64,000 nt of DNA. Origin: Gammaproteobacteria bacterium (GTDB taxonomy: Bacteria > Pseudomonadota > Gammaproteobacteria > Steroidobacterales > Steroidobacteraceae). The stretch is from contig JAYVYN010000024.1 in assembly GCA_043784265.1 (NCBI GenBank), forward strand, positions 2,621-66,620, in the 5' to 3' direction. Position 1 is the first letter of the stretch. Each line of letters starts with the position of its first letter. The translations under genes were made by a program, and so were the position numbers. Of this stretch, positions 1 to 64,000 are shown one piece after another. Below the pieces are notes generated by a model. The model was not told the origin of the DNA. It did not search any database and worked only from the letters and a program-made list of their open reading frames with translations.

Positions 1-495
1 CCGGAAGGTAAGACCATGTGCGGGCTATGTTCGCGTCTCAGGCGTGGCGCCTTGTACCGATTTGCTTCCGAGAATGGCATCACTAAGATTGCTCTGGGTC
101 ATCATCGGGATGACATGATTGAAACACTATTTTTGAACATGTTTTTTGGCGGAAAGCTCAAGGCCATGCCGCCGAAACTTCTCAGCGAAGATCGGCGTCA
201 CATTGTGATTCGCCCGCTTGCCTATGTTCCTGAAAGTTTGATTTCTCGTTATGCAATGGCGCGCGCCTTTCCGATTATTCCTTGCACCTTGTGCGGTTCC
301 CAAGACAATATGCAGCGCGTTGCAGTGAAGAATATGTTGCGGGAATGGGAGCTTAAATTTCCGGGCCGCATGGAGTCTATATTTTCGAGTATTTGTAACG
401 TGGCTGGATCGCAGCTAGCCGATGCCAGTCTGTTTGATTTTGCGGGCCTTGATGCCATGCAGGTGGTGCCTCAGCCGTTGGAGACTTGCACCTGA
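1..495 (+). CDS. ttcA: tRNA 2-thiocytidine synthetase TtcA, C-terminal part (5' end lies outside the window)
   Basis: Frame is open from nt 1. [27 protein letters not shown] and PCTLCGSQ match the E. coli TtcA core and Cys cluster. Confidence 0.85.
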
Positions 496-2003
496 AGGAC
501 GGTGATTTTTTGCTCCCGCCATTGGCTAATAGCTTTTGGATAGAACCGGGGCGATTGCTGGCAGGTGAATACCCGGGAGCCGCAACCTCAGCGGCAACTC
601 TTGCGCCAACCTCGGCGGCGACGCAAGTGCGTCTCGCGCAATTGATCAACGCGGGTATTAGTTATTTTATTGATTTAACTCAAGCGGGTGAGCTTGCGCC
701 TTACGATCACCTACTTCCCGAAGTTCACGAAGATGGGCGTTATCTTATTTACGTGCGTAAAACTATACGTGATCACGGCATACCGTCGCCTAACGAGATG
801 GTGGAAATACTTGACTATATTGCGCGAGCGCTGGAAGTAGGCCATCAGGTATATGTTCACTGTCGCGCTGGCATCGGTCGTACCAATACGGTAACGGGTT
901 GCTGGTTACGACGTAGAGGGTTTGCAGGACCTGAGGCGATCGAGCACTTAAACACATTGTGGAAGGCGAATGCCCGTGCAACAACTTGGCCCCATGTCCC
1001 GGAAACCCATCAGCAAGAAGAATATGTACTCGATTGGAAAGAGCCGGGCGAAGATCTGCCGCTGACCGATCTAGGAGGTGAATTGAAAGTGGTGGCTGAC
1101 TTGCGTGAGCGCTATCGTGGGGCTTTGTTGGGCTTGGCAGTCGGTGACGCGATGGGCGCGATCACGCAATATGGTCTGCCGGGACAATTTACAGCGGTCG
1201 CTGATATGCAGAGCGGCGGCCATTGGCAGTTAGCACGTGGGGCTTGGACCGACGATACCGCCATAACTTTGTGTGTAGCGGAGAGCCTATTAACGCTGGA
1301 TCGCTGTGATATCGGTGATCAGCTGGAGCGCTATCGTCGCTGGCAAACAGGGGGGTATTTATCGAGCGACGGACAGTGTGTCGGCATTACCGCGGCTGTG
1401 ACTGAGGCGCTGCACGCGCAAGATTTTGCCGAACACAATAGCAAGTCCGCGCGGCCCACCGCTCAAGGTTTGGTCCGTGTCGGTGCGGTTGTTTTATATA
1501 GCGCAATATTGCCGGAACAAGTGCTGCTGTGGGTGGAGCAGGTTGTACGCGTGACCCACCAGGCACCTGATGTGCTCGCGGCGGCACAGTACTATGCTTG
1601 TCTGTTGCTGGCTGCGGTGCAAGGATCATCGCGCACCACGCTACTGGCCGACGCGAATGCGCTGTTGCCCAAAGTAGCCAATGAACCTTGGGCGTCTCTA
1701 AAAACCTATCCGCATCGGACTCCTACCTTAAAGGGTGCCGTGGTTGACGAGCTGTTGTTAGTGTTAGCCGTTCTTGGGAGCACACTGAGCTACCGTGAAG
1801 GCCTGCTTAAATTGACCAACATGGGTGGAGATTCAGACATCAGGGGGGCCTTATATGGTCAATTAGCGGGAGCGCTATATGGAATTCACAATATCCCTAG
1901 GGGCTGGAGCCGCGCGTTGTTGCGGCGCGAATTTCTTGAGAATATGGCGGATCGATTATTGGTCGCCGCGCTCGTCCCCAATTGCGGCGCTCCTATATTA
2001 TAA
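486..2003 (+). CDS. Fusion protein: CX5R Cys-phosphatase (PTP/DSP-like) domain plus ADP-ribosylglycohydrolase (ARH/DraG-like) domain
   Basis: N-terminal part has [15 protein letters not shown] and the P-loop HCRAGIGRT (nt 858-884). C-terminal ~300 aa has [15 protein letters not shown] and [23 protein letters not shown] start overlaps the ttcA stop. Confidence 0.75.
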
Positions 2004-2015
2004 TTCCGGTATCCC

Positions 2016-3089
2016 ATGCCCCAGCCCGCCATCAATTCTTCCTTAGCTCGCACCACCCGCGAATCACGGCGTGGGTTACGCTACACATGGGAAACCCTGA
2101 CTGATGATCAACTGCTGAGCCTGCGATTTTGCGATCTGAAACTCACTATTGAAGGCACTGAACTTGAATCGGCGATTGCGAAGCTGTATCACGAGTTAGC
2201 GCTGCGTGGCATTCGTTTTCGGCCACATTGCTGGTTAGCCCAGGAATGGTTCTCGCCCGATAGCGTGCCGGGAATAGCGATTCCCTTTTATTTAGCACAC
2301 CCGCGTCTTATGAGTATCGAGCGACGCTTTATGCGACAAGTGGAAGGCGGAAATCGAAATTGGCTAATGCGAATCTTGCGGCACGAAGCGGGCCATGCGA
2401 TTGATACGGCATATCGACTGCGCCGTAAGCGCCGCTGGCGGGAGGTATTCGGTCCCGCCTCACTTCCCTATCCTGATACGTATCGACCCAGGCCTGGTAG
2501 CCGCCGATTCGTGCAGCATTTAGGCGATTGGTACGCACAGGCACACCCCACTGAAGATTTTGCAGAAACTTTTGCGGTATGGCTCAAGCCTAAGTCTGGC
2601 TGGCGCAGGGAGTACCGAGGATGGCCTGCGTATACAAAATTAGAATTTATCGACACGCTGGTGGCAGAAATTTGCGAGTCCAAACCGGTGGTGAACGATC
2701 GCGGAACCATTGAGAATTTACGCGACGAGACGATAAGTCTGCGTGCTCACTATAATCAAAAGTTTGCCCGCTACCGTATGCCGCGGCGCTCCGGTGCCGA
2801 TGAATTACTATTAAAAATATTTTCTAATGTTCCGCGTGCGCGCAACTCGAATAAGGCGGCAAGCCTAGTGCGCGAAATGCGTCGTCCATTACGTCAAGAA
2901 ACGCTACGCTCAGGTGTGTTTAGCGAATACTTAGTGCATCAGGTGCTGCGGTTGATAATCGAGCGTTGTGAGGCTCTAGGTTTGTATGTGCGCGGGCCGC
3001 GTCGAGAACTTAAAACCCATTTACTGTGGATCATAGGACGGCTATCGGAGTCTTATGAGGAACGACAGTTACCACGAGTCGCTCTTTGA
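2016..3089 (+). CDS. Putative zinc metallopeptidase (HExxH; 'putative zinc-binding metallopeptidase' type)
   Basis: HEAGHAID motif followed by EDFAETFAVWL. Size and adjacency to a Ddl-like ATP-grasp gene fit this family as I recall it. Confidence 0.65.
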   Translation: MPQPAINSSLARTTRESRRGLRYTWETLTDDQLLSLRFCDLKLTIEGTELESAIAKLYHELALRGIRFRPHCWLAQEWFSPDSVPGIAIPFYLAHPRLMSIERRFMRQVEGGNRNWLMRILRHEAGHAIDTAYRLRRKRRWREVFGPASLPYPDTYRPRPGSRRFVQHLGDWYAQAHPTEDFAETFAVWLKPKSGWRREYRGWPAYTKLEFIDTLVAEICESKPVVNDRGTIENLRDETISLRAHYNQKFARYRMPRRSGADELLLKIFSNVPRARNSNKAASLVREMRRPLRQETLRSGVFSEYLVHQVLRLIIERCEALGLYVRGPRRELKTHLLWIIGRLSESYEERQLPRVAL

Positions 3090-3096
3090 TTTGGTT

Positions 3097-4134
3097 ATGC
3101 TAAAAAAAATACGCATACTCGTGTTAGTGCACGCGACTCTGGTGCCGCCGGATTCTTTGGATGGCTCCAGCGAGAAAGAAATTGCGGAGTGGCGTACCGA
3201 ATACGATGTAATTTCGCACTTGAAGTCCGCAGGACATGAAATAAGGACCTTGGGATTAAGCGATAACTTATCAGAACTTAGGCGCGCTATTATTGATTGG
3301 AAACCCGACATTGTATTTAATTTGCTGGAAGAATTTGATGGAATTGTGACCTACGATCAGCATGTAGTCGCATTTTTAGAATTGATGCATCAACCGTACA
3401 CGGGTTGTAATCCACGCGGCATGATGTTGTCGCGTGATAAAGTTCTGTCCAAGCAATTGCTTTCGTACCACCGTATTCCGACGCCCCAATTTACGGTGTT
3501 TCCGCGTGGCAAAAAATTACGTATTTCGAAGAAGTTACAATTTCCCTTGTTTGTGAAATCTTCGACTGAAGATGCGTCGCTGGGTATTGCGCATGCCTCA
3601 GTGGTGACGGATGAGAAGCAATTAGTAGAACGAATTACTTTTATTCACGAGCAAATCTTGTCGGATGCTTTGGTGGAGGAATATATTGAGGGTCGTGAGC
3701 TGTATGTGGGAGTGATTGGAAATAATCGCTTGAAAGTATTGCCCGTGTGGGAGATGACTTTTGGGTCATTGCCCGAGAATTTGCCGGCTATTGCAACACG
3801 TAAAGTTAAGTGGGATCGTACCTATCAACAAAAATATGGAATTACCACGGCGGTGGCTGAAAATTTGCCCGATGGTACGATGGCACGATTAGAACAATTG
3901 TCTAAACGCATATTTCGCGCCTTACACCTGACCGGCTATGCTCGCATGGATTTTCGTCTGCGCAACGATGGTGCGCTCTATGTGCTCGAAGCGAATGCAA
4001 ATCCCAATCTTTCAGCCGCGGAGGATTTTGCTCAATCTGCGCATTCGGCGGGTATGAATTACGCTGATGTATTGCACCGGATTGTAAAATTGGGTGAAAA
4101 TTACCCGGCTGCCTGGCGTGCACTCGACGCTTAA
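3097..4134 (+). CDS. ATP-grasp ligase, D-alanine--D-alanine-ligase-like family
   Basis: Start trimmed to MLKKIRILVLVH, 8 nt after the upstream stop. ATP-grasp signatures include FPLFVKSSTEDASLGI, EEYIEGRELYVGVIG and ARMDFRL..GALYVLEANANP. Confidence 0.75.
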   Translation: MLKKIRILVLVHATLVPPDSLDGSSEKEIAEWRTEYDVISHLKSAGHEIRTLGLSDNLSELRRAIIDWKPDIVFNLLEEFDGIVTYDQHVVAFLELMHQPYTGCNPRGMMLSRDKVLSKQLLSYHRIPTPQFTVFPRGKKLRISKKLQFPLFVKSSTEDASLGIAHASVVTDEKQLVERITFIHEQILSDALVEEYIEGRELYVGVIGNNRLKVLPVWEMTFGSLPENLPAIATRKVKWDRTYQQKYGITTAVAENLPDGTMARLEQLSKRIFRALHLTGYARMDFRLRNDGALYVLEANANPNLSAAEDFAQSAHSAGMNYADVLHRIVKLGENYPAAWRALDA

Positions 4135-6188
4135 GGGCGGGTCCATTGGTCCATCCAGCTGAGGACTTTGTCATACCAAAGTACGCTATTGGCCGGTTTT
4201 AAAATCCAGTGGTTTTCATCGGGGAAAAATAAGAACTCGCTTGGAATACCACGCCGTTGTAGTGCAGTAAATACACTAACACCTTGTGTGTAAGGCACGC
4301 GATAATCGAGCTGTCCGTGGATGACCAAGGTCGGCGTCTTCCAATGAGTTATGAAGTCCACTGGATTAAATTGCGCGTAACCTTTGGGGTTCTGAAATTC
4401 GGCACCACCGTTTTCCCATTCGTTAGCCCATAGTTCTTCAGTGGAGTAATACATGCTGCGCTGATCGAATATCCCAGAGTGACTGACCAAGCATTTGAAT
4501 CGATCCGGCCATTGCCCGGCGATCCAATTCACCATGAAACCACCGTATGAGCCTCCTAACGCGCACATATGTTCGCCATCGAGCCAAGGAAATTCTTTAA
4601 GGGCGGCGTCGAGGCCCAACTTTAAATCGTCGAGGGGTTTGCCACCCCAATCCTTGCTGATTGAATCGGTGAAAGCTTGGCCGTAGCCTGTGGATCCGTG
4701 GAAATCGATCATCACCACGGCATAGCCTGCGGCGGCGAAACTTTGCGCATTCCAACGATAGTGCCAAGAGTTACCTAAACTGCCTTGCGGCCCACCGTGT
4801 ATCACAAAGGCGACGGGATACTTTTGATGGCGCTTAAACTCCGGGGGCTTTACCACGTAGCCATATACGTTCTCGTGATTCCATCCCTCAAAATTAAACT
4901 GTTCGTACTCACCTAACTTGCGCTGGGCGAGAATGCTGTCATTCACCCGGGTCATCTGCGTAGCTTTACCACCACTCAATCCTACCGCGTAAAGATCGGC
5001 TGGACTCCCCAGCGTGCTCAAGGTGTAAAAGACCTTGCCAGTGCCGATGCTAAAACTCTCCACTTTGCCAGCGCCGGTAATAGCGGCAGCTCGACCGGTA
5101 ATGGCGTCAATTGACCATAGCGGATGTTGACCTAGATGGTCAGTCGCGGCGATTAGCGCTTTACCATTTGGTTGCCAGGCAAAACTGGTGATAGAGCGAT
5201 CCCAATTTTGAGTGAGCGCTTGTTTGACGCCTGTTTTCAGGTCAAGTAGCACGAGATGGAAGCGGTCTGCCTCAAACCCTGCGCGATCCATGGCGACATA
5301 GGCGAGTGTCGAGCCGTCCGGCGAAAACGCCGGTTGCCCGTCCCAGGCGGGATTACCCGCGGTCAAGTTACGCGCAGTTCCGCCCTCGACCGAAACCGTA
5401 TAAATATCAAAATTAGTCGACCAGGGCTCAGTCTTGCCGGCGACGCGCAGTGAGAACACCACCTGCTTGCCATCTGGGCTGAAGCCATAATCTTCACGAC
5501 CACCGAACGGTTTACTGGGAACGTCGCCGCTTCCGTCGGTAAGCCTAATGGGGGGCGAATGGCCGTCAATGGGCAGCGAAAACAATTGCGCGCGCCGTGC
5601 ATCGCCCCAGGTATCCCAGTGCCTAACAAATAAGTGGTCGTAAAGCATGCCGCTGGACGCCGATTTACTGACCGTTTCAAGACGCTGGTGCGAACACGCG
5701 AGATCCGCACAATCGGGGTATACCTCTAAGCTCACGAGCGCAACGTCGCCGCTCGGCGAGAGACGAAAGCTACCGACGTCGAGCGGCAGGTGTGTGATTT
5801 GTTCGGGATTGCCAGCGGTTGGTGAAATGCGCCAGATCTGGGTTGTTCCGTTCTGTGTGGCGAGGTAATAGACGTAGCGACTATCGGCGCTCCAGGCAGA
5901 CGAATTAGCGCTAACCAGCGGATCGGTTAGCCGCCGTGCAACCGCATGCTTGCGATTCTCTACCAGCCATATACTGGTGCGGCCTTTATTGGCGGCTATA
6001 TCAGTGCTGCGCAGCGTGTAGGTAACTTGAATGCCATCCGGTGCCGCCACAGGATCTGATATACGTTGTAGCCGGACTAAATCTTGGGCACCAAAGCGTG
6101 CCGGAGCGGGGTTGTGCGTGGATTTTGCGGAAGCGATGGTTCCCAAGGCTGTTAAGGCGAATACCCCTAGAATAGTTTTAACCGCCAT
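4131..6188 (-). CDS. Secreted S9 family serine peptidase (prolyl oligopeptidase / acylaminoacyl-peptidase-like)
   Basis: Signal peptide, beta-propeller-like N-terminal half, GGSYGG nucleophile elbow, and C-terminal HGQLDYRVP...DENHW (Asp/His). Confidence 0.85.
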   Translation of the reverse strand: MAVKTILGVFALTALGTIASAKSTHNPAPARFGAQDLVRLQRISDPVAAPDGIQVTYTLRSTDIAANKGRTSIWLVENRKHAVARRLTDPLVSANSSAWSADSRYVYYLATQNGTTQIWRISPTAGNPEQITHLPLDVGSFRLSPSGDVALVSLEVYPDCADLACSHQRLETVSKSASSGMLYDHLFVRHWDTWGDARRAQLFSLPIDGHSPPIRLTDGSGDVPSKPFGGREDYGFSPDGKQVVFSLRVAGKTEPWSTNFDIYTVSVEGGTARNLTAGNPAWDGQPAFSPDGSTLAYVAMDRAGFEADRFHLVLLDLKTGVKQALTQNWDRSITSFAWQPNGKALIAATDHLGQHPLWSIDAITGRAAAITGAGKVESFSIGTGKVFYTLSTLGSPADLYAVGLSGGKATQMTRVNDSILAQRKLGEYEQFNFEGWNHENVYGYVVKPPEFKRHQKYPVAFVIHGGPQGSLGNSWHYRWNAQSFAAAGYAVVMIDFHGSTGYGQAFTDSISKDWGGKPLDDLKLGLDAALKEFPWLDGEHMCALGGSYGGFMVNWIAGQWPDRFKCLVSHSGIFDQRSMYYSTEELWANEWENGGAEFQNPKGYAQFNPVDFITHWKTPTLVIHGQLDYRVPYTQGVSVFTALQRRGIPSEFLFFPDENHWILKPANSVLWYDKVLSWMDQWTRP

Positions 6189-6333
6189 TACGAAGTCCTC
6201 AGCATAAAAACCTCACCTGTAACGCCTTTTGCAATTGTAGCCTGACCAGGCTTTGCGTCGTAAACTTTAACGGGCCACCGCTTCCCGTACTCAGCGGTTA
6301 GCTGTGATACTACGGGTTTTTAGCAGGCGCGCG

Positions 6334-7005
6334 ATGTTCCCACCTAAGGTGCTGAGTTTCGATTTAGACGATACGCTGTGGCCGGTGGCTCCGGTCATAG
6401 CGCTGGCCGAGATTAAACTACTGGATTGGCTTAAAAAACACTATCCACGTTCGGTAATGGGCCATGATATTCATAGCATGAGGATCAAGCGAGCCGCAGT
6501 AGTCGAGCAATTTCCAGCCATGAGTCATGATTTTACATTTCTGCGTAGACAATCGCTGGCGCAGCAATTGACTGAGGCGGGATACGCAGAAACGATTGCG
6601 GATGACGCCATGGAGGTTTTTTTCTCCGCCCGTAACCGGGTGACCTTTTATCCTGACGTAACGCCCGCGTTGCGTCGATTACAAACGCGCTATCGATTAT
6701 TTGCAATTAGCAATGGTAATGCTGACCTGGGACGCTGCGGGATTGCTAATTTTTTCGAAGGCGCTATTAGCGCGCGGGATGCCGGGGTGGCGAAACCCGA
6801 TGCGCGAATATTTGCGCAACTACTGTTGTTGTCGGGCGTCGCAGCGCACGAAGTGCTGCATATCGGTGATGATCCGTTAGCCGATGTGGTTGGCGCCACC
6901 CGAGCCGGAATGCAGGCCGTATGGTTGAATCGTGACGGACGAGATTGGCCGCAAACTTATGACGTACCCCTGCGCACGGTAACTAGTCTTGACCCGATCG
7001 TCTAA
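6334..7005 (+). CDS. HAD-superfamily hydrolase
   Basis: FDLDDTLW motif I, SNGN motif II region, GDDPLADVVGA motif IV. Start trimmed to the ATG at 6334. Confidence 0.75.
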   Translation: MFPPKVLSFDLDDTLWPVAPVIALAEIKLLDWLKKHYPRSVMGHDIHSMRIKRAAVVEQFPAMSHDFTFLRRQSLAQQLTEAGYAETIADDAMEVFFSARNRVTFYPDVTPALRRLQTRYRLFAISNGNADLGRCGIANFFEGAISARDAGVAKPDARIFAQLLLLSGVAAHEVLHIGDDPLADVVGATRAGMQAVWLNRDGRDWPQTYDVPLRTVTSLDPIV

Positions 7006-7825
7006 AGGGCCGCTCTTGACGGCGAAAGTGATAGAACAATTACATAGTGCCGCGAGTACAGGTTTGTCGGTGCTGCACTGTTCTGTAGACTTACAGCGCT
7101 CGGTCTCGGAAATACAGATGGAGATCGCCGGTTGGACCTGGAATGGTCGCCGTTTCGGGTTGCCGCATAAGTGGAACGATCGAACAATTTATTACTCCAC
7201 CGAACAGGGTTTTGTGCCGGTTTCGAAATACGAGAATTCTCTAATAAAACTGGTGCCAACTGATTGGGGACCGCCCACTTTTGAGATCGATGGCATCAAA
7301 ATGTTGCCGAGTGCAAAAATATCGCCCTATCTGGACGCCGCCGCCAAGGTGAGCTTTATTCAGCCGCGCGGAAAATTGATACTGGATACCTGCGGAGGTC
7401 TCGGATACTTTGCTGATTGGTGCTTGCAGGGGCTTGCTAGTCAAGTCCATTCATTTGAGAAAAATGAGGACGTTTTATGGTTGCGAAGCCTAAATCCCTG
7501 GTCCCCGGAAGAGTGCGCGCCGTTAGTGCTGAAGTGTGCTGATGTGACCGTTGCGATTGTCGAAATAGCTGACCGATTTTACGATGCCATATTGCATGAT
7601 CCCCCGAGATTTGGTATTGCCGGCGAACTATATTCGCAGGTTTTTTATGACCAGCTTGCGCGTGTGCTTAAATACCGCGGCAAATTGTTTCATTACACCG
7701 GCTCGCCCAATAAATTAACTAGTCAGCGGGACGTGCAGAACGAAGTGGCAGGCCGGCTGCGTCGCGCAGGCTTTAAGGTTCAGTCAAAGGGCGATGGTTT
7801 ACTGGCCGAGAAAACCACTCGCTGA
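6989..7825 (+). CDS. Class I SAM-dependent methyltransferase (predicted RNA/unknown substrate)
   Basis: ILDTCGGLGY (motif I) and HDPPRFG (motif IV-like). TTG start is uncertain. Confidence 0.55.
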   Translation: MTRSSKGPLLTAKVIEQLHSAASTGLSVLHCSVDLQRSVSEIQMEIAGWTWNGRRFGLPHKWNDRTIYYSTEQGFVPVSKYENSLIKLVPTDWGPPTFEIDGIKMLPSAKISPYLDAAAKVSFIQPRGKLILDTCGGLGYFADWCLQGLASQVHSFEKNEDVLWLRSLNPWSPEECAPLVLKCADVTVAIVEIADRFYDAILHDPPRFGIAGELYSQVFYDQLARVLKYRGKLFHYTGSPNKLTSQRDVQNEVAGRLRRAGFKVQSKGDGLLAEKTTR

Positions 7826-7830
7826 GCAGC

Positions 7831-9117
7831 CTAATCGCGAGCTTCGCGGGATGGCCAAGTGGCGCTAAATCGCGCCCCGCCCAAGGGAGATTCAGACACG
7901 CTAATAGAGCCATGATGTAACTCAAAAATGCGTTTAACAATCGCAAGACCTAAACCAAACCCAGTTTTCTTTTCAGCATTTAGATCTAGTCGTACAAAAG
8001 ACTCAAACACCCTAAATCGATCTTCAGCCGGAATACCCGGGCCATCGTCATCGATCGTTAAATTATTGTTGCCATTTTCTGCGGTGAAGCTTATTTGGAT
8101 TTCGCGTTGCGCGTAACGAGCCGCGTTATACAGGAGATTTTTTATTGCAGATTCCAATAAATGCGCGTCGCAGATAATTTTGTTTGCATCGCTTTGTATG
8201 TCAGTCTTGAGACTTAAATCCGGCCGCGTGTCACGTCTGACATATTCGGCGATTGCGGGAATCAGCGCGGTAAAATCGTGCGCCTTGGTTTGAATTGCCG
8301 TATCAGCGCGTTCCAAAATGGCATAGTTCAAGGTGGCCGTCGCCAAATTGTTTATTGCGGCTATGTCGCGTTTTATATGTTGCAAAATAATGCGGATATT
8401 GATGGGATTTTCTGTCTCTTGGGCCAGCTCAATCTCGAATTGCATGCGTGAAAGTGGGGTTCGAATTTCATGGGAGAGTGCGTTTGACATGTCTTTGTGA
8501 GACGAGATGAGTCCGTCAATCCGTGCGGCCATTTTTCTAAAAGTCTGTGATAGCGGATAAATTTGTGAATTGGCCTTGATGTTTAGGTTAAAAGCCCAGT
8601 TGCGATTACCGAATTGACTGGCTGACCGCTCTAGTTTGCTAAGATCGCGACTCAACGGCCATAACCAAATCATGATGACGAGCGCGATGGTGGAATAAAA
8701 CAGTATGGTAAGCGCCCAATCTAAGGCAGTTCGCTCGGTGTCAGGGTCAGCCGTTTTGATCGCCAGTACATGGTCTTTGTCGATCTGCTTGAGAAACCAA
8801 ATCTGCCCGGCAGCGCGTAGGTGAGCCACGCCCCTGTTTTTGAGCATTGCTAATATATCGTTGCCGGCAATATCGGAAAGTCCGAGGAGATCAATGTCCG
8901 CCCCAGAAGTCTTAGCGAACTCGGCGACGGTTTGTTTCCATTGATCCACGGGATGGCGCTGTAATTCAAGATTGACGGCCGCCGCCGCCAAGATTAGTGG
9001 CCTATCTTCGGCAGTAGCAGCGGGGCTGTATAGCTGCCACAACTTATCCTGGACGTAACTCACCCCGGCGAGCGTTGCAAATATTAGCAAGTAAAGGCCC
9101 AGGAAATGGCGCGCCAT
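7831..9117 (-). CDS. Sensor histidine kinase (two transmembrane segments, HisKA plus HATPase_c)
   Basis: H-box SHEIRTPLS, N-box LLYNAARYA, DDDGPGIP and GFGLGLAIV. Confidence 0.85.
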   Translation of the reverse strand: MARHFLGLYLLIFATLAGVSYVQDKLWQLYSPAATAEDRPLILAAAAVNLELQRHPVDQWKQTVAEFAKTSGADIDLLGLSDIAGNDILAMLKNRGVAHLRAAGQIWFLKQIDKDHVLAIKTADPDTERTALDWALTILFYSTIALVIMIWLWPLSRDLSKLERSASQFGNRNWAFNLNIKANSQIYPLSQTFRKMAARIDGLISSHKDMSNALSHEIRTPLSRMQFEIELAQETENPINIRIILQHIKRDIAAINNLATATLNYAILERADTAIQTKAHDFTALIPAIAEYVRRDTRPDLSLKTDIQSDANKIICDAHLLESAIKNLLYNAARYAQREIQISFTAENGNNNLTIDDDGPGIPAEDRFRVFESFVRLDLNAEKKTGFGLGLAIVKRIFELHHGSISVSESPLGGARFSATWPSREARD

Positions 9118-9120
9118 GCA

Positions 9121-9837
9121 TCACCAAGCGGTGGGCACAAACAAATACCCCTGGCCCCAAATGGTCTTAATACGGTGCGGTCTACTCGCGTCATCCCCTA
9201 ATTTTCGGCGCAAATGCGATATGCGCACATCGAGAAGCCGATCAGTACCCTCATAGTCACGTCCGCAAAGGCTGGAAAATAGAATCTCGCGTGATTGGGT
9301 TACTCCGGCATGTGCAGCTAGATGCAGGAGCAAATCAAATTCATGGCTAGAGAGTTCAACCGCTTGATCGCCCAAAGTTACCGAGCGTGCCGGCAGGTCA
9401 ATATGTAAGTGCCCGAAATGAAGCACCTGGGGCTCATGGGCGCGGGTCGGGCGGCGTCGAAGCAGTGCGTTGATTCTGACCAGCAGCACTCTGGGTTCAA
9501 TTGGTTTAATGACGTAATCATCGGCCCCGAGTTCGAATCCCATTATTTGATCGCTATCGTTGTCGCGTGCGGTCAATATCAGAATGGGATTGGCGTATGT
9601 CGGCCGTAATTGCTGGCATATCGAGAAACCGTCCCGGCCAGGTAGACCAAGATCAAGGACGATAAGGTCTGGCGGGTCGGTCTGGACCTGCTCCAGAACT
9701 TTATCACCGTGATTGACGACGGAGACGCGAAACCCGTGCGAGCTTAAGTATTGCCGTACTAACTCTGAGAGTCGAAGGTCATCTTCAATTAAGAGAACTT
9801 TCGGCTCTAAGGAAAGTTGAGGGCTAGTTAAAGACAT
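9121..9837 (-). CDS. OmpR/PhoB-family response regulator
   Basis: VLLIEDD...DLIVLDLGLPGRDG...ILILTARD receiver domain and a winged-helix C-terminus (IKTIWGQGYLF). Start trimmed to MSLTSPQ. Confidence 0.9.
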   Translation of the reverse strand: MSLTSPQLSLEPKVLLIEDDLRLSELVRQYLSSHGFRVSVVNHGDKVLEQVQTDPPDLIVLDLGLPGRDGFSICQQLRPTYANPILILTARDNDSDQIMGFELGADDYVIKPIEPRVLLVRINALLRRRPTRAHEPQVLHFGHLHIDLPARSVTLGDQAVELSSHEFDLLLHLAAHAGVTQSREILFSSLCGRDYEGTDRLLDVRISHLRRKLGDDASRPHRIKTIWGQGYLFVPTAW

Positions 9838-10237
9838 TCCAAGGATCTCGGCGTCGATGGCGCAAGCGCACGGCCTCTTTAATGACCCGAACAGCTGCAG
9901 TCGCCAGCACATGCTCTAGAGGTAGGTCGCGGAGTTGAAAAATTTGGTCTTCATCAAAAACCAGGTCAATGCTGTAAGTGCCTTCCGCATAATTCTCCCA
10001 GCAGTGTTTTATCTCTGGACGACCTACAATGATCAGACATAGTGATTCGGGAGTGGGTGAACGCCATTGTGCATGCACGGATGTCGAACATTGTTTGTCG
10101 CCGCTCGCCAAAGTGCACAGCCTAGGGCTAAGGGAGAGAGCAATGCCGACTGCGTCGCTAGCGGCATAAGAATAATGCGCTCCGAGGCTGCTCAGCAAGC
10201 TTAAAAGTCCAATGAATATTGAGTGGCGTCTATTCAT
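9824..10237 (-). CDS. Secreted four-Cys protein, DUF3019-like
   Basis: Signal peptide and four spaced Cys. Its position between mipA and the response regulator/kinase pair matches the arrangement I recall for DUF3019. Confidence 0.5.
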   Translation of the reverse strand: MNRRHSIFIGLLSLLSSLGAHYSYAASDAVGIALSLSPRLCTLASGDKQCSTSVHAQWRSPTPESLCLIIVGRPEIKHCWENYAEGTYSIDLVFDEDQIFQLRDLPLEHVLATAAVRVIKEAVRLRHRRRDPWNVFN

Positions 10238-10239
10238 AA

Positions 10240-11118
10240 CTAATGGTCGTAAACAAATCCTGCGAAAAAAGTCACTACCTGCGGTCTTGCAATGTACGGA
10301 CTCTTAGCAATCGCTGCGCCTAGGTATTCGTAATGCACGAACGCAGTGAAGCTCCATTTGCCGGATAGAGGTCGTTGGTATGCAATTTTGACGAAGGGAT
10401 TCAATGCGGCACCCGGCCTATAGAGCGAGCCTGCACCATAATAATGGTTAACGAGAGCAGCGCTTTTCCAAGTTGCGCCAATTCCGGCGTTTAAATTATA
10501 GGGCGATTTTAGCAATGGAATTTGTAGCGCGGCTCGTACCTCATCACCATGAAAATTGCTGGTGAGTTCGTGCAATAAATCCAATTGACCGGTAAGGTTG
10601 GCGATATTGAATGACCACTCCGGGCCAGCCAGGTAGCTTATGCGCGGTCGAGGTAGGGGTAAGGATGTTGAGCCTGAAGTGAAACCACGTTGCAAGGTAT
10701 CGCGCGGATTGTGTGCAATAGCAGCAGCGTTCGCACCATTGGGAACAAAGAAATTTTGCAAATCACTGCGAACGAAATAGACCCGATCATAGCTGGGACT
10801 TGCGACGAGGTTTAGAGTATTGGTGTCATTTTCAAACAACGTGAGACCCGCATCGAGATTATCGATGAAGAATCGCTTACCGTAGTAACTAAATTGCGGT
10901 ATCACAACGAGCGGGATATTCTTACCATCGTCGATAGGATTAATGCGCAGGCCTGCGCCCAAGGAAAGACTGAAATTCCATTTGCCTGGCGCCACACAAT
11001 CGTGCGGCAAGTCAGTACAGCTTTCGCTCGCGATAGCATAACGCGGGACATCTAGCACCATTAGGAGGAAGGCGCCTAGATAGGCGAGGGCGCGTTTTGC
11101 GGTCGTGGAGGGCATCAC
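10240..11118 (-). CDS. mipA: MipA/OmpV-family outer-membrane protein
   Basis: Signal peptide, beta-strand-rich sequence, and length and C-terminus typical of MipA/OmpV. Confidence 0.7.
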   Translation of the reverse strand: MMPSTTAKRALAYLGAFLLMVLDVPRYAIASESCTDLPHDCVAPGKWNFSLSLGAGLRINPIDDGKNIPLVVIPQFSYYGKRFFIDNLDAGLTLFENDTNTLNLVASPSYDRVYFVRSDLQNFFVPNGANAAAIAHNPRDTLQRGFTSGSTSLPLPRPRISYLAGPEWSFNIANLTGQLDLLHELTSNFHGDEVRAALQIPLLKSPYNLNAGIGATWKSAALVNHYYGAGSLYRPGAALNPFVKIAYQRPLSGKWSFTAFVHYEYLGAAIAKSPYIARPQVVTFFAGFVYDH

Positions 11119-11165
11119 GGAACAAACTATAGCAGTACGATCGCGTTAGAAGCTGATTGGCTTGA

Positions 11166-11206
11166 TTTACAAAAAATTACAGAATCAGAAAAAGTTACGC
11201 TTACAG
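11166..11206 (-). promoter_or_regulatory. Candidate response-regulator binding site (GTAAT-N5-GTAAA plus two further GTAA copies) upstream of mipA
   Basis: The minus strand reads TGTAATTTTTTGTAAA at 11166-11181 and GTAAGCGTAAC at 11194-11204. The sites lie 48-88 nt upstream of the mipA start. Confidence 0.25.
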
Positions 11207-11293
11207 TCAACTAGTTGTTTATTGCCAATACCTCAACGCCAACCTCTCGCAGCAGCATCCAACATCGCACTGGCGCTCCGTTAGAGCGCGATA

Positions 11294-11689
11294 TCATTCT
11301 TCTTCTTTCTGCTGTTTTGCCTGTTTTTGCGAGGCCAGCCATTGTCCGAGTTTTCTCAAGTCTTTGGGTTTAGATGCTACTTTCCGGTCAAGCTTGCCGC
11401 TCGCGTAGGGGTCGTATCCATGCGTGACGCCAAGCGGGTTGGCTAGGATAGCTTTGGGCTGCTTCGGGATTTTTTTTGGAGGGCTAGGCGCAGCGTGCTT
11501 GCGCTTAACGGGTGGCGATTCGCGCCGTTGCGGAGCTACGCCGGCTTCGACGCTATTTTGCGGTCGCGGACTTGCCCATTCCCAAACAGCATTGCCGAGA
11601 TCATCAAAGGTTACCCGTCCGGAGGGCAGACCTTTATAGTCCAGTCCTTCGGCAATTACGGGCGATTTTTTCTTGTCTTTTTCGTTCAC
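11294..11689 (-). CDS. Hypothetical basic (Lys/Pro-rich) protein
   Basis: ORF only. No motif recognised. Confidence 0.4.
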   Translation of the reverse strand: MNEKDKKKSPVIAEGLDYKGLPSGRVTFDDLGNAVWEWASPRPQNSVEAGVAPQRRESPPVKRKHAAPSPPKKIPKQPKAILANPLGVTHGYDPYASGKLDRKVASKPKDLRKLGQWLASQKQAKQQKEEE

Positions 11690-11704
11690 GATAAAGACTT
11701 GGCC

Positions 11705-12232
11705 CTATTTGAGATGGTGTTGAGCACGCATTAGCGCCACCACAGTTTTGCCGTCGTTCCATTCACCGGATATTACTTTATCAATCGCTTGGGCAAGCGG
11801 TATCCATTGTAACTCAAGGTCCTCGTCGGCATCGGGATTGGCGGCACCGACTTGTAAGTCCTGCGCTAAATACAAATGAATTATTTCGGTAAAAATACCG
11901 GGAGCGGGTACGAATATTCCCAGAGAGGACCAGTTCTTAGCCGCCACGCCGGTCTCCTCGGCAAGTTCCCGTACCGCACAAATTTGGGGTGCTTCACCCG
12001 CATCCAACTTGCCGGCGGGTATTTCCCATAGAAAATCGGTGACGCCAGGCCGATATTGCTTTACCAGGCATACGCGTAGATCCCGGTCCACAGCAACAAC
12101 AGCGGCTCCACCGGGATGCCGCACCAGATCTAGTTGGTACTCCCGGCCGCTGTTGTAACGTATTGTTTCTGTATAGACCTCAATAATACGACCGCGATGT
12201 ACGCGGGTGCTGGCGATAGTGGTGGGTTTCAA
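11705..12232 (-). CDS. NUDIX hydrolase (ADP-ribose pyrophosphatase-like)
   Basis: Nudix box GKLDAGEAPQICAVRELAEETGV. Confidence 0.85.
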   Translation of the reverse strand: MKPTTIASTRVHRGRIIEVYTETIRYNSGREYQLDLVRHPGGAAVVAVDRDLRVCLVKQYRPGVTDFLWEIPAGKLDAGEAPQICAVRELAEETGVAAKNWSSLGIFVPAPGIFTEIIHLYLAQDLQVGAANPDADEDLELQWIPLAQAIDKVISGEWNDGKTVVALMRAQHHLK

Positions 12233-12363
12233 CTGATGTTCCTAAGGCTCATGGGTTCAGTATGCCGGAAAGTAACTACGGCAGCTGTGATCTGGCTCCT
12301 CGCACAAGATTGGCTTGCGCGTTAATCTGGATATACGTACAGTTCGATTTTTTACACTAATTT

Positions 12364-14451
12364 ATGATGAAGTCAAAGCCCAATTCTTTCGATTCGCTCA
12401 ATGCGGCCCAGCGTCGGGCAGCTACCTTTGGCACTGTCACTGAGGGTACGGGGGTCAAATCGGGACCCTTGCTGATTATTGCGGGAGCAGGCACTGGCAA
12501 AACCAATGCTTTGGCGCATCGCGCAGCGCATCTGGTATTAAACGGCACTGATCCGGCGCGGATAATGATGCTGACCTTTACGCGGCGTGCTGCGCAAGAA
12601 ATGATCCGGCGTGCCCAGGGCATTGTCGCCGATGCACTGGCAGAACGCGGTAAGCTCGGAGATCGCAGTGTTCAGTCGCGGCTCCTGTGGTCAGGGACTT
12701 TTCACTCGGTCGGTAACCGCATTTTGCGATTATTTGCTAAGCAGCTGGGGCTTGATCCTACCTATACGGTGCTTGATCGCACCGATGCCGCCGACCTTAT
12801 TGATGTTATTCGCCACGATCTGGGATATTCGGCGAAGGACAAACGTTTTCCGCGCAAAGATATATGTCTTGCAATATATACGTATCGAGTAAACACCCGT
12901 TTGTCGTTGAAACAGACTCTGGAAGAGCAATATCCTTGGTGTCGCGAGTGGGAGGCAGATTTGACGCTGCTTTATCGCAAATATGTAGGCGTTAAGCAAA
13001 AAAATAATGTACTGGACTTTGATGACTTACTACTTTACTGGCATGCGATGATGAAAAATTCGGCACTTGCGCAGAGTTTGGCTAAGAATTTTGATCATGT
13101 GCTGGTTGACGAATATCAAGACACTAGCGCCCTACAGGGTGAAGTGATTCATGCGCTTAAGCCTGACGGTCAGGGCGTCACGGTGGTGGGCGACGATGCT
13201 CAGGCTATTTATTCATTCCGCGCAGCCGCGGTTGAGAATATTTTGGGTTTTGCTGAGCGCTATACGCCGAAAGCCGATGTCATTGTGTTGGCGCAAAACT
13301 ATCGCTCGACTCAACCGATTTTAGATGCGGCCAATGCCCTGATGGCAGAGGGTTCGCGCCAATATCGCAAAACTCTTCTCACCACTCGCCAGTCGAACCA
13401 CAAACCGCTGTACGTGAGCGTGGACGATGCAGTTTCACAGGCCGAGTACATTGTTACAAAAATACTGGCCACTCGTGAAATTGGTGGTTCGCTGCGGCGT
13501 CACGCGATTCTATTTCGGAGTTCCCACCACAGTGATGTGCTTGAAGTTGAGCTGTCGAAACGCGATATCCCGTTTGTTAAATATGGCGGATTAAAATTTC
13601 TGGAAGCGGCGCATGTAAAGGATTTGCTGTCGGTATTGCGTTGGGCGGACAACCCGCGCAATTCCATGGCGGGATTTCGGGTGTTAAAGCTGATTCCCGG
13701 AATCGGACCGGCAAATGCCAAGCAAGCGCTCGAGTTTCTTGAGGCGCAAGGCCATAGCGTCAAGAGCTTAGCGAAGTTTGACGCGCCTCAGGCCGCCAAA
13801 ATGGACTGGAAGCGTTTTTGTGATTTGTTCGAGAAATTAGGCGATATACAGACCCCGTGGTCGGGTCAAGTTCGTTTAGTGCGTGACTGGTATAAGCCAC
13901 AATTGGAGAGGATATACGATGCCGCTTGGACGCGGGCGGGCGATTTGGAACAACTTGAAGCATTGGCGGGATCGCATGGCACTCGCGAGCGATTTTTGAC
14001 CGAGCTTACCCTGGACCCGCCTTCGGCGACTGGCGATCAAAGCGGCACCGCTTCAAAGGATGAAGACTATGTGATTTTGTCAACCATTCACTCGGCAAAG
14101 GGCCAGGAGTGGGATTTTGTGTATGTATTGAATGTTGCGGATGGGAATTTCCCATCTGAATTTTCGACCGGCAAACCTGAAATGGTTGAAGAGGAACGTA
14201 GGCTGCTCTATGTGGCCATGACTCGGGCGCGCAATGAATTGCATTTATGTGCACCCTTGAAATATCAAATCACTCAGCAGGCCAAAGAGGGCGACGCGCA
14301 TGTATACGGCGCTAAAAGCCGTTTCATGACCGACAAAGTGCTGGAGTGTTTCGAACGCAGCAATTACCGTAGCGCCCGCAGTATCGAGAGTCTACGCGCC
14401 ACTGAAAGCTCGGCGGTCGACGTGGCTCAGGCACTCAAGGATATGTGGTAG
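12364..14451 (+). CDS. UvrD/Rep/PcrA-family ATP-dependent DNA helicase
   Basis: Walker A AGAGTGKT, DEYQDT, VGDDAQAIYSFRAA, QNYRS, and C-terminal TIHSAKGQEW / YVAMTRAR. Confidence 0.85.
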   Translation: MMKSKPNSFDSLNAAQRRAATFGTVTEGTGVKSGPLLIIAGAGTGKTNALAHRAAHLVLNGTDPARIMMLTFTRRAAQEMIRRAQGIVADALAERGKLGDRSVQSRLLWSGTFHSVGNRILRLFAKQLGLDPTYTVLDRTDAADLIDVIRHDLGYSAKDKRFPRKDICLAIYTYRVNTRLSLKQTLEEQYPWCREWEADLTLLYRKYVGVKQKNNVLDFDDLLLYWHAMMKNSALAQSLAKNFDHVLVDEYQDTSALQGEVIHALKPDGQGVTVVGDDAQAIYSFRAAAVENILGFAERYTPKADVIVLAQNYRSTQPILDAANALMAEGSRQYRKTLLTTRQSNHKPLYVSVDDAVSQAEYIVTKILATREIGGSLRRHAILFRSSHHSDVLEVELSKRDIPFVKYGGLKFLEAAHVKDLLSVLRWADNPRNSMAGFRVLKLIPGIGPANAKQALEFLEAQGHSVKSLAKFDAPQAAKMDWKRFCDLFEKLGDIQTPWSGQVRLVRDWYKPQLERIYDAAWTRAGDLEQLEALAGSHGTRERFLTELTLDPPSATGDQSGTASKDEDYVILSTIHSAKGQEWDFVYVLNVADGNFPSEFSTGKPEMVEEERRLLYVAMTRARNELHLCAPLKYQITQQAKEGDAHVYGAKSRFMTDKVLECFERSNYRSARSIESLRATESSAVDVAQALKDMW

Positions 14452-14485
14452 CGCGGCGCCCTCAGTGTGCGAGCCGCCAGTCGAA

Positions 14486-14767
14486 TTACGGCCGCCCCCG
14501 GCCACCGAATGAGCGCGGGCCAGGCGCGCGTTCTTGGGCTGCGTTGACTTTGATGGGTCGTCCGCCCATTTGATATCCGTTTGCCTGCTGGATAGCATTT
14601 TGTGCATCGCTGGCCGCCATATCGGCAAACGCAAAACCGCGCGGTCGTCCGGTTTCCCGGTCAGTGACTAGTTTTACGGATTCGACTTTGCCGAACCGCT
14701 GTAAAAGGTTACGAACTTCGTCTTCGGTCGCGGTGAACGGTAGATTTCCCACATAGATTGTCGTCAT
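14486..14767 (-). CDS. RRM-type RNA-binding protein with a short RGG-like tail
   Basis: RNP2 IYVGNL and RNP1 RGFAFADM. The C-terminus is FGGRGRP. Confidence 0.85.
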   Translation of the reverse strand: MTTIYVGNLPFTATEDEVRNLLQRFGKVESVKLVTDRETGRPRGFAFADMAASDAQNAIQQANGYQMGGRPIKVNAAQERAPGPRSFGGRGRP

Positions 14768-14788
14768 TTAAAATCTCACTTTAGAATT

Positions 14789-16717
14789 TTACGAGGACTC
14801 AAGATAGGCGTAACCATTGAGTTCGTTCTCATAGAATCGTTTTACCGCTTGGGCTTCGGTTAGTGTCATTCGCCCCTCGCGTATCGCTCGTTCGCAGTCG
14901 CGCGCCAGACTCGGATACAGCTCGTCGGTATCGTACTCCATATACTCCAATACTTTATTAGCCGTATCGCCTTTAACAATCTCCTCGATCCACCATCCGC
15001 CTTCATCGTGCAGGCGAATGTGTACCACATGCGTATCGCCAAAAAGATTGTGTAGGTCACCTAAGGTCTCTTGGTATGCACCTACCAAAAATGCTGCCAA
15101 ATAATAAGGCTCGCCCGCACGCAGATCATGTACTTCGAGGGTGCGTTTAGTGGTCCGTGGATGGACGAAGCGGTCAATTTTGCCATCCGAATCACAGGTA
15201 ATATCCGCTAATACCGCATTGCGTTCGGGGCGTTCATCAAGGCGCTGGATGGGCATGATCGGAAATAATTGTCCAATAGCCCAGCTATCGGGAAGCGACT
15301 GAAACACAGAGAAATTACAGAAATAGATATCGCTTAAAGTGCACTCTAGGTTTTCGAGTTGTTCGGGAATCTTGTCTAATTTTCGGCAATAGTCGCGAAT
15401 CTTGGTGCAGGTAGCCCAGTATAAACGCTCTGCTAGGCCGCGAAATTCCAGGCTGAGTAGCCCGAGATTAAACATCTGCAGCGCTTGCTCGCGTGCTTGC
15501 AGGGCGTCGTGATAACACTCCACCACGCGACGCTCGTTAACTGAGCGAAAACTATCAAATAAATCGCGCACCGGTTGCGGTACCGCATCGCCGCCGTGAT
15601 AATCCTCTTCGACCCGGCCCGCCACCTTGAATTGGTCTAATTTAGATGAGCCGAGAATATCAAACACTAGCAGGCTGTGATGTGCGGCGATTGCGCGTCC
15701 CGACTCGCTCACGATCATAGGGTGCGGCACATTGCGCGCATCGCAAACGCTTTTAATGCGATAAACGACGTCGCTCGCGTACTCATTTAAGGTGTAGTTC
15801 ATGGACGATTCAAAGTTGGTGCCGCTGCCGTCGTAGTCGACGCCCAGACCGCCGCCAATATCGATATATTGAAGCCCAGCACCCATGAGTTTTAATTCTG
15901 AGTACACATGCGCGAGCTCGTTGATAGCGTCTTTGACTCGTCGGATATCGTGTAATTGGCTGCCCGGGTGGCAGTGCACTAGTTGTAGGCAGTCGAGCAT
16001 ATCGTGCTCTTTTAAAAGTGCGTGCAGTTCGAGGATTTCGCTAATGAATAGCCCGAATTTGGATTTTTCGCCGGCCGATTCGCGCCAGCGACCGGCTCCT
16101 TCGCTGGCCAGCTTGACGCGCACCCCGATTTTTGGACGTACTGCGTAGTTTTTGGCGTGTTTGAGAATTAAATAAATTTCTTCAAAATTTTCTACCACCG
16201 GGATGATGGTACGGCCGAGTTTTGTGGCAAGAATAACCGCTTCGATATAACTATCGTCCTTGAAACCATTGCACACCACGATCCGGTCGGGTGCATCTTC
16301 GGTGATGGACATTACGGCGAGTAGTTCCGGTTTTGAGCCTACTTCAAGGCCAAAGCCAAATTCCTTGCCGTAACGATAAACCTCCTCGACTACCAGACGT
16401 TGCTGGTTGACCTTGATGGGAAAGACTGCGGCATAGCGATTTTTATAGTCGTTTTCGGCGATGGCGGTGCTAAATGCGTCCGCCAAATGACGCAAGCGAT
16501 GCGCTAAAATGTCGGAAAAACGAATCACCACAGGTGTATGCAGGTCACGAGCCCTTAAGCCTTGCACTACATCGTAGAGATCGATCTCCCGGGTGGCGTC
16601 TATGCCGGGCCTCACTACCACATGGCCTTGGTTATTTATCGCAAAGTAGCCCTTTCCCCAGGCGGCGACTTGGTATAAATCCAGTGATTCGGTGATCTTC
16701 CAGGCAGTTGTATTCAT
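14789..16717 (-). CDS. speA: Biosynthetic arginine decarboxylase
   Basis: Full-length similarity to SpeA in length (~640 aa), N-terminus (YFAINNQGHVVVRP) and PLP-fold motifs. Confidence 0.9.
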   Translation of the reverse strand: MNTTAWKITESLDLYQVAAWGKGYFAINNQGHVVVRPGIDATREIDLYDVVQGLRARDLHTPVVIRFSDILAHRLRHLADAFSTAIAENDYKNRYAAVFPIKVNQQRLVVEEVYRYGKEFGFGLEVGSKPELLAVMSITEDAPDRIVVCNGFKDDSYIEAVILATKLGRTIIPVVENFEEIYLILKHAKNYAVRPKIGVRVKLASEGAGRWRESAGEKSKFGLFISEILELHALLKEHDMLDCLQLVHCHPGSQLHDIRRVKDAINELAHVYSELKLMGAGLQYIDIGGGLGVDYDGSGTNFESSMNYTLNEYASDVVYRIKSVCDARNVPHPMIVSESGRAIAAHHSLLVFDILGSSKLDQFKVAGRVEEDYHGGDAVPQPVRDLFDSFRSVNERRVVECYHDALQAREQALQMFNLGLLSLEFRGLAERLYWATCTKIRDYCRKLDKIPEQLENLECTLSDIYFCNFSVFQSLPDSWAIGQLFPIMPIQRLDERPERNAVLADITCDSDGKIDRFVHPRTTKRTLEVHDLRAGEPYYLAAFLVGAYQETLGDLHNLFGDTHVVHIRLHDEGGWWIEEIVKGDTANKVLEYMEYDTDELYPSLARDCERAIREGRMTLTEAQAVKRFYENELNGYAYLESS

Positions 16718-16786
16718 TTAGTACGCACGATAGCAAATTCATACGGCATGTAAATGCTGATGCCAACATCCGTTACAATCCGACTT

Positions 16787-17446
16787 ATGGCAATTACTCT
16801 ATATTGGGCTGGCGGGAGTCCGTTTGCATGGCGAGTACACCTGGCGCTTGAACATAAGCAGTTGGCGTACGAATCGCAACTATTGCACTTCGACAAGCAG
16901 GAACATCAATCACCGCAAATGTTGAAACTCAACCCGCGCGGCTTGTTGCCGGTTCTTAAAGACAACGATTACGTGGTGTTTGAGTCGCTCGCGGTGCTGT
17001 ATTACTTGGACAGAAAATATCCTGAGTTTCCCATTTTTGGTGCCAGTCCAGAGGAAGCGGGTGTCATCATGCGAGTGATTTGCGAATTTCAAGCCTATGC
17101 CGAGCCGGCCATCCAGAAAATCACCCGCGGCGTATTTGCTGATAAAGTGGCGGGAAATCTCGACGATCTCACCGACGCAATGCATGTGGTAGGCCGCGAG
17201 GCGCGCACTATTGAGGGTCGCTTGAGCAAGGCGCAATGGATTGTGGGGACGCAATATTCTGCTGTTGATATGGTGATATTCCCGTGGATTCAGTTGCTGC
17301 GTCGAGCCTTAGGAAAGAATTCGGCAGCGGAGCTGGGGGCGCGTTTTTTGCCGATGGAAACGAATTACCCGGCACTTGCGCGCTGGGTTCTACGGATTGA
17401 GTCGCTTCCAGGTTACGCGCGTACCTATCCGCCTCATTGGCGCTAA
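16787..17446 (+). CDS. Glutathione S-transferase
   Basis: GST N-terminal thioredoxin-like fold (LNPRGLLPVL..VVFESLAVLYYL) plus a helical C-terminal domain. Start trimmed to MAITLYW. Confidence 0.8.
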   Translation: MAITLYWAGGSPFAWRVHLALEHKQLAYESQLLHFDKQEHQSPQMLKLNPRGLLPVLKDNDYVVFESLAVLYYLDRKYPEFPIFGASPEEAGVIMRVICEFQAYAEPAIQKITRGVFADKVAGNLDDLTDAMHVVGREARTIEGRLSKAQWIVGTQYSAVDMVIFPWIQLLRRALGKNSAAELGARFLPMETNYPALARWVLRIESLPGYARTYPPHWR

Positions 17447-17482
17447 TGAATTAATGAGCGATAAATCAATGAGCAATAAATT

Positions 17483-18901
17483 ATGAGAAAAAACGAAGTG
17501 CATGTGAATTTTGCGGGCAAGCTAGTTCTGGTGGGTTTCGGCAGCATAGGCCAGGGAATCTTGCCACTGATCTTGCGTCACATTGGCACTTCGCCTGATC
17601 GTATTACGATTGTTACCGCCGAGGACGCTGGCCGCGTAGAAGCCGAACAATTTGGTGTGAAATTCGAAAAAACCGCGCTTACGCACGACAATTATCGGCA
17701 GATTCTGGAGCCTTTGCTCGGCGTTGGTGATTTCTTGTTAAATTTATCGGTAGACGTTTCGAGTGTGGCACTCATTAAACTGGCACGCGAGCGCGGCGCT
17801 TTGTACTTAGATACTTGTATTGAGCCCTGGGCGGGCGGCTACGTTGACCCCAAGGCGTCGGTTGCCACGCGTAGTAACTATGTGATGCGTTTAGGGGCTT
17901 TAGCCTTACGCAGTCCAGAGCCATTAGCGCCTACCGCGGTACTGACTCATGGCGCGAATCCAGGTTTGGTATCGCATTTGGTAAAAAAGGCCTTATTAAA
18001 TATCGCGGTTGATATGGGTCTTAAGACGGGACGACCGCAGACCCGGGAAGCGTGGGCCAAGTTGGCTCAGACGCTTGGTATCAAAGTGATTCATATCGCG
18101 GAGCGCGACACTCAAGTAGCCAATGTGCCGAAACTCTCGAATGAGTTTGTTAATACTTGGTCAGTGGATGGTTTTGTGAGCGAGGGCGCGCAGCCTGCCG
18201 AGCTGGGTTGGGGTACCCATGAAAAACATTTCCCAGTTGATGGAGGACGGCATACGCTAGGTTCTGGATGTGCAATTTATTTAAATCGCCCCGGGGCGAG
18301 CACCCGCGTGCGTACTTGGACACCTAAGTCGGGTCACTTCCATGGATTTTTGATCACGCATTCGGAGGCCATATCTTTAGCAGATTATTACACCGTGATA
18401 GAGGGCGGACGCGTGATTTATCGGCCCACTACGCACTATGCGTATCACCCCTGTGATAATGCCGTTATGTCCTTGCATGAGTTTGCGGGTCACAATTGGA
18501 CGCTGCAAGATCACAAACGCATTATGCTGAACGAGATCACTGCGGGCATGGACGAATTGGGCGTATTGCTCGCGGGCCATCAGAAGAATGCTTATTGGTA
18601 TGGTTCGCAGTTAACCATCGATGAGGCTAGAAAACTTGCACCTTACAATAGTGCTACGGGTCTGCAAGTCACTTCGGCGGCGTTGGCGGGCATGATTTGG
18701 GCGATGGAGAATCCGCAGCGCGGCATTGTAGAACCGGATGAAATGGACCATGAGCGCGTGCTTGAGATTTGTAGTCCGTATCTCGGCACAGTGGTGGGGC
18801 AGTATACGGATTGGACACCGCTGCATCAGCGCGGTGTGTTGTTCACCGAAGATCTCGACACCACCGATCCCTGGCAATTTAAGAATGTGCGTGTGACTTA
18901 G
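17483..18901 (+). CDS. hss: Homospermidine synthase (saccharopine-dehydrogenase-like NAD enzyme)
   Basis: ~470 aa with an N-terminal Rossmann motif (LVLVGFGSIGQG). Overall resemblance to bacterial HSS, and it lies next to speA. Confidence 0.75.
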   Translation: MRKNEVHVNFAGKLVLVGFGSIGQGILPLILRHIGTSPDRITIVTAEDAGRVEAEQFGVKFEKTALTHDNYRQILEPLLGVGDFLLNLSVDVSSVALIKLARERGALYLDTCIEPWAGGYVDPKASVATRSNYVMRLGALALRSPEPLAPTAVLTHGANPGLVSHLVKKALLNIAVDMGLKTGRPQTREAWAKLAQTLGIKVIHIAERDTQVANVPKLSNEFVNTWSVDGFVSEGAQPAELGWGTHEKHFPVDGGRHTLGSGCAIYLNRPGASTRVRTWTPKSGHFHGFLITHSEAISLADYYTVIEGGRVIYRPTTHYAYHPCDNAVMSLHEFAGHNWTLQDHKRIMLNEITAGMDELGVLLAGHQKNAYWYGSQLTIDEARKLAPYNSATGLQVTSAALAGMIWAMENPQRGIVEPDEMDHERVLEICSPYLGTVVGQYTDWTPLHQRGVLFTEDLDTTDPWQFKNVRVT

Positions 18902-19425
18902 TGTGTTTGGGCTATTAGTGTGTCGCGATATTCGATCGCTACGATGCACCAGTGGCGGGTGCCTCCGGGCAGCTCTAAAGTGAATTCATGGCCCTGGGGT
19001 TTGCCTAGTAGGGCGCGCCCCAGCGGTGAGTCCATACTAATATAGTCCTTAGCCCTATCGAATTCGTCAGGTCCGACAATCCGGTACCAGCTCGCATTAC
19101 CTTCGGGTTCTTCGAGCTGCACCCACGCCCCAAAATACACACGTTTCGCATGGCGGACACCCGCCTGTGGAGCGACGATGGTCATGCCTTCCAGCCTTTT
19201 GCGTAAAAAGCGCACTCGCGCGTCAATTTCACGTAATCGCTTCTTGCCATAGGTGTATTCCGCATTTTCTGAGCGATCGCCCTGAGCGGCCGCCTCGGAT
19301 ACTGCTTGGGTCACTTGGGGACGTTCTTTGAGCCACAATTGATCCAGTTCTTGGCGTAGTCGTGCGGCACCTTCTGGCGTGATGTATTTCGATCCGTGAA
19401 CCGTAGGGGGACGATATCGAGACAA
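18898..19425 (-). CDS. greB: Transcription elongation factor GreB
   Basis: YITPEGAARLRQELDQLW coiled-coil N-terminus and a GreA/GreB C-terminal domain (SMDSPLGRALLGK). Confidence 0.85.
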   Translation of the reverse strand: MSRYRPPTVHGSKYITPEGAARLRQELDQLWLKERPQVTQAVSEAAAQGDRSENAEYTYGKKRLREIDARVRFLRKRLEGMTIVAPQAGVRHAKRVYFGAWVQLEEPEGNASWYRIVGPDEFDRAKDYISMDSPLGRALLGKPQGHEFTLELPGGTRHWCIVAIEYRDTLIAQTH

Positions 19426-19600
19426 TTTGGGCCTCCTTTGGCCTGATTTTGCAAAGTTCGTGACGAAATTCCGTTCAAAGACGATCCAATCGAGAATTTG
19501 CTCACAGCCGAGCGAAGGCTTAAGTCTCTAGGATACCTGCCTGTTGTTATCGATTCCCCTAGCGGGCTTTATCCCCCTTCATTGAAGTCCGCACCTCTAA

Positions 19601-19629
19601 GCCCCGAGCACAACTCGGGGCTTTTTTTT
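19601..19629 (+). terminator. Rho-independent terminator with no upstream plus-strand CDS
   Basis: Perfect 8-bp GC-rich stem GCCCCGAG/CTCGGGGC with a 5-nt loop, followed by T8. On the minus strand the hairpin is not followed by a T tract. Confidence 0.6.
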
Positions 19630-19685
19630 GGTGGTAGACTTCCCCCTATCGGCCTCAAGTTGCGGGGCGAATAAGGGGTTTCACG

Positions 19686-20339
19686 ATGAATAAATTAGGT
19701 TTGGGCTTAATACTAGCCGCTGCAGTACTTCTTTCCGGTTGCGGCTACAATGCCCTCCAAGTCCAGGACGAGCAGGTAAAATCCGCCTGGTCCGAAGTCA
19801 TTAATCAATATCAACGCCGTTCCGATTTGATCCCTAACCTCGTCAATACGGTTAAAGGATACGCGACTCAAGAACAACAAGTGTTGCTCGGTGTCACCCA
19901 GGCCCGCGCTAAAGTGGGTTCTATCCAGGCGACTCCCGAATTGGTTAACAATCCGGAGGCGTTTGCCAAATTCCAGGCGGCTCAAGGCGAGCTGTCCAGT
20001 GCACTGTCCCGCCTCTTGGTGGTGACCGAGAACTACCCACAATTAAAATCGGACCAAAATTTCCGTGATCTGCAGGCGCAATTAGAGGGTACTGAAAATC
20101 GTATCACCGTGGCGCGTAATCGATATATTCAGGCCGTTCAGGGTTACAACGTGACGGTACGGGAATTCCCGGGCAACCTGACGGCTATGATATTTGGTTA
20201 TAAAATCAAGCCCAATTTTACGGTCGAGAATGAGGCGACCATTGCTAAGCCGCCCACTGTGGATTTCGGTGCAGCCACCGCACCGCCGGCCGCCACGCCA
20301 CCCGCGGCTACGACCTCGCCCACGGCTCCGGCTCGTTAA
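19686..20339 (+). CDS. lemA: LemA family protein
   Basis: N-terminal lipobox/transmembrane segment and the LemA signature (YNALQ...WSEVINQYQRRSDLIPNLV). Confidence 0.9.
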   Translation: MNKLGLGLILAAAVLLSGCGYNALQVQDEQVKSAWSEVINQYQRRSDLIPNLVNTVKGYATQEQQVLLGVTQARAKVGSIQATPELVNNPEAFAKFQAAQGELSSALSRLLVVTENYPQLKSDQNFRDLQAQLEGTENRITVARNRYIQAVQGYNVTVREFPGNLTAMIFGYKIKPNFTVENEATIAKPPTVDFGAATAPPAATPPAATTSPTAPAR

Positions 20340-20354
20340 AGTCGCGTCGCAGTC

Positions 20355-21236
20355 TTGCTCAAAATTTCCCGCGCCGTTAATTGTGTAGGGTTTGCCCTGC
20401 TGGCGGCGCTGTGGATGCGCGGGGCGCAGGCCGAGGTCGCGGTTCCGCCCCTTACCGCTCGGATCATGGATATGACGGGCACGTTATCTGGGGAGGCGGT
20501 CGCCCGTATCGAAAGCCAACTAACTCAGTTCGAGACCACCAAGGGCAGCCAGATTGCAGTGCTCGTGGTGTCGACTACTCAGCCCGAAGAGATTGAGCAG
20601 TTTAGTATTCGGGTCGCCGATACGTGGAAAGTCGGACGCAAGAAGATCGACGATGGGGCGATATTGGTTATTGCCAAGGATGATCGACGGGTGCGAATTG
20701 AAGTGGGCCGCGGCTTAGAAGGCGCGCTGCCCGATGCGATTGCGAATCGCATCATTCAAGAAAACATCACTCCACATTTTAAGCTCGGTGACTACGATGG
20801 GGGCGTGAGCGAAGGCGTTACTAAAATTCTTTCGGTGGTCAACGGCGAACCGTTGCCCGAGCCTGACCATAAATGGGAGCGTCGCGGTAGTGGACTTGGC
20901 AATATGTTGCCGCTACTGCTGGTGGTCGTGTTTGTGGCGAGCGGCGTGCTGCGAGCTCTTTTCGGTCATTTGTTCGGATCGGTAGCAACGGGCGGCATCA
21001 CCGGTGTAATCGCGTTTTTTCTGAGCCATTTCTTGCCTATAGGATTGGGCGCCGGGTTATTGGCATTTGTGTTTGCGCTGTTGATGGGATCGACACGCGG
21101 TTGGTCGAGTAGTGGGGGTGGGTTCGGTGGCTGGGGCGGAATCGGCGGCGGCGGTGGAGGCGGTGGCTTCGGCGGCGGTGGCTTTGGCGGTGGCGGTGGT
21201 GGCTTCGGCGGCGGCGGCGCCTCTGGCGGTTGGTAA
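20355..21236 (+). CDS. TPM-domain (YgcG-like) membrane protein with a poly-Gly C-terminal tail
   Basis: TPM phosphatase-like domain (QIAVLVV...RIEVGRGLEG), transmembrane segments, and a GGFGG repeat tail. Confidence 0.8.
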   Translation: MLKISRAVNCVGFALLAALWMRGAQAEVAVPPLTARIMDMTGTLSGEAVARIESQLTQFETTKGSQIAVLVVSTTQPEEIEQFSIRVADTWKVGRKKIDDGAILVIAKDDRRVRIEVGRGLEGALPDAIANRIIQENITPHFKLGDYDGGVSEGVTKILSVVNGEPLPEPDHKWERRGSGLGNMLPLLLVVVFVASGVLRALFGHLFGSVATGGITGVIAFFLSHFLPIGLGAGLLAFVFALLMGSTRGWSSSGGGFGGWGGIGGGGGGGGFGGGGFGGGGGGFGGGGASGGW

Positions 21237-21742
21237 TGGCTATTGGGCGCTTACTACGGCATGCATCATCCGCTCATTGGCGAACGCGCATGCTATTTCC
21301 GAGCGCAACGCTCGACGTAATCGAGACGGCCGTGACGGCAGCTGAACGTACGCATTCGGGCGAGATTCGTTTCGCGGTGGAGACTGCATTGACTCCTTGG
21401 CATGTGTTGCACGGGATGATGCCGCGTACTCGCGCTCTGGAGGTGTTCTCATATCTCAGAGTGTGGGACACCGAACTAAATAACGGTGTGCTGATTTATG
21501 TACAGTTAGCAGATCGGCATGTAGAAATAGTGGCCGATCGCGGCTTCCAGGGTCGAGTGCCCGCGGCAGAGTGGCAAGCCGTGTGCCGGGTTATGGAGGA
21601 GCATTTCCGTGCGGGTCGATATCAGAATGGCTCAGTGGCCGGAGTTGAGGCGGTGGGTAGGATTTTGGCGCATCAATTTCCGCTACAACCGGGTAGCTTG
21701 CGGCAGCACAATCAATTGCCTGACCGTCCCACTCTGCTGTAG
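21236..21742 (+). CDS. TPM-domain protein
   Basis: ATG overlaps the upstream TAA (TAATG). GEIRFAVE...VLIYVQLADRHVEIVADRG is typical of the third gene in lemA-TPM-TPM operons. Confidence 0.75.
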   Translation: MAIGRLLRHASSAHWRTRMLFPSATLDVIETAVTAAERTHSGEIRFAVETALTPWHVLHGMMPRTRALEVFSYLRVWDTELNNGVLIYVQLADRHVEIVADRGFQGRVPAAEWQAVCRVMEEHFRAGRYQNGSVAGVEAVGRILAHQFPLQPGSLRQHNQLPDRPTLL

Positions 21743-21751
21743 GGGTTACGA

Positions 21752-22975
21752 ATGACGGTTAATTTCCTTAGGTACACGCGTACATCCTTGTTTGTGAGTG
21801 CGGGGATTTTCGCTGTAAGCCTGGGTACAGTTTTAAGTGGATGTTCGTTATTTAAGCCAGCGATCGTGAAGCCAGCGCTGGTCGTCGTGGCACCCCCCCC
21901 TGCACCGGAATTGCCGACCCCGGCGGCGACGCATCATTTTGTGATCGAGCCTGCAAATAGCGAAGTGGTGGGTTACGTGCAGCGGACGCGAGTGGGCAAG
22001 GAAGATACCTTGCCGGATATTGCTCGGCGTTTTGATGTGGGCTACGAAGAATTGTTGCTGGCGAATCCTGGTGTCGATCCGTGGTTGCCGGGCGTAGGCC
22101 GCGAAGTCGTCGTGCCGACGCAATTTGTGTTGCCTTCCGCACCGCATGAGGGAGTGGTAGTGAACGTTGCGGCGATGCGCATTTTTTATTATCCGCCGCA
22201 TAAAAAATCCGAGCCGCAAACGGTATTTACGCATCCTATTGGCATCGGTAAAGTGGGTTGGAAGACGCCCGAGGGCACCACCAAAATTGTCAGTCGACAA
22301 AAAGATCCCGTGTGGGTGGTGCCCAAATCCGTGCGTGATGAACACGCCGAGAACGGCGATGTGTTGCCCGCCAAGGTGCCGGCGGGGCCGGATAATCCAC
22401 TGGGGCAGTATATGTTTAGACTAGGTTGGCCCAGTTATTTGATTCATGGCACGAATAAGCCCTATGGTGTCGGTATGCGCTCAAGTCACGGCTGCATGCG
22501 CTTATACCCGGAAGACATCGCGGTATTTTTTGATTTGATTCCCGTAGGCACCCCGGTGACGGTAGTTAATCAGCCGTACCTGTTTGGGTGGAGTGGCGGT
22601 ACGCTGTATTTACAGGCCTATGGCGTGCTTGAAGATGATTCGCGCGACTGGAGTCGTAATCGCAAACGGCTGCTCGCGCAAATGTTGAATCCCAAACTAG
22701 GCAAGAAAATTGCCGTGCATGAAAAGGAAATCGATTGGCAGCGGGTGGGCGAAATGGCGCGTGCGCCGCGGGCGATTCCGGTGGCCATCACCGGACACGG
22801 GGACGCTATTGAAAAAGTGGTGGCCTCCGCTCGTTTGGTTACCAATGCGCTACCGACCGGGTCTAATTGGGATGGTAAGACAGGATTATTGGTGGACGAG
22901 AAAACTTTTAAGGACTTGCTCGGTGGGCGCACGCAAGCGTCGCAGCCGGAGTCTTCTCTTAAGCCTTCACCCTAA
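21752..22975 (+). CDS. L,D-transpeptidase (YkuD domain) with LysM domain, lipoprotein-type signal
   Basis: Lipobox LSGC, LysM (VGKEDTLPDIARRFDVGYEELLLANP) and catalytic HGTN...SHGCMRL. Confidence 0.85.
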   Translation: MTVNFLRYTRTSLFVSAGIFAVSLGTVLSGCSLFKPAIVKPALVVVAPPPAPELPTPAATHHFVIEPANSEVVGYVQRTRVGKEDTLPDIARRFDVGYEELLLANPGVDPWLPGVGREVVVPTQFVLPSAPHEGVVVNVAAMRIFYYPPHKKSEPQTVFTHPIGIGKVGWKTPEGTTKIVSRQKDPVWVVPKSVRDEHAENGDVLPAKVPAGPDNPLGQYMFRLGWPSYLIHGTNKPYGVGMRSSHGCMRLYPEDIAVFFDLIPVGTPVTVVNQPYLFGWSGGTLYLQAYGVLEDDSRDWSRNRKRLLAQMLNPKLGKKIAVHEKEIDWQRVGEMARAPRAIPVAITGHGDAIEKVVASARLVTNALPTGSNWDGKTGLLVDEKTFKDLLGGRTQASQPESSLKPSP

Positions 22976-22990
22976 ATTTTGCATTGCATA

Positions 22991-24889
22991 ATGCGAGCGG
23001 TTTTTAGGGCCTTAATCTTCATAGGTGCGGCAGCCCACGCGGATGCGCCCATCGAGGGCCATGATTATCATTCTTTTGCCAACGTGGATCAGTTTCGGGT
23101 AGTGCACTTGGATCTTGCGTTGGACGTAGATTTTAAAGAGCATGTGTTACGCGGTAGCGTCACTCTTGAAATTAAGCGACTTGATCCGCACGCCACTCAG
23201 CTCGTCTTGGATACTCGCGAGTTGCACATCAGTAGCGTCACTCAACAGAGCACTGACGTCACTGGGGCAACCAGCGCCACTAGCGCAATGGAACCGATCT
23301 GGGTGAGTCGGCCGTTTCAGAGCGGTCGAACCGATCCCATTTTGGGGAGTCCGCTGATCATTGAACTGCCACGCTCCGCGCGCGCGATGGAGTTCATTAA
23401 AATCGAGTACGAAACCTCGCCGGCTGCAACGGCATTGCAATGGTTGTCACCACCGCAAACCGCTGGCAAGCACCAGCCCTTCTTGTACACTCAGTTTGAG
23501 CCGACGGGTACGCGTAGCTGGATCCCGTTACAAGATACTCCCCAGGTGCGGGTGACCTACCGCGCGGTTATTCAAACGCCCGATGAGTTATTGGCAGTCA
23601 TGAGTGCTCAAAACGACCCTAAAGCTAAGCACACCGGCGAATTTGAATTTGCCATGTCTAAGCCGGTGGCTTCGTACTTGATTGCGCTAGCCGTGGGTGA
23701 TTTGAAATTCAAAGCGACCGGGGCGCGGACCGGTGTGTATGCGGAGGGCGGGCAGGTGAAAGCGGCGGCGCTAGCATTTGCAGATACCGAAGCCATGCTG
23801 CAAGTCTCGACCAAACTATTGGGTCCTTATCGCTGGGAGCGGTATGACATTGTAGTGCTTCCTCCTGGTTATCCTGGAAGTGGCATGCAATATCCGCGCT
23901 TGTCGTTCATGCCAGCGACCCTGTCACGCCCTGAAGAGGCACAGGTGTTGGCATACCCAATGGCGCATTCTTGGTCGGGTAATCTTGTGACCAACGCTAC
24001 CTGGGGCGATGTGTGGCTCAACGAAGGCGTTAGTAGTTATCTTGAGAGTCGCATCGTTGAGGCGGTTGAAGGTCAGCAGCGTGCGTCTATGGAGGCGGTA
24101 TTGGGTTTAGCGTCGTTGCGTGAGGAACTAGTGACCCTAAAAGAGGTCGTTAACGCTAACGACAGTTTATTGGCGGTTGATATGCGCGCGCGTGATCCCC
24201 GGGCGGCGTATACCCCGGTAGCGTCCGAAAAAGGTCGACTATTCTTAAAATACCTGGAAATTAGAGTGGGCCGCGTTGGTTTTGATGAATTCTTACGCGC
24301 TTATTTCGATAAGTTTCAGTTTCAGAGTCTTACAACAGAACAATTTTTAGCTTATTTGCAGGAAAATTTACTCAGTCAGTTCCCCGCCGCGGTAAATCAT
24401 AGTCAGTTAATGGCGTGGTTCACGGAACCCGGCATACCCGCAGATGCCGTTATACCCGCAGGCGATGTATTCATCAGCGTTGATACGATTCGAGTAGCGT
24501 GGCTTGCAAATACAACACTCCTTCCATTGGACCTCGCTCACTGGGTAACGCCCGAGTGGTTGCATTTCTTCAAGTTGCTACCCGTACATTTGAGCGCGCT
24601 GCAAATGACGCAACTGGAGCGGGCTTTAGTCGCAAGTCGAAATCGTAGCCCAGAGGTTGAACAAGCGTGGCTGATGTTAGTGATCCGCAATGACTACGCG
24701 CCAGGGTTTGCGCGCTTGCATGCCTACCTTAAAAGCATTTGCCGTATCAAGTGGGTTCAACCCCTGTACGTCGCGCTGCTGCAAACTCCCGCGCATAAAG
24801 AATTTGCGAAACGCGTGTATTCAGAGGCGCGTCCCGGCTATCATTCGGATACGGTGACGGCTATAGATGCGATAACCAATGACAAGTGA
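22991..24889 (+). CDS. Secreted M1-family (leukotriene-A4-hydrolase/aminopeptidase-like) protein with degenerate active site, a probable pseudoenzyme
   Basis: Full-length collinearity with LTA4H. However GGMEN is SGMQY (23879-23893), HExxH is YPMAH (23954-23968) and PYEKG is ASEKG. WLNEG is retained. Confidence 0.8.
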   Translation: MRAVFRALIFIGAAAHADAPIEGHDYHSFANVDQFRVVHLDLALDVDFKEHVLRGSVTLEIKRLDPHATQLVLDTRELHISSVTQQSTDVTGATSATSAMEPIWVSRPFQSGRTDPILGSPLIIELPRSARAMEFIKIEYETSPAATALQWLSPPQTAGKHQPFLYTQFEPTGTRSWIPLQDTPQVRVTYRAVIQTPDELLAVMSAQNDPKAKHTGEFEFAMSKPVASYLIALAVGDLKFKATGARTGVYAEGGQVKAAALAFADTEAMLQVSTKLLGPYRWERYDIVVLPPGYPGSGMQYPRLSFMPATLSRPEEAQVLAYPMAHSWSGNLVTNATWGDVWLNEGVSSYLESRIVEAVEGQQRASMEAVLGLASLREELVTLKEVVNANDSLLAVDMRARDPRAAYTPVASEKGRLFLKYLEIRVGRVGFDEFLRAYFDKFQFQSLTTEQFLAYLQENLLSQFPAAVNHSQLMAWFTEPGIPADAVIPAGDVFISVDTIRVAWLANTTLLPLDLAHWVTPEWLHFFKLLPVHLSALQMTQLERALVASRNRSPEVEQAWLMLVIRNDYAPGFARLHAYLKSICRIKWVQPLYVALLQTPAHKEFAKRVYSEARPGYHSDTVTAIDAITNDK

Positions 24890-24996
24890 ATGGATGAAGG
24901 TGATGCTCGAGGAGATTTCGCGCAAGGAAACAGAAAGTAACCAGGCGCAAATCGAAGAGCGGCTGCGCGCCGCGGATGCGGAGGTACCCTCGAGTG

Positions 24997-26556
24997 ATGT
25001 TGAGTAGCCTAGGTATCCAGGTCGAGGAGGGACTTGGCCCCGATCAAGTGATTACGCCCATGCGCACGGCGCTGACCGCATTCGTGGGGCGTACCTTGCG
25101 CGGTCCGGTCAATAGGCCTGTTACGGTTACTAGTTTCTCTCAGTTCCAACAAGTTTTCGGCGGCTTGTGGCAGCCCGGCTTATTATCGTACGCGGTTGAG
25201 CAATATTTCGACAATGGTGGTCGTGAAGCCATTGTTGTGCGTGTGGTCAATGGTGCAACCGCGGCGACGATGAGCTTGGCTGCGGGTACTGAAAAGCTCA
25301 CGCTGCGGGCGGTGCGTCCGGGTACGCGTGAGTTTTTAAGGGCTAGTGTGGACTACGACAATATCCTGCTCGACAATGTTTTTGAGTTTAATCTCTTAGT
25401 GCAGCGCGTACGTCTGCAAGGCACCGAGCAAGTTGAGGACCAGGAGAGCTTTCAACAAGTATCGTTATTGCCGACGTCGGAGCGTTACTTGCTCAGAGTT
25501 TTGACTGAGTCGGAGTTAGTGCGTGTGCAAGGCATTTTGCCAGCTTTGCGACCCGATCGAACTTTAGACCCGAATAGTGGACTCGCGACGCGTTATGCTT
25601 TTTCTAACTCGGATGGCGACGATGGAGCGCCGCTGACGGACTACGATCTGATCGGTTCGGCACTCGATAAGACGGGATTGTTTGCGTTGACACAGGTCGA
25701 GCAATTCAATTTATTATGTATACCACCGCCGACGCGCGAAACCGATGTGGGACCTAGCGCATTGTTAGTGGCTGCGCGTTTTTGCCGCGAGCGCCGAGCG
25801 ATGTTGATAGTCGATCCGCCCTGTGCTTGGGCAACTGCCGACGATGCGCTGCGTGGCATGCGCCGATGGGATTTTTACGACGAAAACACGCTGATGCATT
25901 TTCCGCGTATTTTGGCCTACGATAAGCTGCGCGCACGCTTTGAGGCATTTGCCTCTTGTGGTGCGGTGGCGGGAATGTTGGCGCGTGCCGATGCCAGCGA
26001 GTCAGGGTGGTCGCCGGCTAGAATAGAAGAGGTCGCGCTACGTCCTGGCTTCCGCTTAAGTTGTTTGGTGACTGAAGAGGCCCGGGCTAAATTGGCGGCG
26101 CGTGGCGTCAATACTCTGCAAGTGGTACGTGCGGGGGTAAAAAATGGCGTGCCGCTCCGTACCTTGACGCCGAGCACTGGCTATTCCTCGGAATGGAAAT
26201 CACTGGCGGCACGGCGTCTGGCGCTGTACATCGTCAATAGTCTAGAACATGGCACTCGTTGGGTAGTATTAGCCCCGCAACCTGCCAAAGTCGCCGCGGC
26301 GGTTGAGCTCCAAGTGCGCGCGTTTTTTGTGGATCTGTACGCGGCGGGCGCATTTGGTGACCGCCATCTTGAGGACGCTTATTTTGTCAATTGTGACCAA
26401 GACAATCATCGTCTGCTTGCCGATCCGCATGAGTTTCAATTGCTAATCGGTTTTACGGCTGAACGCGCGTCCGATGAATTTCATGGTTTTCGTATTGCCC
26501 ATTCCCCGACGGGCAGCAAGGTGTCGGCGGTGAATGCCAGTCTGTACCGATCATGA
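24997..26556 (+). CDS. Phage/contractile-injection-system tail sheath family protein (orphan)
   Basis: N-terminus GIQVEE..TALTAFVGRT..PVTVTSFSQFQQVFGG..YAVEQYFDNGGREAIVVRV and C-terminus GVNTLQ...RRLALYIVNSLEHGTRWVVL..EDAYFVNCD match conserved sheath blocks. Start could instead be 24976. Confidence 0.8.
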   Translation: MLSSLGIQVEEGLGPDQVITPMRTALTAFVGRTLRGPVNRPVTVTSFSQFQQVFGGLWQPGLLSYAVEQYFDNGGREAIVVRVVNGATAATMSLAAGTEKLTLRAVRPGTREFLRASVDYDNILLDNVFEFNLLVQRVRLQGTEQVEDQESFQQVSLLPTSERYLLRVLTESELVRVQGILPALRPDRTLDPNSGLATRYAFSNSDGDDGAPLTDYDLIGSALDKTGLFALTQVEQFNLLCIPPPTRETDVGPSALLVAARFCRERRAMLIVDPPCAWATADDALRGMRRWDFYDENTLMHFPRILAYDKLRARFEAFASCGAVAGMLARADASESGWSPARIEEVALRPGFRLSCLVTEEARAKLAARGVNTLQVVRAGVKNGVPLRTLTPSTGYSSEWKSLAARRLALYIVNSLEHGTRWVVLAPQPAKVAAAVELQVRAFFVDLYAAGAFGDRHLEDAYFVNCDQDNHRLLADPHEFQLLIGFTAERASDEFHGFRIAHSPTGSKVSAVNASLYRS

Positions 26557-27062
26557 GCAATCTCCATATTGTGTTTTCGCACGGTAAGGAAACTGGTCCT
26601 TGGGGTTCGAAAATTACCAGCATGGCGAAAGTAGCCCGCGCGCTAGGGCTAGGCGTTGATTCGGTGGATTACCACGGTATTGAGAACCCGTTAGAGCGGG
26701 TTGACAAGCTGCTGGAATTCGGCGCGCGCAGCACGGCTCCGTTGTTACTCGTGGGATCGAGTATGGGTGGGTATGTGTCGGCAGCGGCGGCGGCACGCTT
26801 AAATGCGCGCGCACTATTTTTGCTAGCGCCCGCCTTTTATATGCCGGATTTTGAGTCGTTCACCCCTCAGGACGTTACCTGCCCGACGGCAATTGTGCAT
26901 GGGTGGGGTGATGAGGTGGTACCGGTGCAGAATAGCATTCGCTGGGCCCGCGAACACTTAGCCACTCTCTACGTGTTGGACTCGGACCATCGATTGCAAG
27001 ATAAGATCGAGCCCATTTGTGAACTATTTAAGGCTTTTTTACAAGTTCACTCGGCAGCATAG
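26553..27062 (+). CDS. Small alpha/beta-fold serine hydrolase (YqiA-like esterase)
   Basis: GSSMGG nucleophile elbow, HGWGDEVVP (Asp) and DSDHRL (His). ATGA overlap with the sheath gene stop. Confidence 0.7.
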   Translation: MSNLHIVFSHGKETGPWGSKITSMAKVARALGLGVDSVDYHGIENPLERVDKLLEFGARSTAPLLLVGSSMGGYVSAAAAARLNARALFLLAPAFYMPDFESFTPQDVTCPTAIVHGWGDEVVPVQNSIRWAREHLATLYVLDSDHRLQDKIEPICELFKAFLQVHSAA

Positions 27063-27918
27063 CCGCCTGATGTGCGGCGAGTGCAAGTTCGCGCAAACTT
27101 TCGCCCAATTGTTCGCCGCAGCGTTTGCCCATGGCTTCAAACCCCGCCCCCATGGCTTCGATATTTGCATTGACATAACTTTTGCCGGCCACCGATTCTA
27201 AGAAAGAGAGTAGTTTCTTAAGCTCCGCATCGCTCAAATCTCGATAGCCGTAGGCCATATAACTACGCAAGGGATCGTTCATGTTCTGTTCCATATCCTG
27301 GCGCGTGGCTTCGCTTGATTTGCGCGCTCGGTCGTCGGCCGCAATGGGGTCACGTCCTGAGCCTATGGCGGTCCCGACCGCCACCGCTCGTCCCATTCTT
27401 AAGAATATGTTAACCGTCGATTCGGTGGAACGCGTGGCCTTCGCCAATTTAACCATGAGGGCATCCCGTGATGGAGTTGACGGCGCGGCCAGTTGTCCAT
27501 TCATCGCTTTGTCGATGCTGGCTTCGGGTAGTTTAGAGAGTGCAAGATCAGCTACCACCATGTGCTGGCCTGCCTCGCTGTTGAGAAACGCCAGAGTTTT
27601 CTTGACGCTATTGGCATCCATATTTGCGGCTAAGGCTACGAGTGCCGGCGGTTCAAAATTGTAAATACGAAAGCCGTGTTCGGCCGCCGTGGAGATGGCG
27701 CCGAGCTGCGAGTCGGTGAGTGCAGTCGCGGAATCAGCGGAAAACATCTGGCGAATGCGTTCGGGCATTGATCCTAAAGTGGCACGGACTTGTTCGCGTA
27801 TTTCAGCCGCCTGGTAGACCTGAGCCGCCGTATCGATGTCGATACCACCGCCGCCAACACCAACACCATAGGCTGAAGTGGCCAACATCATGAGTAACAT
27901 AAAACGCTGCATGAACAA
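27028..27918 (-). CDS. Secreted hypothetical protein, possibly a tandem DUF2059-like protein
   Basis: Signal peptide and two FL(N/E)SxAGxxxV motifs reminiscent of DUF2059. Confidence 0.4.
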   Translation of the reverse strand: MFMQRFMLLMMLATSAYGVGVGGGGIDIDTAAQVYQAAEIREQVRATLGSMPERIRQMFSADSATALTDSQLGAISTAAEHGFRIYNFEPPALVALAANMDANSVKKTLAFLNSEAGQHMVVADLALSKLPEASIDKAMNGQLAAPSTPSRDALMVKLAKATRSTESTVNIFLRMGRAVAVGTAIGSGRDPIAADDRARKSSEATRQDMEQNMNDPLRSYMAYGYRDLSDAELKKLLSFLESVAGKSYVNANIEAMGAGFEAMGKRCGEQLGESLRELALAAHQAAMLPSELVKKP

Positions 27919-27991
27919 TCTCCAGGTGACTTAAGCCTCAGGGCAATTGTACACTCAACCTCCCAGCGAGCTGCCAAACGGAAGGTTTCTA

Positions 27992-28234
27992 ATGTACAAG
28001 GCTTATTTTCTGTGCGCGGCTATGCCGCTATTTGTTAGCGGTGGATGTACCGCTAAGCCGGCCCCTGAGCCTCCCGCACGCGCGGCTCCTTCCTCGCGTC
28101 CACAAGCGACCGTATTCGATCCGCTCACCCAAGATATTGACCGAGCCCGCCAAGTGCAGGGTACTGTGGATCAAAGTGCCGAGAGCGCGCGTAAGGCCGT
28201 GGATGCGCAAGAGCGCGGTGAAGCATCGCCTTAA
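27992..28234 (+). CDS. Small lipoprotein (hypothetical)
   Basis: Lipobox FVSGGC after a hydrophobic N-terminus. Start trimmed to MYKAYF. Confidence 0.4.
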   Translation: MYKAYFLCAAMPLFVSGGCTAKPAPEPPARAAPSSRPQATVFDPLTQDIDRARQVQGTVDQSAESARKAVDAQERGEASP

Positions 28235-28650
28235 TTCCAACTTCCGCCGCGCCCTTGTTTGGTACTACCGCGACGCTTTTTGGAATCAATTCGGCGCTCT
28301 TTGGATGCCAGGGTAGGGCGGGTTTTCTTGCGAATTTTAGGAACTACCATCGCAGCGCGAATCAAGCCTTCCAGTCGCTCAAGGGCATCGCGTCGGTTTT
28401 GCTCCTGGCTGCGTTCGCTGCGCGCGCTCAGTAAAATAGTCCCATCGAGCAATAATTTTTGGCCCGCTAAGCGTCGCAACCGATTTCTAACCGCGACCGG
28501 TAGGCTGATATTCTGTGGCAACAAGAAGCGCAGCTGCACGGCGCTCGATACCTTGTTGACATTTTGGCCGCCGGGTCCCGAGGAGCGAATAAATTTCCAC
28601 TCCAGCTCGTCATCACCCACCACGATGTCAGGCGTCAGTACAAGCGGCAA
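28231..28650 (-). CDS. arfB: Alternative ribosome-rescue factor ArfB (peptidyl-tRNA hydrolase, YaeJ)
   Basis: GPGGQNVNKVSSAVQLRF GGQ motif and a basic C-terminal tail. Confidence 0.9.
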   Translation of the reverse strand: MPLVLTPDIVVGDDELEWKFIRSSGPGGQNVNKVSSAVQLRFLLPQNISLPVAVRNRLRRLAGQKLLLDGTILLSARSERSQEQNRRDALERLEGLIRAAMVVPKIRKKTRPTLASKERRIDSKKRRGSTKQGRGGSWN

Positions 28651-29970
28651 CTAGTCGATCTCCGAAGCAGGTGCGGTACGGACCACAATTTCGCGTTGCG
28701 CAGCCGGAATGGTGAGCTTATTTTCTTTAAACAGCCGCCAGATCGCGCGATTCACTTCGGAGCGCACATTGTTGACCCCTTCTTGCGGGTCAGAGATCCA
28801 AAAGCGCAGCTCCAACTCGATACCGCTGTCACTAAAATGCATGAGCCGCGACACCGGTGCAGGGTCCTTCAAAACGCGCTTTTGGCCCTCGCAGGCCGCG
28901 AGCAAGGTGTTCAAGGCGAGTTCTGGATCATCTCGGTAGCTCACGCGAATAGGTAATTTGAGTCGCACTCGTGGGTCGGTGTAACTCCAGTTGATTACCG
29001 CATTCGAAATTAATTGTTGATTGGGAACCAGCATTTCTACGCCGTCTCGATCCCGCACCACGACGTAGCGACCGCGTAATTCTTGTACCCACCCGAAATT
29101 TTCAGTATTAGTACCGCTTTGCCCGGACAAGCTGATGACATCGCCGGGTTTGATGGATCGATCCAGCAATAGCACAAAGCCGCTCACAAAATTTGCCGCA
29201 ATGGACTGTAGGCCGAAGCCAAGACCAAGACCAATAGCGCCGGTTAGAACCGTCAGTGCGGTGAGATCAACGCCGGCGGCATTTAACCCCAACAGTATGC
29301 TAAGGCCAATTAAAAATGCATTGGCAAATTTAGCAATGCCGATGCGAGTGGAGGGCGCCAGGTTGTGCAGTTTCTTTAAACGACGGTCGAGCCAACGACT
29401 GATCCAGGCTGCCACCAACACAAATAGGGTGAGCGTAAAGAATAATTTCATCACCGACCATAGCGTGATGCGACTCTTGCCGGAGGAGATGCCCAAGCTA
29501 TCGAGTGTATTAATGATTGGATCTAACCAACCTAAATATTCGGCGGCAATCGCCAACCATAGGAACAGCGTGATACGGCTCTCCCATTGCTGCATCCAAG
29601 ATTTATTGCCAAGACTGGCCGCAAACAGAAACACGATGACACGCATGATGGCGTAAGCGCCGATCAGCCGCATGGCAGCGTCTAGCAAGGTCGTATCAAA
29701 ATGCGCAGCGGCAAGCGCACTGCGGGCAATGACCACAAATAGTAGGGCAGCGAGTGCCGGCGCAGCCACTACGCTCCCTTGCGAGAAAAAATAATTCCAT
29801 GTCAACACCACTGGCGCGGCGGTTGTTTGACGGCGCGACCGATTGAGCAGGGCGGCTCCGACAAAACTACCGACCACCAGGCATAATGCGAGCATCGCCA
29901 ATTCAGTCAACACATCGCGGGTCAGCAGGATGTCGATAAAACCTGCGATGCGCTGGAAGATTTCGGTCAT
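28651..29970 (-). CDS. MscS-family mechanosensitive channel
   Basis: Multiple transmembrane segments plus the conserved MscS beta-domain (IKPGDVISL...GWVQELRGRYVVVRDRDGVEMLVPN). Confidence 0.85.
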   Translation of the reverse strand: MTEIFQRIAGFIDILLTRDVLTELAMLALCLVVGSFVGAALLNRSRRQTTAAPVVLTWNYFFSQGSVVAAPALAALLFVVIARSALAAAHFDTTLLDAAMRLIGAYAIMRVIVFLFAASLGNKSWMQQWESRITLFLWLAIAAEYLGWLDPIINTLDSLGISSGKSRITLWSVMKLFFTLTLFVLVAAWISRWLDRRLKKLHNLAPSTRIGIAKFANAFLIGLSILLGLNAAGVDLTALTVLTGAIGLGLGFGLQSIAANFVSGFVLLLDRSIKPGDVISLSGQSGTNTENFGWVQELRGRYVVVRDRDGVEMLVPNQQLISNAVINWSYTDPRVRLKLPIRVSYRDDPELALNTLLAACEGQKRVLKDPAPVSRLMHFSDSGIELELRFWISDPQEGVNNVRSEVNRAIWRLFKENKLTIPAAQREIVVRTAPASEID

Positions 29971-30206
29971 GCGTTGAGATCCGGTATACGCAGACTTTCA
30001 AGTCGGGCGATTTGATCCTTGAGCAGCAACTTGCGTTTCTTTAGACGTTTCATCTGTACCTCGTCCATTTTGAAATCCATGCTCAGGCGCGTGATGATGT
30101 CATCGAGATCGCGGTGCTCAATACGCAATTGGCGCAATCGCTCAATGTTCTTGAACAGTTCAGTATTAACTTTATTATTGTCGTCACTCACAAGAATTTC
30201 TGCCAT
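29967..30206 (-). CDS. YdcH/DUF465 family coiled-coil protein
   Basis: ~79 aa with HRDLDD...LKKRKLLLKDQI, typical of DUF465. Confidence 0.7.
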   Translation of the reverse strand: MAEILVSDDNNKVNTELFKNIERLRQLRIEHRDLDDIITRLSMDFKMDEVQMKRLKKRKLLLKDQIARLESLRIPDLNA

Positions 30207-31033
30207 AGCGGCGTTACGCCAACCGGTAGCTTAGCTAACCGGCCTAAAGGATTCCAAGAAACATGCGGATGGTGAAAATCAGAGCCGACCGACCCTGCAA
30301 GACCGAATTGCATGGCAAGCTGTGCACAAGTGTCAATTTGTGCTGCCGCATGACCCCCGGTGACAACTTCCAATCCTGTCCCACCCGCGGTTTTGAAATC
30401 AGTTATCAATTGGCGGCGAGCGCCCGCGGATAGCTTGTAGCGCAGCGGATGAGCGAGCGACGCCACACCTCCTGCGCCCGTAATCCAGCCCACCACCTCG
30501 GCAAGCATTGGCCATTGGTTTGCAAGTGCTGCGGCCTTACCACGGCCTAGGTATTTAACGAATGCCTCTTCGTTGTCGTTGACATGACCCGCTGCCACCA
30601 TAGCAGCCGCGAGATGCGCGCGCGTGGGCAACCCTGGATGCCCTTCGACCGTGGCCAATAGCGTAGCCCCCGGCAACCCCATTTCGGTCAATCTTGCGCA
30701 CAGGTTACGCATGCGAATATGGCGACGGTGTGCCTGGGAGTTAAGCTGGGCGTTAAGCTCGGCAGACGCGGGGTCCACCCATAACCCTAAAACATGAATG
30801 CCTTGCGAGCGCCAGGCAGCCGAAATTTCAACGCCTGGGACGATTTTTAGGCTCTGGGGCGCTTGAACAGAATGCGCTGCTGCACTGCGCGTGGCCTCCT
30901 CGACACCGGCCACGCTATCGTGATCCGTAAGCGCGAGGACCTCGATGCCCGCATGGGCTGCCGCGGCGATGAGTTCGGTCGGGTTTAGCGATCCATCGGA
31001 GTGGTTCGAATGCGTATGCAGGTCGATTTTCAC
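30188..31033 (-). CDS. trpH: PHP-domain phosphoesterase (TrpH/YciV, RNase AM-like)
   Basis: MKIDLHTHSNHSDG...ALTDHD PHP metal-binding motifs. Confidence 0.85.
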   Translation of the reverse strand: MKIDLHTHSNHSDGSLNPTELIAAAAHAGIEVLALTDHDSVAGVEEATRSAAAHSVQAPQSLKIVPGVEISAAWRSQGIHVLGLWVDPASAELNAQLNSQAHRRHIRMRNLCARLTEMGLPGATLLATVEGHPGLPTRAHLAAAMVAAGHVNDNEEAFVKYLGRGKAAALANQWPMLAEVVGWITGAGGVASLAHPLRYKLSAGARRQLITDFKTAGGTGLEVVTGGHAAAQIDTCAQLAMQFGLAGSVGSDFHHPHVSWNPLGRLAKLPVGVTPLWQKFL

Positions 31034-31341
31034 GAAGCCAGACCCACCGCTTCCACGGTAAGGCCGCGTAGCACGATAAAGCCCTGCGCCCGCTCGAATC
31101 CGTTATTGGTATAATCAAACGTATAGGTACGTAATAAACGTCGTTTGCCTTCATTGTCCCTTGTTAGGCGAAAGCCGGCAAAGGCGACAGTTTCATCCAG
31201 GAACTGCACCACCGCCTCCGAACAGGTTTGTTTCGCAATCCGATTCGCGGTGGCACGGGCGTCCAGGGCGCTCTGCCATATTTTATAAGCGGTTGCTAGC
31301 GCACCCGCGAGTGCTACCATGAGCCATAGGTCCTCGTTCAT
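31030..31341 (-). CDS. DUF3301-like small membrane protein
   Basis: N-terminal transmembrane segment and the pattern C..V.FLDETVAF....LTRD...R.Y.F. Start trimmed to MNEDLW. Confidence 0.45.
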   Translation of the reverse strand: MNEDLWLMVALAGALATAYKIWQSALDARATANRIAKQTCSEAVVQFLDETVAFAGFRLTRDNEGKRRLLRTYTFDYTNNGFERAQGFIVLRGLTVEAVGLAS

Positions 31342-31402
31342 GAGGTGAAGCTTACCGCTACGGGGGCTAGATTTTCGATAAATGCGCCCCATATTGAAGG
31401 TT

Positions 31403-31783
31403 ATGAGTAAAAACCTGCCGCCTGACCTGGAAGTACGCGTCGATCCTGACGAGATGGTGCGCTACGTTCATAGTCTGATGACCACCCCGCAGACCAAGGG
31501 GGGATCCACGATTGTCGCCCTGGCCGAGCGCCAGTGGGGTGGGGATACCGCGCTCGCTCGAGCCGCGCAGTTGCGGTGGAGTGCTCTCAACAGAGCATTC
31601 GGCGATGCGCGGGTCAGTAGTTGGACGACTTATCAAAAGAGCAATCAAATTCATGTGCCAGCGGCATTAATCGCCGCCGCGGGCGTCGCCCGACTCACGG
31701 TTGCCGCCGATGAGGTGGTGTTTGACATACCGACCTTGTTAGACGCCACCTTGCAGTTGTGCGAACCTGCCGGTTACGCTTAA
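31403..31783 (+). CDS. Hypothetical protein
   Basis: ORF only. Confidence 0.3.
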   Translation: MSKNLPPDLEVRVDPDEMVRYVHSLMTTPQTKGGSTIVALAERQWGGDTALARAAQLRWSALNRAFGDARVSSWTTYQKSNQIHVPAALIAAAGVARLTVAADEVVFDIPTLLDATLQLCEPAGYA

Positions 31784-32604
31784 AGAGGTTCATTGAGGGC
31801 CGGGGGTTCGTTAAAGGCCAAAAAGTCGCCGTTAATTAAGCTCGTCCGACAGTTATAGCGCAGTCGATGCCCATCCACGCGCGTCACCTGACCTCCGGCC
31901 GCTTCTAAAATCGCCTGCCCTGCCGCCGTGTCCCACTCCGAAGTCGGACCGAAACGCGGATAAAGATCCGCCTCGCCCTCGGCGATGAGACAAAATTTCA
32001 ACGAACTTCCAACGCCTTGCAATACGTGCTTTTTGAGGGTTTGCAAATACGCCGCCGTTTCAGCACTGGCATGCGAACGACTCCCCACCACGCGCAGCGG
32101 GTCTTGCACTGCGGACACTTTAATGGACTCGTAGGTTTTCAGTTCGCTGGCGTTCGCAGCCGGGCTCGTCTGGCCCGTGCTCGTTTGACGATACGCGCCG
32201 ACGCCCACCGCGCCCCAGTACAATTTTTTCAAATAAGGCGCCGCCACGATTCCCAGCACCGGCTCATGGGCCACGACCAGCGCAATATTGATGGTAAATT
32301 CGCCGTTGCGTTTGACGAATTCACGCGTGCCATCCAAAGGATCGACGACCCATAATTCATTCCATGCGCGACGCTCGCTCCAAGGTGCCTGGGCCGATTC
32401 CTCCGATAAAATGGGAATATCCGGCGTCAGTTTCGTCAAGCCCGCAGCAATAATGCGTTGCGATTCCAAATCCGCCAAGGTCAACGGCGAGGCGTCATCC
32501 TTGTGCGCCACCGCAAACTCGCCCTCATAAATTTGCAAGATAGCGGCCCCGGCTTGCTCCACTAGGGGAATTAAGGCTTGAGCAAGAGCGGTAAGATCAC
32601 GCAT
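31780..32604 (-). CDS. cysQ: 3'(2'),5'-bisphosphate nucleotidase CysQ (inositol monophosphatase family)
   Basis: LSEES...WVVDPLDGTREF and WDTAAGQAILEAAGG motifs. Start trimmed to MRDLT. Confidence 0.8.
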   Translation of the reverse strand: MRDLTALAQALIPLVEQAGAAILQIYEGEFAVAHKDDASPLTLADLESQRIIAAGLTKLTPDIPILSEESAQAPWSERRAWNELWVVDPLDGTREFVKRNGEFTINIALVVAHEPVLGIVAAPYLKKLYWGAVGVGAYRQTSTGQTSPAANASELKTYESIKVSAVQDPLRVVGSRSHASAETAAYLQTLKKHVLQGVGSSLKFCLIAEGEADLYPRFGPTSEWDTAAGQAILEAAGGQVTRVDGHRLRYNCRTSLINGDFLAFNEPPALNEPL

Positions 32605-32625
32605 AGGGTTGCTATCATACGCAAA

Positions 32626-33288
32626 ATGCCCCATGCGCCCGCCCTCGATTGGTCGATCATTGATACCGTGCTGCTCGATATGGACGGAACATTGCTCGAT
32701 TTGGAATTCGACAATTGGTTTTGGCAATCTCTAGTCCCGCAAGCGTACGCGGGCTCTCAGGGGGTTTCGGTGCAGGCCGCAGAGCTGGCGTTGGCGCCAA
32801 AATTTCGCGCGGTCGCGGGAACATTGCGTTGGTATTGCATCGAATATTGGTCAGACGAATTGGGCCTAGATATTGCGGCAATCAAGCGCGGCGCGAGCGC
32901 CAGAGTACGATACTTACCCGGTGCGCAAGAATTTTTGGTGAAACTCGCTGCAAACGGCAAGCGCCGCATTCTAGTCACTAACGCGCATCCCATTGCCCTT
33001 GCCATTAAGAGTGATCAAGTGGCTCTCGAACAGCATTTCGATGTGAGCTATTCCAGCCACTCTTTTTTAGTTGCCAAGGAAGATCTACAGTTTTGGTCGC
33101 GGTTGATGGCGGCGGAGTCTTTCGATCCTAAGCGTACGCTGTTCGTGGACGATAGCCTGGCGGTGTTAAGCGCCGCACGTAATTTTGGTATTGCGCATAT
33201 CCGAGCGGTACGTCGCCCCGATAGCGCGCGTCCGTCGCAACAGACTCCGGGCTACAGTTCTGTGGAGAGTGTTGTCGATTTGCTCTAG
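32626..33288 (+). CDS. yrfG: GMP/IMP nucleotidase YrfG (HAD superfamily)
   Basis: Collinear with E. coli YrfG: DTVLLDMDGTLLDLEFDNWFWQ, WYCIEYWSDELGLDI, ILVTNAHP, LFVDDS. Confidence 0.8.
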   Translation: MPHAPALDWSIIDTVLLDMDGTLLDLEFDNWFWQSLVPQAYAGSQGVSVQAAELALAPKFRAVAGTLRWYCIEYWSDELGLDIAAIKRGASARVRYLPGAQEFLVKLAANGKRRILVTNAHPIALAIKSDQVALEQHFDVSYSSHSFLVAKEDLQFWSRLMAAESFDPKRTLFVDDSLAVLSAARNFGIAHIRAVRRPDSARPSQQTPGYSSVESVVDLL

Positions 33289-33314
33289 TTAAAAAAATTC
33301 TTATTTAAAAAAGG

Positions 33315-34623
33315 CTAGGGAAGCGCCGGCCCCATTCGTGGAAAACTTACCTTTACCTTAGCGCCTCCCTCAATGCCCGATTCAAGGTTCACGGTGCCTG
33401 AATGCAGCTGGGTGATTCTAAGCATTAGTGCAAGCCCCAGGCCGGCACCTTCAAAATATTTGTCTTCCTCTGGCCCCCGAAAGAATCGATGAAAGGCGCG
33501 GGCTGCGGTTTCCGTGGTGAACCCAGGGCCATCGTCCAGCACTGCAAGGGTTATGGACTGATCGGTGTGCCCAATCTCTACGCAAATCCGCGCGCGCGTG
33601 TCGTATGGCGTTGCTCAATAAATGGCGCAGCAGAATTGCCAGCGCTTCTTGGTCACCGGGCACAGTTTCTTGGTCACCCGTGCACAGTTTCTTGGTCACC
33701 CGTGCAGCGAACGTCAATATTGCGTTCACGCGTCGAAGTGACGAACTCCCCTATCACTAATTCCGCCAGATGCTTGAGTTGCACGCGACCGTGACTTATC
33801 TGCACGCTGGTGTTGGCGTCAAAGCGTGCCAAGGTTAGGACCGAATCCACCATTTGAGCAGCATCGCACTTAAGGGATTGCGCAGTTCATGGGCGGCATC
33901 AGCCGTGAGGGCGCGCTCACGAATTAATGAGTCATGCACTCGGTGAGTTAGGCGATTCACTGCTTCGGATATCGACAGTAGTTCGGGTGGTAATCCCGAT
34001 CCATCGACCGGTTTCTCCGCCTCAGGTGTGAGTGAGTCGAGGGCCTTCGCGTAGCCAAAAATAGGCGCGGTAGTCTTACGCGCGATCCACGCGATCGCCG
34101 CGAATAACGCTACCATCATGGCGGCACCCGGTGCCATCAGTCGCAAGGCGCTCGAATTTGCGAGCGCCGCTCGACGGGACATTGGCTGTGCAACATGTAT
34201 GGTGGCGGCATCGAGTTGCAAGGCTAGTGTGTATACGCGGTATTGTTTGCCGCCGATGGTTGCATAGCCAAAGCCCCGATCATGTGCGCCCGCTAGTGGC
34301 GCCACCGGGGCGCCATGAGAACGAAAAACCAAAATGCCATTCGGCCCTCGTACCTGATAAACGATATCGCTTTGGCAGTTTTGATCAATCACGGCTAGTT
34401 CTAAACCAATGCCATTTTTGGTTTCGTTGAGTTCTGATATTTCGTTACGCACCACCGCAAGTACAGCGTTCGCGGTATTATCGAGAGCATCATCAAAGAG
34501 CCGGTCTGAGGTTAAAACTGCGGCGCTATACAGCCAAAAACTACTGGCACACCATGCGAGGAGAGTAGCGGTTCCAATTACCAGCGTGAGTCGATTCAAT
34601 AAGGACCAACGGGGAGCGTTCAC
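33315..34623 (-). pseudogene. Sensor histidine kinase pseudogene (QseC/PmrB-like architecture), with at least three lesions
   Basis: The sensor/transmembrane part and H-box AHELRNPLSA are in one frame. The DHp helix 2 (MVDSVLTLARFD) is in a second frame after an internal deletion. The N-box LLRHLLSNAIRHA is in another frame, behind a 22-bp tandem triplication. DDGPGF...GAGLGLAL is again shifted. Confidence 0.85.
33646..33710. repeat. About 22-bp direct tandem repeat, three copies (TTCTTGGTCACCCGTGCACAGT)
   Basis: Copies at 33646-33666 (21 nt, one mismatch), 33667-33688 and 33689-~33709. The unit is not a multiple of 3 and it introduces a TGA in the kinase frame. Confidence 0.9.
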
Positions 34624-34632
34624 CGACTAGGC

Positions 34633-35150
34633 TCAACTAGCCCAGTGATACAGCGCCTCTTCAATGCGCGCGCGTGAGACCATATCTCCTGCCCGGCGCG
34701 AGGACACCGAGAACTGCAAATTCCTGGGCGGTTAGGCTAATCGGTTGGCCGCGCAGCATGACTGAAGCGCCCAGGGAGTCAATGGTTAAAATGCCCAGGA
34801 CATGTAAACCATTGGTGCGCACTCCTTGGCGCCGGTCAATGGCTCTAAGACGAGCCGCAAGTTCTTCTAGGTCTGTCGGCTTGACCCTGTAGTCGCCTGC
34901 CCCGGCGTCCAATCCTGCGATTCGATCATCAATCCGACCACGCGCAGTTACGATGAGGATTGCTGCCGTCCGGCAGCCCTAAGTCAACTATCACCGCGTC
35001 ATAGGGGGTCATTTCGGCGCTTGGACTCAGCCACGCCGCGTGAGCGGCAGATGCTGTTTGTACCCAATCGGTGGCGTGCTGATCTTGGGCTAATCCGGCT
35101 TTCAAGGCGCGACCCACCATGGCGTCATCTTCGATGAGGAGTAGCCGCAT
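34633..35150 (-). pseudogene. OmpR-family response regulator pseudogene
   Basis: MRLLLIEDD...VIVDLGLPDGS jumps out of frame to ILIVTARG..GLDAGAGDY, which is an internal deletion. A further frameshift follows in the winged helix (EFAVL.. / RAGDMVSRARIEEALY). The last ~35 codons are missing. Confidence 0.85.
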
Positions 35151-35161
35151 AGTGAATTGAG

Positions 35162-35467
35162 TTAGAACTGGTACTCGACTTGAAAGCGCAAAGTTCGGTC
35201 TGGCGAGTGCCCCGTGGTACCGAAAAGTAACGCTGCGTTATAGGAGAGTGATTTAGGTCCAGAAATTGGCACGTGACCGAGCAGCACGGGTCCAACTCGG
35301 TGGAGCTGGTCAGGATAGTTGCCAATTTGCTTGGTTTTGGTGCCAAATTTTCCAAAGGCTTGAATTCCGAATTCAAGTGATGCGCTGTATCGATATTTGA
35401 GCTGGCTTTGATAACTGAGCTCCACGCTTGGACGGGTCGAGTCCGCGAAATGATGGTCGAACAGCAA
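35162..35467 (-). pseudogene. C-terminal remnant of an outer-membrane beta-barrel gene
   Basis: Ends in an OMP-type signature (RFQVEYQF). There is no signal peptide or N-terminal part. It lies in the same frame directly behind the stop of the upstream ORF. Confidence 0.45.
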
Positions 35468-35500
35468 ATTTAGGTTTGCCTCAATTCTCCCAATGTCCCG

Positions 35501-35827
35501 TCACGCCCATGCCGGACCATTGCCATCGGCTCGATCCTCACTCTGATATAAATAGCGCCCGGCGCTTAAAGGCCCGATGTATAGAGTGATTCGGCTATTC
35601 GGCGGAATATGCTTCTCGCGATTGAGCGAATAACTTTCGAATTCCTCCGCAGTAGCGCCCTGATTTTCGACCGTATTCCGCACCTTCTCAGCGGTTGGAA
35701 TGCTGAGCACTGCGGGGACGAATTCCCGGTTTTTGACCAGGATTAAAAACTCGGGTTCAGCGGCGAATGCGGGCACCATCATGCAGATGAGCAAACTCAC
35801 GAGCCGCTTGCTATACATAAGTTTCAT
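35501..35827 (-). CDS. Cupredoxin-like (EfeO Cup-domain type) periplasmic protein, C-terminus possibly altered
   Basis: Signal peptide and VENQGATAEEFESYSLNREK...IGPLSAGRY, as in small cupredoxin-domain proteins. The last ~17 aa are atypical. Confidence 0.5.
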   Translation of the reverse strand: MKLMYSKRLVSLLICMMVPAFAAEPEFLILVKNREFVPAVLSIPTAEKVRNTVENQGATAEEFESYSLNREKHIPPNSRITLYIGPLSAGRYLYQSEDRADGNGPAWA

Positions 35828-35847
35828 GGATGCTCCTTGATTGATTA

Positions 35848-37971
35848 TTACTCAGCATCGTCGGAGTTGCGGTCTTGCGAAGATCTCTTTGGTACTCCAA
35901 AGGAGTAAGTTACCCCAATGTAGGCAACCCTACCCACTTGAGCACGACTATAAGTATCCGTCAATTCGGGAGTTACCACATAGCGGCGCAATACCTGACC
36001 GTTAAAGAGATCAACGACGGTAAATGCCGCTGTCCATTGGTCTGAGAGCGTGCGGCGATAGCCTATATTGACCAAGTTGATCGCATCAATATAGCCCTGC
36101 GGGGTTAGGCGTTTAGCCGAGTGATTAATGGACAGTTGCAGGGTGTCAACTCCGTTGGGGCGATAATCCAAGTTCGCCTTGGCATTTACGCCGGTAGTGG
36201 ACTTGAGTCCTGGTGTCCCCAGCGCGGGTAGGTCGAGTTGACGGTAGAAAAAATTCGCACTCAGGCCGTAAGACCATTGGTGCACCGGATGAGCGCTGGC
36301 AATTAGCTCTAAGCCCTCGGACTTATCGCTTGGCAAGTTCGCTTGGGTAATTAATACCACGGTGCCGCTTAGTGGCTGCGATAGGTCGGTGACGCTATTT
36401 TGGTTGTGGTGTACGTAGCCGGCTAATTCCAAATTGAAGCGTTTGGATTCCCGTGCATAGCCGAGTTCCAATGCGCGCGTGTCTTCTGGGAGTAGGGTGG
36501 GATTGCCGACGCGTAGGTTTTGGATGTCGCGTTGGTCAATAAAGGGGTCGAGTACCTGTGGGTCTGGACGGGTCACCCGACGGCTAACGCTCAACGAAAT
36601 TGTTGCCTCTGAGGAGATGCGGCGCTCAACGCGGAGATTTGGATATGCCCCGCTATATTGGTTGTTCAGGGTGTTGTAAGTGCGCTCTAGCCGCAGCCCC
36701 GCCAGAAAGTTCCACAGCAAGTGGCTTGATTCGTAACTGCTATACAAGGAATGGATAGTTTGCACGTAATTAAACTGATTAATAATGCTGGGATTGGGAA
36801 AAATTTGACCCGAAAGGGGATCAATTCGGCCGCCGCCGTTAGCGAGCCTATTATTAGCTCGCTCGAAGTCGTAACCCATCTTTATTTGGATTATGCGGCT
36901 CAGTGGCAAAACATAGTCGGCGCTTAGCTCAGTAATGTCGTTGACAGTGTTAAAACTCAAGTTATCAGAGTTCGACGCTGCGACTGGCAAATTATATGTA
37001 TTAAAGTAATTAAAGGCCTCCTCACGGTGCATCCGTGAGTGACGAGCAGCCAAACTAAGTGACTCGTCCGGACGCGAGAAATCTTGGGTAAATTGCAGCT
37101 TCTGCTCGCTGTCCGCACGTCGCTCAATGCCCGCGCCCGAGCGACTGGTTTGAGTGAGCGTCGTGCCATCGACTAGTTGACTCTGCTCGAGTTGTGAAAA
37201 ATTCTTGGTGCCGTGGCGTTCGCGAAGACTTGCCGAAAAATCTACCGATTGATGCTCGTTAAGCCGATAACCGGCCGCCCCCTTGATTGACGGCATGAGG
37301 CGACGCACATCCTGATTGATACTGGACTGGCTGAGGATATTTAGACCAGATGCAAGTTCGGCCGTAGAGCGAATGTCATTGATGGGGCGCTGGCGATAGT
37401 CCTGACGTAGTCCAACACCGCCTGAAAAATTTATTGGCCCGTTGTTATAGCTGCCATTAGTGGCCATTTGGTAGCGATGTTCATTACCGATGCTTACGCG
37501 CGCCGAACCGGCGGTACCGGGTCGGCGGCTTTTCTTAGTGATAATGTTGATTATGCCCGCTCCGCCATTGGCTTTGAATTCCGGCGGTGGGTTGGTCATC
37601 ACTTCAACGCGATCGATTTCTGCGGCTGACAGTTGTTGGAGACCATCGCCCGCCGAGGAACCTGAGAATAGTGCCGATGGTTTACCGTCCACTAGAATCG
37701 TGACGTTAGTATCGCCCCTAAGACTTACCGCGCCGTCCGCATCCACTTCCACGGAGGGAATTTCATTGAGAATGTCTGCGGCAGTGCCAGTGTTGCTTTG
37801 AATGTTGGTCGTAACGTCAGAAATTCGCCGATTCTTAAGTTGTGACACCGCGCTTTTATGAGCGGTAACCACAACCTCGGGTAGAACGTTCTCCTCACTG
37901 TCACTTGACTGGGCCATGACCGTGCCGGCTGCCGCACAGATTCCGCCTAGCAAGAACGCTATTTGTTTCAA
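35848..37971 (-). CDS. TonB-dependent outer-membrane receptor
   Basis: Signal peptide, TonB box LPEVVVTA, plug (LRGDTNVTILVDGKP), and a long beta-barrel with a YSFG block near the C-terminus. Confidence 0.85.
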   Translation of the reverse strand: MKQIAFLLGGICAAAGTVMAQSSDSEENVLPEVVVTAHKSAVSQLKNRRISDVTTNIQSNTGTAADILNEIPSVEVDADGAVSLRGDTNVTILVDGKPSALFSGSSAGDGLQQLSAAEIDRVEVMTNPPPEFKANGGAGIINIITKKSRRPGTAGSARVSIGNEHRYQMATNGSYNNGPINFSGGVGLRQDYRQRPINDIRSTAELASGLNILSQSSINQDVRRLMPSIKGAAGYRLNEHQSVDFSASLRERHGTKNFSQLEQSQLVDGTTLTQTSRSGAGIERRADSEQKLQFTQDFSRPDESLSLAARHSRMHREEAFNYFNTYNLPVAASNSDNLSFNTVNDITELSADYVLPLSRIIQIKMGYDFERANNRLANGGGRIDPLSGQIFPNPSIINQFNYVQTIHSLYSSYESSHLLWNFLAGLRLERTYNTLNNQYSGAYPNLRVERRISSEATISLSVSRRVTRPDPQVLDPFIDQRDIQNLRVGNPTLLPEDTRALELGYARESKRFNLELAGYVHHNQNSVTDLSQPLSGTVVLITQANLPSDKSEGLELIASAHPVHQWSYGLSANFFYRQLDLPALGTPGLKSTTGVNAKANLDYRPNGVDTLQLSINHSAKRLTPQGYIDAINLVNIGYRRTLSDQWTAAFTVVDLFNGQVLRRYVVTPELTDTYSRAQVGRVAYIGVTYSFGVPKRSSQDRNSDDAE

Positions 37972-38600
37972 GAGACCAATGACGCGTTTTCGAGGATTGG
38001 ATCAGTAGCGCCCTCACTTGAGCGTAAGGTGAACGCACGCATTGATCCTGGTGGCACTTCGATGTGGCGATACGTGGGCCTTGGCTCGCTGCAGTCTTGA
38101 ACGGCCAAGCGGATTAGGCCGGTATGGGTCACGAGCAGCGTGGTGAATCCCGCCTGGCCTGTCGATTGCGCGAGATCACGTAGTACAGCGCGTAGTCTAT
38201 TGCGTGCCTCCTGTAGCGTCTCGCCACCGGGAAAGCGCACCGTGTCAGGCTCGGTTTTCCAGGTTTGTAATATTGCGGGCCAATAACGTTTCACCTCAAC
38301 CTGGGTCAGACCTTCCCAGGTGCCAAAGTTAACTTCGGTCAGGCGCGAGTCGATTTTAATGAGGTGAATAGCGAGTTTGTGAGCAATGATCTGCGCTGTT
38401 TCTTGCGCCCGCAGCAGCGGGCTGGTAATGATTGAGCGAATCCCACGGCCCAATAATTGGCTGGCCAGAGTGGCACATTCGAGTTTGCCGATCTCGCACA
38501 GTGGCGGGTCACTGTGCCCTTGATAGCGGCCGGCCAAGTTCCAGGCTGTCTGACCATGGCGCGCTAGAATCAGAGTTCGTTCGAGGGCTAGATTATTCAT
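37968..38600 (-). CDS. Histidine phosphatase family protein (phosphoglycerate-mutase-like)
   Basis: RHGQTAWN catalytic motif and a second His in LLVTHTG. The stop overlaps the receptor start by 4 nt. Confidence 0.85.
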   Translation of the reverse strand: MNNLALERTLILARHGQTAWNLAGRYQGHSDPPLCEIGKLECATLASQLLGRGIRSIITSPLLRAQETAQIIAHKLAIHLIKIDSRLTEVNFGTWEGLTQVEVKRYWPAILQTWKTEPDTVRFPGGETLQEARNRLRAVLRDLAQSTGQAGFTTLLVTHTGLIRLAVQDCSEPRPTYRHIEVPPGSMRAFTLRSSEGATDPILENASLVS

Positions 38601-40422
38601 TGACTAATCTAAGGGCAGGACGTTCCGGATGTTCACGGGAGGCACGCCACAGGGAGGCGTAAACTGCGCCGCTCGCGAGTAGTTCGGTGTGCCGGCCCCG
38701 TTCTATCACACGCCCCTTTTCAAGCACCAAAATTAAATCTGCATTCATAACAGTGGTCAACCGGTGGGCGATTACTATGGTAGTGCGATTCACCGCGAGC
38801 TGGCGCAAGGCGCGCATTAGGCGATGCTCGGTGGTAGCGTCTAGGCTGCTACTCGGTTCGTCGAGAATTATGATCGGTGCGACACCCAGCATTGCTCGGG
38901 CCACCGCGATACATTGGCGTTGGCCTCCGGAGAGATTTTTACCCCCTTCGGCAATTTGGGTATTAATGCCACCGGGTAGACGTTCGAATACATCGTCAAC
39001 CCCAATAGCACGTGCTGCCGCAATGGCGTCTGCACGCCGTGCCCCCGCCCTGCCATAGGCGATGTTCTCCCAAATGCTCGCGCGAAATAATAGCGGCTCT
39101 TGTGATACGAGGGCTATGTGTTGACGCAGGTACGCAAGGGGCAGCGTACTGATATCGCGTCCGTCCAAAAAAATATTACCCTGGGTCGGATTATAGAAGC
39201 GGGGAATTAAACTGGCGAGAGTGCTTTTGCCGGATCCAGTTTGGCCCACCAGCGCCACCGTTGCGCCTGGTTCTATCAGCGCCGAAATATCATGGAGGAT
39301 TGGCGCGTCAGGCTGGTAGCCGAAGCTGACATTTTTGATTCTAAGATGGCCGGAGCAACTGGTGGGGACTAGCGGCCGGACACATTCCACTACGCTAGGC
39401 CGCTCCGCTCGGCATTCGCCGATACGTTCCAGTGCAATAATCGAGCGACCGAATACGCGCCCGGTTTTCGCCAATTGGCGTGCCGGCGCCGCCATTGCGG
39501 CTAGGTAGGCCAGAAAAATTAAGAGCTCGCCGGGGGTGAGATTGCCCTGAATGACCGTATTAGCGCCATACCATGCAATCAATCCGGTGGCAGCGGCAAT
39601 GGCGAGGCTGATGACGGGGCCGAATTGAGCCTGAATCTCGTTAGCGGCCATATTCTCTGCTACGCTTTTTTCCGCGCTTGCTCGATAACGAGTTTCCTCA
39701 TAGTCCTCACGGACAAAAGCTTGTACGACCTGCACATTGCGCAATACCTCTTGCGCCTGAGCGGCCAGGGCGCTTTCGTGTTCACGGACGCGGCGTAACG
39801 AATTGCGCAGCCGATTCGAGTAATAGCGCGCAATAAAAATAAGTAGCGGTGCTACCACCACAGCCACAATCGCAAAGTGCCAGTCAATCAACAGCATGAC
39901 GGTTGCCATACCGAAAAGCGTCAGCGCATGGGGCATGAGGTCAATGCCGATAGCGGCAATAAAATCCTGTATTTGTCGCACGTCGTTGCCAAGCCGCTCG
40001 ATGATTTCATTGCCATGATTGCGGCGGTGAAAGTCCAGTGACAGTCTTTGCAAGTGAGCGAACAGGTCAAAGCGAATGCTCGCAACCACTCTTTGCCCCG
40101 CATTCAACAGTAGGCGGTTACCGCAATAAACTAAGAGCGCGTCTGCTAAGCCTAAGCTCAGCATTGCCAAGCTAAGAAAATTCAAAAGATCTAGTTGGTG
40201 ATGAAGGGGGTCTGGCAGAAATTGTGCGAGCCTAGGACTAAGCTTGCGTTGAAAGATAACATTGTCAATGATGCACTTGAGCGGCCAGGGCAATAGGAGC
40301 AACACTCCCGCGCGGGCCACCATCGTCATTACGCCTACGCTGAGAGCTCGCCACTCAACTAGCAAATATGACGATAGCCAACCGCGCGGCGCCGTCTGAG
40401 AGGGGGGCATATAAGGGGTCAC
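38593..40422 (-). CDS. ABC exporter, fused permease/ATPase (MsbA/NdvA-like type I half-transporter)
   Basis: Six-transmembrane-segment domain, Walker A GQTGSGKST, signature LSGGQRQ and Walker B IIILDEPSS. Confidence 0.9.
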   Translation of the reverse strand: MTPYMPPSQTAPRGWLSSYLLVEWRALSVGVMTMVARAGVLLLLPWPLKCIIDNVIFQRKLSPRLAQFLPDPLHHQLDLLNFLSLAMLSLGLADALLVYCGNRLLLNAGQRVVASIRFDLFAHLQRLSLDFHRRNHGNEIIERLGNDVRQIQDFIAAIGIDLMPHALTLFGMATVMLLIDWHFAIVAVVVAPLLIFIARYYSNRLRNSLRRVREHESALAAQAQEVLRNVQVVQAFVREDYEETRYRASAEKSVAENMAANEIQAQFGPVISLAIAAATGLIAWYGANTVIQGNLTPGELLIFLAYLAAMAAPARQLAKTGRVFGRSIIALERIGECRAERPSVVECVRPLVPTSCSGHLRIKNVSFGYQPDAPILHDISALIEPGATVALVGQTGSGKSTLASLIPRFYNPTQGNIFLDGRDISTLPLAYLRQHIALVSQEPLLFRASIWENIAYGRAGARRADAIAAARAIGVDDVFERLPGGINTQIAEGGKNLSGGQRQCIAVARAMLGVAPIIILDEPSSSLDATTEHRLMRALRQLAVNRTTIVIAHRLTTVMNADLILVLEKGRVIERGRHTELLASGAVYASLWRASREHPERPALRLVNE

Positions 40423-41669
40423 CCGGTGCGCTCCAGAGCATTACTGCTGGGAACTAATTCGAGTATCTTCGCGACGGTGGCGGTCCAGCTTCGCGTGCTG
40501 GCGGAATTACGCGCCGCTACACTCATCTTTTGGCGTAGTAGTTGATCGTCAATCAAGGTCGACAGCGCTAATACTAGATCATTGGCATCACCCGCTTCAA
40601 ACAAGAGGCCGGTTTTGCCGTCGGCCACGAGTTCCGGAATTTGCCCAATGCGGGGTGCGATAACAGGACGACCGGCAGCTAATGATTCGACAATCTTCAT
40701 GGGTGAGAAGTAGAAATCGGGCTGCGGTAGATAAGGGGCTACCGTCAGATCCATGGCGGCCAACCAAGTAGGAATATCGGCATGCGCTACTCGACCGGGG
40801 AGCAGTACTTTATCCACTAAGTCCGCTTCGCTGGCGCGCGCACGCGCTAGCGCAAGTTCTGGACCGTCGCCGACCGCCAGTAGCCTTAAGTTGGGACGGT
40901 GAGTCGCCACAGCCGCAAAAACGTCTAGCAATAGCGTCACCCCATGCCACGGCTTGAAGCTGCCGATAAATCCCACCACCGGGCCAGTAGTTGGCGCGAA
41001 TGGGTGTGGAATAACTGTTTTGCACGCAGTCTTATTAAATGCTGCCAGGTCAACTCCGTTCGGAATCACGCGCAATTTAGTCGAGTTGCCGATAACGCTC
41101 TGCACATGGGTCGCGACCGCGTCAGAAACCGCAATGATGCCGCCCGCTGAGTGATACGAATATGCTTGCGCCGTCAGCGCGGCTTTCGCCAGCCGTAGGC
41201 CACGATATTTGGCTTGCTCATCAATGAGCGGAGCGTTGACCTCTAAAAAGCGGGGAACCCCGAGTTGCGCAGCAATGTGTACGCCTGACTGGTGGAAGAG
41301 GGCGTGTCGTTCGTACACCAAATCGGGTCGAAATTGAATCGCTGACAATTCGTGCAACAGCTGGGCTGCGAATAAACGGTCGGTTACAATTCGGTCAAGT
41401 TCGCGGCGTAGAATTGGGTCATCAAGGTCGCTAAGTGGCAAGCCTTGTGCTATACACTCAAGCGAAGTCGCAGTCCCATCAACGGCTATTTTTAGTTGAA
41501 TGAGGTGCGCCGCAGGCGCGGGGTTGCCTGCGCCTAAAGCGGTACACGCGAGTACTACTTCGTGACCAAGCGCCACCGCAGCATTAATGAATGAGCGTAC
41601 ATGTACGGAGGCGCCCTTGTCCCCTAGAACCGGTATGCCGCGATCGAAATTAATATAAAGAATTTTCAT
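40419..41669 (-). CDS. Glycosyltransferase family 4 (GT-B)
   Basis: N-terminus GDKGASVHVRSF and a C-terminal E-x7-E region (ESLAAGRPVIAPRIGQIPELV). Confidence 0.85.
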   Translation of the reverse strand: MKILYINFDRGIPVLGDKGASVHVRSFINAAVALGHEVVLACTALGAGNPAPAAHLIQLKIAVDGTATSLECIAQGLPLSDLDDPILRRELDRIVTDRLFAAQLLHELSAIQFRPDLVYERHALFHQSGVHIAAQLGVPRFLEVNAPLIDEQAKYRGLRLAKAALTAQAYSYHSAGGIIAVSDAVATHVQSVIGNSTKLRVIPNGVDLAAFNKTACKTVIPHPFAPTTGPVVGFIGSFKPWHGVTLLLDVFAAVATHRPNLRLLAVGDGPELALARARASEADLVDKVLLPGRVAHADIPTWLAAMDLTVAPYLPQPDFYFSPMKIVESLAAGRPVIAPRIGQIPELVADGKTGLLFEAGDANDLVLALSTLIDDQLLRQKMSVAARNSASTRSWTATVAKILELVPSSNALERTG

Positions 41670-42952
41670 GTGGGCCCTGCTACCGTCGCGCCAAACGGTT
41701 CACTACAGTCAGTGCATCCCATCAATGCATGCAATTTAACGGTGGTCTTCAGATAGTTAAAATCGGCCTTAAGCGTGGTGCGGGCTGACTTGGCTAATGA
41801 GGCCGCAATAGCGGGGGCGTTAAGCAACTGGGCAATGGCGGCGGCTAGTGCGGTAGCATCGTTTGGCGGCACCAGTAAGCCTGTGGACTCATGTCTGACA
41901 AGCTCAGGAATTCCAGAGACTTCCGTTGACACCACCGGCACACCAGCAGCCATAGCCTCAGCGATAACATTCGGGATACCGTCGCGATCACCATTGGCAA
42001 CGATTCGCGGCGCCAGCGCAAAAAGGTCAGCCTCACCATAAAGGTTGACTAGCTCTGCATGCGTCATAGCCCCAACTAACGAGACTACTTTCTCTACACC
42101 ACGCTTAGCGATGTCATCGGTCAGTTCCTGAAAGAGCGGACCGTCTCCCACTATTTGACAGCTAATTTCATAGCCTGAGTCGTGCAGAATCTGGCACGCC
42201 GCGATAAGATCATCATGCCCTTTCTTTGGCACCAATCGTCCCACGGATAAAATCTTAAATGCCGATTCTTTTCGGGGTACCCGCACGGGCTGGGTGTTAA
42301 ACAAGTTCAGATCAATGCCATGGTAGACCAGATGGATTTTATTTTGCTCACTCACCTCTACTAAGTCACGTAGATAGCGTGCGTTGTAGCCAGTACAGGT
42401 CGTGATAAACGTAGCGGCGCGTACCCGTTGACGGATGACGCACTTGGGCGTTAGGTATAAGTCTTTAGCATGCGCGGTTACGCTAAAAGGTATGCCGCTC
42501 ATTAGGCTGGCAAAATGCACCACGACGGCAGGGTCATTGGCGAAGTGGGCATGAATGTGCCGTATGCCCATTTTTTGACAGGCATCGGCAATAAAGCCCG
42601 CGCGCACGAACTGTTTCCAGACGCTCAGTGGTGAGCTTCCGCTGAAAGACCACAGGATGGCTTTCCCAAAAGCGGTCAAGTAGCGCAGCGGCGCTTGGCG
42701 AATGAGTGCGCAATGAGCTGTAGTTAAGGTTGCCGCCTTCGCTAACATCTGCGGCGGCAGCGCGTGCACAGTGGCCTGTACCTCATGGACCATCGGATGA
42801 TGTGGCGGCGGTTCAGGTTGGAGGAGAGAAAATATATTTATCTTAGCGCCAAGGCGCTCCATCGCCCGAATTTCATTTAGGATGAAGGTCTCGCTTAGCC
42901 GCGGATAACGCTTCATGACATAGGCTATCGGTGCTGAACTACGCGCCGTCAT
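41666..42952 (-). CDS. Glycosyltransferase family 4 (WcaL-like N-terminus)
   Basis: KRYPRLSETFILNEI N-terminus, and GIPNVIAEAMAAGVPVVSTEVSGIPELV. Confidence 0.85.
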   Translation of the reverse strand: MTARSSAPIAYVMKRYPRLSETFILNEIRAMERLGAKINIFSLLQPEPPPHHPMVHEVQATVHALPPQMLAKAATLTTAHCALIRQAPLRYLTAFGKAILWSFSGSSPLSVWKQFVRAGFIADACQKMGIRHIHAHFANDPAVVVHFASLMSGIPFSVTAHAKDLYLTPKCVIRQRVRAATFITTCTGYNARYLRDLVEVSEQNKIHLVYHGIDLNLFNTQPVRVPRKESAFKILSVGRLVPKKGHDDLIAACQILHDSGYEISCQIVGDGPLFQELTDDIAKRGVEKVVSLVGAMTHAELVNLYGEADLFALAPRIVANGDRDGIPNVIAEAMAAGVPVVSTEVSGIPELVRHESTGLLVPPNDATALAAAIAQLLNAPAIAASLAKSARTTLKADFNYLKTTVKLHALMGCTDCSEPFGATVAGPT

Positions 42953-44259
42953 GCCGCATTTTCCTGTGAGACACGCGCCATGTAGGATAAATGTTCTGCG
43001 ACGCGCTGTACACCGTTCAACTCAAGAGAAGAACCTCCATGAGTCGGTGGTGGTTCGCTGCACGCCATTAATAACTGGCCCGCCAGGTCAGCAACCAGGT
43101 TGGGGCCGGGCTCTACACTGCGAACCATCCCCAAGCGCTTTAATAACTGGGCACGAATTCGCTGCTCGGCGCGCGGTGCCGCCCGCGGCACCAGAATAGC
43201 CCGACACCGGGCCGCAACGACTTCGGCACTGGTATTGTAACCGGCCATCGCCACCACTAGAAACGCCGCCTCTAAGCTTGGTACTAAGTTGGTGGTGTGA
43301 TCGACGAGTTCGACGTCGATACGATTAGCTGCCAACAAGTGCAGCTTAGCCTTTTGGTCCTCCGCCATCAGCGGCCCGGTCACAATGACGGAGTAGTATT
43401 GGGGCGAGGGCGTCACCGGATGCGCGCGTAGGAAGGCATCCATGAGAAAAAACCCGTCGCCTCCGCCTCCGGCGGTCACCAGGATGACCGGCCGTTCGGC
43501 GGCGCGGGAGCGATTCCAGCATACAGCATCGAGGTGCCGCGACTGGGGTTGATCGTGACAATCAGCGGCCGCGACGACATAGCCGCAGTAACGTACTCGA
43601 TTGGCAATCTTGCCGGTTAGTCCATACTCCTGAGCCACGTCGATTAGGGCTTGGCTACCGTAAACTAGTATCTCATCATAGGCATGTTCGAGTAGGCTAT
43701 GAATTTCCTGTTCGAGCCAAACTGCCTTGACAACCTCTGGGCTGTCGAGAATATCGCGTAAGCCCAGCACGGTCCGCATATTCGGAAATTCGCGGCGGAT
43801 CAGGGCGAGCGTCGACAGCAACTCGCCGTTCATTCCTGCGGGCGCATGGTCCACCAGAAACACATCGGGTCGGAATCGCATGACGGTTTTCAGAATCAGC
43901 GCTTCGCGATAACCTTTTACCAGGCCAAATAACTGCCCAGCATCGCGGGCCGCATAACGCTCGGCGCCGGTTTTGACCACGGGCGGTAGTGATTGGACCG
44001 AGAGACCCTCCGGCAAGGCCCATTGCCTAATGACAGGCGAGCCTGTTAACAGGCACACGGAGAACTGATTTGAGTGGTTGAGTAAGCCCGTGGCAATAGC
44101 CAAGTTTCGTCGCAGGTGTCCGAGACCAAAGGTATCGTGCGAATACAAGAGGACTTTGATTTTTCCATTCGAGTCAGGGCTCGTGTCGCCAAAATCAGAC
44201 GCCCAGCTTATTGCGCGATCGGTTCCGTTGCTCGCCGTACTTTCCAGAACTTTATACAT
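42949..44259 (-). CDS. Predicted GT-B glycosyltransferase (MurG/GT28-like, COG4671-type as recalled)
   Basis: VLLYSHDTFGLGHLRRNLAIA N-terminus and C-terminal MAGYNTSAEV. First gene of the overlapped operon. Confidence 0.6.
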   Translation of the reverse strand: MYKVLESTASNGTDRAISWASDFGDTSPDSNGKIKVLLYSHDTFGLGHLRRNLAIATGLLNHSNQFSVCLLTGSPVIRQWALPEGLSVQSLPPVVKTGAERYAARDAGQLFGLVKGYREALILKTVMRFRPDVFLVDHAPAGMNGELLSTLALIRREFPNMRTVLGLRDILDSPEVVKAVWLEQEIHSLLEHAYDEILVYGSQALIDVAQEYGLTGKIANRVRYCGYVVAAADCHDQPQSRHLDAVCWNRSRAAERPVILVTAGGGGDGFFLMDAFLRAHPVTPSPQYYSVIVTGPLMAEDQKAKLHLLAANRIDVELVDHTTNLVPSLEAAFLVVAMAGYNTSAEVVAARCRAILVPRAAPRAEQRIRAQLLKRLGMVRSVEPGPNLVADLAGQLLMACSEPPPTHGGSSLELNGVQRVAEHLSYMARVSQENAA

Positions 44260-44513
44260 CTGAATGCCTCCGTTTTATCTCAACCTTTTGCGCCGTCCAG
44301 TAGCTGAGACTGTTTAGCAGTTGATAATCAATCGCCAAATACTTGCCAAGGTTCATTACGCCAGTGCAGCAAGCACCGTATGGCGTTACCGCATGTGACT
44401 AAGATGAATGACACCTTAATAAAAAAATAAAATTATCAGGGGTACTTATTGACGAATTCTGGGTGGCTTTTGTACTAGGCTAAGAAGGCGTTGTACTTTT
44501 ATCGAGAATTTTT

Positions 44514-45842
44514 ATGAAGCTCACAATTATTGGCAGCGGCTATGTTGGTCTGGTCACGGGTGCGTGTCTCGCAGATGTTGGAAACGATGTACTGTGTATT
44601 GATGTCAATCTCGAAAAGATTGCGCAGTTAAACGCTGGACAGGTCCCTATTCACGAACCAGGTCTAAGTGAGGTCGTAGCCAGAAATCGTGCGGCCGGTC
44701 GGATGGAGTTTACTGCTGACTATGAACGCGCGGTCGCGCATGCTGATCTATTCGTCATTGCGGTTGGCACGCCTACCGATGAGGATGGCTCCGCAGATAT
44801 ACGCCATGTCGAGGCGGCCGCCCGTGAATTAGGTCGACGCCTAATTCGACAGTCTTTGGTGGTGATTAAATCAACGGTACCCGTAGGAACTCACGAGATT
44901 GTGGCGCATGCCATTAAGGAAGAGCTTGCTAAACGGCAGTTGCAAATTCATGTTGCGGTTGCCTCAAATCCAGAATTTCTAAAAGAGGGTGCGGCAGTCG
45001 CGGATTTCATGCAGCCGGATCGAATTGTCATTGGTACCGATGATGCGGAAGCGATCCGTACCTTAACAACGTTGTACGCTCCCTTCAATCGTAAACGCGA
45101 CCGTCTGATGGTGCTGGATGCCAGATCGTCGGAACTGTCTAAGTATGCGGCCAATGCCATGTTGGCGACGCGCATTTCCTTCATGAATGAACTGGCGCGA
45201 CTCGCTGAGAAACTGGGTGCAGATATTGAGAGCGTGCGTCATGCCATGGGTGCAGATCCGCGTATTGGTCCGAGCTTTCTCTATGCCGGCGCAGGTTACG
45301 GTGGTTCATGCTTCCCAAAAGATGTGCGCGCACTTTTGGCAATGGCACGGGAGCATATGTTGCCCGCCAGATTGTTGTCAGCAGTGCATGAAGTCAATGA
45401 AGAGCAGAAACACATATTGACGCAAAAGCTTAGAGCGGCACTTGATGGAAACCTGCGTGATCAGGTGATCGCTGTTTGGGGCATCACCTTTAAGCCAAAT
45501 ACCGATGATGTCCGCGAAGCGTCCAGTTTGGTACTCATTAGAAATACGGTAGCAGCCGGCGCCCTGATTCAGGCGTACGACCCGGAGGGTATGGCCATGG
45601 CGAGGGTGGCGCTCGCTGATTTACAGGGCAAGGTAGTGTTTTGCAAGACTGCTGAAGAGGCCTGTGTAGGCGCTGATGCGTTAGTGGTGGTCACCGAGTG
45701 GTTGGAGTTTCGCAGTCCAGATTTTAATTGGCTTGCTGGCCAGTTGCGCGCTCGCGTGCTAATCGACGGACGTAACCTTTATGACCCAACGGTAGCGCGT
45801 AGTGCGGGGTTACACTATGTCGGGATAGGCCGCAGTGTATAA
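44514..45842 (+). CDS. ugd: UDP-glucose 6-dehydrogenase
   Basis: MKLTIIGSGYVGLVTGACLA, GGSCFPKD catalytic Cys, and length ~440 aa. Confidence 0.92.
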   Translation: MKLTIIGSGYVGLVTGACLADVGNDVLCIDVNLEKIAQLNAGQVPIHEPGLSEVVARNRAAGRMEFTADYERAVAHADLFVIAVGTPTDEDGSADIRHVEAAARELGRRLIRQSLVVIKSTVPVGTHEIVAHAIKEELAKRQLQIHVAVASNPEFLKEGAAVADFMQPDRIVIGTDDAEAIRTLTTLYAPFNRKRDRLMVLDARSSELSKYAANAMLATRISFMNELARLAEKLGADIESVRHAMGADPRIGPSFLYAGAGYGGSCFPKDVRALLAMAREHMLPARLLSAVHEVNEEQKHILTQKLRAALDGNLRDQVIAVWGITFKPNTDDVREASSLVLIRNTVAAGALIQAYDPEGMAMARVALADLQGKVVFCKTAEEACVGADALVVVTEWLEFRSPDFNWLAGQLRARVLIDGRNLYDPTVARSAGLHYVGIGRSV

Positions 45843-46262
45843 ACAGTCGCGCCGATAACGTATGCGATGCTCGGTCTAGGCAAACGGGGCGATGCTGTCA
45901 ACGCCGCGGCGCAGACGGCGTCGGATATCGGCAAAGCAATGCAAGGGGCGGGCAACCCATTCGAGTCATTGGCGAAGGCGCTGAACCAAGCAACCGACAA
46001 ATCAAAAAGCAAATCCCCGCAGGATTCAGAGTAGACGGCGAAGCAAGCGCCGGCCGATGATTACCCGGGTCCATGGGACCAAGCTGCATTCGCTTTTCCC
46101 GAATTCCTCGCTGTCAAGAAAAATGTTCTGGTGCGCGTGGACGCAGATGGACCGCTAAAATCGGTCAAAAATTCGCTGCCAAAGCGATGGAGAAGATCTG
46201 ATTAAAGGTCACGAGTTGATCGGGCAAGGAATAGGCGTCGTCTACACCTATCCGCTAAAGCC

Positions 46263-47912
46263 TTAAGGGACGAACGGTGCCGGTACGGTCCCCGCTGCGT
46301 TGCGACGCCGCCTGCGAGGTGTCAGAGCATTTGAATCTACGCTCGGGTTGAGCGAACTGCCCTTCGGTGGAATCAACATGGGCGGGGTAGTCGCGGGCGC
46401 GGGTGTGCTCGCTCGATGACCCGGGCGCTCGTGATTGCTTTGGGCGTGTTCAACTCTCGGCGCACCGGTACCGGAAGTGGTGCGCCCGGTACCTGCTGGG
46501 TTGCCGGCCGATTGATTGTTGCCCGAGCGATTGGCGCTGTTGGAGGGACGAGGGCCGCTGGCCGAACGAGCGCTGTTAGCAGGTCCGCTAGGCCGGGTGC
46601 CGGTTCGAGCACCGGAGCGGGGCGGGGGCCTTGGGCCAGAGGACCTACCGCCTGAGGATCTACCACTTGAGGATCTGCCCTGAGATTGCCCCTGCCTGGG
46701 CGCACGTTCGCGCCATTCGGCGGGCGGGGGTGCTGTCACTTGCGCTAAATCTGCGGGATCGATGCTTGCGCGCGGGATTTGATGACCGATGTATTTTTCA
46801 ATATCGGGCAAGGAGATGGCATATTCCTCGCAGCCGAAACTAATGGCGTCGCCGTCGGTTCCGGCACGCGCCGTGCGACCGATACGGTGTACATAGTCTT
46901 CGGCGTCGTTCGGTAGATCGAAGTTAAAGACGTGGCTCACGTCGGGAATATGCAGCCCGCGCGAGGCCACATCGGTGGCGATCAATACCGCAACCTCTCC
47001 GCTATGAAAATCACGCATCATTTTGAGTCGCTTATTTTGCGGCACGTCGCCGGACAGTGCTTGAGCCACGAAGCCGTTAGCGGTCAGCGTCCGCTCTAGA
47101 ACTTCAGCAATACGACGGGTATTAACGAATACCATCGTGCGGGTAGCGCCGATGCGTCGCAGCAGACCCATCAGCAAAGGGATTTTTTCTTCTGTCGACG
47201 GAAAATACAGCACTTGCCGCACTAGATCAGCGGTCATTTTATCTGGTTCAATGCGAATTAACGTGGGGTTATTCATATGCTCGTAGGCTAGTTCGAGCAC
47301 GCGATGCGAGAGAGTAGCCGAGAACATCATGTTGAGGCGCAATTCGGGATGCGGTAAACGCCTCAATATAAAGCGAATGTCTTTGATGAAGCCTAAGTCA
47401 AACATGCGATCGGCTTCGTCCATCACGGCTACTTGGATATATCGGAGGTCAAACACCTGTTGTTTAAAATAGTCGATGATTCGTCCGGGGGTGCCGATCA
47501 GCACGTCGACGCCCTCTTCGAGGATCCGTCGTTGTTTATCGTAGTCCACGCCGCCGAACACGATGGCCATTTTCAGGTCGGTATATTTGCCGATGCCCAA
47601 CGCGTCGGAGTGGATCTGGACGGCGAGTTCGCGCGTCGGAGCGATGATAATGGCGCGCGGCGCTTGACGGGGTTTGTTGGCGGGCGGCGCTGCGGTTAAT
47701 AGGCGATTGAAGAGCGCAATCAGGAAAGCGGCGGTTTTGCCGGTTCCCGTTTGCGCCTGACCCGCCACATCTTGGCCGCTGAGGGCTAGGGGGAGGGTTT
47801 GGGCCTGAATGGGCGTACAGCGGGAATAGCCCAATTCGGCAATACCTCGCTTCACGGATTCGGGGATGTTTAGGGAGGAGAAGGTAAGCTGGGTAAGGTG
47901 GGCTTCGGACAT
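46263..47912 (-). CDS. rhlB: ATP-dependent RNA helicase RhlB with a ~150-aa low-complexity C-terminal extension
   Basis: Collinear with E. coli RhlB ([25 protein letters not shown]) and divergent from trxA as in E. coli. The tail is R/G/S/P/N-rich (46263-46712). Confidence 0.85.
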
Positions 47913-48167
47913 TTTCGCTTTATTGAGTTACAGATACTTGCATAATGGTGGGCGACCGGTTAACAATACAACTATTAGGAGCAGGTCTATCCGCTCCAAT
48001 CAGCCGAATCACCGGTACCCTCTTTAAGGTAATCAAGACTACTAAACCCTTCGTATTGTGCACTAACCGCCGAGCATCGTCACGTCGTTGCGCTTCGCGC
48101 TCAAATTTTCAACCTAAATATTCGCCCTAAACATCCTAATTAATCTCCAAAAGGAGTCATATCCGCA

Positions 48168-48497
48168 GTGAGTAACCCAATCATCGTACATACCAGTGAC
48201 GCCACGTTCGACAAAGACGTGCTCAAGGCCGATAAACCCGTATTGCTCGATTTCTGGGCAGAATGGTGTGGTCCTTGCAAAATGATCGCTCCCATCCTGG
48301 AAGAGATTGCCGAGACCTATAAAGACAGGGTCAAAATCGCTAAGCTCAATATTGACGAGAATCCGGCAACGCCGCCCAAATTTAATATACGCGGTATTCC
48401 AACGCTAATCCTATTTAAGAACGGCACTGTGGAGGCCCAGAAAGTGGGTGCTGTCACGAAATCCCAGTTAGCCGCTTTTTTGGATAGCAACCTGTGA
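48168..48497 (+). CDS. trxA: Thioredoxin 1
   Basis: WAEWCGPCK active site, 109 aa, AAGGAG Shine-Dalgarno sequence upstream of a GTG start. Confidence 0.95.
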
Positions 48498-48523
48498 GAG
48501 GCTACTTAGGAAATCAATCCCGC

Positions 48524-48621
48524 GGTGGCGGGCAGGGACAAGGCGGTCAGGGTGGTCAAGGGGGTCAGGGCAGCCAAGGCGGTCAAGATCGTCAAGGCGG
48601 CCAGGGCGGAGGCGGAGGCGG
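48524..48621 (+). repeat. Imperfect GGN-GGN-CAR (9-nt period) G-rich repeat tract between trxA and the canonical rho start
   Basis: GGTGGCGGGCAGGGACAAGGCGGTCAGGGTGGTCAAGGGGGTCAGGGCAGCCAAGGCGGTCAA... read directly from the sequence. Confidence 0.85.
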
Positions 48622-48784
48622 ACGTAGTCGTTCGCATCGACCCCGTAATGACAACCGCAATGGTAATAGCAACGGCAATATGGGTGGCGGTAGGCCCCCG
48701 CATGAGGAATACGGTGACTTACCGCCAGGCGGCGATGATCTGGAGATCATAGCGCCATCGGACCTGGCCCGCAGTCGTAGCTCG

Positions 48785-50041
48785 ATGAATCTCACCGAGC
48801 TTAAAAAACGCCCCATTAGTGATTTGGTGAAACTTGCCGAGACCATGGGTCTGGAGAACATGGGCCGCTCTCGTAAACAGGACATCATTTTTGGTGTACT
48901 GAAAGCGCATGCGCAAAAGGGCGAAGATATTTACGGCGACGGCGTGCTGGAAATATTGCAAGATGGGTTTGGTTTCTTGCGCTCCTCGGATTCCAGTTAT
49001 TTGGCCGGACCGGATGATATTTACGTATCGCCTAGCCAAGTGCGTCGCTTTAATTTACGCACTGGAGATTCGGTTTCTGGCTTGATTCGCCCGCCGAAAG
49101 ACGGCGAACGGTATTTCGCGCTGCTTAAGGTCGGGGAAATTAATTATGACTCCCCCGAAAGTGCGCGTGGCAAGGTGCTGTTTGAGAACCTCACGCCGTT
49201 GCATCCCACGGAGCGCTTGAAGCTTGAGCGCGGCAATGGCTCAACAGAGGATCTTACAGCACGGGCTATTGATTTAGTGGCACCTATTGGTAAGGGTCAA
49301 CGTGGTTTGATTGTCTCGCCCCCGAAAGCGGGCAAGACCATGTTGCTGCAGAACATTGCCACAGCGATCACCGCGAACCACCCTGAGGTGTATCTCATTG
49401 TTCTCTTGATCGATGAGCGTCCTGAAGAAGTGACTGAAATGGCCCGCACCGTGAAGGGCGAAGTAGTTTCTTCAACTTTCGATGAGCCCGCGAGCCGGCA
49501 CGTGCAAGTGGCGGAAATGGTGATCGAGAAGGCCAAGCGTCTGGTCGAGCACAAAAAAGACGTGGTCATATTGCTCGATTCTATTACTCGTTTGGCGCGT
49601 GCCTACAATACCGTGGTGCCGAGTTCGGGTAAGGTATTGACGGGTGGCGTAGACGCTAATGCGTTGCAACGTCCGAAGCGATTTTTCGGTGCAGCGCGCA
49701 ATATTGAGGAGGGCGGCAGCTTAACGATTCTTGCAACCGCGTTGGTCGATACCGGCTCCAAGATGGACGATGTGATTTTCGAGGAATTTAAAGGTACTGG
49801 TAATTCGGAAATCCATTTGGATCGCCGTATTGCGGAGAAGCGTACCTTCCCATCAATCAACATCAACCGCTCAGGCACTCGCAAAGAAGAACTCATCACC
49901 GATCCTGCTGAATTATCCAAGATGTGGATACTGCGTAAGTTGCTGCATCCAATGGATGAGTTGGCCGCCATTGAGTTCTTGTTGGACAAAATGAAAGACA
50001 CCAAGACTAACGCTGATTTCTTTGATGCGATGAAACGTTAG
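48785..50041 (+). CDS. rho: Transcription termination factor Rho (canonical 418-aa form; the frame stays open upstream to GTG 48494)
   Basis: MNLTELKK...[26 protein letters not shown], Walker A PPKAGKT, collinear with E. coli Rho. Confidence 0.95.
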
Positions 50042-50065
50042 GCGCATTTGATTAGGGAGTAGAGC

Positions 50066-50503
50066 ATGCATTGGTGGGCGTGGATTGCTGTGGGGGCCAT
50101 ACTGTTAGGTGCCGAGTTGGCCTTCGTCGACGCCCAGTTTTATCTCGTGTTCGTAGGCTTAGCCGCCGTGGTGGTAGGGCTATTGCAAATGGCGGGTTTT
50201 GGACTTGCCCTGTGGTTGCAGTGGCTCATATTTGGCTTGCTTGCCGCCGCTTCAATGGTGTTGTTCCGACGACAAATTTATAACCGCTTGCGGCGGGAAT
50301 TGCCGGTGATGAAAGATGGGTTGGTCGGTGCCTTGATCAATATGCCAAGCTCTCTGAATCCTGGGGCTACTACGCGGGTGGAAGTTCGCGGCAGTTCTTG
50401 GAACGCAATTAATGGTGGGCAATCGATTATCGCTGCCGGGGCGAAGGCGCGCGTTACACGGGTTGAGGCGCTTAGCCTTATTGTGCACGCTGTGCAAGAT
50501 TAA
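50066..50503 (+). CDS. NfeD-family membrane protein
   Basis: Transmembrane segments plus a C-terminal OB-like segment. It lies upstream of an SPFH gene, the classic pairing. Confidence 0.75.
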   Translation: MHWWAWIAVGAILLGAELAFVDAQFYLVFVGLAAVVVGLLQMAGFGLALWLQWLIFGLLAAASMVLFRRQIYNRLRRELPVMKDGLVGALINMPSSLNPGATTRVEVRGSSWNAINGGQSIIAAGAKARVTRVEALSLIVHAVQD

Positions 50504-50528
50504 GCTGAGAATTTAGGGGAATTTCCGC

Positions 50529-51479
50529 ATGACAATTAGCTACGCCTTTATTTTATTCGCATTTTTGGTGGTCATTTTGGTGGCAAAAACTGCCACCGTA
50601 GTGCCACAACAGAGCGCGTTCATTATCGAGTACCTCGGGAAATATAGCCGCACGCTGCAAGCGGGCTTCCATATTTTAGTGCCGTTTATGGAAAAAATTG
50701 CTTACCGGCATAGTTTAAAAGAACTGGCGCTCGATATCGCTGAGCAGGTGTGCATCACGCGCGACAACGTACAAGTGGGAATCGACGCGGTGCTGTATAT
50801 GCAAGTGCTCGACCCGCATCTTGCTTCTTATGGCATTACCAACTATGGCTTTGCAATCGCCCAGTTGGCGCAAACTACGCTGCGCAGTGAAATCGGTAAG
50901 ATTGAGCTAGATCGTACCTTTGAGGCACGTGGCACCATCAATGCCAATGTGGTGAGCGAATTGGATAAGGCTTCGGCTCCGTGGGGCGTGAAAGTTTTAA
51001 GGTATGAGATTAAGAACATTATGCCGCCCAAGGATGTGCTGTCGGCCATGGAAAAGCAGATGCGCGCCGAGCGTGAGAAGCGTGCCGTCGTGCTGACCTC
51101 CGAGGGTGAACGCGACGCGAAGATTAATGCCGCCGAAGGCGACAAGCAACGCGTCATTAAACAATCTGAAGCCAACAAGCAGCAACAAATTAACGAAGCC
51201 CAAGGTCAGGCGCAAGCCATCCTGGCGGTGGCCACCGCGACTGCAGAGGGTTTGCGACAAGTGGGCATCGCACTTAGCGACCGCGGCGGCATTGAAGCCA
51301 TGCAGTTGCGAATCGGTGAAGAGTACGTGAAGCAATTTGGTAAGCTCGCACAGGCTGGAACTACTCTGGTGGTGCCCGCGAATTTAACGGACCTTGCGTC
51401 TATTGTAACGATGGCAACGAGTATTGCGCGCAAACCGGCCGCGGTTGCTGGCGCGGGCGAGGCTAGCGGGCGAGCGTAG
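50529..51479 (+). CDS. SPFH/band-7 (stomatin/paraslipin-like) protein
   Basis: N-terminal transmembrane segment, an SPFH core (ITRDNVQVGIDAVLYMQV...LRSEIGKIELD) and a coiled-coil EA-rich region. Confidence 0.9.
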   Translation: MTISYAFILFAFLVVILVAKTATVVPQQSAFIIEYLGKYSRTLQAGFHILVPFMEKIAYRHSLKELALDIAEQVCITRDNVQVGIDAVLYMQVLDPHLASYGITNYGFAIAQLAQTTLRSEIGKIELDRTFEARGTINANVVSELDKASAPWGVKVLRYEIKNIMPPKDVLSAMEKQMRAEREKRAVVLTSEGERDAKINAAEGDKQRVIKQSEANKQQQINEAQGQAQAILAVATATAEGLRQVGIALSDRGGIEAMQLRIGEEYVKQFGKLAQAGTTLVVPANLTDLASIVTMATSIARKPAAVAGAGEASGRA

Positions 51480-51495
51480 CGCGAGAACTCGTTTC

Positions 51496-52275
51496 TCATT
51501 GTGGGGCGGGAGTTTTCAATAAGCGGACTTCAAATAACTTCGGCCAGTTTTTTCCGGTGACGAACAGTCGGTCGTGTTTGACGTCGTAGGCGATACCATT
51601 GGGTACGTTGTCTAGACCTTTAATCAGGTCAGATGGATTTAATAGTCCCGCGAGATCGATGAGGCCTACGACTTGACCACTGCGTGGATCGATGCGCACG
51701 ATCCAATTGGTCTGCCATATATTGGCAAAAATTTCGCCTTTGACCCATTCCAGTTCATTGATATTGCGCAGTGCTTTGCCCTCGAGGGTGACTTGTATGC
51801 GGTTGGTTTCCTTAAGCGTAAAGGGATTGATAAATCGCAGTTCAGAAGTGCCATCGCTCATGATTATTTGCGTGCCGTCCTGAGTGAGCGCCCAACCTTC
51901 GCCGGCATAACTGAACTGTTTTTGGAATTTGAACGTGTTGAGATCAAACACGAAACCTGTTTGTGATTTCCAGGTAAGGCTGATGAGATGGCTATTCCAA
52001 TTCACAATGCCTTCACCAAAGTACTGAGGTGGGATATCAATAGACTTCAGTATTGCTCCGGTTTCAATGCGCACCTTGCGGATGGAGGAGTGTTGTTCAA
52101 GGCCGGTGCTCTCGTATAGATAGCCGTTTAAGTAGAAAAGACCCTCGGTAAAAGCCGATGGATCGTGGGGATAGCTATGCACAACTTCTATTTTGTAGGT
52201 GGGTATAGCGGCCGCGGTGGCGCCCGCCGCTATGCCCGCTAATATCCAGTACGCTAATATCCAATACGCTTTCAT
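51496..52275 (-). CDS. Glutaminyl-peptide cyclotransferase, beta-propeller (plant/bacterial) type
   Basis: YPHDPSAFTEGLFY..G.LYESTG and NELE..G.I.ANIW motifs. Confidence 0.8.
   Translation of the reverse strand: MKAYWILAYWILAGIAAGATAAAIPTYKIEVVHSYPHDPSAFTEGLFYLNGYLYESTGLEQHSSIRKVRIETGAILKSIDIPPQYFGEGIVNWNSHLISLTWKSQTGFVFDLNTFKFQKQFSYAGEGWALTQDGTQIIMSDGTSELRFINPFTLKETNRIQVTLEGKALRNINELEWVKGEIFANIWQTNWIVRIDPRSGQVVGLIDLAGLLNPSDLIKGLDNVPNGIAYDVKHDRLFVTGKNWPKLFEVRLLKTPAPQ
52238..52267. repeat. 15-bp tandem duplication (GCTAATATCCARTAC x2) inside the cyclotransferase signal peptide
   Basis: Encodes the duplicated AYWIL-AYWIL in frame. Confidence 0.85.
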
Positions 52276-52364
52276 TGGGGATACAGTACCTCAAATACTA
52301 GGTATGGCTCGAATCGTGACTATGAAGGTGGTGCCTGCGGGTCCCCCAAGGCTATGATAGGTCG

Positions 52365-54668
52365 ATGGGAAGGAATCGCCGACCGATATTGTCAGCCGTA
52401 TATTTGTTATGGACTCTAGTTGTTGCGCCATGCAACACCCACGGGCAAGTTCTAACTATTCGAATCACCGCCGGGACACCCGTCGCGAAGGCGTTGCAGC
52501 AGCTCGAGCGGCCCGAGTTTCGGATAATTTTTAGTACGGCTCTGGTGGATCAGCGAATGCGGGTTAAAACCGCCCCGCGGTCGAATCAACCGGTAGCGAT
52601 GGCAGAGGAAATTCTGGAAGCCTTTGGCTTGACCTTGCGTGAAATAGCACCGTCGCAGTTCGCCGTGGTCCGCGCTGCGAAAGCGCCGGCATCCGTACCT
52701 GCCTCGCTGACAACGGTCTTAGACGAGATCACCGTTACCGCGAGCTTCTATCAATTGCATGGCTCCGCCAATACGCCTGTCGAACTTGAGGGAGCGGAAT
52801 TACGCACTCAACCGCAACTAGTCGACGATGCGCTTCAGTCGGTGCAACACATCCCCGGGGTCGCGCAAAGTGGATTTCCTGGCCAAGCCCATATTCGCGG
52901 TGGTGAGGCTAATGAGACCCGAGTCTTGCTGGACGGTTTTCCGATCCGCGAAGTGTTCCATCTACCCGATTATCAAGGGCCGTTTAGCGCATTGGATTCG
53001 TCTGCCGTTAAGCACATCGATGTCTATACCGGCGGTTTTTCAGCCCGTTTTGGCGGGCGTATGAGCGGCATATTGGATATTCAATCGAGAGACGTCACGG
53101 AAGCGCCTCAGAACATGATGGGGATCAGCACGGTAAATTCCAGTGCGCGGGTGGCGGGTCAAATCGATTCGCGCGGCGATCTCGACGGTCTACTGATAGG
53201 TCGATTGAGCAATATTCAAAAAATATCAGAGGCGGTTGTGCTTGAGGCGCACGCACCCACATTTTCGGACGCGCTCGGCAAGCTGCGTTGGCATCTTGCA
53301 GACGGCACCACGCTATCCCTGCACAGTCTGATTTTTCAAGATGCGCATGACAACATTGACAGGGACACCGGCAAGACTGGGCATACTGATAGCCGCACTC
53401 GTTATGCGTGGATCCATGCCGAGCAGAGCTTGGGCGAGCGCTGGCAATACGATGCTTGGCTTGGCAATAGTGCTCTGGCGTCTGATCGGGATGGAGCGGT
53501 GAATAATCTCGGTGTTGCCGTTGGCCAAGTGCTCGACAATCGCCGTGCGGACATATGGGATGCGAGTCTGCGTTTTCATGGCCAGCTTGGGGGGGCGCAT
53601 GAGCTTGAGTGGGGTGGTGAATGGACCGCAAGCGGCGCGAACTATAACTATCAGAGTAGTGTTAATTTCAGCGCGGAAATTGCCGCTCTATTTGGACGAA
53701 CACAGAATGTGGTAAAAAACGCCGTGTTTTCGGTGCGTGGCAATAACACTGCACTGTATTTGACAGATCGTTGGCAGGTAACTCAGAAACTATTCGCTGA
53801 AATTGGTGTTCGGGCGCAACGCTACGCGGGTCTCGGACTCAATACCTACCTTTCGCAAGATCCCCGTGTGTCACTATCGTTTGCGCCAAATTCCTCAACC
53901 CAGATTTTTGCGAGCTGGGGAATTTTTCACCAAGCCGATGAAGTACTGGACCTCGATGTCATTAATGGCGTGCAAAAATTTTCGAGTCCGCAATATTCAA
54001 GACATTTTATTGTTGGTTTGCAATATCACACTGCCGATGGGATTTCATATCGAGCGGAAGCGTATCGAAAGATTCAAGGGTTGCCACGACCGCGCTATGA
54101 GAGTCTTCTTGATCCGCTCAGCATCTTGCCCGAATTCTCGCCGGACCGAGTGTTGGTTGCACCTTCACATGCCGAGCTTCATGGCGTCGAATTGTCGACC
54201 CTCTGGCTTAAAGGCCCACTAAGTACTCGACTGTCATATACTTGGTCGCAGGCGTATGACGATATTAAGGGTATCGAAGTGCCGCGTGCTTGGAATCAGA
54301 ACAATGCGTTAAGTGCGATGTTGCAGTGGCATGAAGGGTCGTGGGCTGCCAGCGCCGCCCTTGGGATTCACGATGGATGGCCCAGCACGCCCTTATTGAC
54401 CTTGCCCAATGGCATCAACACATTGGGTGTGAGAAATTCTGGTAAAGAAGCCCGCTATCAATCGCTGGACCTAAGAATAGCTTACATCCAGCCTGTCAGG
54501 CGCGGTGCACTGCAGTTTACGGCGGATGCAGGCAACGTCTTAAATCACAACAATCATTGCTGTTTGGAGTTTATAGCGCCGCAGGGTGCGAATGGAGCAT
54601 TGCTGTTTAAGGATTCCTCGACGTGGTTGCCACGAATCATAGTGTTGGGTGTACGTTGGGACTTTTAA
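52365..54668 (+). CDS. TonB-dependent receptor with a possible N-terminal STN/signalling-type extension
   Basis: Plug motifs (IRGGEANETRVLLDGFPI), a long barrel and a terminal GVRWDF. The N-terminal ~100 aa resemble an STN domain. Confidence 0.8.
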   Translation: MGRNRRPILSAVYLLWTLVVAPCNTHGQVLTIRITAGTPVAKALQQLERPEFRIIFSTALVDQRMRVKTAPRSNQPVAMAEEILEAFGLTLREIAPSQFAVVRAAKAPASVPASLTTVLDEITVTASFYQLHGSANTPVELEGAELRTQPQLVDDALQSVQHIPGVAQSGFPGQAHIRGGEANETRVLLDGFPIREVFHLPDYQGPFSALDSSAVKHIDVYTGGFSARFGGRMSGILDIQSRDVTEAPQNMMGISTVNSSARVAGQIDSRGDLDGLLIGRLSNIQKISEAVVLEAHAPTFSDALGKLRWHLADGTTLSLHSLIFQDAHDNIDRDTGKTGHTDSRTRYAWIHAEQSLGERWQYDAWLGNSALASDRDGAVNNLGVAVGQVLDNRRADIWDASLRFHGQLGGAHELEWGGEWTASGANYNYQSSVNFSAEIAALFGRTQNVVKNAVFSVRGNNTALYLTDRWQVTQKLFAEIGVRAQRYAGLGLNTYLSQDPRVSLSFAPNSSTQIFASWGIFHQADEVLDLDVINGVQKFSSPQYSRHFIVGLQYHTADGISYRAEAYRKIQGLPRPRYESLLDPLSILPEFSPDRVLVAPSHAELHGVELSTLWLKGPLSTRLSYTWSQAYDDIKGIEVPRAWNQNNALSAMLQWHEGSWAASAALGIHDGWPSTPLLTLPNGINTLGVRNSGKEARYQSLDLRIAYIQPVRRGALQFTADAGNVLNHNNHCCLEFIAPQGANGALLFKDSSTWLPRIIVLGVRWDF

Positions 54669-54780
54669 AGGTGGGATTCGTCGCGCCGCACCCCCTGCGC
54701 CGACAGGCTGAACTCCAACGCGATTGATTGCGGCGAGCAATAGCGTCTAATAAAGAAGTTAAGATCTTGGAGAATCGATT

Positions 54781-56739
54781 ATGACGCGACTGAATAGACC
54801 GAAGTACGGCGCTAGTCTGCCTTTGGGTTACGGGCTGCTATTAGTGGTTTCCCTCGTCATTGGCTCGGCCTTAAGTGCATGCGGCGGGGGTGGATCGAGC
54901 ACTTCCAGCCCTGTTGTTAAGCTGCAGGCGTGTAACAGTTGCGGCACCGCTGTCGTCAGTCTTACCGACGCGCCTGGCGATTTCTTGAGCTATATCGTTA
55001 AAGTAGTCTCGTTAAAGCTCACTCGCTCCGATGGCACTATTGTGGAGACTGTGCCGGTACCCACGCAGGTCGATTTTGCACAATTGACTCATTTGGCTGA
55101 AATCGTCAGCGCTTTGAAAATCAGCGCCGGCAACTATACCTCGGCGGCAATTACTCTCGATTACAGTGGTGCCACCTTAATCGTCAGTAATGATACGACG
55201 GGCGTCACCATTGCCCCCAGCCAAATCATTAACGGTGCAACGTCGCTGCCCTTAGTAGCACCGAATACCACCCTAGTCACGTTGACGCTAACTTTGCCGG
55301 CGATCAGTCCGCTAGTGGTCGTCGTCGACACGGACGCGCATCTGGACCTTGATTTTAATTTGCGTGCCTCTAATGTTGTTACGCCGAACACTACTAATCC
55401 CACCACGGTTACGGTCAACCCGATGCTGACGGCTAGCTTTTCGCCCGATGCAAATCGAGAGGAACGCATACGTGGCTCTTTGGTGAGTGCGAATGCCAGT
55501 TTGAATAGTTATATAGTCAATTTGAGTCCTTTTAACGACTCCGTAGTCACTACCGGTCAAGTTACCGTCAATACCACGGCTGCCACCGCTTACGCCATTA
55601 ACGGTACTATTTACACGGGGGCGGCCGGTCTTGCCCAGCTGGCGACCCTCGCCCCGGGAACCGTTACCGTCGCGTTCGGCGCGGTGAATGCCAGTACCTT
55701 TAGTTTTACCGCCACGCGTGTGATGGCGGGTGCTAGCGCCCCGGGGACCGGCGTTGCCGGATCCACGAGCGGCAATGACGGTCTGGAGGGCATTGTGGTT
55801 GCGCGCATGGGCTATACGCTGACGCTGGCGAATGACCATGTGACGCATTCCGATCAGGAAGGCCTTAGCTATATTAGTCAGGTCACCGTCACGCTGGGTA
55901 ACGCGACCACCGTCACCGAAGAGGGTCAGCTTGGACTGTTCACGATTGCCGATATTTCGGTGGGCCAAAATGCTCATTTCACCGGCAAACTTGCGATCAG
56001 CGGCAGCGGCAATGCCACGCTCGACGCGAGCGCAGGTACCGCGCGGCTTGAGTTGACGCGCTTGCAAGGGGTGGTCACCGCTGTGGATACTAATTTGGTG
56101 ACGATGACCCTCACCAGCTTGGGTGATTTTCCGGCGGCGAGTTTTGCGTTCGCCGGTACGGGCACGGCCGCTGCGACGGATGCAGTCACGACTGCCTATT
56201 CTGTGAGCACACCCGCTACGCTCTCGACCGCCAATCTGAATGTGGGCAGCGCCGTGGAATTCTCCGGTTTTGTCGCGCCCTACGGCACCGCACCGCCTGA
56301 TTTTATGGCGATTACGCAGACAGCAACAAATTTTGGTGACCCCAGTGCGGGAGCGGAACTGGAAATTCGCTGGTTGGTCGGCGTGACGGCGCCGTTCAGC
56401 AGCGCGAGCGGCGATAAACTGACTTTCAGTCAAACAACTCTCCTGGGCAGCAGCGAACATTCAGTGAATCTCGAGCAGCAGATAACAACCGATCTTACGA
56501 CTCTGACGGGCGGCGTGCAGCTTGTGCCGGACCCTTTGGTCAGCGTCGGTAGATTCGCAATTAGTCACCGCATCGGCGGCACTATCGATAATTTCAGTAC
56601 CTTTGCTGCGTTCGAGACGGCGTTAGTGGCTGCCTTGAACGGTACGGTGGGACTTATGCAGATTGAGGCGCAAGGACCCTATAACGCGACCACAGGTCTG
56701 TTGTCGGTGGACGAGATGGTGGCCGCGCTGAATAATTAG
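54781..56739 (+). CDS. Large Thr/Val/Ala-rich lipoprotein, DUF4382-like N-terminus
   Basis: Lipobox LSACGGGG, then VVSLTDAPGDF...VKVVSLKL, typical of DUF4382 as recalled. Confidence 0.5.
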   Translation: MTRLNRPKYGASLPLGYGLLLVVSLVIGSALSACGGGGSSTSSPVVKLQACNSCGTAVVSLTDAPGDFLSYIVKVVSLKLTRSDGTIVETVPVPTQVDFAQLTHLAEIVSALKISAGNYTSAAITLDYSGATLIVSNDTTGVTIAPSQIINGATSLPLVAPNTTLVTLTLTLPAISPLVVVVDTDAHLDLDFNLRASNVVTPNTTNPTTVTVNPMLTASFSPDANREERIRGSLVSANASLNSYIVNLSPFNDSVVTTGQVTVNTTAATAYAINGTIYTGAAGLAQLATLAPGTVTVAFGAVNASTFSFTATRVMAGASAPGTGVAGSTSGNDGLEGIVVARMGYTLTLANDHVTHSDQEGLSYISQVTVTLGNATTVTEEGQLGLFTIADISVGQNAHFTGKLAISGSGNATLDASAGTARLELTRLQGVVTAVDTNLVTMTLTSLGDFPAASFAFAGTGTAAATDAVTTAYSVSTPATLSTANLNVGSAVEFSGFVAPYGTAPPDFMAITQTATNFGDPSAGAELEIRWLVGVTAPFSSASGDKLTFSQTTLLGSSEHSVNLEQQITTDLTTLTGGVQLVPDPLVSVGRFAISHRIGGTIDNFSTFAAFETALVAALNGTVGLMQIEAQGPYNATTGLLSVDEMVAALNN

Positions 56740-56826
56740 TTTCGCGGCAAAAAACTATCTGTAGCAAAGGTCGTCATTGCCGAGCGGTCTTGCTTTCCCG
56801 AGTGTAATCGTTGAGCATCGATAGTC

Positions 56827-58584
56827 ATGAAACTCTGTAGCTTAAATATTGCTGATGGCGTCTCGCGTTTTGTAGTGACAATGGTCCTGAGCCTTGCGTA
56901 TGCGCTGCCAAGCGTCGCTGACGATCTAGCGTCAGCGCGTCCAGCACGCCCGGCGCTGCAGGTGCCTATGGCACATAGCGTGCCGCATAAATCTGCAATC
57001 GCGAGCGCGCATCCTTTGGCAAGCAAGGCGGGCCTTGAGATTTTGAGCCAGGGCGGTAATGCCTTTGATGCGGCGGTCGCGGTTTCGGCGGCTTTAGCGG
57101 TGGTGGAACCGAGTGGTTCGGGATTGGGCGGCGGCGGGTTCTATTTATTACATCGTGCGAAAGATGGTTTTGAAACCATGCTGGATGCGCGGGAGAGTGC
57201 GCCGGCGGCGGCGACTCGGGATATGTATTTAGATAAGGCGGGTAATCCGGTGGATAACGCGTCGATTGTGGGTCCGCTGGCGGCGGGCATTCCGGGAGAG
57301 CCTGCTGCGTTTGAGGCGTTGGCCGTTAAGTACGGTAAGTTGCCGTTAAAACAATCCTTGCAGCCAGCGATTCGGTTGGCGCGTGAGGGGTTCCCGATGT
57401 ACGCGCGTTTGCAATCGGGGATTCGCTACAAGCGTGAGTTATTACTGCGTTCACCGGATTCGGCCAAGATATTTTTAACTGCTGCGGGTGCGGTGCCGGA
57501 GCTCGGTGCGCTCATCAAGCAACCGGAGTTGGCTGCGATTTTGGAGGCGCTCGCGGCGCGCGGCGCGAAAGGATTCTACTCAGGACCTGTTGCTCAAGAG
57601 CTCGTGAACGGAGTGCGGGCGGGCGGCGGAATTTGGACTTTGCAGGATTTGTCATCGTACAAGGTGATTGAGCGAGCGCCGGTGGTGGGGCATTACCGGG
57701 GTGCGCGGATTGTGTCGTCGGCGCCTCCGGCATCGGGTGGAATTGCGTTGCTGGACACGCTGAATATTTTGGAAGGATTCGATCTTGCGCATCTGGATTC
57801 GGCGACGCGTAAGCATTTGGTGATTGAGGCGATGCGCCGTGCGTATCGTGATCGGGCGCTGTATTTGGGCGATCCGGATTTCGTTAATGTGCCGGTATCG
57901 ATGTTGGTGAGTCCTGATTACGCGGCGGGGCAGCGGGCGAGCATTCGCTTGGATAGGGCGATGCCGAGTGATTTGTTGCCGGGAATTGAGGCGCCGCCGA
58001 CTGGACCACAGACCACGCATTTTTCGGTGTTGGACGCGGCGGGTAATCGAGTAGCGGGAACTATTTCGCTGAACCTATGGTTGGGTGGTGGCTATGTGGT
58101 GCCTAAGACTGGGGTGCTGCTAAATAACACCATGGATGATTTCTCGATTAAGCCGGGCGTGCCGAATCAGTATGCGTTAGTGGGCGGTATTGCGAATGAG
58201 ATTGGGCCTAACAAGCGTAGTCTTTCGAGTATGACGCCGTCATTTATTGAAACGCCGCGGGGTTTGATGATTATTGGATCACCGGGCGGTAGCTATATCA
58301 TCAGCATGGTGATTTTGGGCACGCTGAATTATTTGGATGGGATGCGTGCGGCTGAAATCGTCAAGAGTCCCCGGTATCACATGCAATATCTGCCGGATGA
58401 AGTGGACTATGAGAGCGGTGCGTTTACTGACGTTGAAGTAAAAGCTCTGCAGCTTAAGGGTCAGAAGCTTAGCGAAGGCAAGCGGCGATGGGGAAACATG
58501 CAGGTAGTTACCTGGGATTTCGCGACTGGCAAAGTCGAAGCGGCATCAGACCCGCGCGGCGAGGGCGAGGGATTGGTTTACTAG
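56827..58584 (+). CDS. ggt: Gamma-glutamyltransferase
   Basis: Signal peptide, the autoprocessing/catalytic Thr in PQTTHFSVLD, and GSPGGS near the C-terminus. Confidence 0.92.
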   Translation: MKLCSLNIADGVSRFVVTMVLSLAYALPSVADDLASARPARPALQVPMAHSVPHKSAIASAHPLASKAGLEILSQGGNAFDAAVAVSAALAVVEPSGSGLGGGGFYLLHRAKDGFETMLDARESAPAAATRDMYLDKAGNPVDNASIVGPLAAGIPGEPAAFEALAVKYGKLPLKQSLQPAIRLAREGFPMYARLQSGIRYKRELLLRSPDSAKIFLTAAGAVPELGALIKQPELAAILEALAARGAKGFYSGPVAQELVNGVRAGGGIWTLQDLSSYKVIERAPVVGHYRGARIVSSAPPASGGIALLDTLNILEGFDLAHLDSATRKHLVIEAMRRAYRDRALYLGDPDFVNVPVSMLVSPDYAAGQRASIRLDRAMPSDLLPGIEAPPTGPQTTHFSVLDAAGNRVAGTISLNLWLGGGYVVPKTGVLLNNTMDDFSIKPGVPNQYALVGGIANEIGPNKRSLSSMTPSFIETPRGLMIIGSPGGSYIISMVILGTLNYLDGMRAAEIVKSPRYHMQYLPDEVDYESGAFTDVEVKALQLKGQKLSEGKRRWGNMQVVTWDFATGKVEAASDPRGEGEGLVY

Positions 58585-58640
58585 CGGCGGTGAGCGATTG
58601 GTTTTGTCGGCCAGGTATTCTTAGTCTGCGGCAGTGACAG

Positions 58641-59456
58641 TTATTTCTGGCAATTTGCACACCAATAGGTTGAGCGCTGTGCTTGCACAAATTGTTTGAT
58701 CGCTGTCCGGCAAAGTCGACAGGCTTGGTCTGCACGATCATACACGAATAGTTTTTGGCTGAAATAGCCGGGCATTCCCTCGGCATTGACATAGTCTCGT
58801 AAGGTCGTCCCTCCAATTTGGATGGCTTCGGTGAGAACCGCTTTGATGGTCGCGGTGAGCATTTGCGCTTGCGCGCGGGTGATGCGTCTTGCAATGCGTC
58901 GGGGTGCGATCTTGGCGCGGAATAAAGATTCACTCGCATAAATATTGCCCACGCCGACGACGCGGTGTGAGTCCATGATGAGTTGCTTAATCGTGATACT
59001 GCGCTTGCGCGTGGCGCGATAGAGATAATCCGCGTCAAAAGCAGGGCTTAAAGGCTCGGGGGCGAGCTTAATTAATAATGGATGAGTGTGCGGGTCATCG
59101 GTTGTCCATAGCGCACTGCCAAAGCGTCGTGGATCGTGGTAGCGCAATACTTTGCTTGAGTCTAAGTGTAGCTCCCAATGGTCGTGGATCTTGTGTGGTG
59201 TGTCTGACGGTAGAATTCTTAAAGAACCCGACATACCGAGATGCACGATTAAGGTGCCATGATCAAATCTCAACAAGAGGTACTTGGCGCGTCGAGTGAC
59301 TTTGCGTACGATTTGATCGCGCAGAGTTGACTCTAAGTGATCAGGGATTGGCCAGCGCAAGCGGCGTTCGCGAACGATGAGTTCAAGGACGCGGTGATTT
59401 TGCAGCGCCGGCGCAATACCGCGCCGGGTGGTTTCGACTTCTGGGAGTTCGGGCAA
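58641..59456 (-). CDS. mutM: Formamidopyrimidine-DNA glycosylase
   Basis: MPELPEVETTRRG N-terminus and a C-terminal zinc finger C..C...YWCANCQ. Confidence 0.95.
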   Translation of the reverse strand: MPELPEVETTRRGIAPALQNHRVLELIVRERRLRWPIPDHLESTLRDQIVRKVTRRAKYLLLRFDHGTLIVHLGMSGSLRILPSDTPHKIHDHWELHLDSSKVLRYHDPRRFGSALWTTDDPHTHPLLIKLAPEPLSPAFDADYLYRATRKRSITIKQLIMDSHRVVGVGNIYASESLFRAKIAPRRIARRITRAQAQMLTATIKAVLTEAIQIGGTTLRDYVNAEGMPGYFSQKLFVYDRADQACRLCRTAIKQFVQAQRSTYWCANCQK

Positions 59457-59483
59457 TTTACGCCGCGTGCCGCGCGGAGAAAC

Positions 59484-59639
59484 CTATTTAATCTTTGATT
59501 CTTTGTAAGGGACGTGTTTACGAACCACCGGATCGAATTTGCTGGTCTCCATCTTATCGGGATGCAGACGCTTGTTCTTGGTGGTGGTGTAGTAATGCCC
59601 AGTACCAGCGGAAGAAACGAGTTTGATTTTGTCACGCAT
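59484..59639 (-). CDS. rpmG: 50S ribosomal protein L33
   Basis: Not in the ORF track because it is under 60 aa. Manual translation gives [51 protein letters not shown]. Confidence 0.9.
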
Positions 59640-59649
59640 AGGATTTCTC

Positions 59650-59886
59650 TTAAACTTTCATGCCTTGGACGCGCATATCGGCGATGACCGCATCGACACC
59701 GCGCTTTTCAATAGTGCGCAATCCCCGGGTGGAGACGCGAAGAGTGATAAAACGCCTTTCAGATTCAACCCAAAACTTATGGGTATGTAAATTCGGCAAA
59801 AACCGCCGTCGCTTGCGATTATTAGCGTGGGAAACCGTATTTCCCGATATTGGACCCTTACCGGTGACTTGGCAGACTCGCGACAT
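59650..59886 (-). CDS. rpmB: 50S ribosomal protein L28
   Basis: [23 protein letters not shown]... Confidence 0.95.
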
Positions 59887-60028
59887 GGATAAACCTTTAA
59901 GCTTGAACTTTAATAACAGCCGCGCTTTATACCAGGCGGCGCAGCGCGGGGCAATAGATAAGCATAAATATCTTATAAATCATATACTTAATAGATAGGT
60001 TATTTTAAGCGGATCACTCGTTTTAGAC

Positions 60029-60703
60029 TTAAAGACAACCGCGTTCGGCGAGCGATACGCTATGGCCATCCCCGACAATGATGTGGTCGAGTAATCGGAT
60101 GTCCACCAAGGCTAGCGCTTCCTTGATGCGCTGTGTGATGAGTTCATCGGCTGGGCTGGGTTCGGCAATACCTGAAGGATGATTGTGAGCCACGATGACA
60201 GCAGCGGCATTACGTTGCAAAGCTTGCTTGACGATTTCACGCGGGTGCACGCTGGCGCCGTCAATAGTGCCGCGGAATAGCTCTTCGAATTTTATCAACC
60301 GGTGGCGCTTGTCTAAATAAAGGCAGCAAAATACTTCGTGTTCTAAATCGCGCAAGCGTGCGGCGAGGTAGTCGTTAGTGGCTTTAGGGCTTGCGAGTAG
60401 TGGGCCTGCGCGCATGGATTCACAGAGCTGGCGGCGGGAGATTTCTACGGCGGCTTGTAACTCGGCGAATCGCGCGGGACCTAGGCCTTTTCGCGCACAG
60501 AATTGTTGTCGGTCAGCCGCTAGTAGTTTGCGGAGCGAACGAAAATCTTTAAGTAAGGCACGGCTTAAATCCAGGGCGGATTGGCCCGGGATGCCGGTCC
60601 TCAGTAAAATCGCTAAGAGTTCGGCGTCCGATAAAGCCGCAGCGCCTTTATCGAGTAATTTCTCGCGAGGGCGTTCATCGATCGGCCAATCCTTAATTGC
60701 CAT
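60029..60703 (-). CDS. radC: RadC/YicR family JAB-domain protein
   Basis: ERPREKLL, HhH region, and the JAMM motif VAHNHPSG. Confidence 0.9.
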
Positions 60704-60761
60704 GCTCGCGAGAATGACCTGATTGGCGTCCTAGTCCAAGCTGCATTTTGATGGTAAAGCC

Positions 60762-61220
60762 CTAGATTTGGCCTGAGCTACCGAACCCACCAAAGCTGCG
60801 TTCGGTGGCAGTAAATTCTTCGACCACTTCAAACTCCACATGCACTATCGGGATTATCACCATTTGGGCGATACGATCACCCGGGTTAATCGTAAAAGAT
60901 GCGCTACTTCTGTTCCAGCAAGACACCATCAAGGGTCCTTGGTAATCCGAGTCAATTAACCCCACTAAATTTCCAAGTACGATGCCTTGTTTATGCCCTA
61001 ACCCTGAGCGCGGTAGCAATATGGCCGCTAGCGTAGGGTCTTCGATAAATAGAGATAAACCGGTGGCGATGAGTTCGGTGCGACCGGCCTCAAGCACCAG
61101 CGGGTCATCAATACAAGCGCGCAAATCCATGCCGGCAGAACCCGCAGTGGCATGCTCGGGTAGTGGAAATTCCTTGCCGATGCGTGGATCTAAGATGCGT
61201 AGTTTTACTTTACGTTGCAT
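60762..61220 (-). CDS. dut: dUTP diphosphatase
   Basis: Start trimmed to [29 protein letters not shown] and GLIDSDYQG motifs. Confidence 0.92.
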
Positions 61221-61227
61221 CGGGTGT

Positions 61228-62475
61228 TTAGCGCCGGATTCGACGGCTACGTAAACGATTACGAGGCTGGCGGCGGGTTGCGGTGGCAGGCGGTAGCCGC
61301 TTTGCAATCAGGGCAATGAGTTCGCGCGCCACCTCGAGTTTCGGTCCGCGACGCACTTCGGCTTTGCCGCCGGTCCATAGCACCGTGAGTGCATTGTCGT
61401 CACAGTCAAAAGCGATGCCGTCGCCCACGTGGTTGGCGGCAATCATGTCGAGCTTCTTGCGTTTGAGTTTACTGCGTGCATTTTCCTCAACGTCATTAGT
61501 TTCAGCGGCAAAGCCCACGACGAAGGGGCGTACGGAGTTTTCCGCTACTGATTTAACGATATCGGGCGCCGGTTCTAAGTCGAGCTTAATGGCAATACCT
61601 TGTTTTTTTATTTTGGTACTGGCAACCGTCACCGGTTGAAAATCAGCCACTGCTGCGGCAGCGATGAAAATGTCGGCATCCGCGACATGGCGATGAACCG
61701 CCGCAAACATGTCGCGTGCGCTTTCGACGTCAATACGAGTAATCGCCGCCGGCGTGGGTAATTGAACAGGACCTGCAATCAAGGTGACATGAGCGCCAGC
61801 CTCGCGCGCGGCGGCGGCGACTGCAAATCCCATTTTTCCAGAACTGCGGTTGGATAGATAACGCACTGGATCAATGCGTTCGCGAGTGGGACCCGCGGTG
61901 ATTAATACCTTAAGGCCTGCGAGCAGGCCGGCATTAGTAGCAGGTTCCAATACGCTTTGCGCTAAATTCGCAGTCTCCCACATGCGGCCTTCGCCGATCT
62001 CGCCACAGGCTTGGGCGCCCGCAGCGGGTCCTAGCACACGTACGCCGCGTTTAACGAGTGTAGCAATATTGGCCTGAGTGGCCGAGTTGGCCCACATGAG
62101 ACGATTCATAGCCGGCGCCAGAGTAATCGGTGCTTCGGTTGCAAGGCAAAGAGTTGCTAATAAATCATCGGCTCGACCGCCCGCAAGGCGTGCAATGAAA
62201 TCGGCGCTGGCAGGAGCGATCAAAATTATTTGAGCCCATCGCGCAAGTTCAATGTGGCCCATGGACCCTTCGGCGCTGCTATCCCATAGTTCACAGCGAA
62301 CCGCGCGGCCGGATAGCGCTTGAAAGGTGAGAGGCGTGACAAATTTTTGAGCGGCCACGGTCATTACTACCTGGACGTCGGCACCGTGTTCAATCAGTCG
62401 CCGCACCAAGTCAGGACTTTTATAGGCCGCAATACCGCCCGTTACGCCCAGTAAAATGCGTGTCTTGGGTGTCAA
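61228..62475 (-). CDS. coaBC: Bifunctional phosphopantothenoylcysteine decarboxylase / phosphopantothenate-cysteine ligase
   Basis: [13 protein letters not shown] flavoprotein N-terminus and the CoaB domain ([24 protein letters not shown]). Confidence 0.92.
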
Positions 62476-63128
62476 TGCGGAGCCTTTAGTTCCTTAAAGC
62501 GATCAATGTCGCTCTGGAGTTGTTTGCGCATAGTGGCATCTTCTTTGAGTTTTTCGTGCTGATTTTGTTCTTGCGTGTGAATGTCATTACCCAGATGCAC
62601 TAAATCGTCCGTCATTTGATCCGACATGGGAGGTGCTTTAGGGTTTGTACTATAAGGTTTGAACACCATGCTTGCGACTCGTAGCTTTTTGAGTCGAGCG
62701 TTAAGGACTTCGAGAAACTGACCCGTTACTTTTATTTGATCTGCCAATAGCGCCATGCGTTGGTCACGCAATCTTTCGATTTCCTGAACGGAGGCGTAAG
62801 TGTTCAATAAGTTCCGATCGCGGGTCTGACGATCTGTCACGGCTTGTTTTTTTTGATCTTCCGCGGCGATTTGTTCTGGGTTTTTTTGCGCTTCAAGGCG
62901 ATCGACTTCTATACCTTGCGAATTAATGACATGGTGTTCCTGAGATACATACTCGGGTGGGATTTGGTCACCATAATGCGTGAGCCCCTGTTCATCGACC
63001 CATTTGTATAATTTCCGTCCGTTGGACGAGTTGGGACTCGTCGCAACCCCTATTGAGGTCAATAGCATGGTAAGGCAAACAGTCCATACAAGGTTTTTCA
63101 CCACGCTAGCCCTCCTAAGATCTTTCAT
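62472..63128 (-). CDS. DUF4124-domain protein with coiled-coil C-terminus
   Basis: Start trimmed to MKDLRR, because the upstream extension would overlap pyrE. KLYKWVDEQGLTHYGDQIP motif. Confidence 0.55.
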   Translation of the reverse strand: MKDLRRASVVKNLVWTVCLTMLLTSIGVATSPNSSNGRKLYKWVDEQGLTHYGDQIPPEYVSQEHHVINSQGIEVDRLEAQKNPEQIAAEDQKKQAVTDRQTRDRNLLNTYASVQEIERLRDQRMALLADQIKVTGQFLEVLNARLKKLRVASMVFKPYSTNPKAPPMSDQMTDDLVHLGNDIHTQEQNQHEKLKEDATMRKQLQSDIDRFKELKAPH

Positions 63129-63198
63129 TATTAAACACTCCCTTGTCTCCACTTCACAATTGTGAGGCGTTGGCCCCAGATTTTCTAGGGCGCAATGC

Positions 63199-63849
63199 TC
63201 AGTCTTCCTGTCCGTAACGCTCTCGGTATGCATGCAGGTGAGCTTGCTGGTCTTTTTGCCCGGATTGGCCAATATGCTGCACGAGATCATTAAAGCTAAC
63301 GATGGAAATGACAGCAAGGCCAAATTGCTCTCGGACTTCCTGAACCGCCGAGCGTGCGCTGGTAGTGCCGCGTTCCTGGCGATCCAGCGCTAAAAGCACC
63401 CCAGCGGGTTTGGCAGCGGCGGTTTTGATGAGATCAATCGATTCACGAATGGCGGTTCCCGCCGTTATGACGTCATCCACGATTAGTACCTGGCCGTTAA
63501 GAGGGCTGCCAATGATAGTGCCGCCTTCACCATGAGCCTTAGCTTCCTTGCGATTGAAAGCGAACGGCTTATCGATATGGTGATGCTCGGCAAGCGCGGT
63601 GGCCGTGACAGTCGCCAGTGGGATGCCCTTGTAAGCCGGTCCGAACAGCATGTCAAAAGGTAGTCCAGACGCTACTAAGGCTGCGGCATAGGCACGGCCC
63701 ACGGCTGCGATCGCAGCGCCAGTGTTAAAAAGCCCCGCGTTAAAGAAATACGGACTTTCACGGCCCGATTTCAAAGTGAAATTGCCAAATCGCAGCACAC
63801 CTAAGCGTATACACAAATCTAGAAAATCATGTTGGTAGTTTTGGGTCAT
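63199..63849 (-). CDS. pyrE: Orotate phosphoribosyltransferase
   Basis: [17 protein letters not shown] and the PRPP loop [13 protein letters not shown]. Confidence 0.95.
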
Positions 63850-63900
63850 ATAGGGCGATCGATACGCTACGGGATAGTTGGACTGGTATTATAATGCGAG

Positions 63901-64000
63901 ATGCCCACTCCGCTGCAGCCCCGCTTAAGCCTTCGTCAAGCGCTTAGCGATAAACGTATGACGGCGATATTGCTACTGGGTTTTTCCTCAGGGTTACCCC
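63901..64000 (+). CDS. ampG: AmpG-family muropeptide permease, N-terminal fragment (continues beyond the window)
   Basis: MPTPLQ...AILLLGFSSGLP resembles the AmpG TM1 motif. Only 33 codons are visible. Confidence 0.45.
   Translation, partial: MPTPLQPRLSLRQALSDKRMTAILLLGFSSGLP

Follow-up and report, generated by a model that had tools for sequence, protein, structure and literature searches.

An orphan contractile-sheath homologue in an envelope-gene neighbourhood of Steroidobacteraceae and related Gammaproteobacteria

A 519-aa ORF on the forward strand (24997..26556) of the window, which is the whole stretch of DNA analysed (64 kb), encodes an orphan homologue of contractile sheaths. With a probability of roughly 55%, this ORF encodes a sheath that has been exapted ('domesticated') from the eCIS / Afp-PVC / Streptomyces-CIS lineage. 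The sheath was most likely acquired by an ancestor of a large gammaproteobacterial group, comprising Steroidobacteraceae and a clade with Woeseiaceae-labelled members. Its subsequent vertical inheritance as a single gene, without adjoining tube, baseplate, spike or ATPase genes, is documented or strongly indicated, and the gene sits in an envelope-maintenance neighbourhood. To judge from its sequence, the exapted eCIS-type sheath probably still oligomerises and works without a tube. Sheath proteins are known only within complete machines, namely phage tails, tailocins, eCIS and T6SS. A lone sheath that has been kept over a long evolutionary time would clearly exemplify the recruitment of a single structural protein of viral origin into another function in the cell, and the evidence for this recruitment is purifying selection, a housekeeping setting and a constraint that has shifted from the C-terminal half. 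No description of an orphan-sheath family was found in the literature on orphan, stand-alone or domesticated sheaths, polysheaths, Steroidobacter and Woeseia.

The assignment of this ORF as a sheath is far beyond chance. PHROG_23 ('tail sheath') matches residues 9-474 with an E-value of 3e-26. When the ORF is compared with sheaths in the PDB by phmmer, the E-values are 4e-25 for 8bky and 1e-23 for 8bl4, both from the Streptomyces coelicolor CIS, and 7e-21 for 9ezm from Halogeometricum borinquense, and these matches cover the N- and C-terminal blocks of the ORF. The AlphaFold2 model, which was built on an alignment of 150 sequences, has a pLDDT of 92.7 and a pTM of 0.93. All of the top 50 matches of this model in a Foldseek search against the PDB are sheath proteins. 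The best match is 9ezm (E = 1.4e-26, TM 0.67/0.71), and the S. coelicolor CIS sheath is matched with a TM of 0.80, normalised to the target. When the ORF is modelled on a shallow alignment of sequences that are at least 60% identical, the pLDDT is 57 and the Foldseek matches are still sheaths, with low TM. The predicted structure is an eCIS-type three-domain sheath fold, in which the outer domain is inserted at approximately residues 81-200. The ORF is a member of the sheath superfamily, with significant sequence similarity and with inner domains that carry an inserted outer domain. The sequence-only reading had recognised a tail-sheath homologue by its conserved N- and C-terminal blocks, with which PHROG_23, the PDB sheaths and the AlphaFold2/Foldseek results agree; the profile and structure searches support the sheath fold and identify eCIS-type sheaths as the nearest relatives.

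The ORF can be read from two start codons, such that translation from the first ATG at 24976 gives 526 aa and translation from the ATG at 24997 gives 519 aa, in both cases up to 26556. The ATG at 24997 is the likely start, because a Shine-Dalgarno-like GGAGG on the same strand (24980..24984) lies 12 nt 5' of it and because the orthologues in the databases are 519 aa long. The ORF list confirms that the ORF is intact and located where it had been placed before; the length of 520 aa given at that time is one residue too long. The Pfam sheath models PF04984 and PF17482 are sub-threshold on this ORF (E = 0.034 and 0.067, respectively), and NCBIfam and Rfam give no match for it. Because the Pfam models score only below threshold, many orphan-sheath members are called 'hypothetical' in routine annotation. 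The family is abundant, with thousands of members in the databases, and most of them carry this label because the Pfam models miss them. Steroidobacteraceae are common in soils, so that the finding also fills an annotation gap.

Canonical CIS sheaths, such as Afp2-4, Pvc2-4, those of the S. coelicolor CIS (8bky/8bl4/9gtp) and 9ezm, are homologous to the ORF (E = 4e-25 to 7e-21) and have the same multi-domain fold (TM 0.67-0.80). They share with it the blocks TAFVG..RGP, FGG, NGG and DG.DG..DY.G...TG and the C-terminal EF..F.I strand, and the nearest canonical relatives are approximately 33-36% identical to it over 86-93% of the length. In contrast to these sheaths, the orphan sheath has diverged termini, an inverted conservation profile and scores below the cut-off of the Pfam sheath models. 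The similarity of phage sheaths to the ORF is weak and partial (28-30% identity over at most 43% of the query). The T6SS sheath TssB/TssC (VipA/VipB) is likewise a cytoplasmic, chromosomal descendant of phage sheaths used by the cell, but it is a two-protein unit within a 13-gene system that includes Hcp, VgrG, a baseplate and ClpV. The ORF is not assigned to T6SS sheaths, as no Pfam family of this type matches it up to E = 10, no T6SS chain is among its sequence matches in the PDB and no T6SS gene is found in the window. Myovirus sheaths belong to virions, their genes lie in full tail modules, and the polysheaths that they form are by-products of assembly. T4 gp18 self-assembles into such polysheaths. 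A report on FV3 gp053 describes that this sheath alone self-assembles into polysheaths without other phage proteins, and that a sheath alone can form stable tubes (PMC6357053), which is a precedent for tube-less assembly.

The sheath gene is found at one chromosomal place in 43 species-level genomes of Steroidobacteraceae and relatives. It occurs again as an orphan in a further six clades that branch more deeply (34-43% identity), and one of these has members labelled Woeseiaceae. The name Steroidobacteraceae has been given to several MAGs with the gene. In the window, most ORFs of at least 90 aa were scanned with Pfam, the ORFs unmatched by or not scanned with Pfam were compared with PHROGs, and the ORFs 16-495 and 9121-9912 were judged solely from their translations. 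The scanned ORFs are housekeeping and envelope genes only, and the 64 kb gave no tube, baseplate, spike, ATPase, integrase or other CIS or phage gene. The loci compared with the window are the 43 genome loci and six deeper-clade loci with usable flanks, which extend up to 10 kb on each side, as compared to 64 kb for the window. The flanks of these loci contain housekeeping neighbours and no CIS genes. As positive controls, the nearest canonical relatives (L050 and L054) were examined, and in both the sheath gene belongs to a full eCIS locus and is immediately followed by the tube gene. The sheath of L050 matches the window and all 53 loci (~937 kb); its tube, baseplate, Pvc16 and eCIS-core proteins match none of them except L050 itself. 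No eCIS cluster is recognisable in the window or the related loci, which contain no adjoining tube gene and no gene for a baseplate, spike, tape-measure, Pvc16-type cap or AAA+ ATPase. The sheath gene is an orphan in the window and in every related locus examined, whereas the genes for canonical CIS sheaths adjoin those for the tube, baseplate, Pvc16 and ATPase. The claims of the sequence-only reading that the 64 kb contain no tube, baseplate or phage-like gene and that the sheath is an orphan are borne out, the former by the Pfam and PHROGs scans and the latter also at the 43 genome loci and six deeper-clade loci within their flanks.

A sheath that polymerises on a tube and contracts would require the tube, baseplate, spike and ATPase of such a split system to be encoded elsewhere in the chromosome. 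The span inspected, 64 kb here and at most 10 kb on each side elsewhere, leaves room for such genes, and a complete fold, the retention of the handshake strands described below and strong purifying selection are also what a working sheath would exhibit. However, the tube gene directly follows the sheath gene in both canonical relatives, the orphan gene keeps one housekeeping position across clades at 34-43% identity with no CIS gene near it, and its C-terminal half is relaxed compared to those of canonical sheaths. We know of no description of a sheath-less CIS locus, and a split system is unlikely.

Both terminal linker ('handshake') strands of the orphan sheath, which are known here from the sequence alignment, align with the canonical ones yet are diverged. 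The termini of the orphan family are GIxVxE and EFxxFRIxH followed by an extra strand or tail, in place of the canonical YPGVYIEE and GFAPLKPAEFVVIKIQQ. The N-terminal linker strand is kept family-wide with about average conservation, and this strand is known in canonical sheaths only for inter-subunit contacts. Since both terminal strands are kept, the orphan sheath probably still oligomerises or polymerises. When the conservation profiles are compared in one MAFFT alignment of two groups that differ in diversity, the profile of the orphan family is inverted relative to that of canonical eCIS sheaths, in that constraint falls on the outer inserted domain and has eased in the C-terminal half. 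No part of the orphan sheath is more strongly conserved than this outer domain. According to published sheath structures, the C-terminal half contains the inner domains, which face the tube and power contraction, and the C-terminal tail of the orphan sheath would presumably be on the side that corresponds to the lumen. The relaxed constraint on the C-terminal half, the increased constraint on the outer domain and the added C-terminal strand or tail would suit a sheath that no longer works around a tube.

In the AlphaFold2 model, the extra strand at residues 506-513 directly follows the last canonical strand at residues 496-503 with a turn of two residues between them. Canonical sheaths terminate 4-6 residues past the strand equivalent to 496-503, and comparison of the termini indicates that the extra strand or tail is confined to the orphan family. 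This strand might cap the handshake site and thereby keep the protein monomeric or hexameric. If it fills the site of the strand of a neighbouring subunit, the fold would not polymerise, and the protein would act as a monomer or small oligomer in binding or as an adaptor, using the outer domain, for which the high conservation of this domain is also suitable. The retention of the GIxVxE linker strand at about average conservation argues against this possibility, which we regard as improbable. As far as its sequence permits a prediction, the exapted sheath most likely forms an assembly or scaffold in the cytoplasm that lacks a tube, uses the outer domain to bind a conserved partner and is tied in some way to envelope homeostasis.

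The sheath gene is located in a co-directional, tightly spaced string of forward-strand genes that extends from LemA, TPM and TPM (19686..21742, identified with Pfam) through a LysM-YkuD L,D-transpeptidase (21752..22975, Pfam), an M1 / leukotriene-A4-hydrolase-type aminopeptidase (22979..24889, Pfam and NCBIfam) and the sheath to a hydrolase. A strong terminator-like hairpin with a 10-bp stem followed by a T-run, detected by a consensus scan on the same strand just 5' of this string (19599..19623), is possibly the upstream limit of the transcription unit, and the same scan gives no terminator-like site of comparable strength between 19686 and 27062. The downstream end of the string is a convergent DUF2059 gene on the reverse strand (27028..27918, Pfam), which overlaps the 3' end of the hydrolase gene. 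A scan for sigma-70 promoters gives three sites, as compared to a mean of 6.4 in shuffled sequence, and no promoter is claimed because the sites are fewer than in shuffled sequence. Of the genes upstream on the same strand, YkuD is the most widely conserved neighbour of the sheath gene and is present within 4 kb in 36 of the 39 loci. These include L045, L046 and L048, three distant clades in which the order is YkuD-rhomboid-sheath with gaps of 63-73 bp before the sheath gene. In L055, YkuD is upstream of the sheath gene with an opposite-strand gene between them, and L052 and L053 have no YkuD link. The slot of the M1 peptidase is occupied by a rhomboid protease or a Rieske oxygenase in other lineages. 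The typical position of the sheath gene is just 3' of YkuD, in many cases together with a rhomboid protease, and co-transcription of these genes is probable. The association with YkuD could reflect leftover synteny instead of a functional tie.

A more specific form of the proposal is that the exapted sheath is a stand-alone, tube-less polymer or scaffold, vertically inherited in soil, freshwater and sediment Gammaproteobacteria, that is wired to envelope genes (L,D-transpeptidase and rhomboid or other proteases) and binds new partners through its outer domain and added tail. This form, which is read from sequence, is tentative. If true, a contractile injection system would have given rise to a polymer or scaffold that is new among bacteria. 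For the CIS field, the orphan sheath is a natural experiment on how a sheath acts without a tube and on which of its parts are dispensable once the tube is gone.

The gene that follows the sheath gene (26553..27062, forward strand) encodes 169 aa and matches the Pfam UPF0227 model (PF05728) with 30.8 bits, the cut-off being 21; Hydrolase_4 also matches. With a match above the gathering score and a Ser/Asp/His triad, its product is a predicted UPF0227/YqiA-like alpha/beta hydrolase. It shares the nucleophile elbow and the triad with UPF0227/YqiA esterases, but the aligned part of the profile is confined to its N-terminal half (positions 2-92 of 187). Across 38 orthologues, the conservation of the nucleophile S70 (in GSSMGG), D120 and H146 is 95% or higher. 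The stop codon of the sheath gene overlaps the start codon of the hydrolase gene in ATGA (26553..26556, forward strand), as the sequence-only reading had noted along with the triad; the sequence and the 38 orthologues agree with it. The overlap is limited to the window and its two closest relatives (L001 and L002), which implies a putative translational coupling in the lineage of the window only.

The sequence-only reading had further proposed that the sheath and the esterase form a dedicated module that acts as a two-gene unit. Downstream sequence of at least 7 kb is available for 39 loci. In 33 of these, the esterase gene follows the sheath gene on the same strand at a distance of up to 7 kb. 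The two proteins co-vary in identity (rho 0.76), and close adjacency is also found in separate branches (L013, L016 and L037-L039). These observations and the ATGA overlap favour a module, but the other genes of the block exhibit the same long-range synteny and co-variation. In addition, immediate adjacency is not conserved, with the esterase gene lying within 400 bp of the sheath gene in only seven of the 39 loci; elsewhere, in most lineages, the two genes are split by opposite-strand patatin, oxoprolinase or DUF4442 genes. The flanks of L045, L046, L048 and L053, which are four of the six deeper clades, and the sequence around L014 and L035 gave no esterase, and the genes called for L055 include none. 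In L052, it is 6.2 kb from the sheath gene. A module is thus rather improbable, and the downstream esterase appears to be a long-standing syntenic neighbour of the exapted sheath that is coupled to it only in the lineage of the window and is not an obligatory partner.

The order GST-SacDH-GreA-LemA-TPM-TPM-YkuD-...-sheath-...-hydrolase-DUF2059-PlsB-ArfB-MscS is conserved. The sheath ORF is intact in 39 of the 43 genomes, and the four interrupted ORFs are all in MAGs, the contig names of which (contig_*, tig*) suggest long-read assembly. The dN/dS of the sheath gene is 0.07 versus L001 and 0.06 versus L002, which is as low as in the housekeeping neighbours. Its composition is host-like, with a GC content of 0.551 (0.534 +/- 0.028 for the window) and a GC3 of 0.558 (0.555 +/- 0.035). 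The identity of the sheath co-varies with those of the flanking genes (rho 0.44-0.89). PADLOC gives no match for the sheath, esterase, YkuD, M1 peptidase or DUF2059. It is scarcely credible that the sheath is what remains of a decaying prophage or eCIS, or that it serves as a decoy against phages by poisoning the assembly of myovirus tails, because the descent from mobile contractile systems and the weak phage-sheath matches that would fit it are set against an intact ORF under purifying selection (dN/dS ~0.06), a host-like composition, co-divergence with the neighbours, a fixed syntenic position across diverged clades outside any variable island, no phage genes nearby and no PADLOC match; the remnant reading, which had been doubted from the sequence, is largely refuted.

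The same window contains a decayed two-component system that is full of frameshifts, in contrast to the sheath ORF.

The sheath-like ORF lies on the forward strand at 24976/24997-26556 and encodes 519 aa from ATG 24997, which is preceded by GGAGG at 24980-24984; its database orthologues have the same length. This ORF and that of the small hydrolase are both present as the sequence-only reading described them, and the TGA of the sheath gene and the ATG of the 169-aa ORF share ATGA, as it had claimed. The PHROG_23 'tail sheath' profile matches residues 9-474 of the sheath ORF (E = 3e-26). Phmmer against the PDB detects the Streptomyces coelicolor CIS sheath (8bky, 4e-25; 8bl4, 1e-23) and the Halogeometricum borinquense sheath (9ezm, 7e-21), with alignments spanning the N-terminal and C-terminal blocks. 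Most database members are labelled 'hypothetical', because the Pfam sheath models reach E = 0.03-0.07 at best and the NCBIfam scan gives no match. The first AlphaFold model, built from a shallow alignment, is poor (pLDDT 57), and the second, for which 150 diverse sequences were aligned, is confident (pLDDT 92.7, pTM 0.93). When the second model is compared with the PDB by Foldseek, the top 50 matches are all sheath proteins, the best being 9ezm (E = 1.4e-26, TM 0.67/0.71); the TM of the S. coelicolor CIS sheath is 0.80 (target-normalised). The proposed sheath fold is thus borne out by profile, sequence and structure searches, and the assignment is robust. The gene resembles the other genes of the window in GC and GC3.

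Most window ORFs of at least 90 aa were scanned with Pfam, and those that were Pfam-negative or Pfam-unscanned with PHROG; two ORFs (16-495 and 9121-9912) were assessed from translation alone. The ORFs are housekeeping and envelope genes throughout, such as those for UvrD, arginine decarboxylase, GreA, Rho, thioredoxin, MscS, ArfB, glycosyltransferases and TonB receptors. Pfam, PHROG and inspection of translations reveal no gene for a tube, baseplate, spike, tape measure, AAA+ ATPase or integrase in the 64 kb, in agreement with the earlier claim that contractile and phage genes are absent. The LemA, TPM, TPM, YkuD, M1 aminopeptidase, sheath and esterase genes form a co-directional, tightly spaced string of seven (19686-27062), with the sheath gene in sixth place. 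A strong terminator-like hairpin (19599-19623) lies just upstream of this string, none of comparable strength is found inside it, and the string is closed by a convergent DUF2059 gene, whose ORF (taken from the first start codon) overlaps the esterase 3' end by 35 nt (27028-27062). Elsewhere, a gene at 486-2003 (+) encodes an unusual fusion of a dual-specificity (PTP-like) phosphatase and an ADP-ribosylglycohydrolase domain (Pfam Tc-R-P / PTP-SAK and ADP_ribosyl_GH), followed by a putative zinc metallopeptidase and an ATP-grasp ligase. At 33315-35150 (-), the genes for an OmpR-type response regulator and a QseC-like sensor kinase are broken up, with at least five ORF pieces that differ in frame, and this two-component operon is apparently pseudogenised. 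Similarity to the 98%-identical relative L001 stops at ~33287, and the broken system starts just beyond; it is therefore at the edge of a strain-variable segment.

The sheath of a canonical eCIS control locus (L050) shares 36% identity with the window protein, and behind its gene lie a gp19-type tube gene, T4_baseplate, Pvc16_N and eCIS_core. Likewise, in a Streptomyces europaeiscabiei plasmid, which gives the best plasmid match, genes for a tail (tube) protein, DUF4255 and an ATPase come after the sheath gene. The similarity of phage sheaths to the window sheath is weak and partial. The L050 sheath as query matches the window and all 53 loci (937 kb in all), and the tube, baseplate and other eCIS proteins of L050 match nothing in this sequence except L050 itself. 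A split CIS, with partner genes distant in the genome from these loci, is a less likely alternative.

The sheath gene family is large: among the candidates scored in a single-sequence search, 4,063 proteins match at E <= 1e-3, and identity is still 61% at rank 120. A scan of one genome per species gives 43 loci, all from MAGs labelled Steroidobacteraceae or unclassified (Gamma)proteobacteria, except one 'beta proteobacterium' (L040). The two closest relatives, L001 and L002, have sheaths 98% and 93% identical to that of the window. The gene is located in the same chromosomal block in 43/43 loci, preceded by GST, saccharopine dehydrogenase, GreA, LemA, TPM, TPM, YkuD and one variable gene (M1 peptidase, Rieske oxygenase or rhomboid), and followed by 0-5 kb of inserted genes and then esterase, DUF2059, PlsB, ArfB and MscS. 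The inserted genes encode an opposite-strand patatin/cNMP phospholipase, oxoprolinase and DUF4442; none of the variable or inserted genes in the 43 loci shows kinship to contractile systems. The sheath ORF is intact in 39/43 loci. The four interrupted copies are all in MAGs with contig names of the contig_ and tig types, which suggest long-read assemblies, where frameshift errors are common. The dN/dS of the sheath gene (0.07 versus L001, 0.06 versus L002) is as low as that of its housekeeping neighbours, and sheath and flanking genes rise and fall together in identity to the window (rho 0.44-0.89). These results indicate vertical inheritance under selection, and a remnant or a defence decoy is a very unlikely reading; no PADLOC model covers the gene. 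What the analysis shows is an eCIS-type sheath homologue that stands as an orphan among envelope genes, is passed on vertically and is held under strong purifying selection. Only a split CIS or a genuine sheath-esterase module would alter this conclusion.

The esterase (26553-27062, +, 169 aa) matches Pfam UPF0227 (YqiA-like esterases) above cut-off, and its proposed triad holds: S70 (in GSSMGG), D120 and H146 are each at least 95% conserved in 38 orthologues. Downstream of the sheath gene, 39 loci have 7 kb of sequence or more. In 33 of these the esterase gene follows within 7 kb in the same orientation, and in only seven it comes within 400 bp; among the loci examined, the two genes overlap only in the window, L001 and L002. 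In deeper clades, the searched flanks of L045, L046, L048 and L053 show no copy of it, in L052 it is 6.2 kb from the sheath gene, and no hydrolase of this kind is listed among the called genes of L055. The two-gene module suggested by the sequence-only reading is not upheld: because close spacing is rare and the gene was not detected in several deeper-clade flanks, the esterase counts, among the Steroidobacteraceae-like members of the family, as a syntenic neighbour of long standing rather than as a conserved partner in an operon.

YkuD is the commoner neighbour: in 36/39 loci it lies on the same strand, no more than 4 kb upstream of the sheath gene. When 1.84 billion cluster representatives are searched with a profile, 11,467 sheath-superfamily clusters match (E <= 1e-3), and a neighbour-joining tree of the best 150 separates a large, diverse group with non-canonical termini from the canonical eCIS sheaths (N-terminus YPGVYIEE, C-terminus GFAPLKPAEFVVIKIQQ). 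Six more non-canonical clades, whose sheaths are 34-43% identical to that of the window, yielded gene contexts, and no contractile-system genes are found in them. The order is S49, M48, YkuD, rhomboid, sheath in L045 (3.59 Mb contig) and L046 (624 kb), and S49, M23, YkuD, rhomboid, sheath, oxoprolinase (-) in L048 (17 kb); in these three distant clades, 63-73 bp separate the sheath gene from the gene before it. It is LipA, S49, M48, methyltransferase, YkuD, PALP-domain gene (-), sheath and, farther on, oxoprolinase (-) in L055 (5.85 Mb), whose clade includes members labelled Woeseiaceae. L052 (30 kb) has sheath, DUF4442 (-), oxoprolinase (-) and, at intervals, the small hydrolase and PlsB; L053 (13 kb) lacks YkuD upstream and has oxoprolinase nearby. 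LemA-TPM-TPM-YkuD (19686-22975 in the window) is a tight co-directional string in most Steroidobacteraceae-like loci, LipA, S49 and M48 or M23 peptidases replace LemA-TPM-TPM in distant clades, and only YkuD, with or without rhomboid, remains beside the sheath gene across clades. The ~1,200-aa hydantoinase/oxoprolinase (HyuA-HyuB fusion) lies a few kb from the sheath gene in L017-L031, L048, L052, L053 and L055, usually downstream on the opposite strand, and is absent from the window's lineage; its recurrence may be plain synteny.

In the alignment, the N-terminal strand (GIxVxE in the orphan family, PGVYIEE in canonical sheaths) and the last canonical strand (EFxxFRIxH versus AEFVVIKIQQ) are retained. 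Canonical sheaths end 4-6 residues past the latter, whereas the orphan family adds one more strand (AF2 model, residues 506-513) and, in many lineages, an additional tail of ~20-85 residues (for example ...YSPAELEWVD..., or long and Pro/Arg-rich). Conservation was compared as column-wise information content in one MAFFT alignment of 31 canonical eCIS and 66 orphan representatives, groups that differ in diversity, and the constraint pattern so obtained is inverted. Residues 300-500 (C-terminal half, window numbering) are the best conserved in canonical sheaths (2.4-3.5 bits) and the least conserved in orphan ones (1.4-2.1 bits), whereas residues 81-160 (inserted outer domain) are poorly conserved in the former (1.6-2.4 bits) and the best conserved in the latter (2.2-2.9 bits). 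In published structures of pyocin, PVC, AFP and T6SS sheaths, the inner layer, with tube contact and handshake, is built from the N- and C-terminal parts, and inserted domains decorate the outer surface. The inverted profile is what one would expect if the tube partner had been lost and the outer domain had gained a conserved partner, because the relaxed half corresponds to the tube-facing inner layer and the constrained domain to the outside.

Full-text literature searches turned up no account of sheath genes that stand alone or were domesticated, nor of this family, and we rate the orphan sheaths as a distinct, abundant subfamily of CIS sheaths. The orphan sheath would still self-associate via its retained strands and work without a tube, and its conserved outer domain and C-terminal tail may bind cellular partners, perhaps in connection with the neighbouring L,D-transpeptidase, rhomboid and protease genes; less probably, it may be a capped, non-polymerising adaptor. 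We put the probability that the family is a new type of sheath-derived cellular assembly at about one in three. The C-terminal tails vary by clade among L003-L043: one clade has ...NRLNxxQYSPAELEWVDxLAxQL, another EIETxILR, and a third an 85-aa Pro/Arg-rich tail with terminal ...LDLNLIARLYGEPERRGDRF; the window's lineage has the shortest, nearly all lost. These tails look like short linear motifs for lineage-specific partners.

Follow-up and report, generated by a model that had tools for sequence, protein, structure and literature searches.

A widespread cassette of three glycosyltransferases, an ABC exporter and a histidine phosphatase that may make a short exported glycoconjugate, joined to a TonB-dependent receptor in a few lineages

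What might three glycosyltransferases, an ABC exporter and a histidine phosphatase make together, and does a TonB-dependent receptor (TBDR) chained to them belong to the same pathway? These questions are raised by a locus in the window, the whole stretch of 64,000 nucleotides of DNA that was analysed. Six open reading frames on the minus strand encode, in order, a GT28-like GT-B glycosyltransferase (GT28L, 42949..44259), an EpsE/WcaL-like GT4 glycosyltransferase (GT4a, 41666..42952), a further GT4 glycosyltransferase (GT4b, 40419..41669), an ABCB/MsbA-type half-transporter of the exporter kind (38593..40422), a branch 1 histidine phosphatase (HisP, 37968..38600) and a TBDR of the OMP_b-brl_3 type (35848..37971). 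Their junctions overlap by 4, 4, 4, 8 and 4 nt (ATGA, ATGA, GTGA, ATGAATAA and TTGA, respectively). The gene for a periplasmic cupredoxin-like protein (35501..35827, minus strand) follows after a 20-nt spacer that holds an AAGGAG ribosome-binding site, and the UDP-glucose 6-dehydrogenase gene (ugd, 44514..45842, plus strand) is divergent from GT28L across a 254-bp spacer (44260..44513; GC content of 41% versus 53% for the window). An earlier note on this DNA had described the same layout, an overlapped six-gene operon with the cupredoxin gene 20 nt past the receptor gene and ugd divergent over an AT-rich spacer, and the gene identities that it had named were confirmed by Pfam and NCBIfam profile matches. 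Its statement that Wzx, Wzy, Wza, chain-length and priming-transferase genes are missing also held, with none of these domains detected by Pfam in the operon or in the examined flanking genes (28-58 kb).

The enzymes of the cassette all scored below every NCBIfam equivalog cut-off. GT28L, which matched Pfam Glyco_tran_28_C at 28.6 bits, has at least 4388 homologs, and the top Foldseek matches for its AlphaFold2 model (pLDDT of 81) belonged to the GT1/GT28 clan (OleD, UGTs, GtfA and MurG), with MurG resembled to the same degree as the small-molecule GT1 enzymes. Pfam Glycos_transf_1 was found twice in the operon, at 128 bits (GT4a) and 93 bits. GT4a also matched the NCBIfam models EpsE (217 bits) and WcaL (136 bits), each below its own cut-off, and its closest solved structures were BshA, PimB' and SPS; those for GT4b (Glyco_trans_1_4, 102 bits; Glyco_transf_4, 55 bits) were PimA, MshA and BshA. 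The half-transporter (ABC_membrane, 166 bits; ABC_tran, 103 bits) scored below the cut-offs of the MsbA, MsbA_rel, HepA and NdvA models. Its closest PDB sequences were ABCB1/B19, MsbA, Sav1866 and BmrA, with ABCB4 also among the nearest. Ugd, with three UDPG_MGDP_dh domains, reached 438 bits for TIGR03026 against a cut-off of 190. HisP (His_Phos_1, 162 bits) is predicted to be cytoplasmic, as neither a signal peptide nor a transmembrane segment was found in it, and its RHG motif occupies residues 14-16. The catalytic set R14/H15/R64/E89/H159 was invariant among 18 cassette orthologs. The closest PDB sequences to HisP were PspA, PhoE and GpgP (E value of 2e-18 for GpgP), with PspA and PhoE being equally close.

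Our survey covered 44 informative genome loci in alpha-, beta- and gammaproteobacteria, which were found by peptide patterns of the window protein, so that counts of taxa and habitats are biased to close relatives. GT28L, GT4a and the ABC gene were present in all 44 loci, GT4b in 42, HisP in 37, an outer-membrane barrel referred to as X in 35, and ugd, in or beside the cassette, in 34. The modal order, GT28L-GT4a-GT4b-ABC-X-HisP-Ugd, was seen in 22 loci. Carriers included Acidiphilium, Acidocella, Rhodanobacter, Lysobacter, Steroidobacteraceae, Nevskiaceae, Burkholderiales and Caulobacterales. Given that cassette proteins are 57-72% identical between classes, lateral spread of the cassette is suggested. 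A distant, colinear variant on E. coli plasmids showed 30-36% identity over GT28L, GT4a, GT4b and ABC and has further genes for a nucleotide-sugar dehydrogenase, a barrel of the Alginate_exp family and two kinases of the APH family; a Ruegeria variant retains the histidine phosphatase. These counts, together with the invariant catalytic residues of HisP, bear out the proposal that the glycosyltransferase trio, exporter, phosphatase and ugd form a real and strongly conserved unit. Searches of Pfam, NCBIfam and the literature revealed no described pathway that matches the cassette, in agreement with the earlier impression that the combination was unlike any such pathway.

X, which is not encoded in the window, was modeled as a 12-stranded COG4313/FapF-like barrel (pLDDT of 89), with Pput2725 and FapF as closest structures (TM score of 0.68-0.72 to Pput2725), and some X homologs showed a weak match to PF13557. 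Loci that lack X have a divergent MFP-RND-RND-OMF operon instead.

We see an even chance that the first five genes of the window operon and ugd are one copy of a widespread cassette without prior description and that this cassette assembles a short glucuronate- or galacturonate-containing glycoconjugate through a phosphorylated intermediate, with ABC export and variable passage of the outer membrane. The arrangement of the genes, their conservation, the folds, the catalytic residues and the box positions are observations, whereas the chemistry, the regulation, what the TBDR does and the direction in which the outer-membrane partners transport are inferred. Ugd would supply UDP-glucuronate, and relatives with an epimerase (adjoining ugd or HisP in loci L077 and L078) would also have UDP-galacturonate. 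Three soluble GT-B enzymes, one inverting and GT1/GT28-like and two retaining GT4s, would then place about three sugars on a cytoplasmic acceptor; one intermediate would be phosphorylated, and HisP would remove the phosphate in the cytoplasm. The finished anionic glycoconjugate would cross the inner membrane via the ABCB-type half-transporter and then pass over or into the outer membrane via an interchangeable partner: X in most lineages, the RND-OMF pump in some and the alginate-export barrel in the E. coli variant. In the clade of the window, X is absent, the operon is coupled instead to a module that would respond to metal or acid (TBDR, cupredoxin, an outer-membrane barrel Y and a PmrAB/QseBC-like two-component system), and the head spacer contains a PmrA-like box; there the TBDR would most likely serve re-uptake or sensing of the product, perhaps metal-bound, rather than export. 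For this conserved unit, the best fit is still the idea that glycosyltransferases act together with a dedicated phosphatase and that export follows; the TBDR, which had been counted with the unit, is not a conserved part.

The receptor matched the Plug, TonB_dep_Rec_b-barrel and OMP_b-brl_3 models. Its start codon is TTG, which is needed to cover the signal peptide MKQIAFLLGGICAAAGTVMA; a public annotation (P0121, 689 aa) places the start further downstream and thereby misses this peptide. The receptor carries a TonB-box-like PEVVVTA, in which VTA hardly varies among 40 relatives. Only one of the 44 cassette loci contained a TBDR, and the cassette adjoined none of 80 more distant TBDR relatives whose loci were found via the TBDR. 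Linkage was confined to the Nevskiaceae/Steroidobacteraceae-like clade of the window (L001, L077 and the contigs shared by P0122-P0127) and one further lineage (L078). The TBDR is therefore a lineage-specific addition to the cassette, not a conserved member.

Gene order within the clade is GT28L...HisP-TBDR-cupredoxin-Y-RR-HK, where RR and HK are an OmpR-type response regulator and a PmrB/QseC-like histidine kinase. The cupredoxin (Cupredoxin_1, 65 bits; signal peptide present) is also encoded beside the cassette in L001, L010, L041, L046 and L077. Y is represented in the window by its COOH-terminal portion of about 110 aa (35162..35500, minus strand), with tblastn matching only residues 148-259 of the 259-aa L010 protein; full-length Y is encoded in L001, L010 and L077. 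With the intact L010 proteins as tblastn queries, frameshifted remnants of RR (34642-35159) and HK (33333-34623), both on the minus strand, were each detected as three separate pieces. The longest open frame of HK is 262 aa, compared with 453 aa in relatives, and the kinase misses the NCBIfam cut-offs for PmrB and QseC by a wide margin. In the genome of the window, both Y and the RR/HK pair have decayed. The spacer between ugd and GT28L contains a direct-repeat box, TTAAGGTGTCATTCAT (44404-44419, minus strand). This box (TTAAG-N5-RTTMAK) matches the window twice, against 0.17 matches expected; it is conserved between ugd and GT28L in L001 and L077 as in the window, and it also occurs in RR/TBDR and RR/cupredoxin spacers elsewhere. 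It resembles what we take to be the PmrA box, YTTAAK-N5-YTTAAK. Given that its distance is constant to ugd (95-113 bp) and variable to GT28L (145-239 bp), the box may control ugd alone.

It is conceivable, though less likely than not, that the TBDR is an incidental passenger of the TBDR-cupredoxin-Y-RR-HK metal module, chained to HisP merely by loss of intergenic DNA. HisP and TBDR are separated by a gap of 90-260 bp in L001 and L077 rather than overlapping, in L010 the cassette is accompanied by cupredoxin, Y, RR and HK while a TBDR is missing, and the window region has undergone recent decay and deletion. Distant TBDR relatives usually adjoin RR/HK pairs, with the same box in their RR/TBDR spacers and without glycosyltransferases, an arrangement that also weighs against the role given to the TBDR above. 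Against such a passenger, L078 has the order ABC-HisP-epimerase-TBDR without cupredoxin or two-component genes and with a TBDR of 45% identity, so that the linkage has persisted through considerable divergence, and the ten genes of L077 all run in the same direction, separated by short gaps, with the sole box found at their head.

Somewhat unlikely, in our judgment, is remodelling of an envelope glycolipid. The glycosyltransferases would build a uronic-acid head group on an inner-leaflet lipid acceptor (diacylglycerol, a phosphatidyl lipid or a lipid A-core-like molecule), the MsbA-like ABC protein would flip it, and X, by lateral opening, or the RND pump would deliver it to the outer membrane, as an acid- or metal-stress adaptation in a PmrA-like regulon, much as PmrA controls ugd and the remodelling of LPS in Salmonella. 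The kinase and the box beside ugd agree with this view, as do the many carriers that are acidophiles or mine-site MAGs (in a sample biased to close relatives) and the LpxB or KdtA genes a few kb away in some loci, although these neighbors vary by lineage and are not kept even within Acidiphilium. The best NCBIfam match of the transporter was MsbA_lipidA (419 bits), although MsbA cut-offs were not reached. MsbA and ABCB4 as nearest transporters, the lipid-acceptor relatives PimA, PimB' and MurG, and the fold of X, shared with COG4313 channels proposed to pass hydrophobic molecules laterally (PMC4493636), fit a membrane glycolipid equally well. On the other hand, soluble cytoplasmic histidine phosphatases are not among the known types of lipid phosphatase, the cassette contains no acyltransferase or lipid-synthesis gene, the E. 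coli variant uses an alginate-export barrel, a kind of channel through which soluble anionic glycans pass, and Opp-type solute importers adjoin the distant rhizobial and Ruegeria variants.

We consider it improbable that the product is a secreted sugar-acid metallophore, a small uronic-acid glycoside that binds Fe(III), Al(III) or Cu and is recaptured or sensed by the TBDR (the earlier note's proposal in its strong form), after the model of siderophore loci in which biosynthesis, ABC exporter, TBDR and regulator lie together. The translational chaining of the TBDR in the window and its linkage in L001, L077 and L078 favor this notion, and its conserved TonB box implies uptake or sensing. The cupredoxin and the heavy-metal-sensor-related kinase adjoin, a TBDR relative of 53% identity lies beside a CzcB-type RND system, and Opp-type importers flank distant variants. 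In another subclade, an ECF-sigma/FecR/TBDR set is located directly upstream of the cassette on the same strand, with X kept, but these ten loci may reflect a single evolutionary event. That set, the importers and the shared operator-like box lend some circumstantial support to a possible re-import or sensing of the product. Both TBDR counts given above tell against a metallophore; the window has two TBDRs in 64 kb, so that chance adjacency would not be rare, and we know of no such metallophore built from carbohydrate. It is highly improbable that the locus is a conventional one for capsule or exopolysaccharide, or that it makes a cytoplasmic compatible solute as glucosylglycerate- or sucrose-phosphate-type pathways do: GT4 enzymes with ugd (and EpsE as the best model for GT4a) are typical of the former and a glycosyltransferase-phosphatase pair (with GpgP a histidine phosphatase) of the latter, but polymerase, Wzx/Wzy, Wza/Wzc, ABC-2 (Wzm/Wzt, KpsMT), GT2 synthase and priming-transferase genes are missing from the window and its 44 relatives, GpgS (GT81) is absent, and a fully conserved exporter with conserved outer-membrane partners does not suit a cytoplasmic end product.

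Among known systems, the msbA2 operon of Sinorhizobium meliloti (SMb21188-SMb21191), which is controlled by the two-component system ExoS/ChvI and proposed to direct synthesis and export of an unknown saccharide (PMC3687685, PMC12239276), is likewise short, combining sugar-modifying enzymes and glycosyltransferases with an MsbA-like ABC exporter in last position. It is an analogue rather than a homolog: MsbA2 matches the window ABC protein in the nucleotide-binding domain alone (38% over 198 aa), none of the three window glycosyltransferases has a match, its first gene encodes an acyltransferase, and it lacks phosphatase, ugd and outer-membrane partner. GpgS/GpgP, SPS/SPP and the MshA step of mycothiol synthesis share the pairing of a glycosyltransferase with a dedicated phosphatase, GpgP being of the histidine-phosphatase family and among the nearest solved relatives of HisP, and the GT4 enzymes resembling MshA, BshA and SPS; the cassette differs by having no GpgS but three glycosyltransferases, a conserved exporter and outer-membrane partners, and the end product is thus probably not a cytoplasmic solute. 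Loci for two-step secretion and recapture of siderophores or metallophores (such as pyoverdine PvdE with FpvA/FpvR and salmochelin iroBCDEN) resemble the cassette in that an ABCB-type exporter of the inner membrane, an independent way out through the outer membrane (RND/OMF or channel), a TBDR and ECF-sigma/FecR or two-component regulators are encoded next to the biosynthesis genes, whereas the cassette has no NRPS/NIS, a putative carbohydrate scaffold and a TBDR in some lineages only. COG4313/FapF channels share the 12-stranded fold of X in the typical cassette, but the known members serve either uptake of hydrophobic molecules or secretion of amyloid subunits, with no known link to glycosyltransferases. 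The two-component system PmrA/PmrB of Salmonella and E. coli senses acid and metal and switches on ugd and genes of envelope remodelling, among them that of Ais/PmrG, an enzyme of the histidine-phosphatase family. The cassette lacks arn and eptA, and HisP is cytoplasmic whereas Ais is periplasmic, but the PmrB/QseC-like kinase of the window and the box approximately 100 bp from ugd resemble this regulon (ugd/pmrE, arn, pmrG/ais).

The ORF table placed six minus-strand genes exactly where the earlier note had read them: a glycosyltransferase with a GT28 C-terminal domain (GT28L, 42949–44259), two GT4 glycosyltransferases (GT4a, 41666–42952; GT4b, 40419–41669), an MsbA-type ABC half-transporter (ABC, 38593–40422), a histidine phosphatase (HisP, 37968–38600), and a TonB-dependent receptor (TBDR, 35848–37971). 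The junctions from GT28L to TBDR overlap by 4, 4, 4, 8, and 4 nt, as checked at the nucleotide level. A cupredoxin gene (35501–35827, minus strand) lies 20 nt behind TBDR with its own AAGGAG ribosome-binding site, and ugd (44514–45842, plus strand) is divergent from GT28L across a 254-bp spacer with a GC content of 41%, compared with 53% for the window as a whole. Pfam and NCBIfam searches yielded Glyco_tran_28_C, two GT4 proteins, ABC_membrane with ABC_tran, His_Phos_1, Cupredoxin_1, and, for the ugd product, a three-domain UDP-glucose/GDP-mannose dehydrogenase. No protein reached an NCBIfam equivalog cut-off, the only model passed being the general nucleotide-sugar dehydrogenase subfamily for Ugd. 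Coordinates, overlaps, and domain calls thus confirmed the overlapped operon with a divergent ugd.

The flanks contain housekeeping genes, among them those for RhlB, Rho, an MscS-type channel, and a SuhB-like phosphatase. Classical polysaccharide export and polymerisation genes (Wzx/Wzy, ABC-2 systems of the Wzm/Wzt or KpsMT type, GT2 synthases, Wza/Wzc, and priming transferases) were not found in the operon or the window flanks, nor in the neighbour clusters that recur across 70 related loci; the earlier note had likewise seen no Wzx/Wzy/Wza or priming transferase. Neighbouring LpxB and KdtA genes, considered as a sign of a lipopolysaccharide role, were dropped given that they are not conserved. 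Scanning the window for Rfam families and tRNAs gave no match, and promoter and terminator scans performed no better than on shuffled sequence. Elsewhere in the window, a 505-aa protein (486–2003, plus strand) combines dual-specificity phosphatase-like and ADP-ribosylglycohydrolase domains, and a 526-aa ORF (24976–26556, plus strand) had no Pfam match at E ≤ 1e-5.

GT28L has at least 4388 homologs, the best 120 of which are 57–72% identical to it; named sources include Steroidobacteraceae, Rhodanobacter, Oleiagrimonas, Acidiphilium, Acidocella, Rhodocyclaceae, and Sphingomicrobium. A scan with one genome per species yielded the 70 loci, on which all window genes were placed by tblastn, and co-occurrence was counted in the 44 loci whose flanking DNA was long enough. 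These counts rest on tblastn because antisense ORFs in GC-rich loci confused ORF clustering. GT28L, GT4a, and ABC were present in all 44 loci, GT4b in 42, HisP in 37, ugd in 34, and TBDR in one. The commonest arrangement, seen in 22 loci, runs GT28L-GT4a-GT4b-ABC-X-HisP-Ugd, where X encodes an outer-membrane barrel. The window carries this cassette, with GT28L, GT4a, GT4b, ABC, and HisP colinear and ugd adjacent, and lacks the usual partner X. Its cassette proteins are 57–83% identical to those of relatives in its own Nevskiaceae/Steroidobacteraceae-like clade. The cassette is common to several proteobacterial classes, and the levels of identity suggest lateral transfer. Given this co-occurrence together with invariant HisP residues, the glycosyltransferase trio, exporter, phosphatase, and ugd constitute a real unit under selection. 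The interpretation in the earlier note was thus partly supported, in that these genes belong together; TBDR does not belong to the conserved unit: beyond its single occurrence among the 44 loci, none of 80 metagenome loci with a TBDR of 25–46% identity contained the cassette.

The enzymes were compared with characterised families. The structure model of GT28L shows a GT-B fold (pLDDT 81), with its nearest folds in the inverting GT1/GT28 clan (TM 0.5–0.6), either small-aglycone enzymes (OleD, plant UGTs, GtfA, CalG1) or MurG, which acts on lipid I. GT28L is not MurG itself (murG score of 19 bits against a cut-off of 250). Its invariant motifs, GLGHLRR, DHAPAGM, GGGxDG, and MAGYNTSxE, fit an active nucleotide-sugar transferase. 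GT4a and GT4b belong to the GT4 superfamily by Pfam; their closest relatives are BshA, MshA, PimA/PimB', and sucrose-phosphate synthase, retaining enzymes whose acceptors are small anionic, phosphorylated, or lipid molecules. Scores for the WcaL (136 against a cut-off of 538) and EpsE (217 against 400) equivalogs fell short of their thresholds. HisP belongs to branch 1 of the histidine phosphatase superfamily (His_Phos_1, 162 bits), which is characterised by an RHG motif with the nucleophilic His, two Arg residues, a proton-donor Glu, and a second His; R14, H15, R64, E89, and H159 of HisP do not vary across 18 cassette orthologs, one of them a distant Ruegeria protein. Neither a signal peptide nor a transmembrane segment was predicted for HisP, which is therefore cytoplasmic. 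PspA, PhoE, and GpgP, the glucosyl-3-phosphoglycerate phosphatase, are its nearest relatives, with GpgP no nearer than the other two. The locus does not match the GpgP pathway, as neither the operon nor its relatives contain a GT81 gene for the partner enzyme GpgS. The exporter is nearest to ABCB1/B19/B4, MsbA, Sav1866, and BmrA, and fell short of the models for both the MsbA lipid A flippase (TIGR02203, 419 against 602; NF008381, 327 against 867) and the NdvA/ChvA cyclic glucan exporter (NF010178, 316 against 733; TIGR01192, 248 against 585); no Cgs/NdvB gene lies near the operon. Ugd contains three UDPG_MGDP_dh domains and scored 438 against a cut-off of 190 for TIGR03026, consistent with a UDP-glucose 6-dehydrogenase, with UDP-glucose remaining the presumed substrate because the TuaD and AglM equivalogs scored below their cut-offs. 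PDB sequence searches with GT28L, TBDR, X, and a second barrel, Y, were uninformative.

The outer-membrane partner of the cassette varies among lineages. The X gene, of about 280 codons, encodes a protein with a signal peptide at its start and an ...R-Y beta-signal at its C-terminus. The search for homologs yielded only 87, of which a few have a weak PF13557 match, and none is present anywhere in the 64-kb window. Scanned directly, X and Y had no match at E ≤ 1 in Pfam or NCBIfam. X was confidently modelled as a 12-stranded barrel (pLDDT 89), with the COG4313 channel Pput2725 (TM 0.68–0.72) and the amyloid secretion channel FapF as the closest folds. COG4313 channels have been implicated in the passage of hydrophobic molecules, possibly by lateral opening (PMC4493636). 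Four loci lacking X (L002, L051, L052, and L054) have a divergent MFP-RND-RND-OMF efflux operon beside the cassette, another (L010) has a cupredoxin gene and the 259-aa barrel Y, which is unrelated to X, and the window clade, which also lacks X, has TBDR. The recurring theme is synthesis in the cytoplasm, an ABC exporter, and some way across or into the outer membrane.

TBDR contains Plug, TonB_dep_Rec_b-barrel, and OMP_b-brl_3 domains, a signal peptide when read from its TTG start, and a TonB-box-like PEVVVTA, of which V-T-A is nearly invariant among 40 relatives. At its C-terminus (35848–35900), about 16 residues extend beyond the terminal aromatic beta-signal (...GVTYSF-GVPKRSSQDRNSDDAE); a similar tail, with the consensus ...FGAxKKxKxxGFDYD, is conserved in the 40 relatives, an unusual feature for outer-membrane barrels. 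TBDR does not have the N-terminal signalling extension of a FecA-type transducer, with only about 15 residues between signal peptide and TonB box, and no FecR or sigma factor gene lies nearby. A second TBDR gene, 14 kb from the first, opens a plus-strand span (52365–56739) encoding a 767-aa receptor, a 652-aa DUF4382 protein, and gamma-glutamyltranspeptidase.

The six closest relatives of TBDR (57–60% identity) lie on contigs that match in size those bearing the closest GT28L relatives. In the clade relatives L001 and L077, ugd is divergent from GT28L-GT4a-GT4b-ABC-HisP-TBDR-cupredoxin-Y-RR-HK, where RR and HK are an OmpR-type response regulator and a PmrB/QseC-like kinase; in L077, an epimerase gene accompanies ugd. 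In a further relative, L078, the order is ABC (C-terminus)-HisP-epimerase-TBDR, with a TBDR of 45% identity and without cupredoxin or two-component-system genes. The public gene call there (916–4032) fuses UDP-glucuronate 4-epimerase and TBDR into 1038 aa in a frame without a stop, probably a sequencing or gene-calling artefact given the implausibility of joining a cytoplasmic enzyme to an outer-membrane barrel. Relatives of TBDR at 53% and 48% identity adjoin RR-HK pairs, one of them with a CzcB-type RND system, and at 25–46% identity an OmpR-type regulator is adjacent in about a dozen of the 80 metagenome loci, which were recovered with an alignment after a single-TBDR query had found nothing. 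Because the linkage vanishes beyond close relatives, TBDR is a clade-specific acquisition rather than part of the cassette core, and its source appears to be a module usually accompanied by two-component-system genes. Given the conserved TonB box, its role in the window clade is most plausibly uptake or sensing, although it may be a passenger of a metal module. In a different subclade, typified by L047, an ECF sigma factor, a FecR-like anti-sigma factor, and an unrelated TBDR are encoded immediately before GT28L and in its orientation (5738–9724), a cell-surface-signalling set preceding a cassette that retains X. Nine loci (L013, L025, L026, L030, L033, L034, L037, L066, and L069) are similar, and this TBDR, of about 770 aa, has about 100 additional N-terminal residues.

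The spacers between ugd and GT28L in the window (44404–44419), L001 (9825–9840), and L077 (3249–3264) share a box, TTAAG-N5-RTTMAK. The window contains two exact matches, compared with 0.17 expected; the other, TTAAGGTGTAGTTCAT (15787–15802, plus strand), lies inside an arginine decarboxylase gene (14789–16717, minus strand) and probably arose by chance. Fetched DNA totalling 2.16 Mb contained 14 exact matches, compared with 5.0 ± 2.4 in shuffled sequence, and most of them occupy corresponding spacer positions. The box was exact in the RR/cupredoxin spacer of L041 (20489–20504) and had one mismatch in that of L010, where the downstream operon is cupredoxin-Y-ugd. It also occurs in RR/TBDR spacers of L084 (2857–2872), L088 (592–607), and L090 (9826–9841 and 9878–9893), as pairs in opposite orientation in L084 and L090, and upstream of TBDR in L086 (4234–4249). 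When up to one mismatch is allowed, 5 of 22 loci have it upstream of the regulator gene, compared with about 0.02 expected per region. The box resembles the PmrA/BasR box, YTTAAK-N5-YTTAAK, and the adjacent kinase is QseC/PmrB/heavy-metal-sensor-like, with scores far below the cut-offs of those models. The response-regulator family encoded next to the box probably uses it as its operator. On the basis of these matches, one regulator type appears to be tied to ugd, the cupredoxin-Y pair, and this TBDR family, and the head promoter region of the cassette would belong to the same regulon in the window clade. Within the clade, the distance from box to ugd start is constant (95–113 bp) and that to GT28L variable (145–239 bp), so that the box, which overlaps a predicted –35 element of ugd, may control ugd, the long operon, or both. 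It was not found at alphaproteobacterial RR-HK pairs upstream of the cassette, which argues that it is specific to one two-component-system subfamily. In the window itself, the three genes downstream of cupredoxin (33333–35500, minus strand), intact in L001, L010, and L077, are broken, with only the C-terminal ~110 codons of Y left and RR and HK each in three frames, as a result of either gene decay or assembly error.

Distant variants of the cassette were also identified. A colinear version with 30–36% identity over GT28L, GT4a, GT4b, and ABC is present on ~225-kb plasmids in 18 of 5426 complete E. coli genomes (for example, L071 on NZ_CP012499, 27186–37340, with the other 17 alike) and also encodes two APH-family kinases, an Alginate_exp barrel, and a nucleotide-sugar dehydrogenase. 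These IncF plasmids were carried by isolates from cattle, beef, and lettuce; the region adjoins F4 fimbrial and S6 peptidase genes and has generic annotation only. In Ruegeria and Rhizobium/Sinorhizobium, GT28L and GT4a occur together with either a histidine phosphatase or an ABC exporter, and Opp-type importers lie next to these variants.

The best-supported model is cytoplasmic assembly with a phosphatase step, ABC export, and variable outer-membrane passage. About three glycosyl transfers would generate a short uronic-acid-containing glycoconjugate in the cytoplasm, HisP would resolve a phosphorylated intermediate, the ABC half-transporter would export the product, and a lineage-specific partner would handle the outer membrane. 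The product we consider likelier is a secreted glycoside, small and either soluble or amphiphilic, because the soluble HisP is conserved, a distant variant includes an alginate-export barrel, and others adjoin solute importers. A membrane glycolipid is a serious rival, consistent with the resemblances to MsbA, PimA, MurG, and COG4313 and with the PmrA-like setting. That the product is a short glucuronate or galacturonate glycoside that binds metal, leaves through ABC and then a channel or RND system, and is recaptured or sensed by TBDR under ECF-sigma or PmrA-like control seems unlikely; if true, bacteria of acidic, metal-rich habitats would have a counterpart of siderophore systems built on sugar acids.

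Once identified, the product would add to the known secreted glycosides or to the known envelope glycolipids; a carbohydrate metallophore, or a new envelope glycolipid induced by stress, would be of high interest. Given its hosts and its PmrA-like and metal-sensor context, the cassette could bear on acid or metal tolerance. For experiments it offers hosts in culture, a minimal set of genes, and candidates for both operator and receptor, and its carriers number thousands of proteobacterial genomes and metagenome bins, including cultured Acidiphilium and Acidocella. Searchable literature on COG4671, gene-name combinations, Rhodanobacter fitness, and rhizobial cNMP/Clr clusters contained no description of the cassette that we could find, and no name, product, or phenotype for it. 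Together with the tests against msbA2, GpgP/GpgS, NdvA, and Wzx/Wzy-type systems, this agrees with the earlier note, in which the combination was not recognised as a described pathway. The msbA2 operon of S. meliloti was excluded as a homolog, with tblastn against the part of pSymB that holds it (930–950 kb) matching only the nucleotide-binding domain of the exporter; the two systems have only their logic in common (PMC3687685, PMC12239276), and the msbA2 glycosyltransferases have no match here. With its cytoplasmic glycosyltransferases and phosphatase, ABCB exporter, and interchangeable outer-membrane partners, the layout fits no textbook polysaccharide export route, and the cassette is an uncharacterised, widespread variant of ABC-exporter-dependent glycoconjugate systems.
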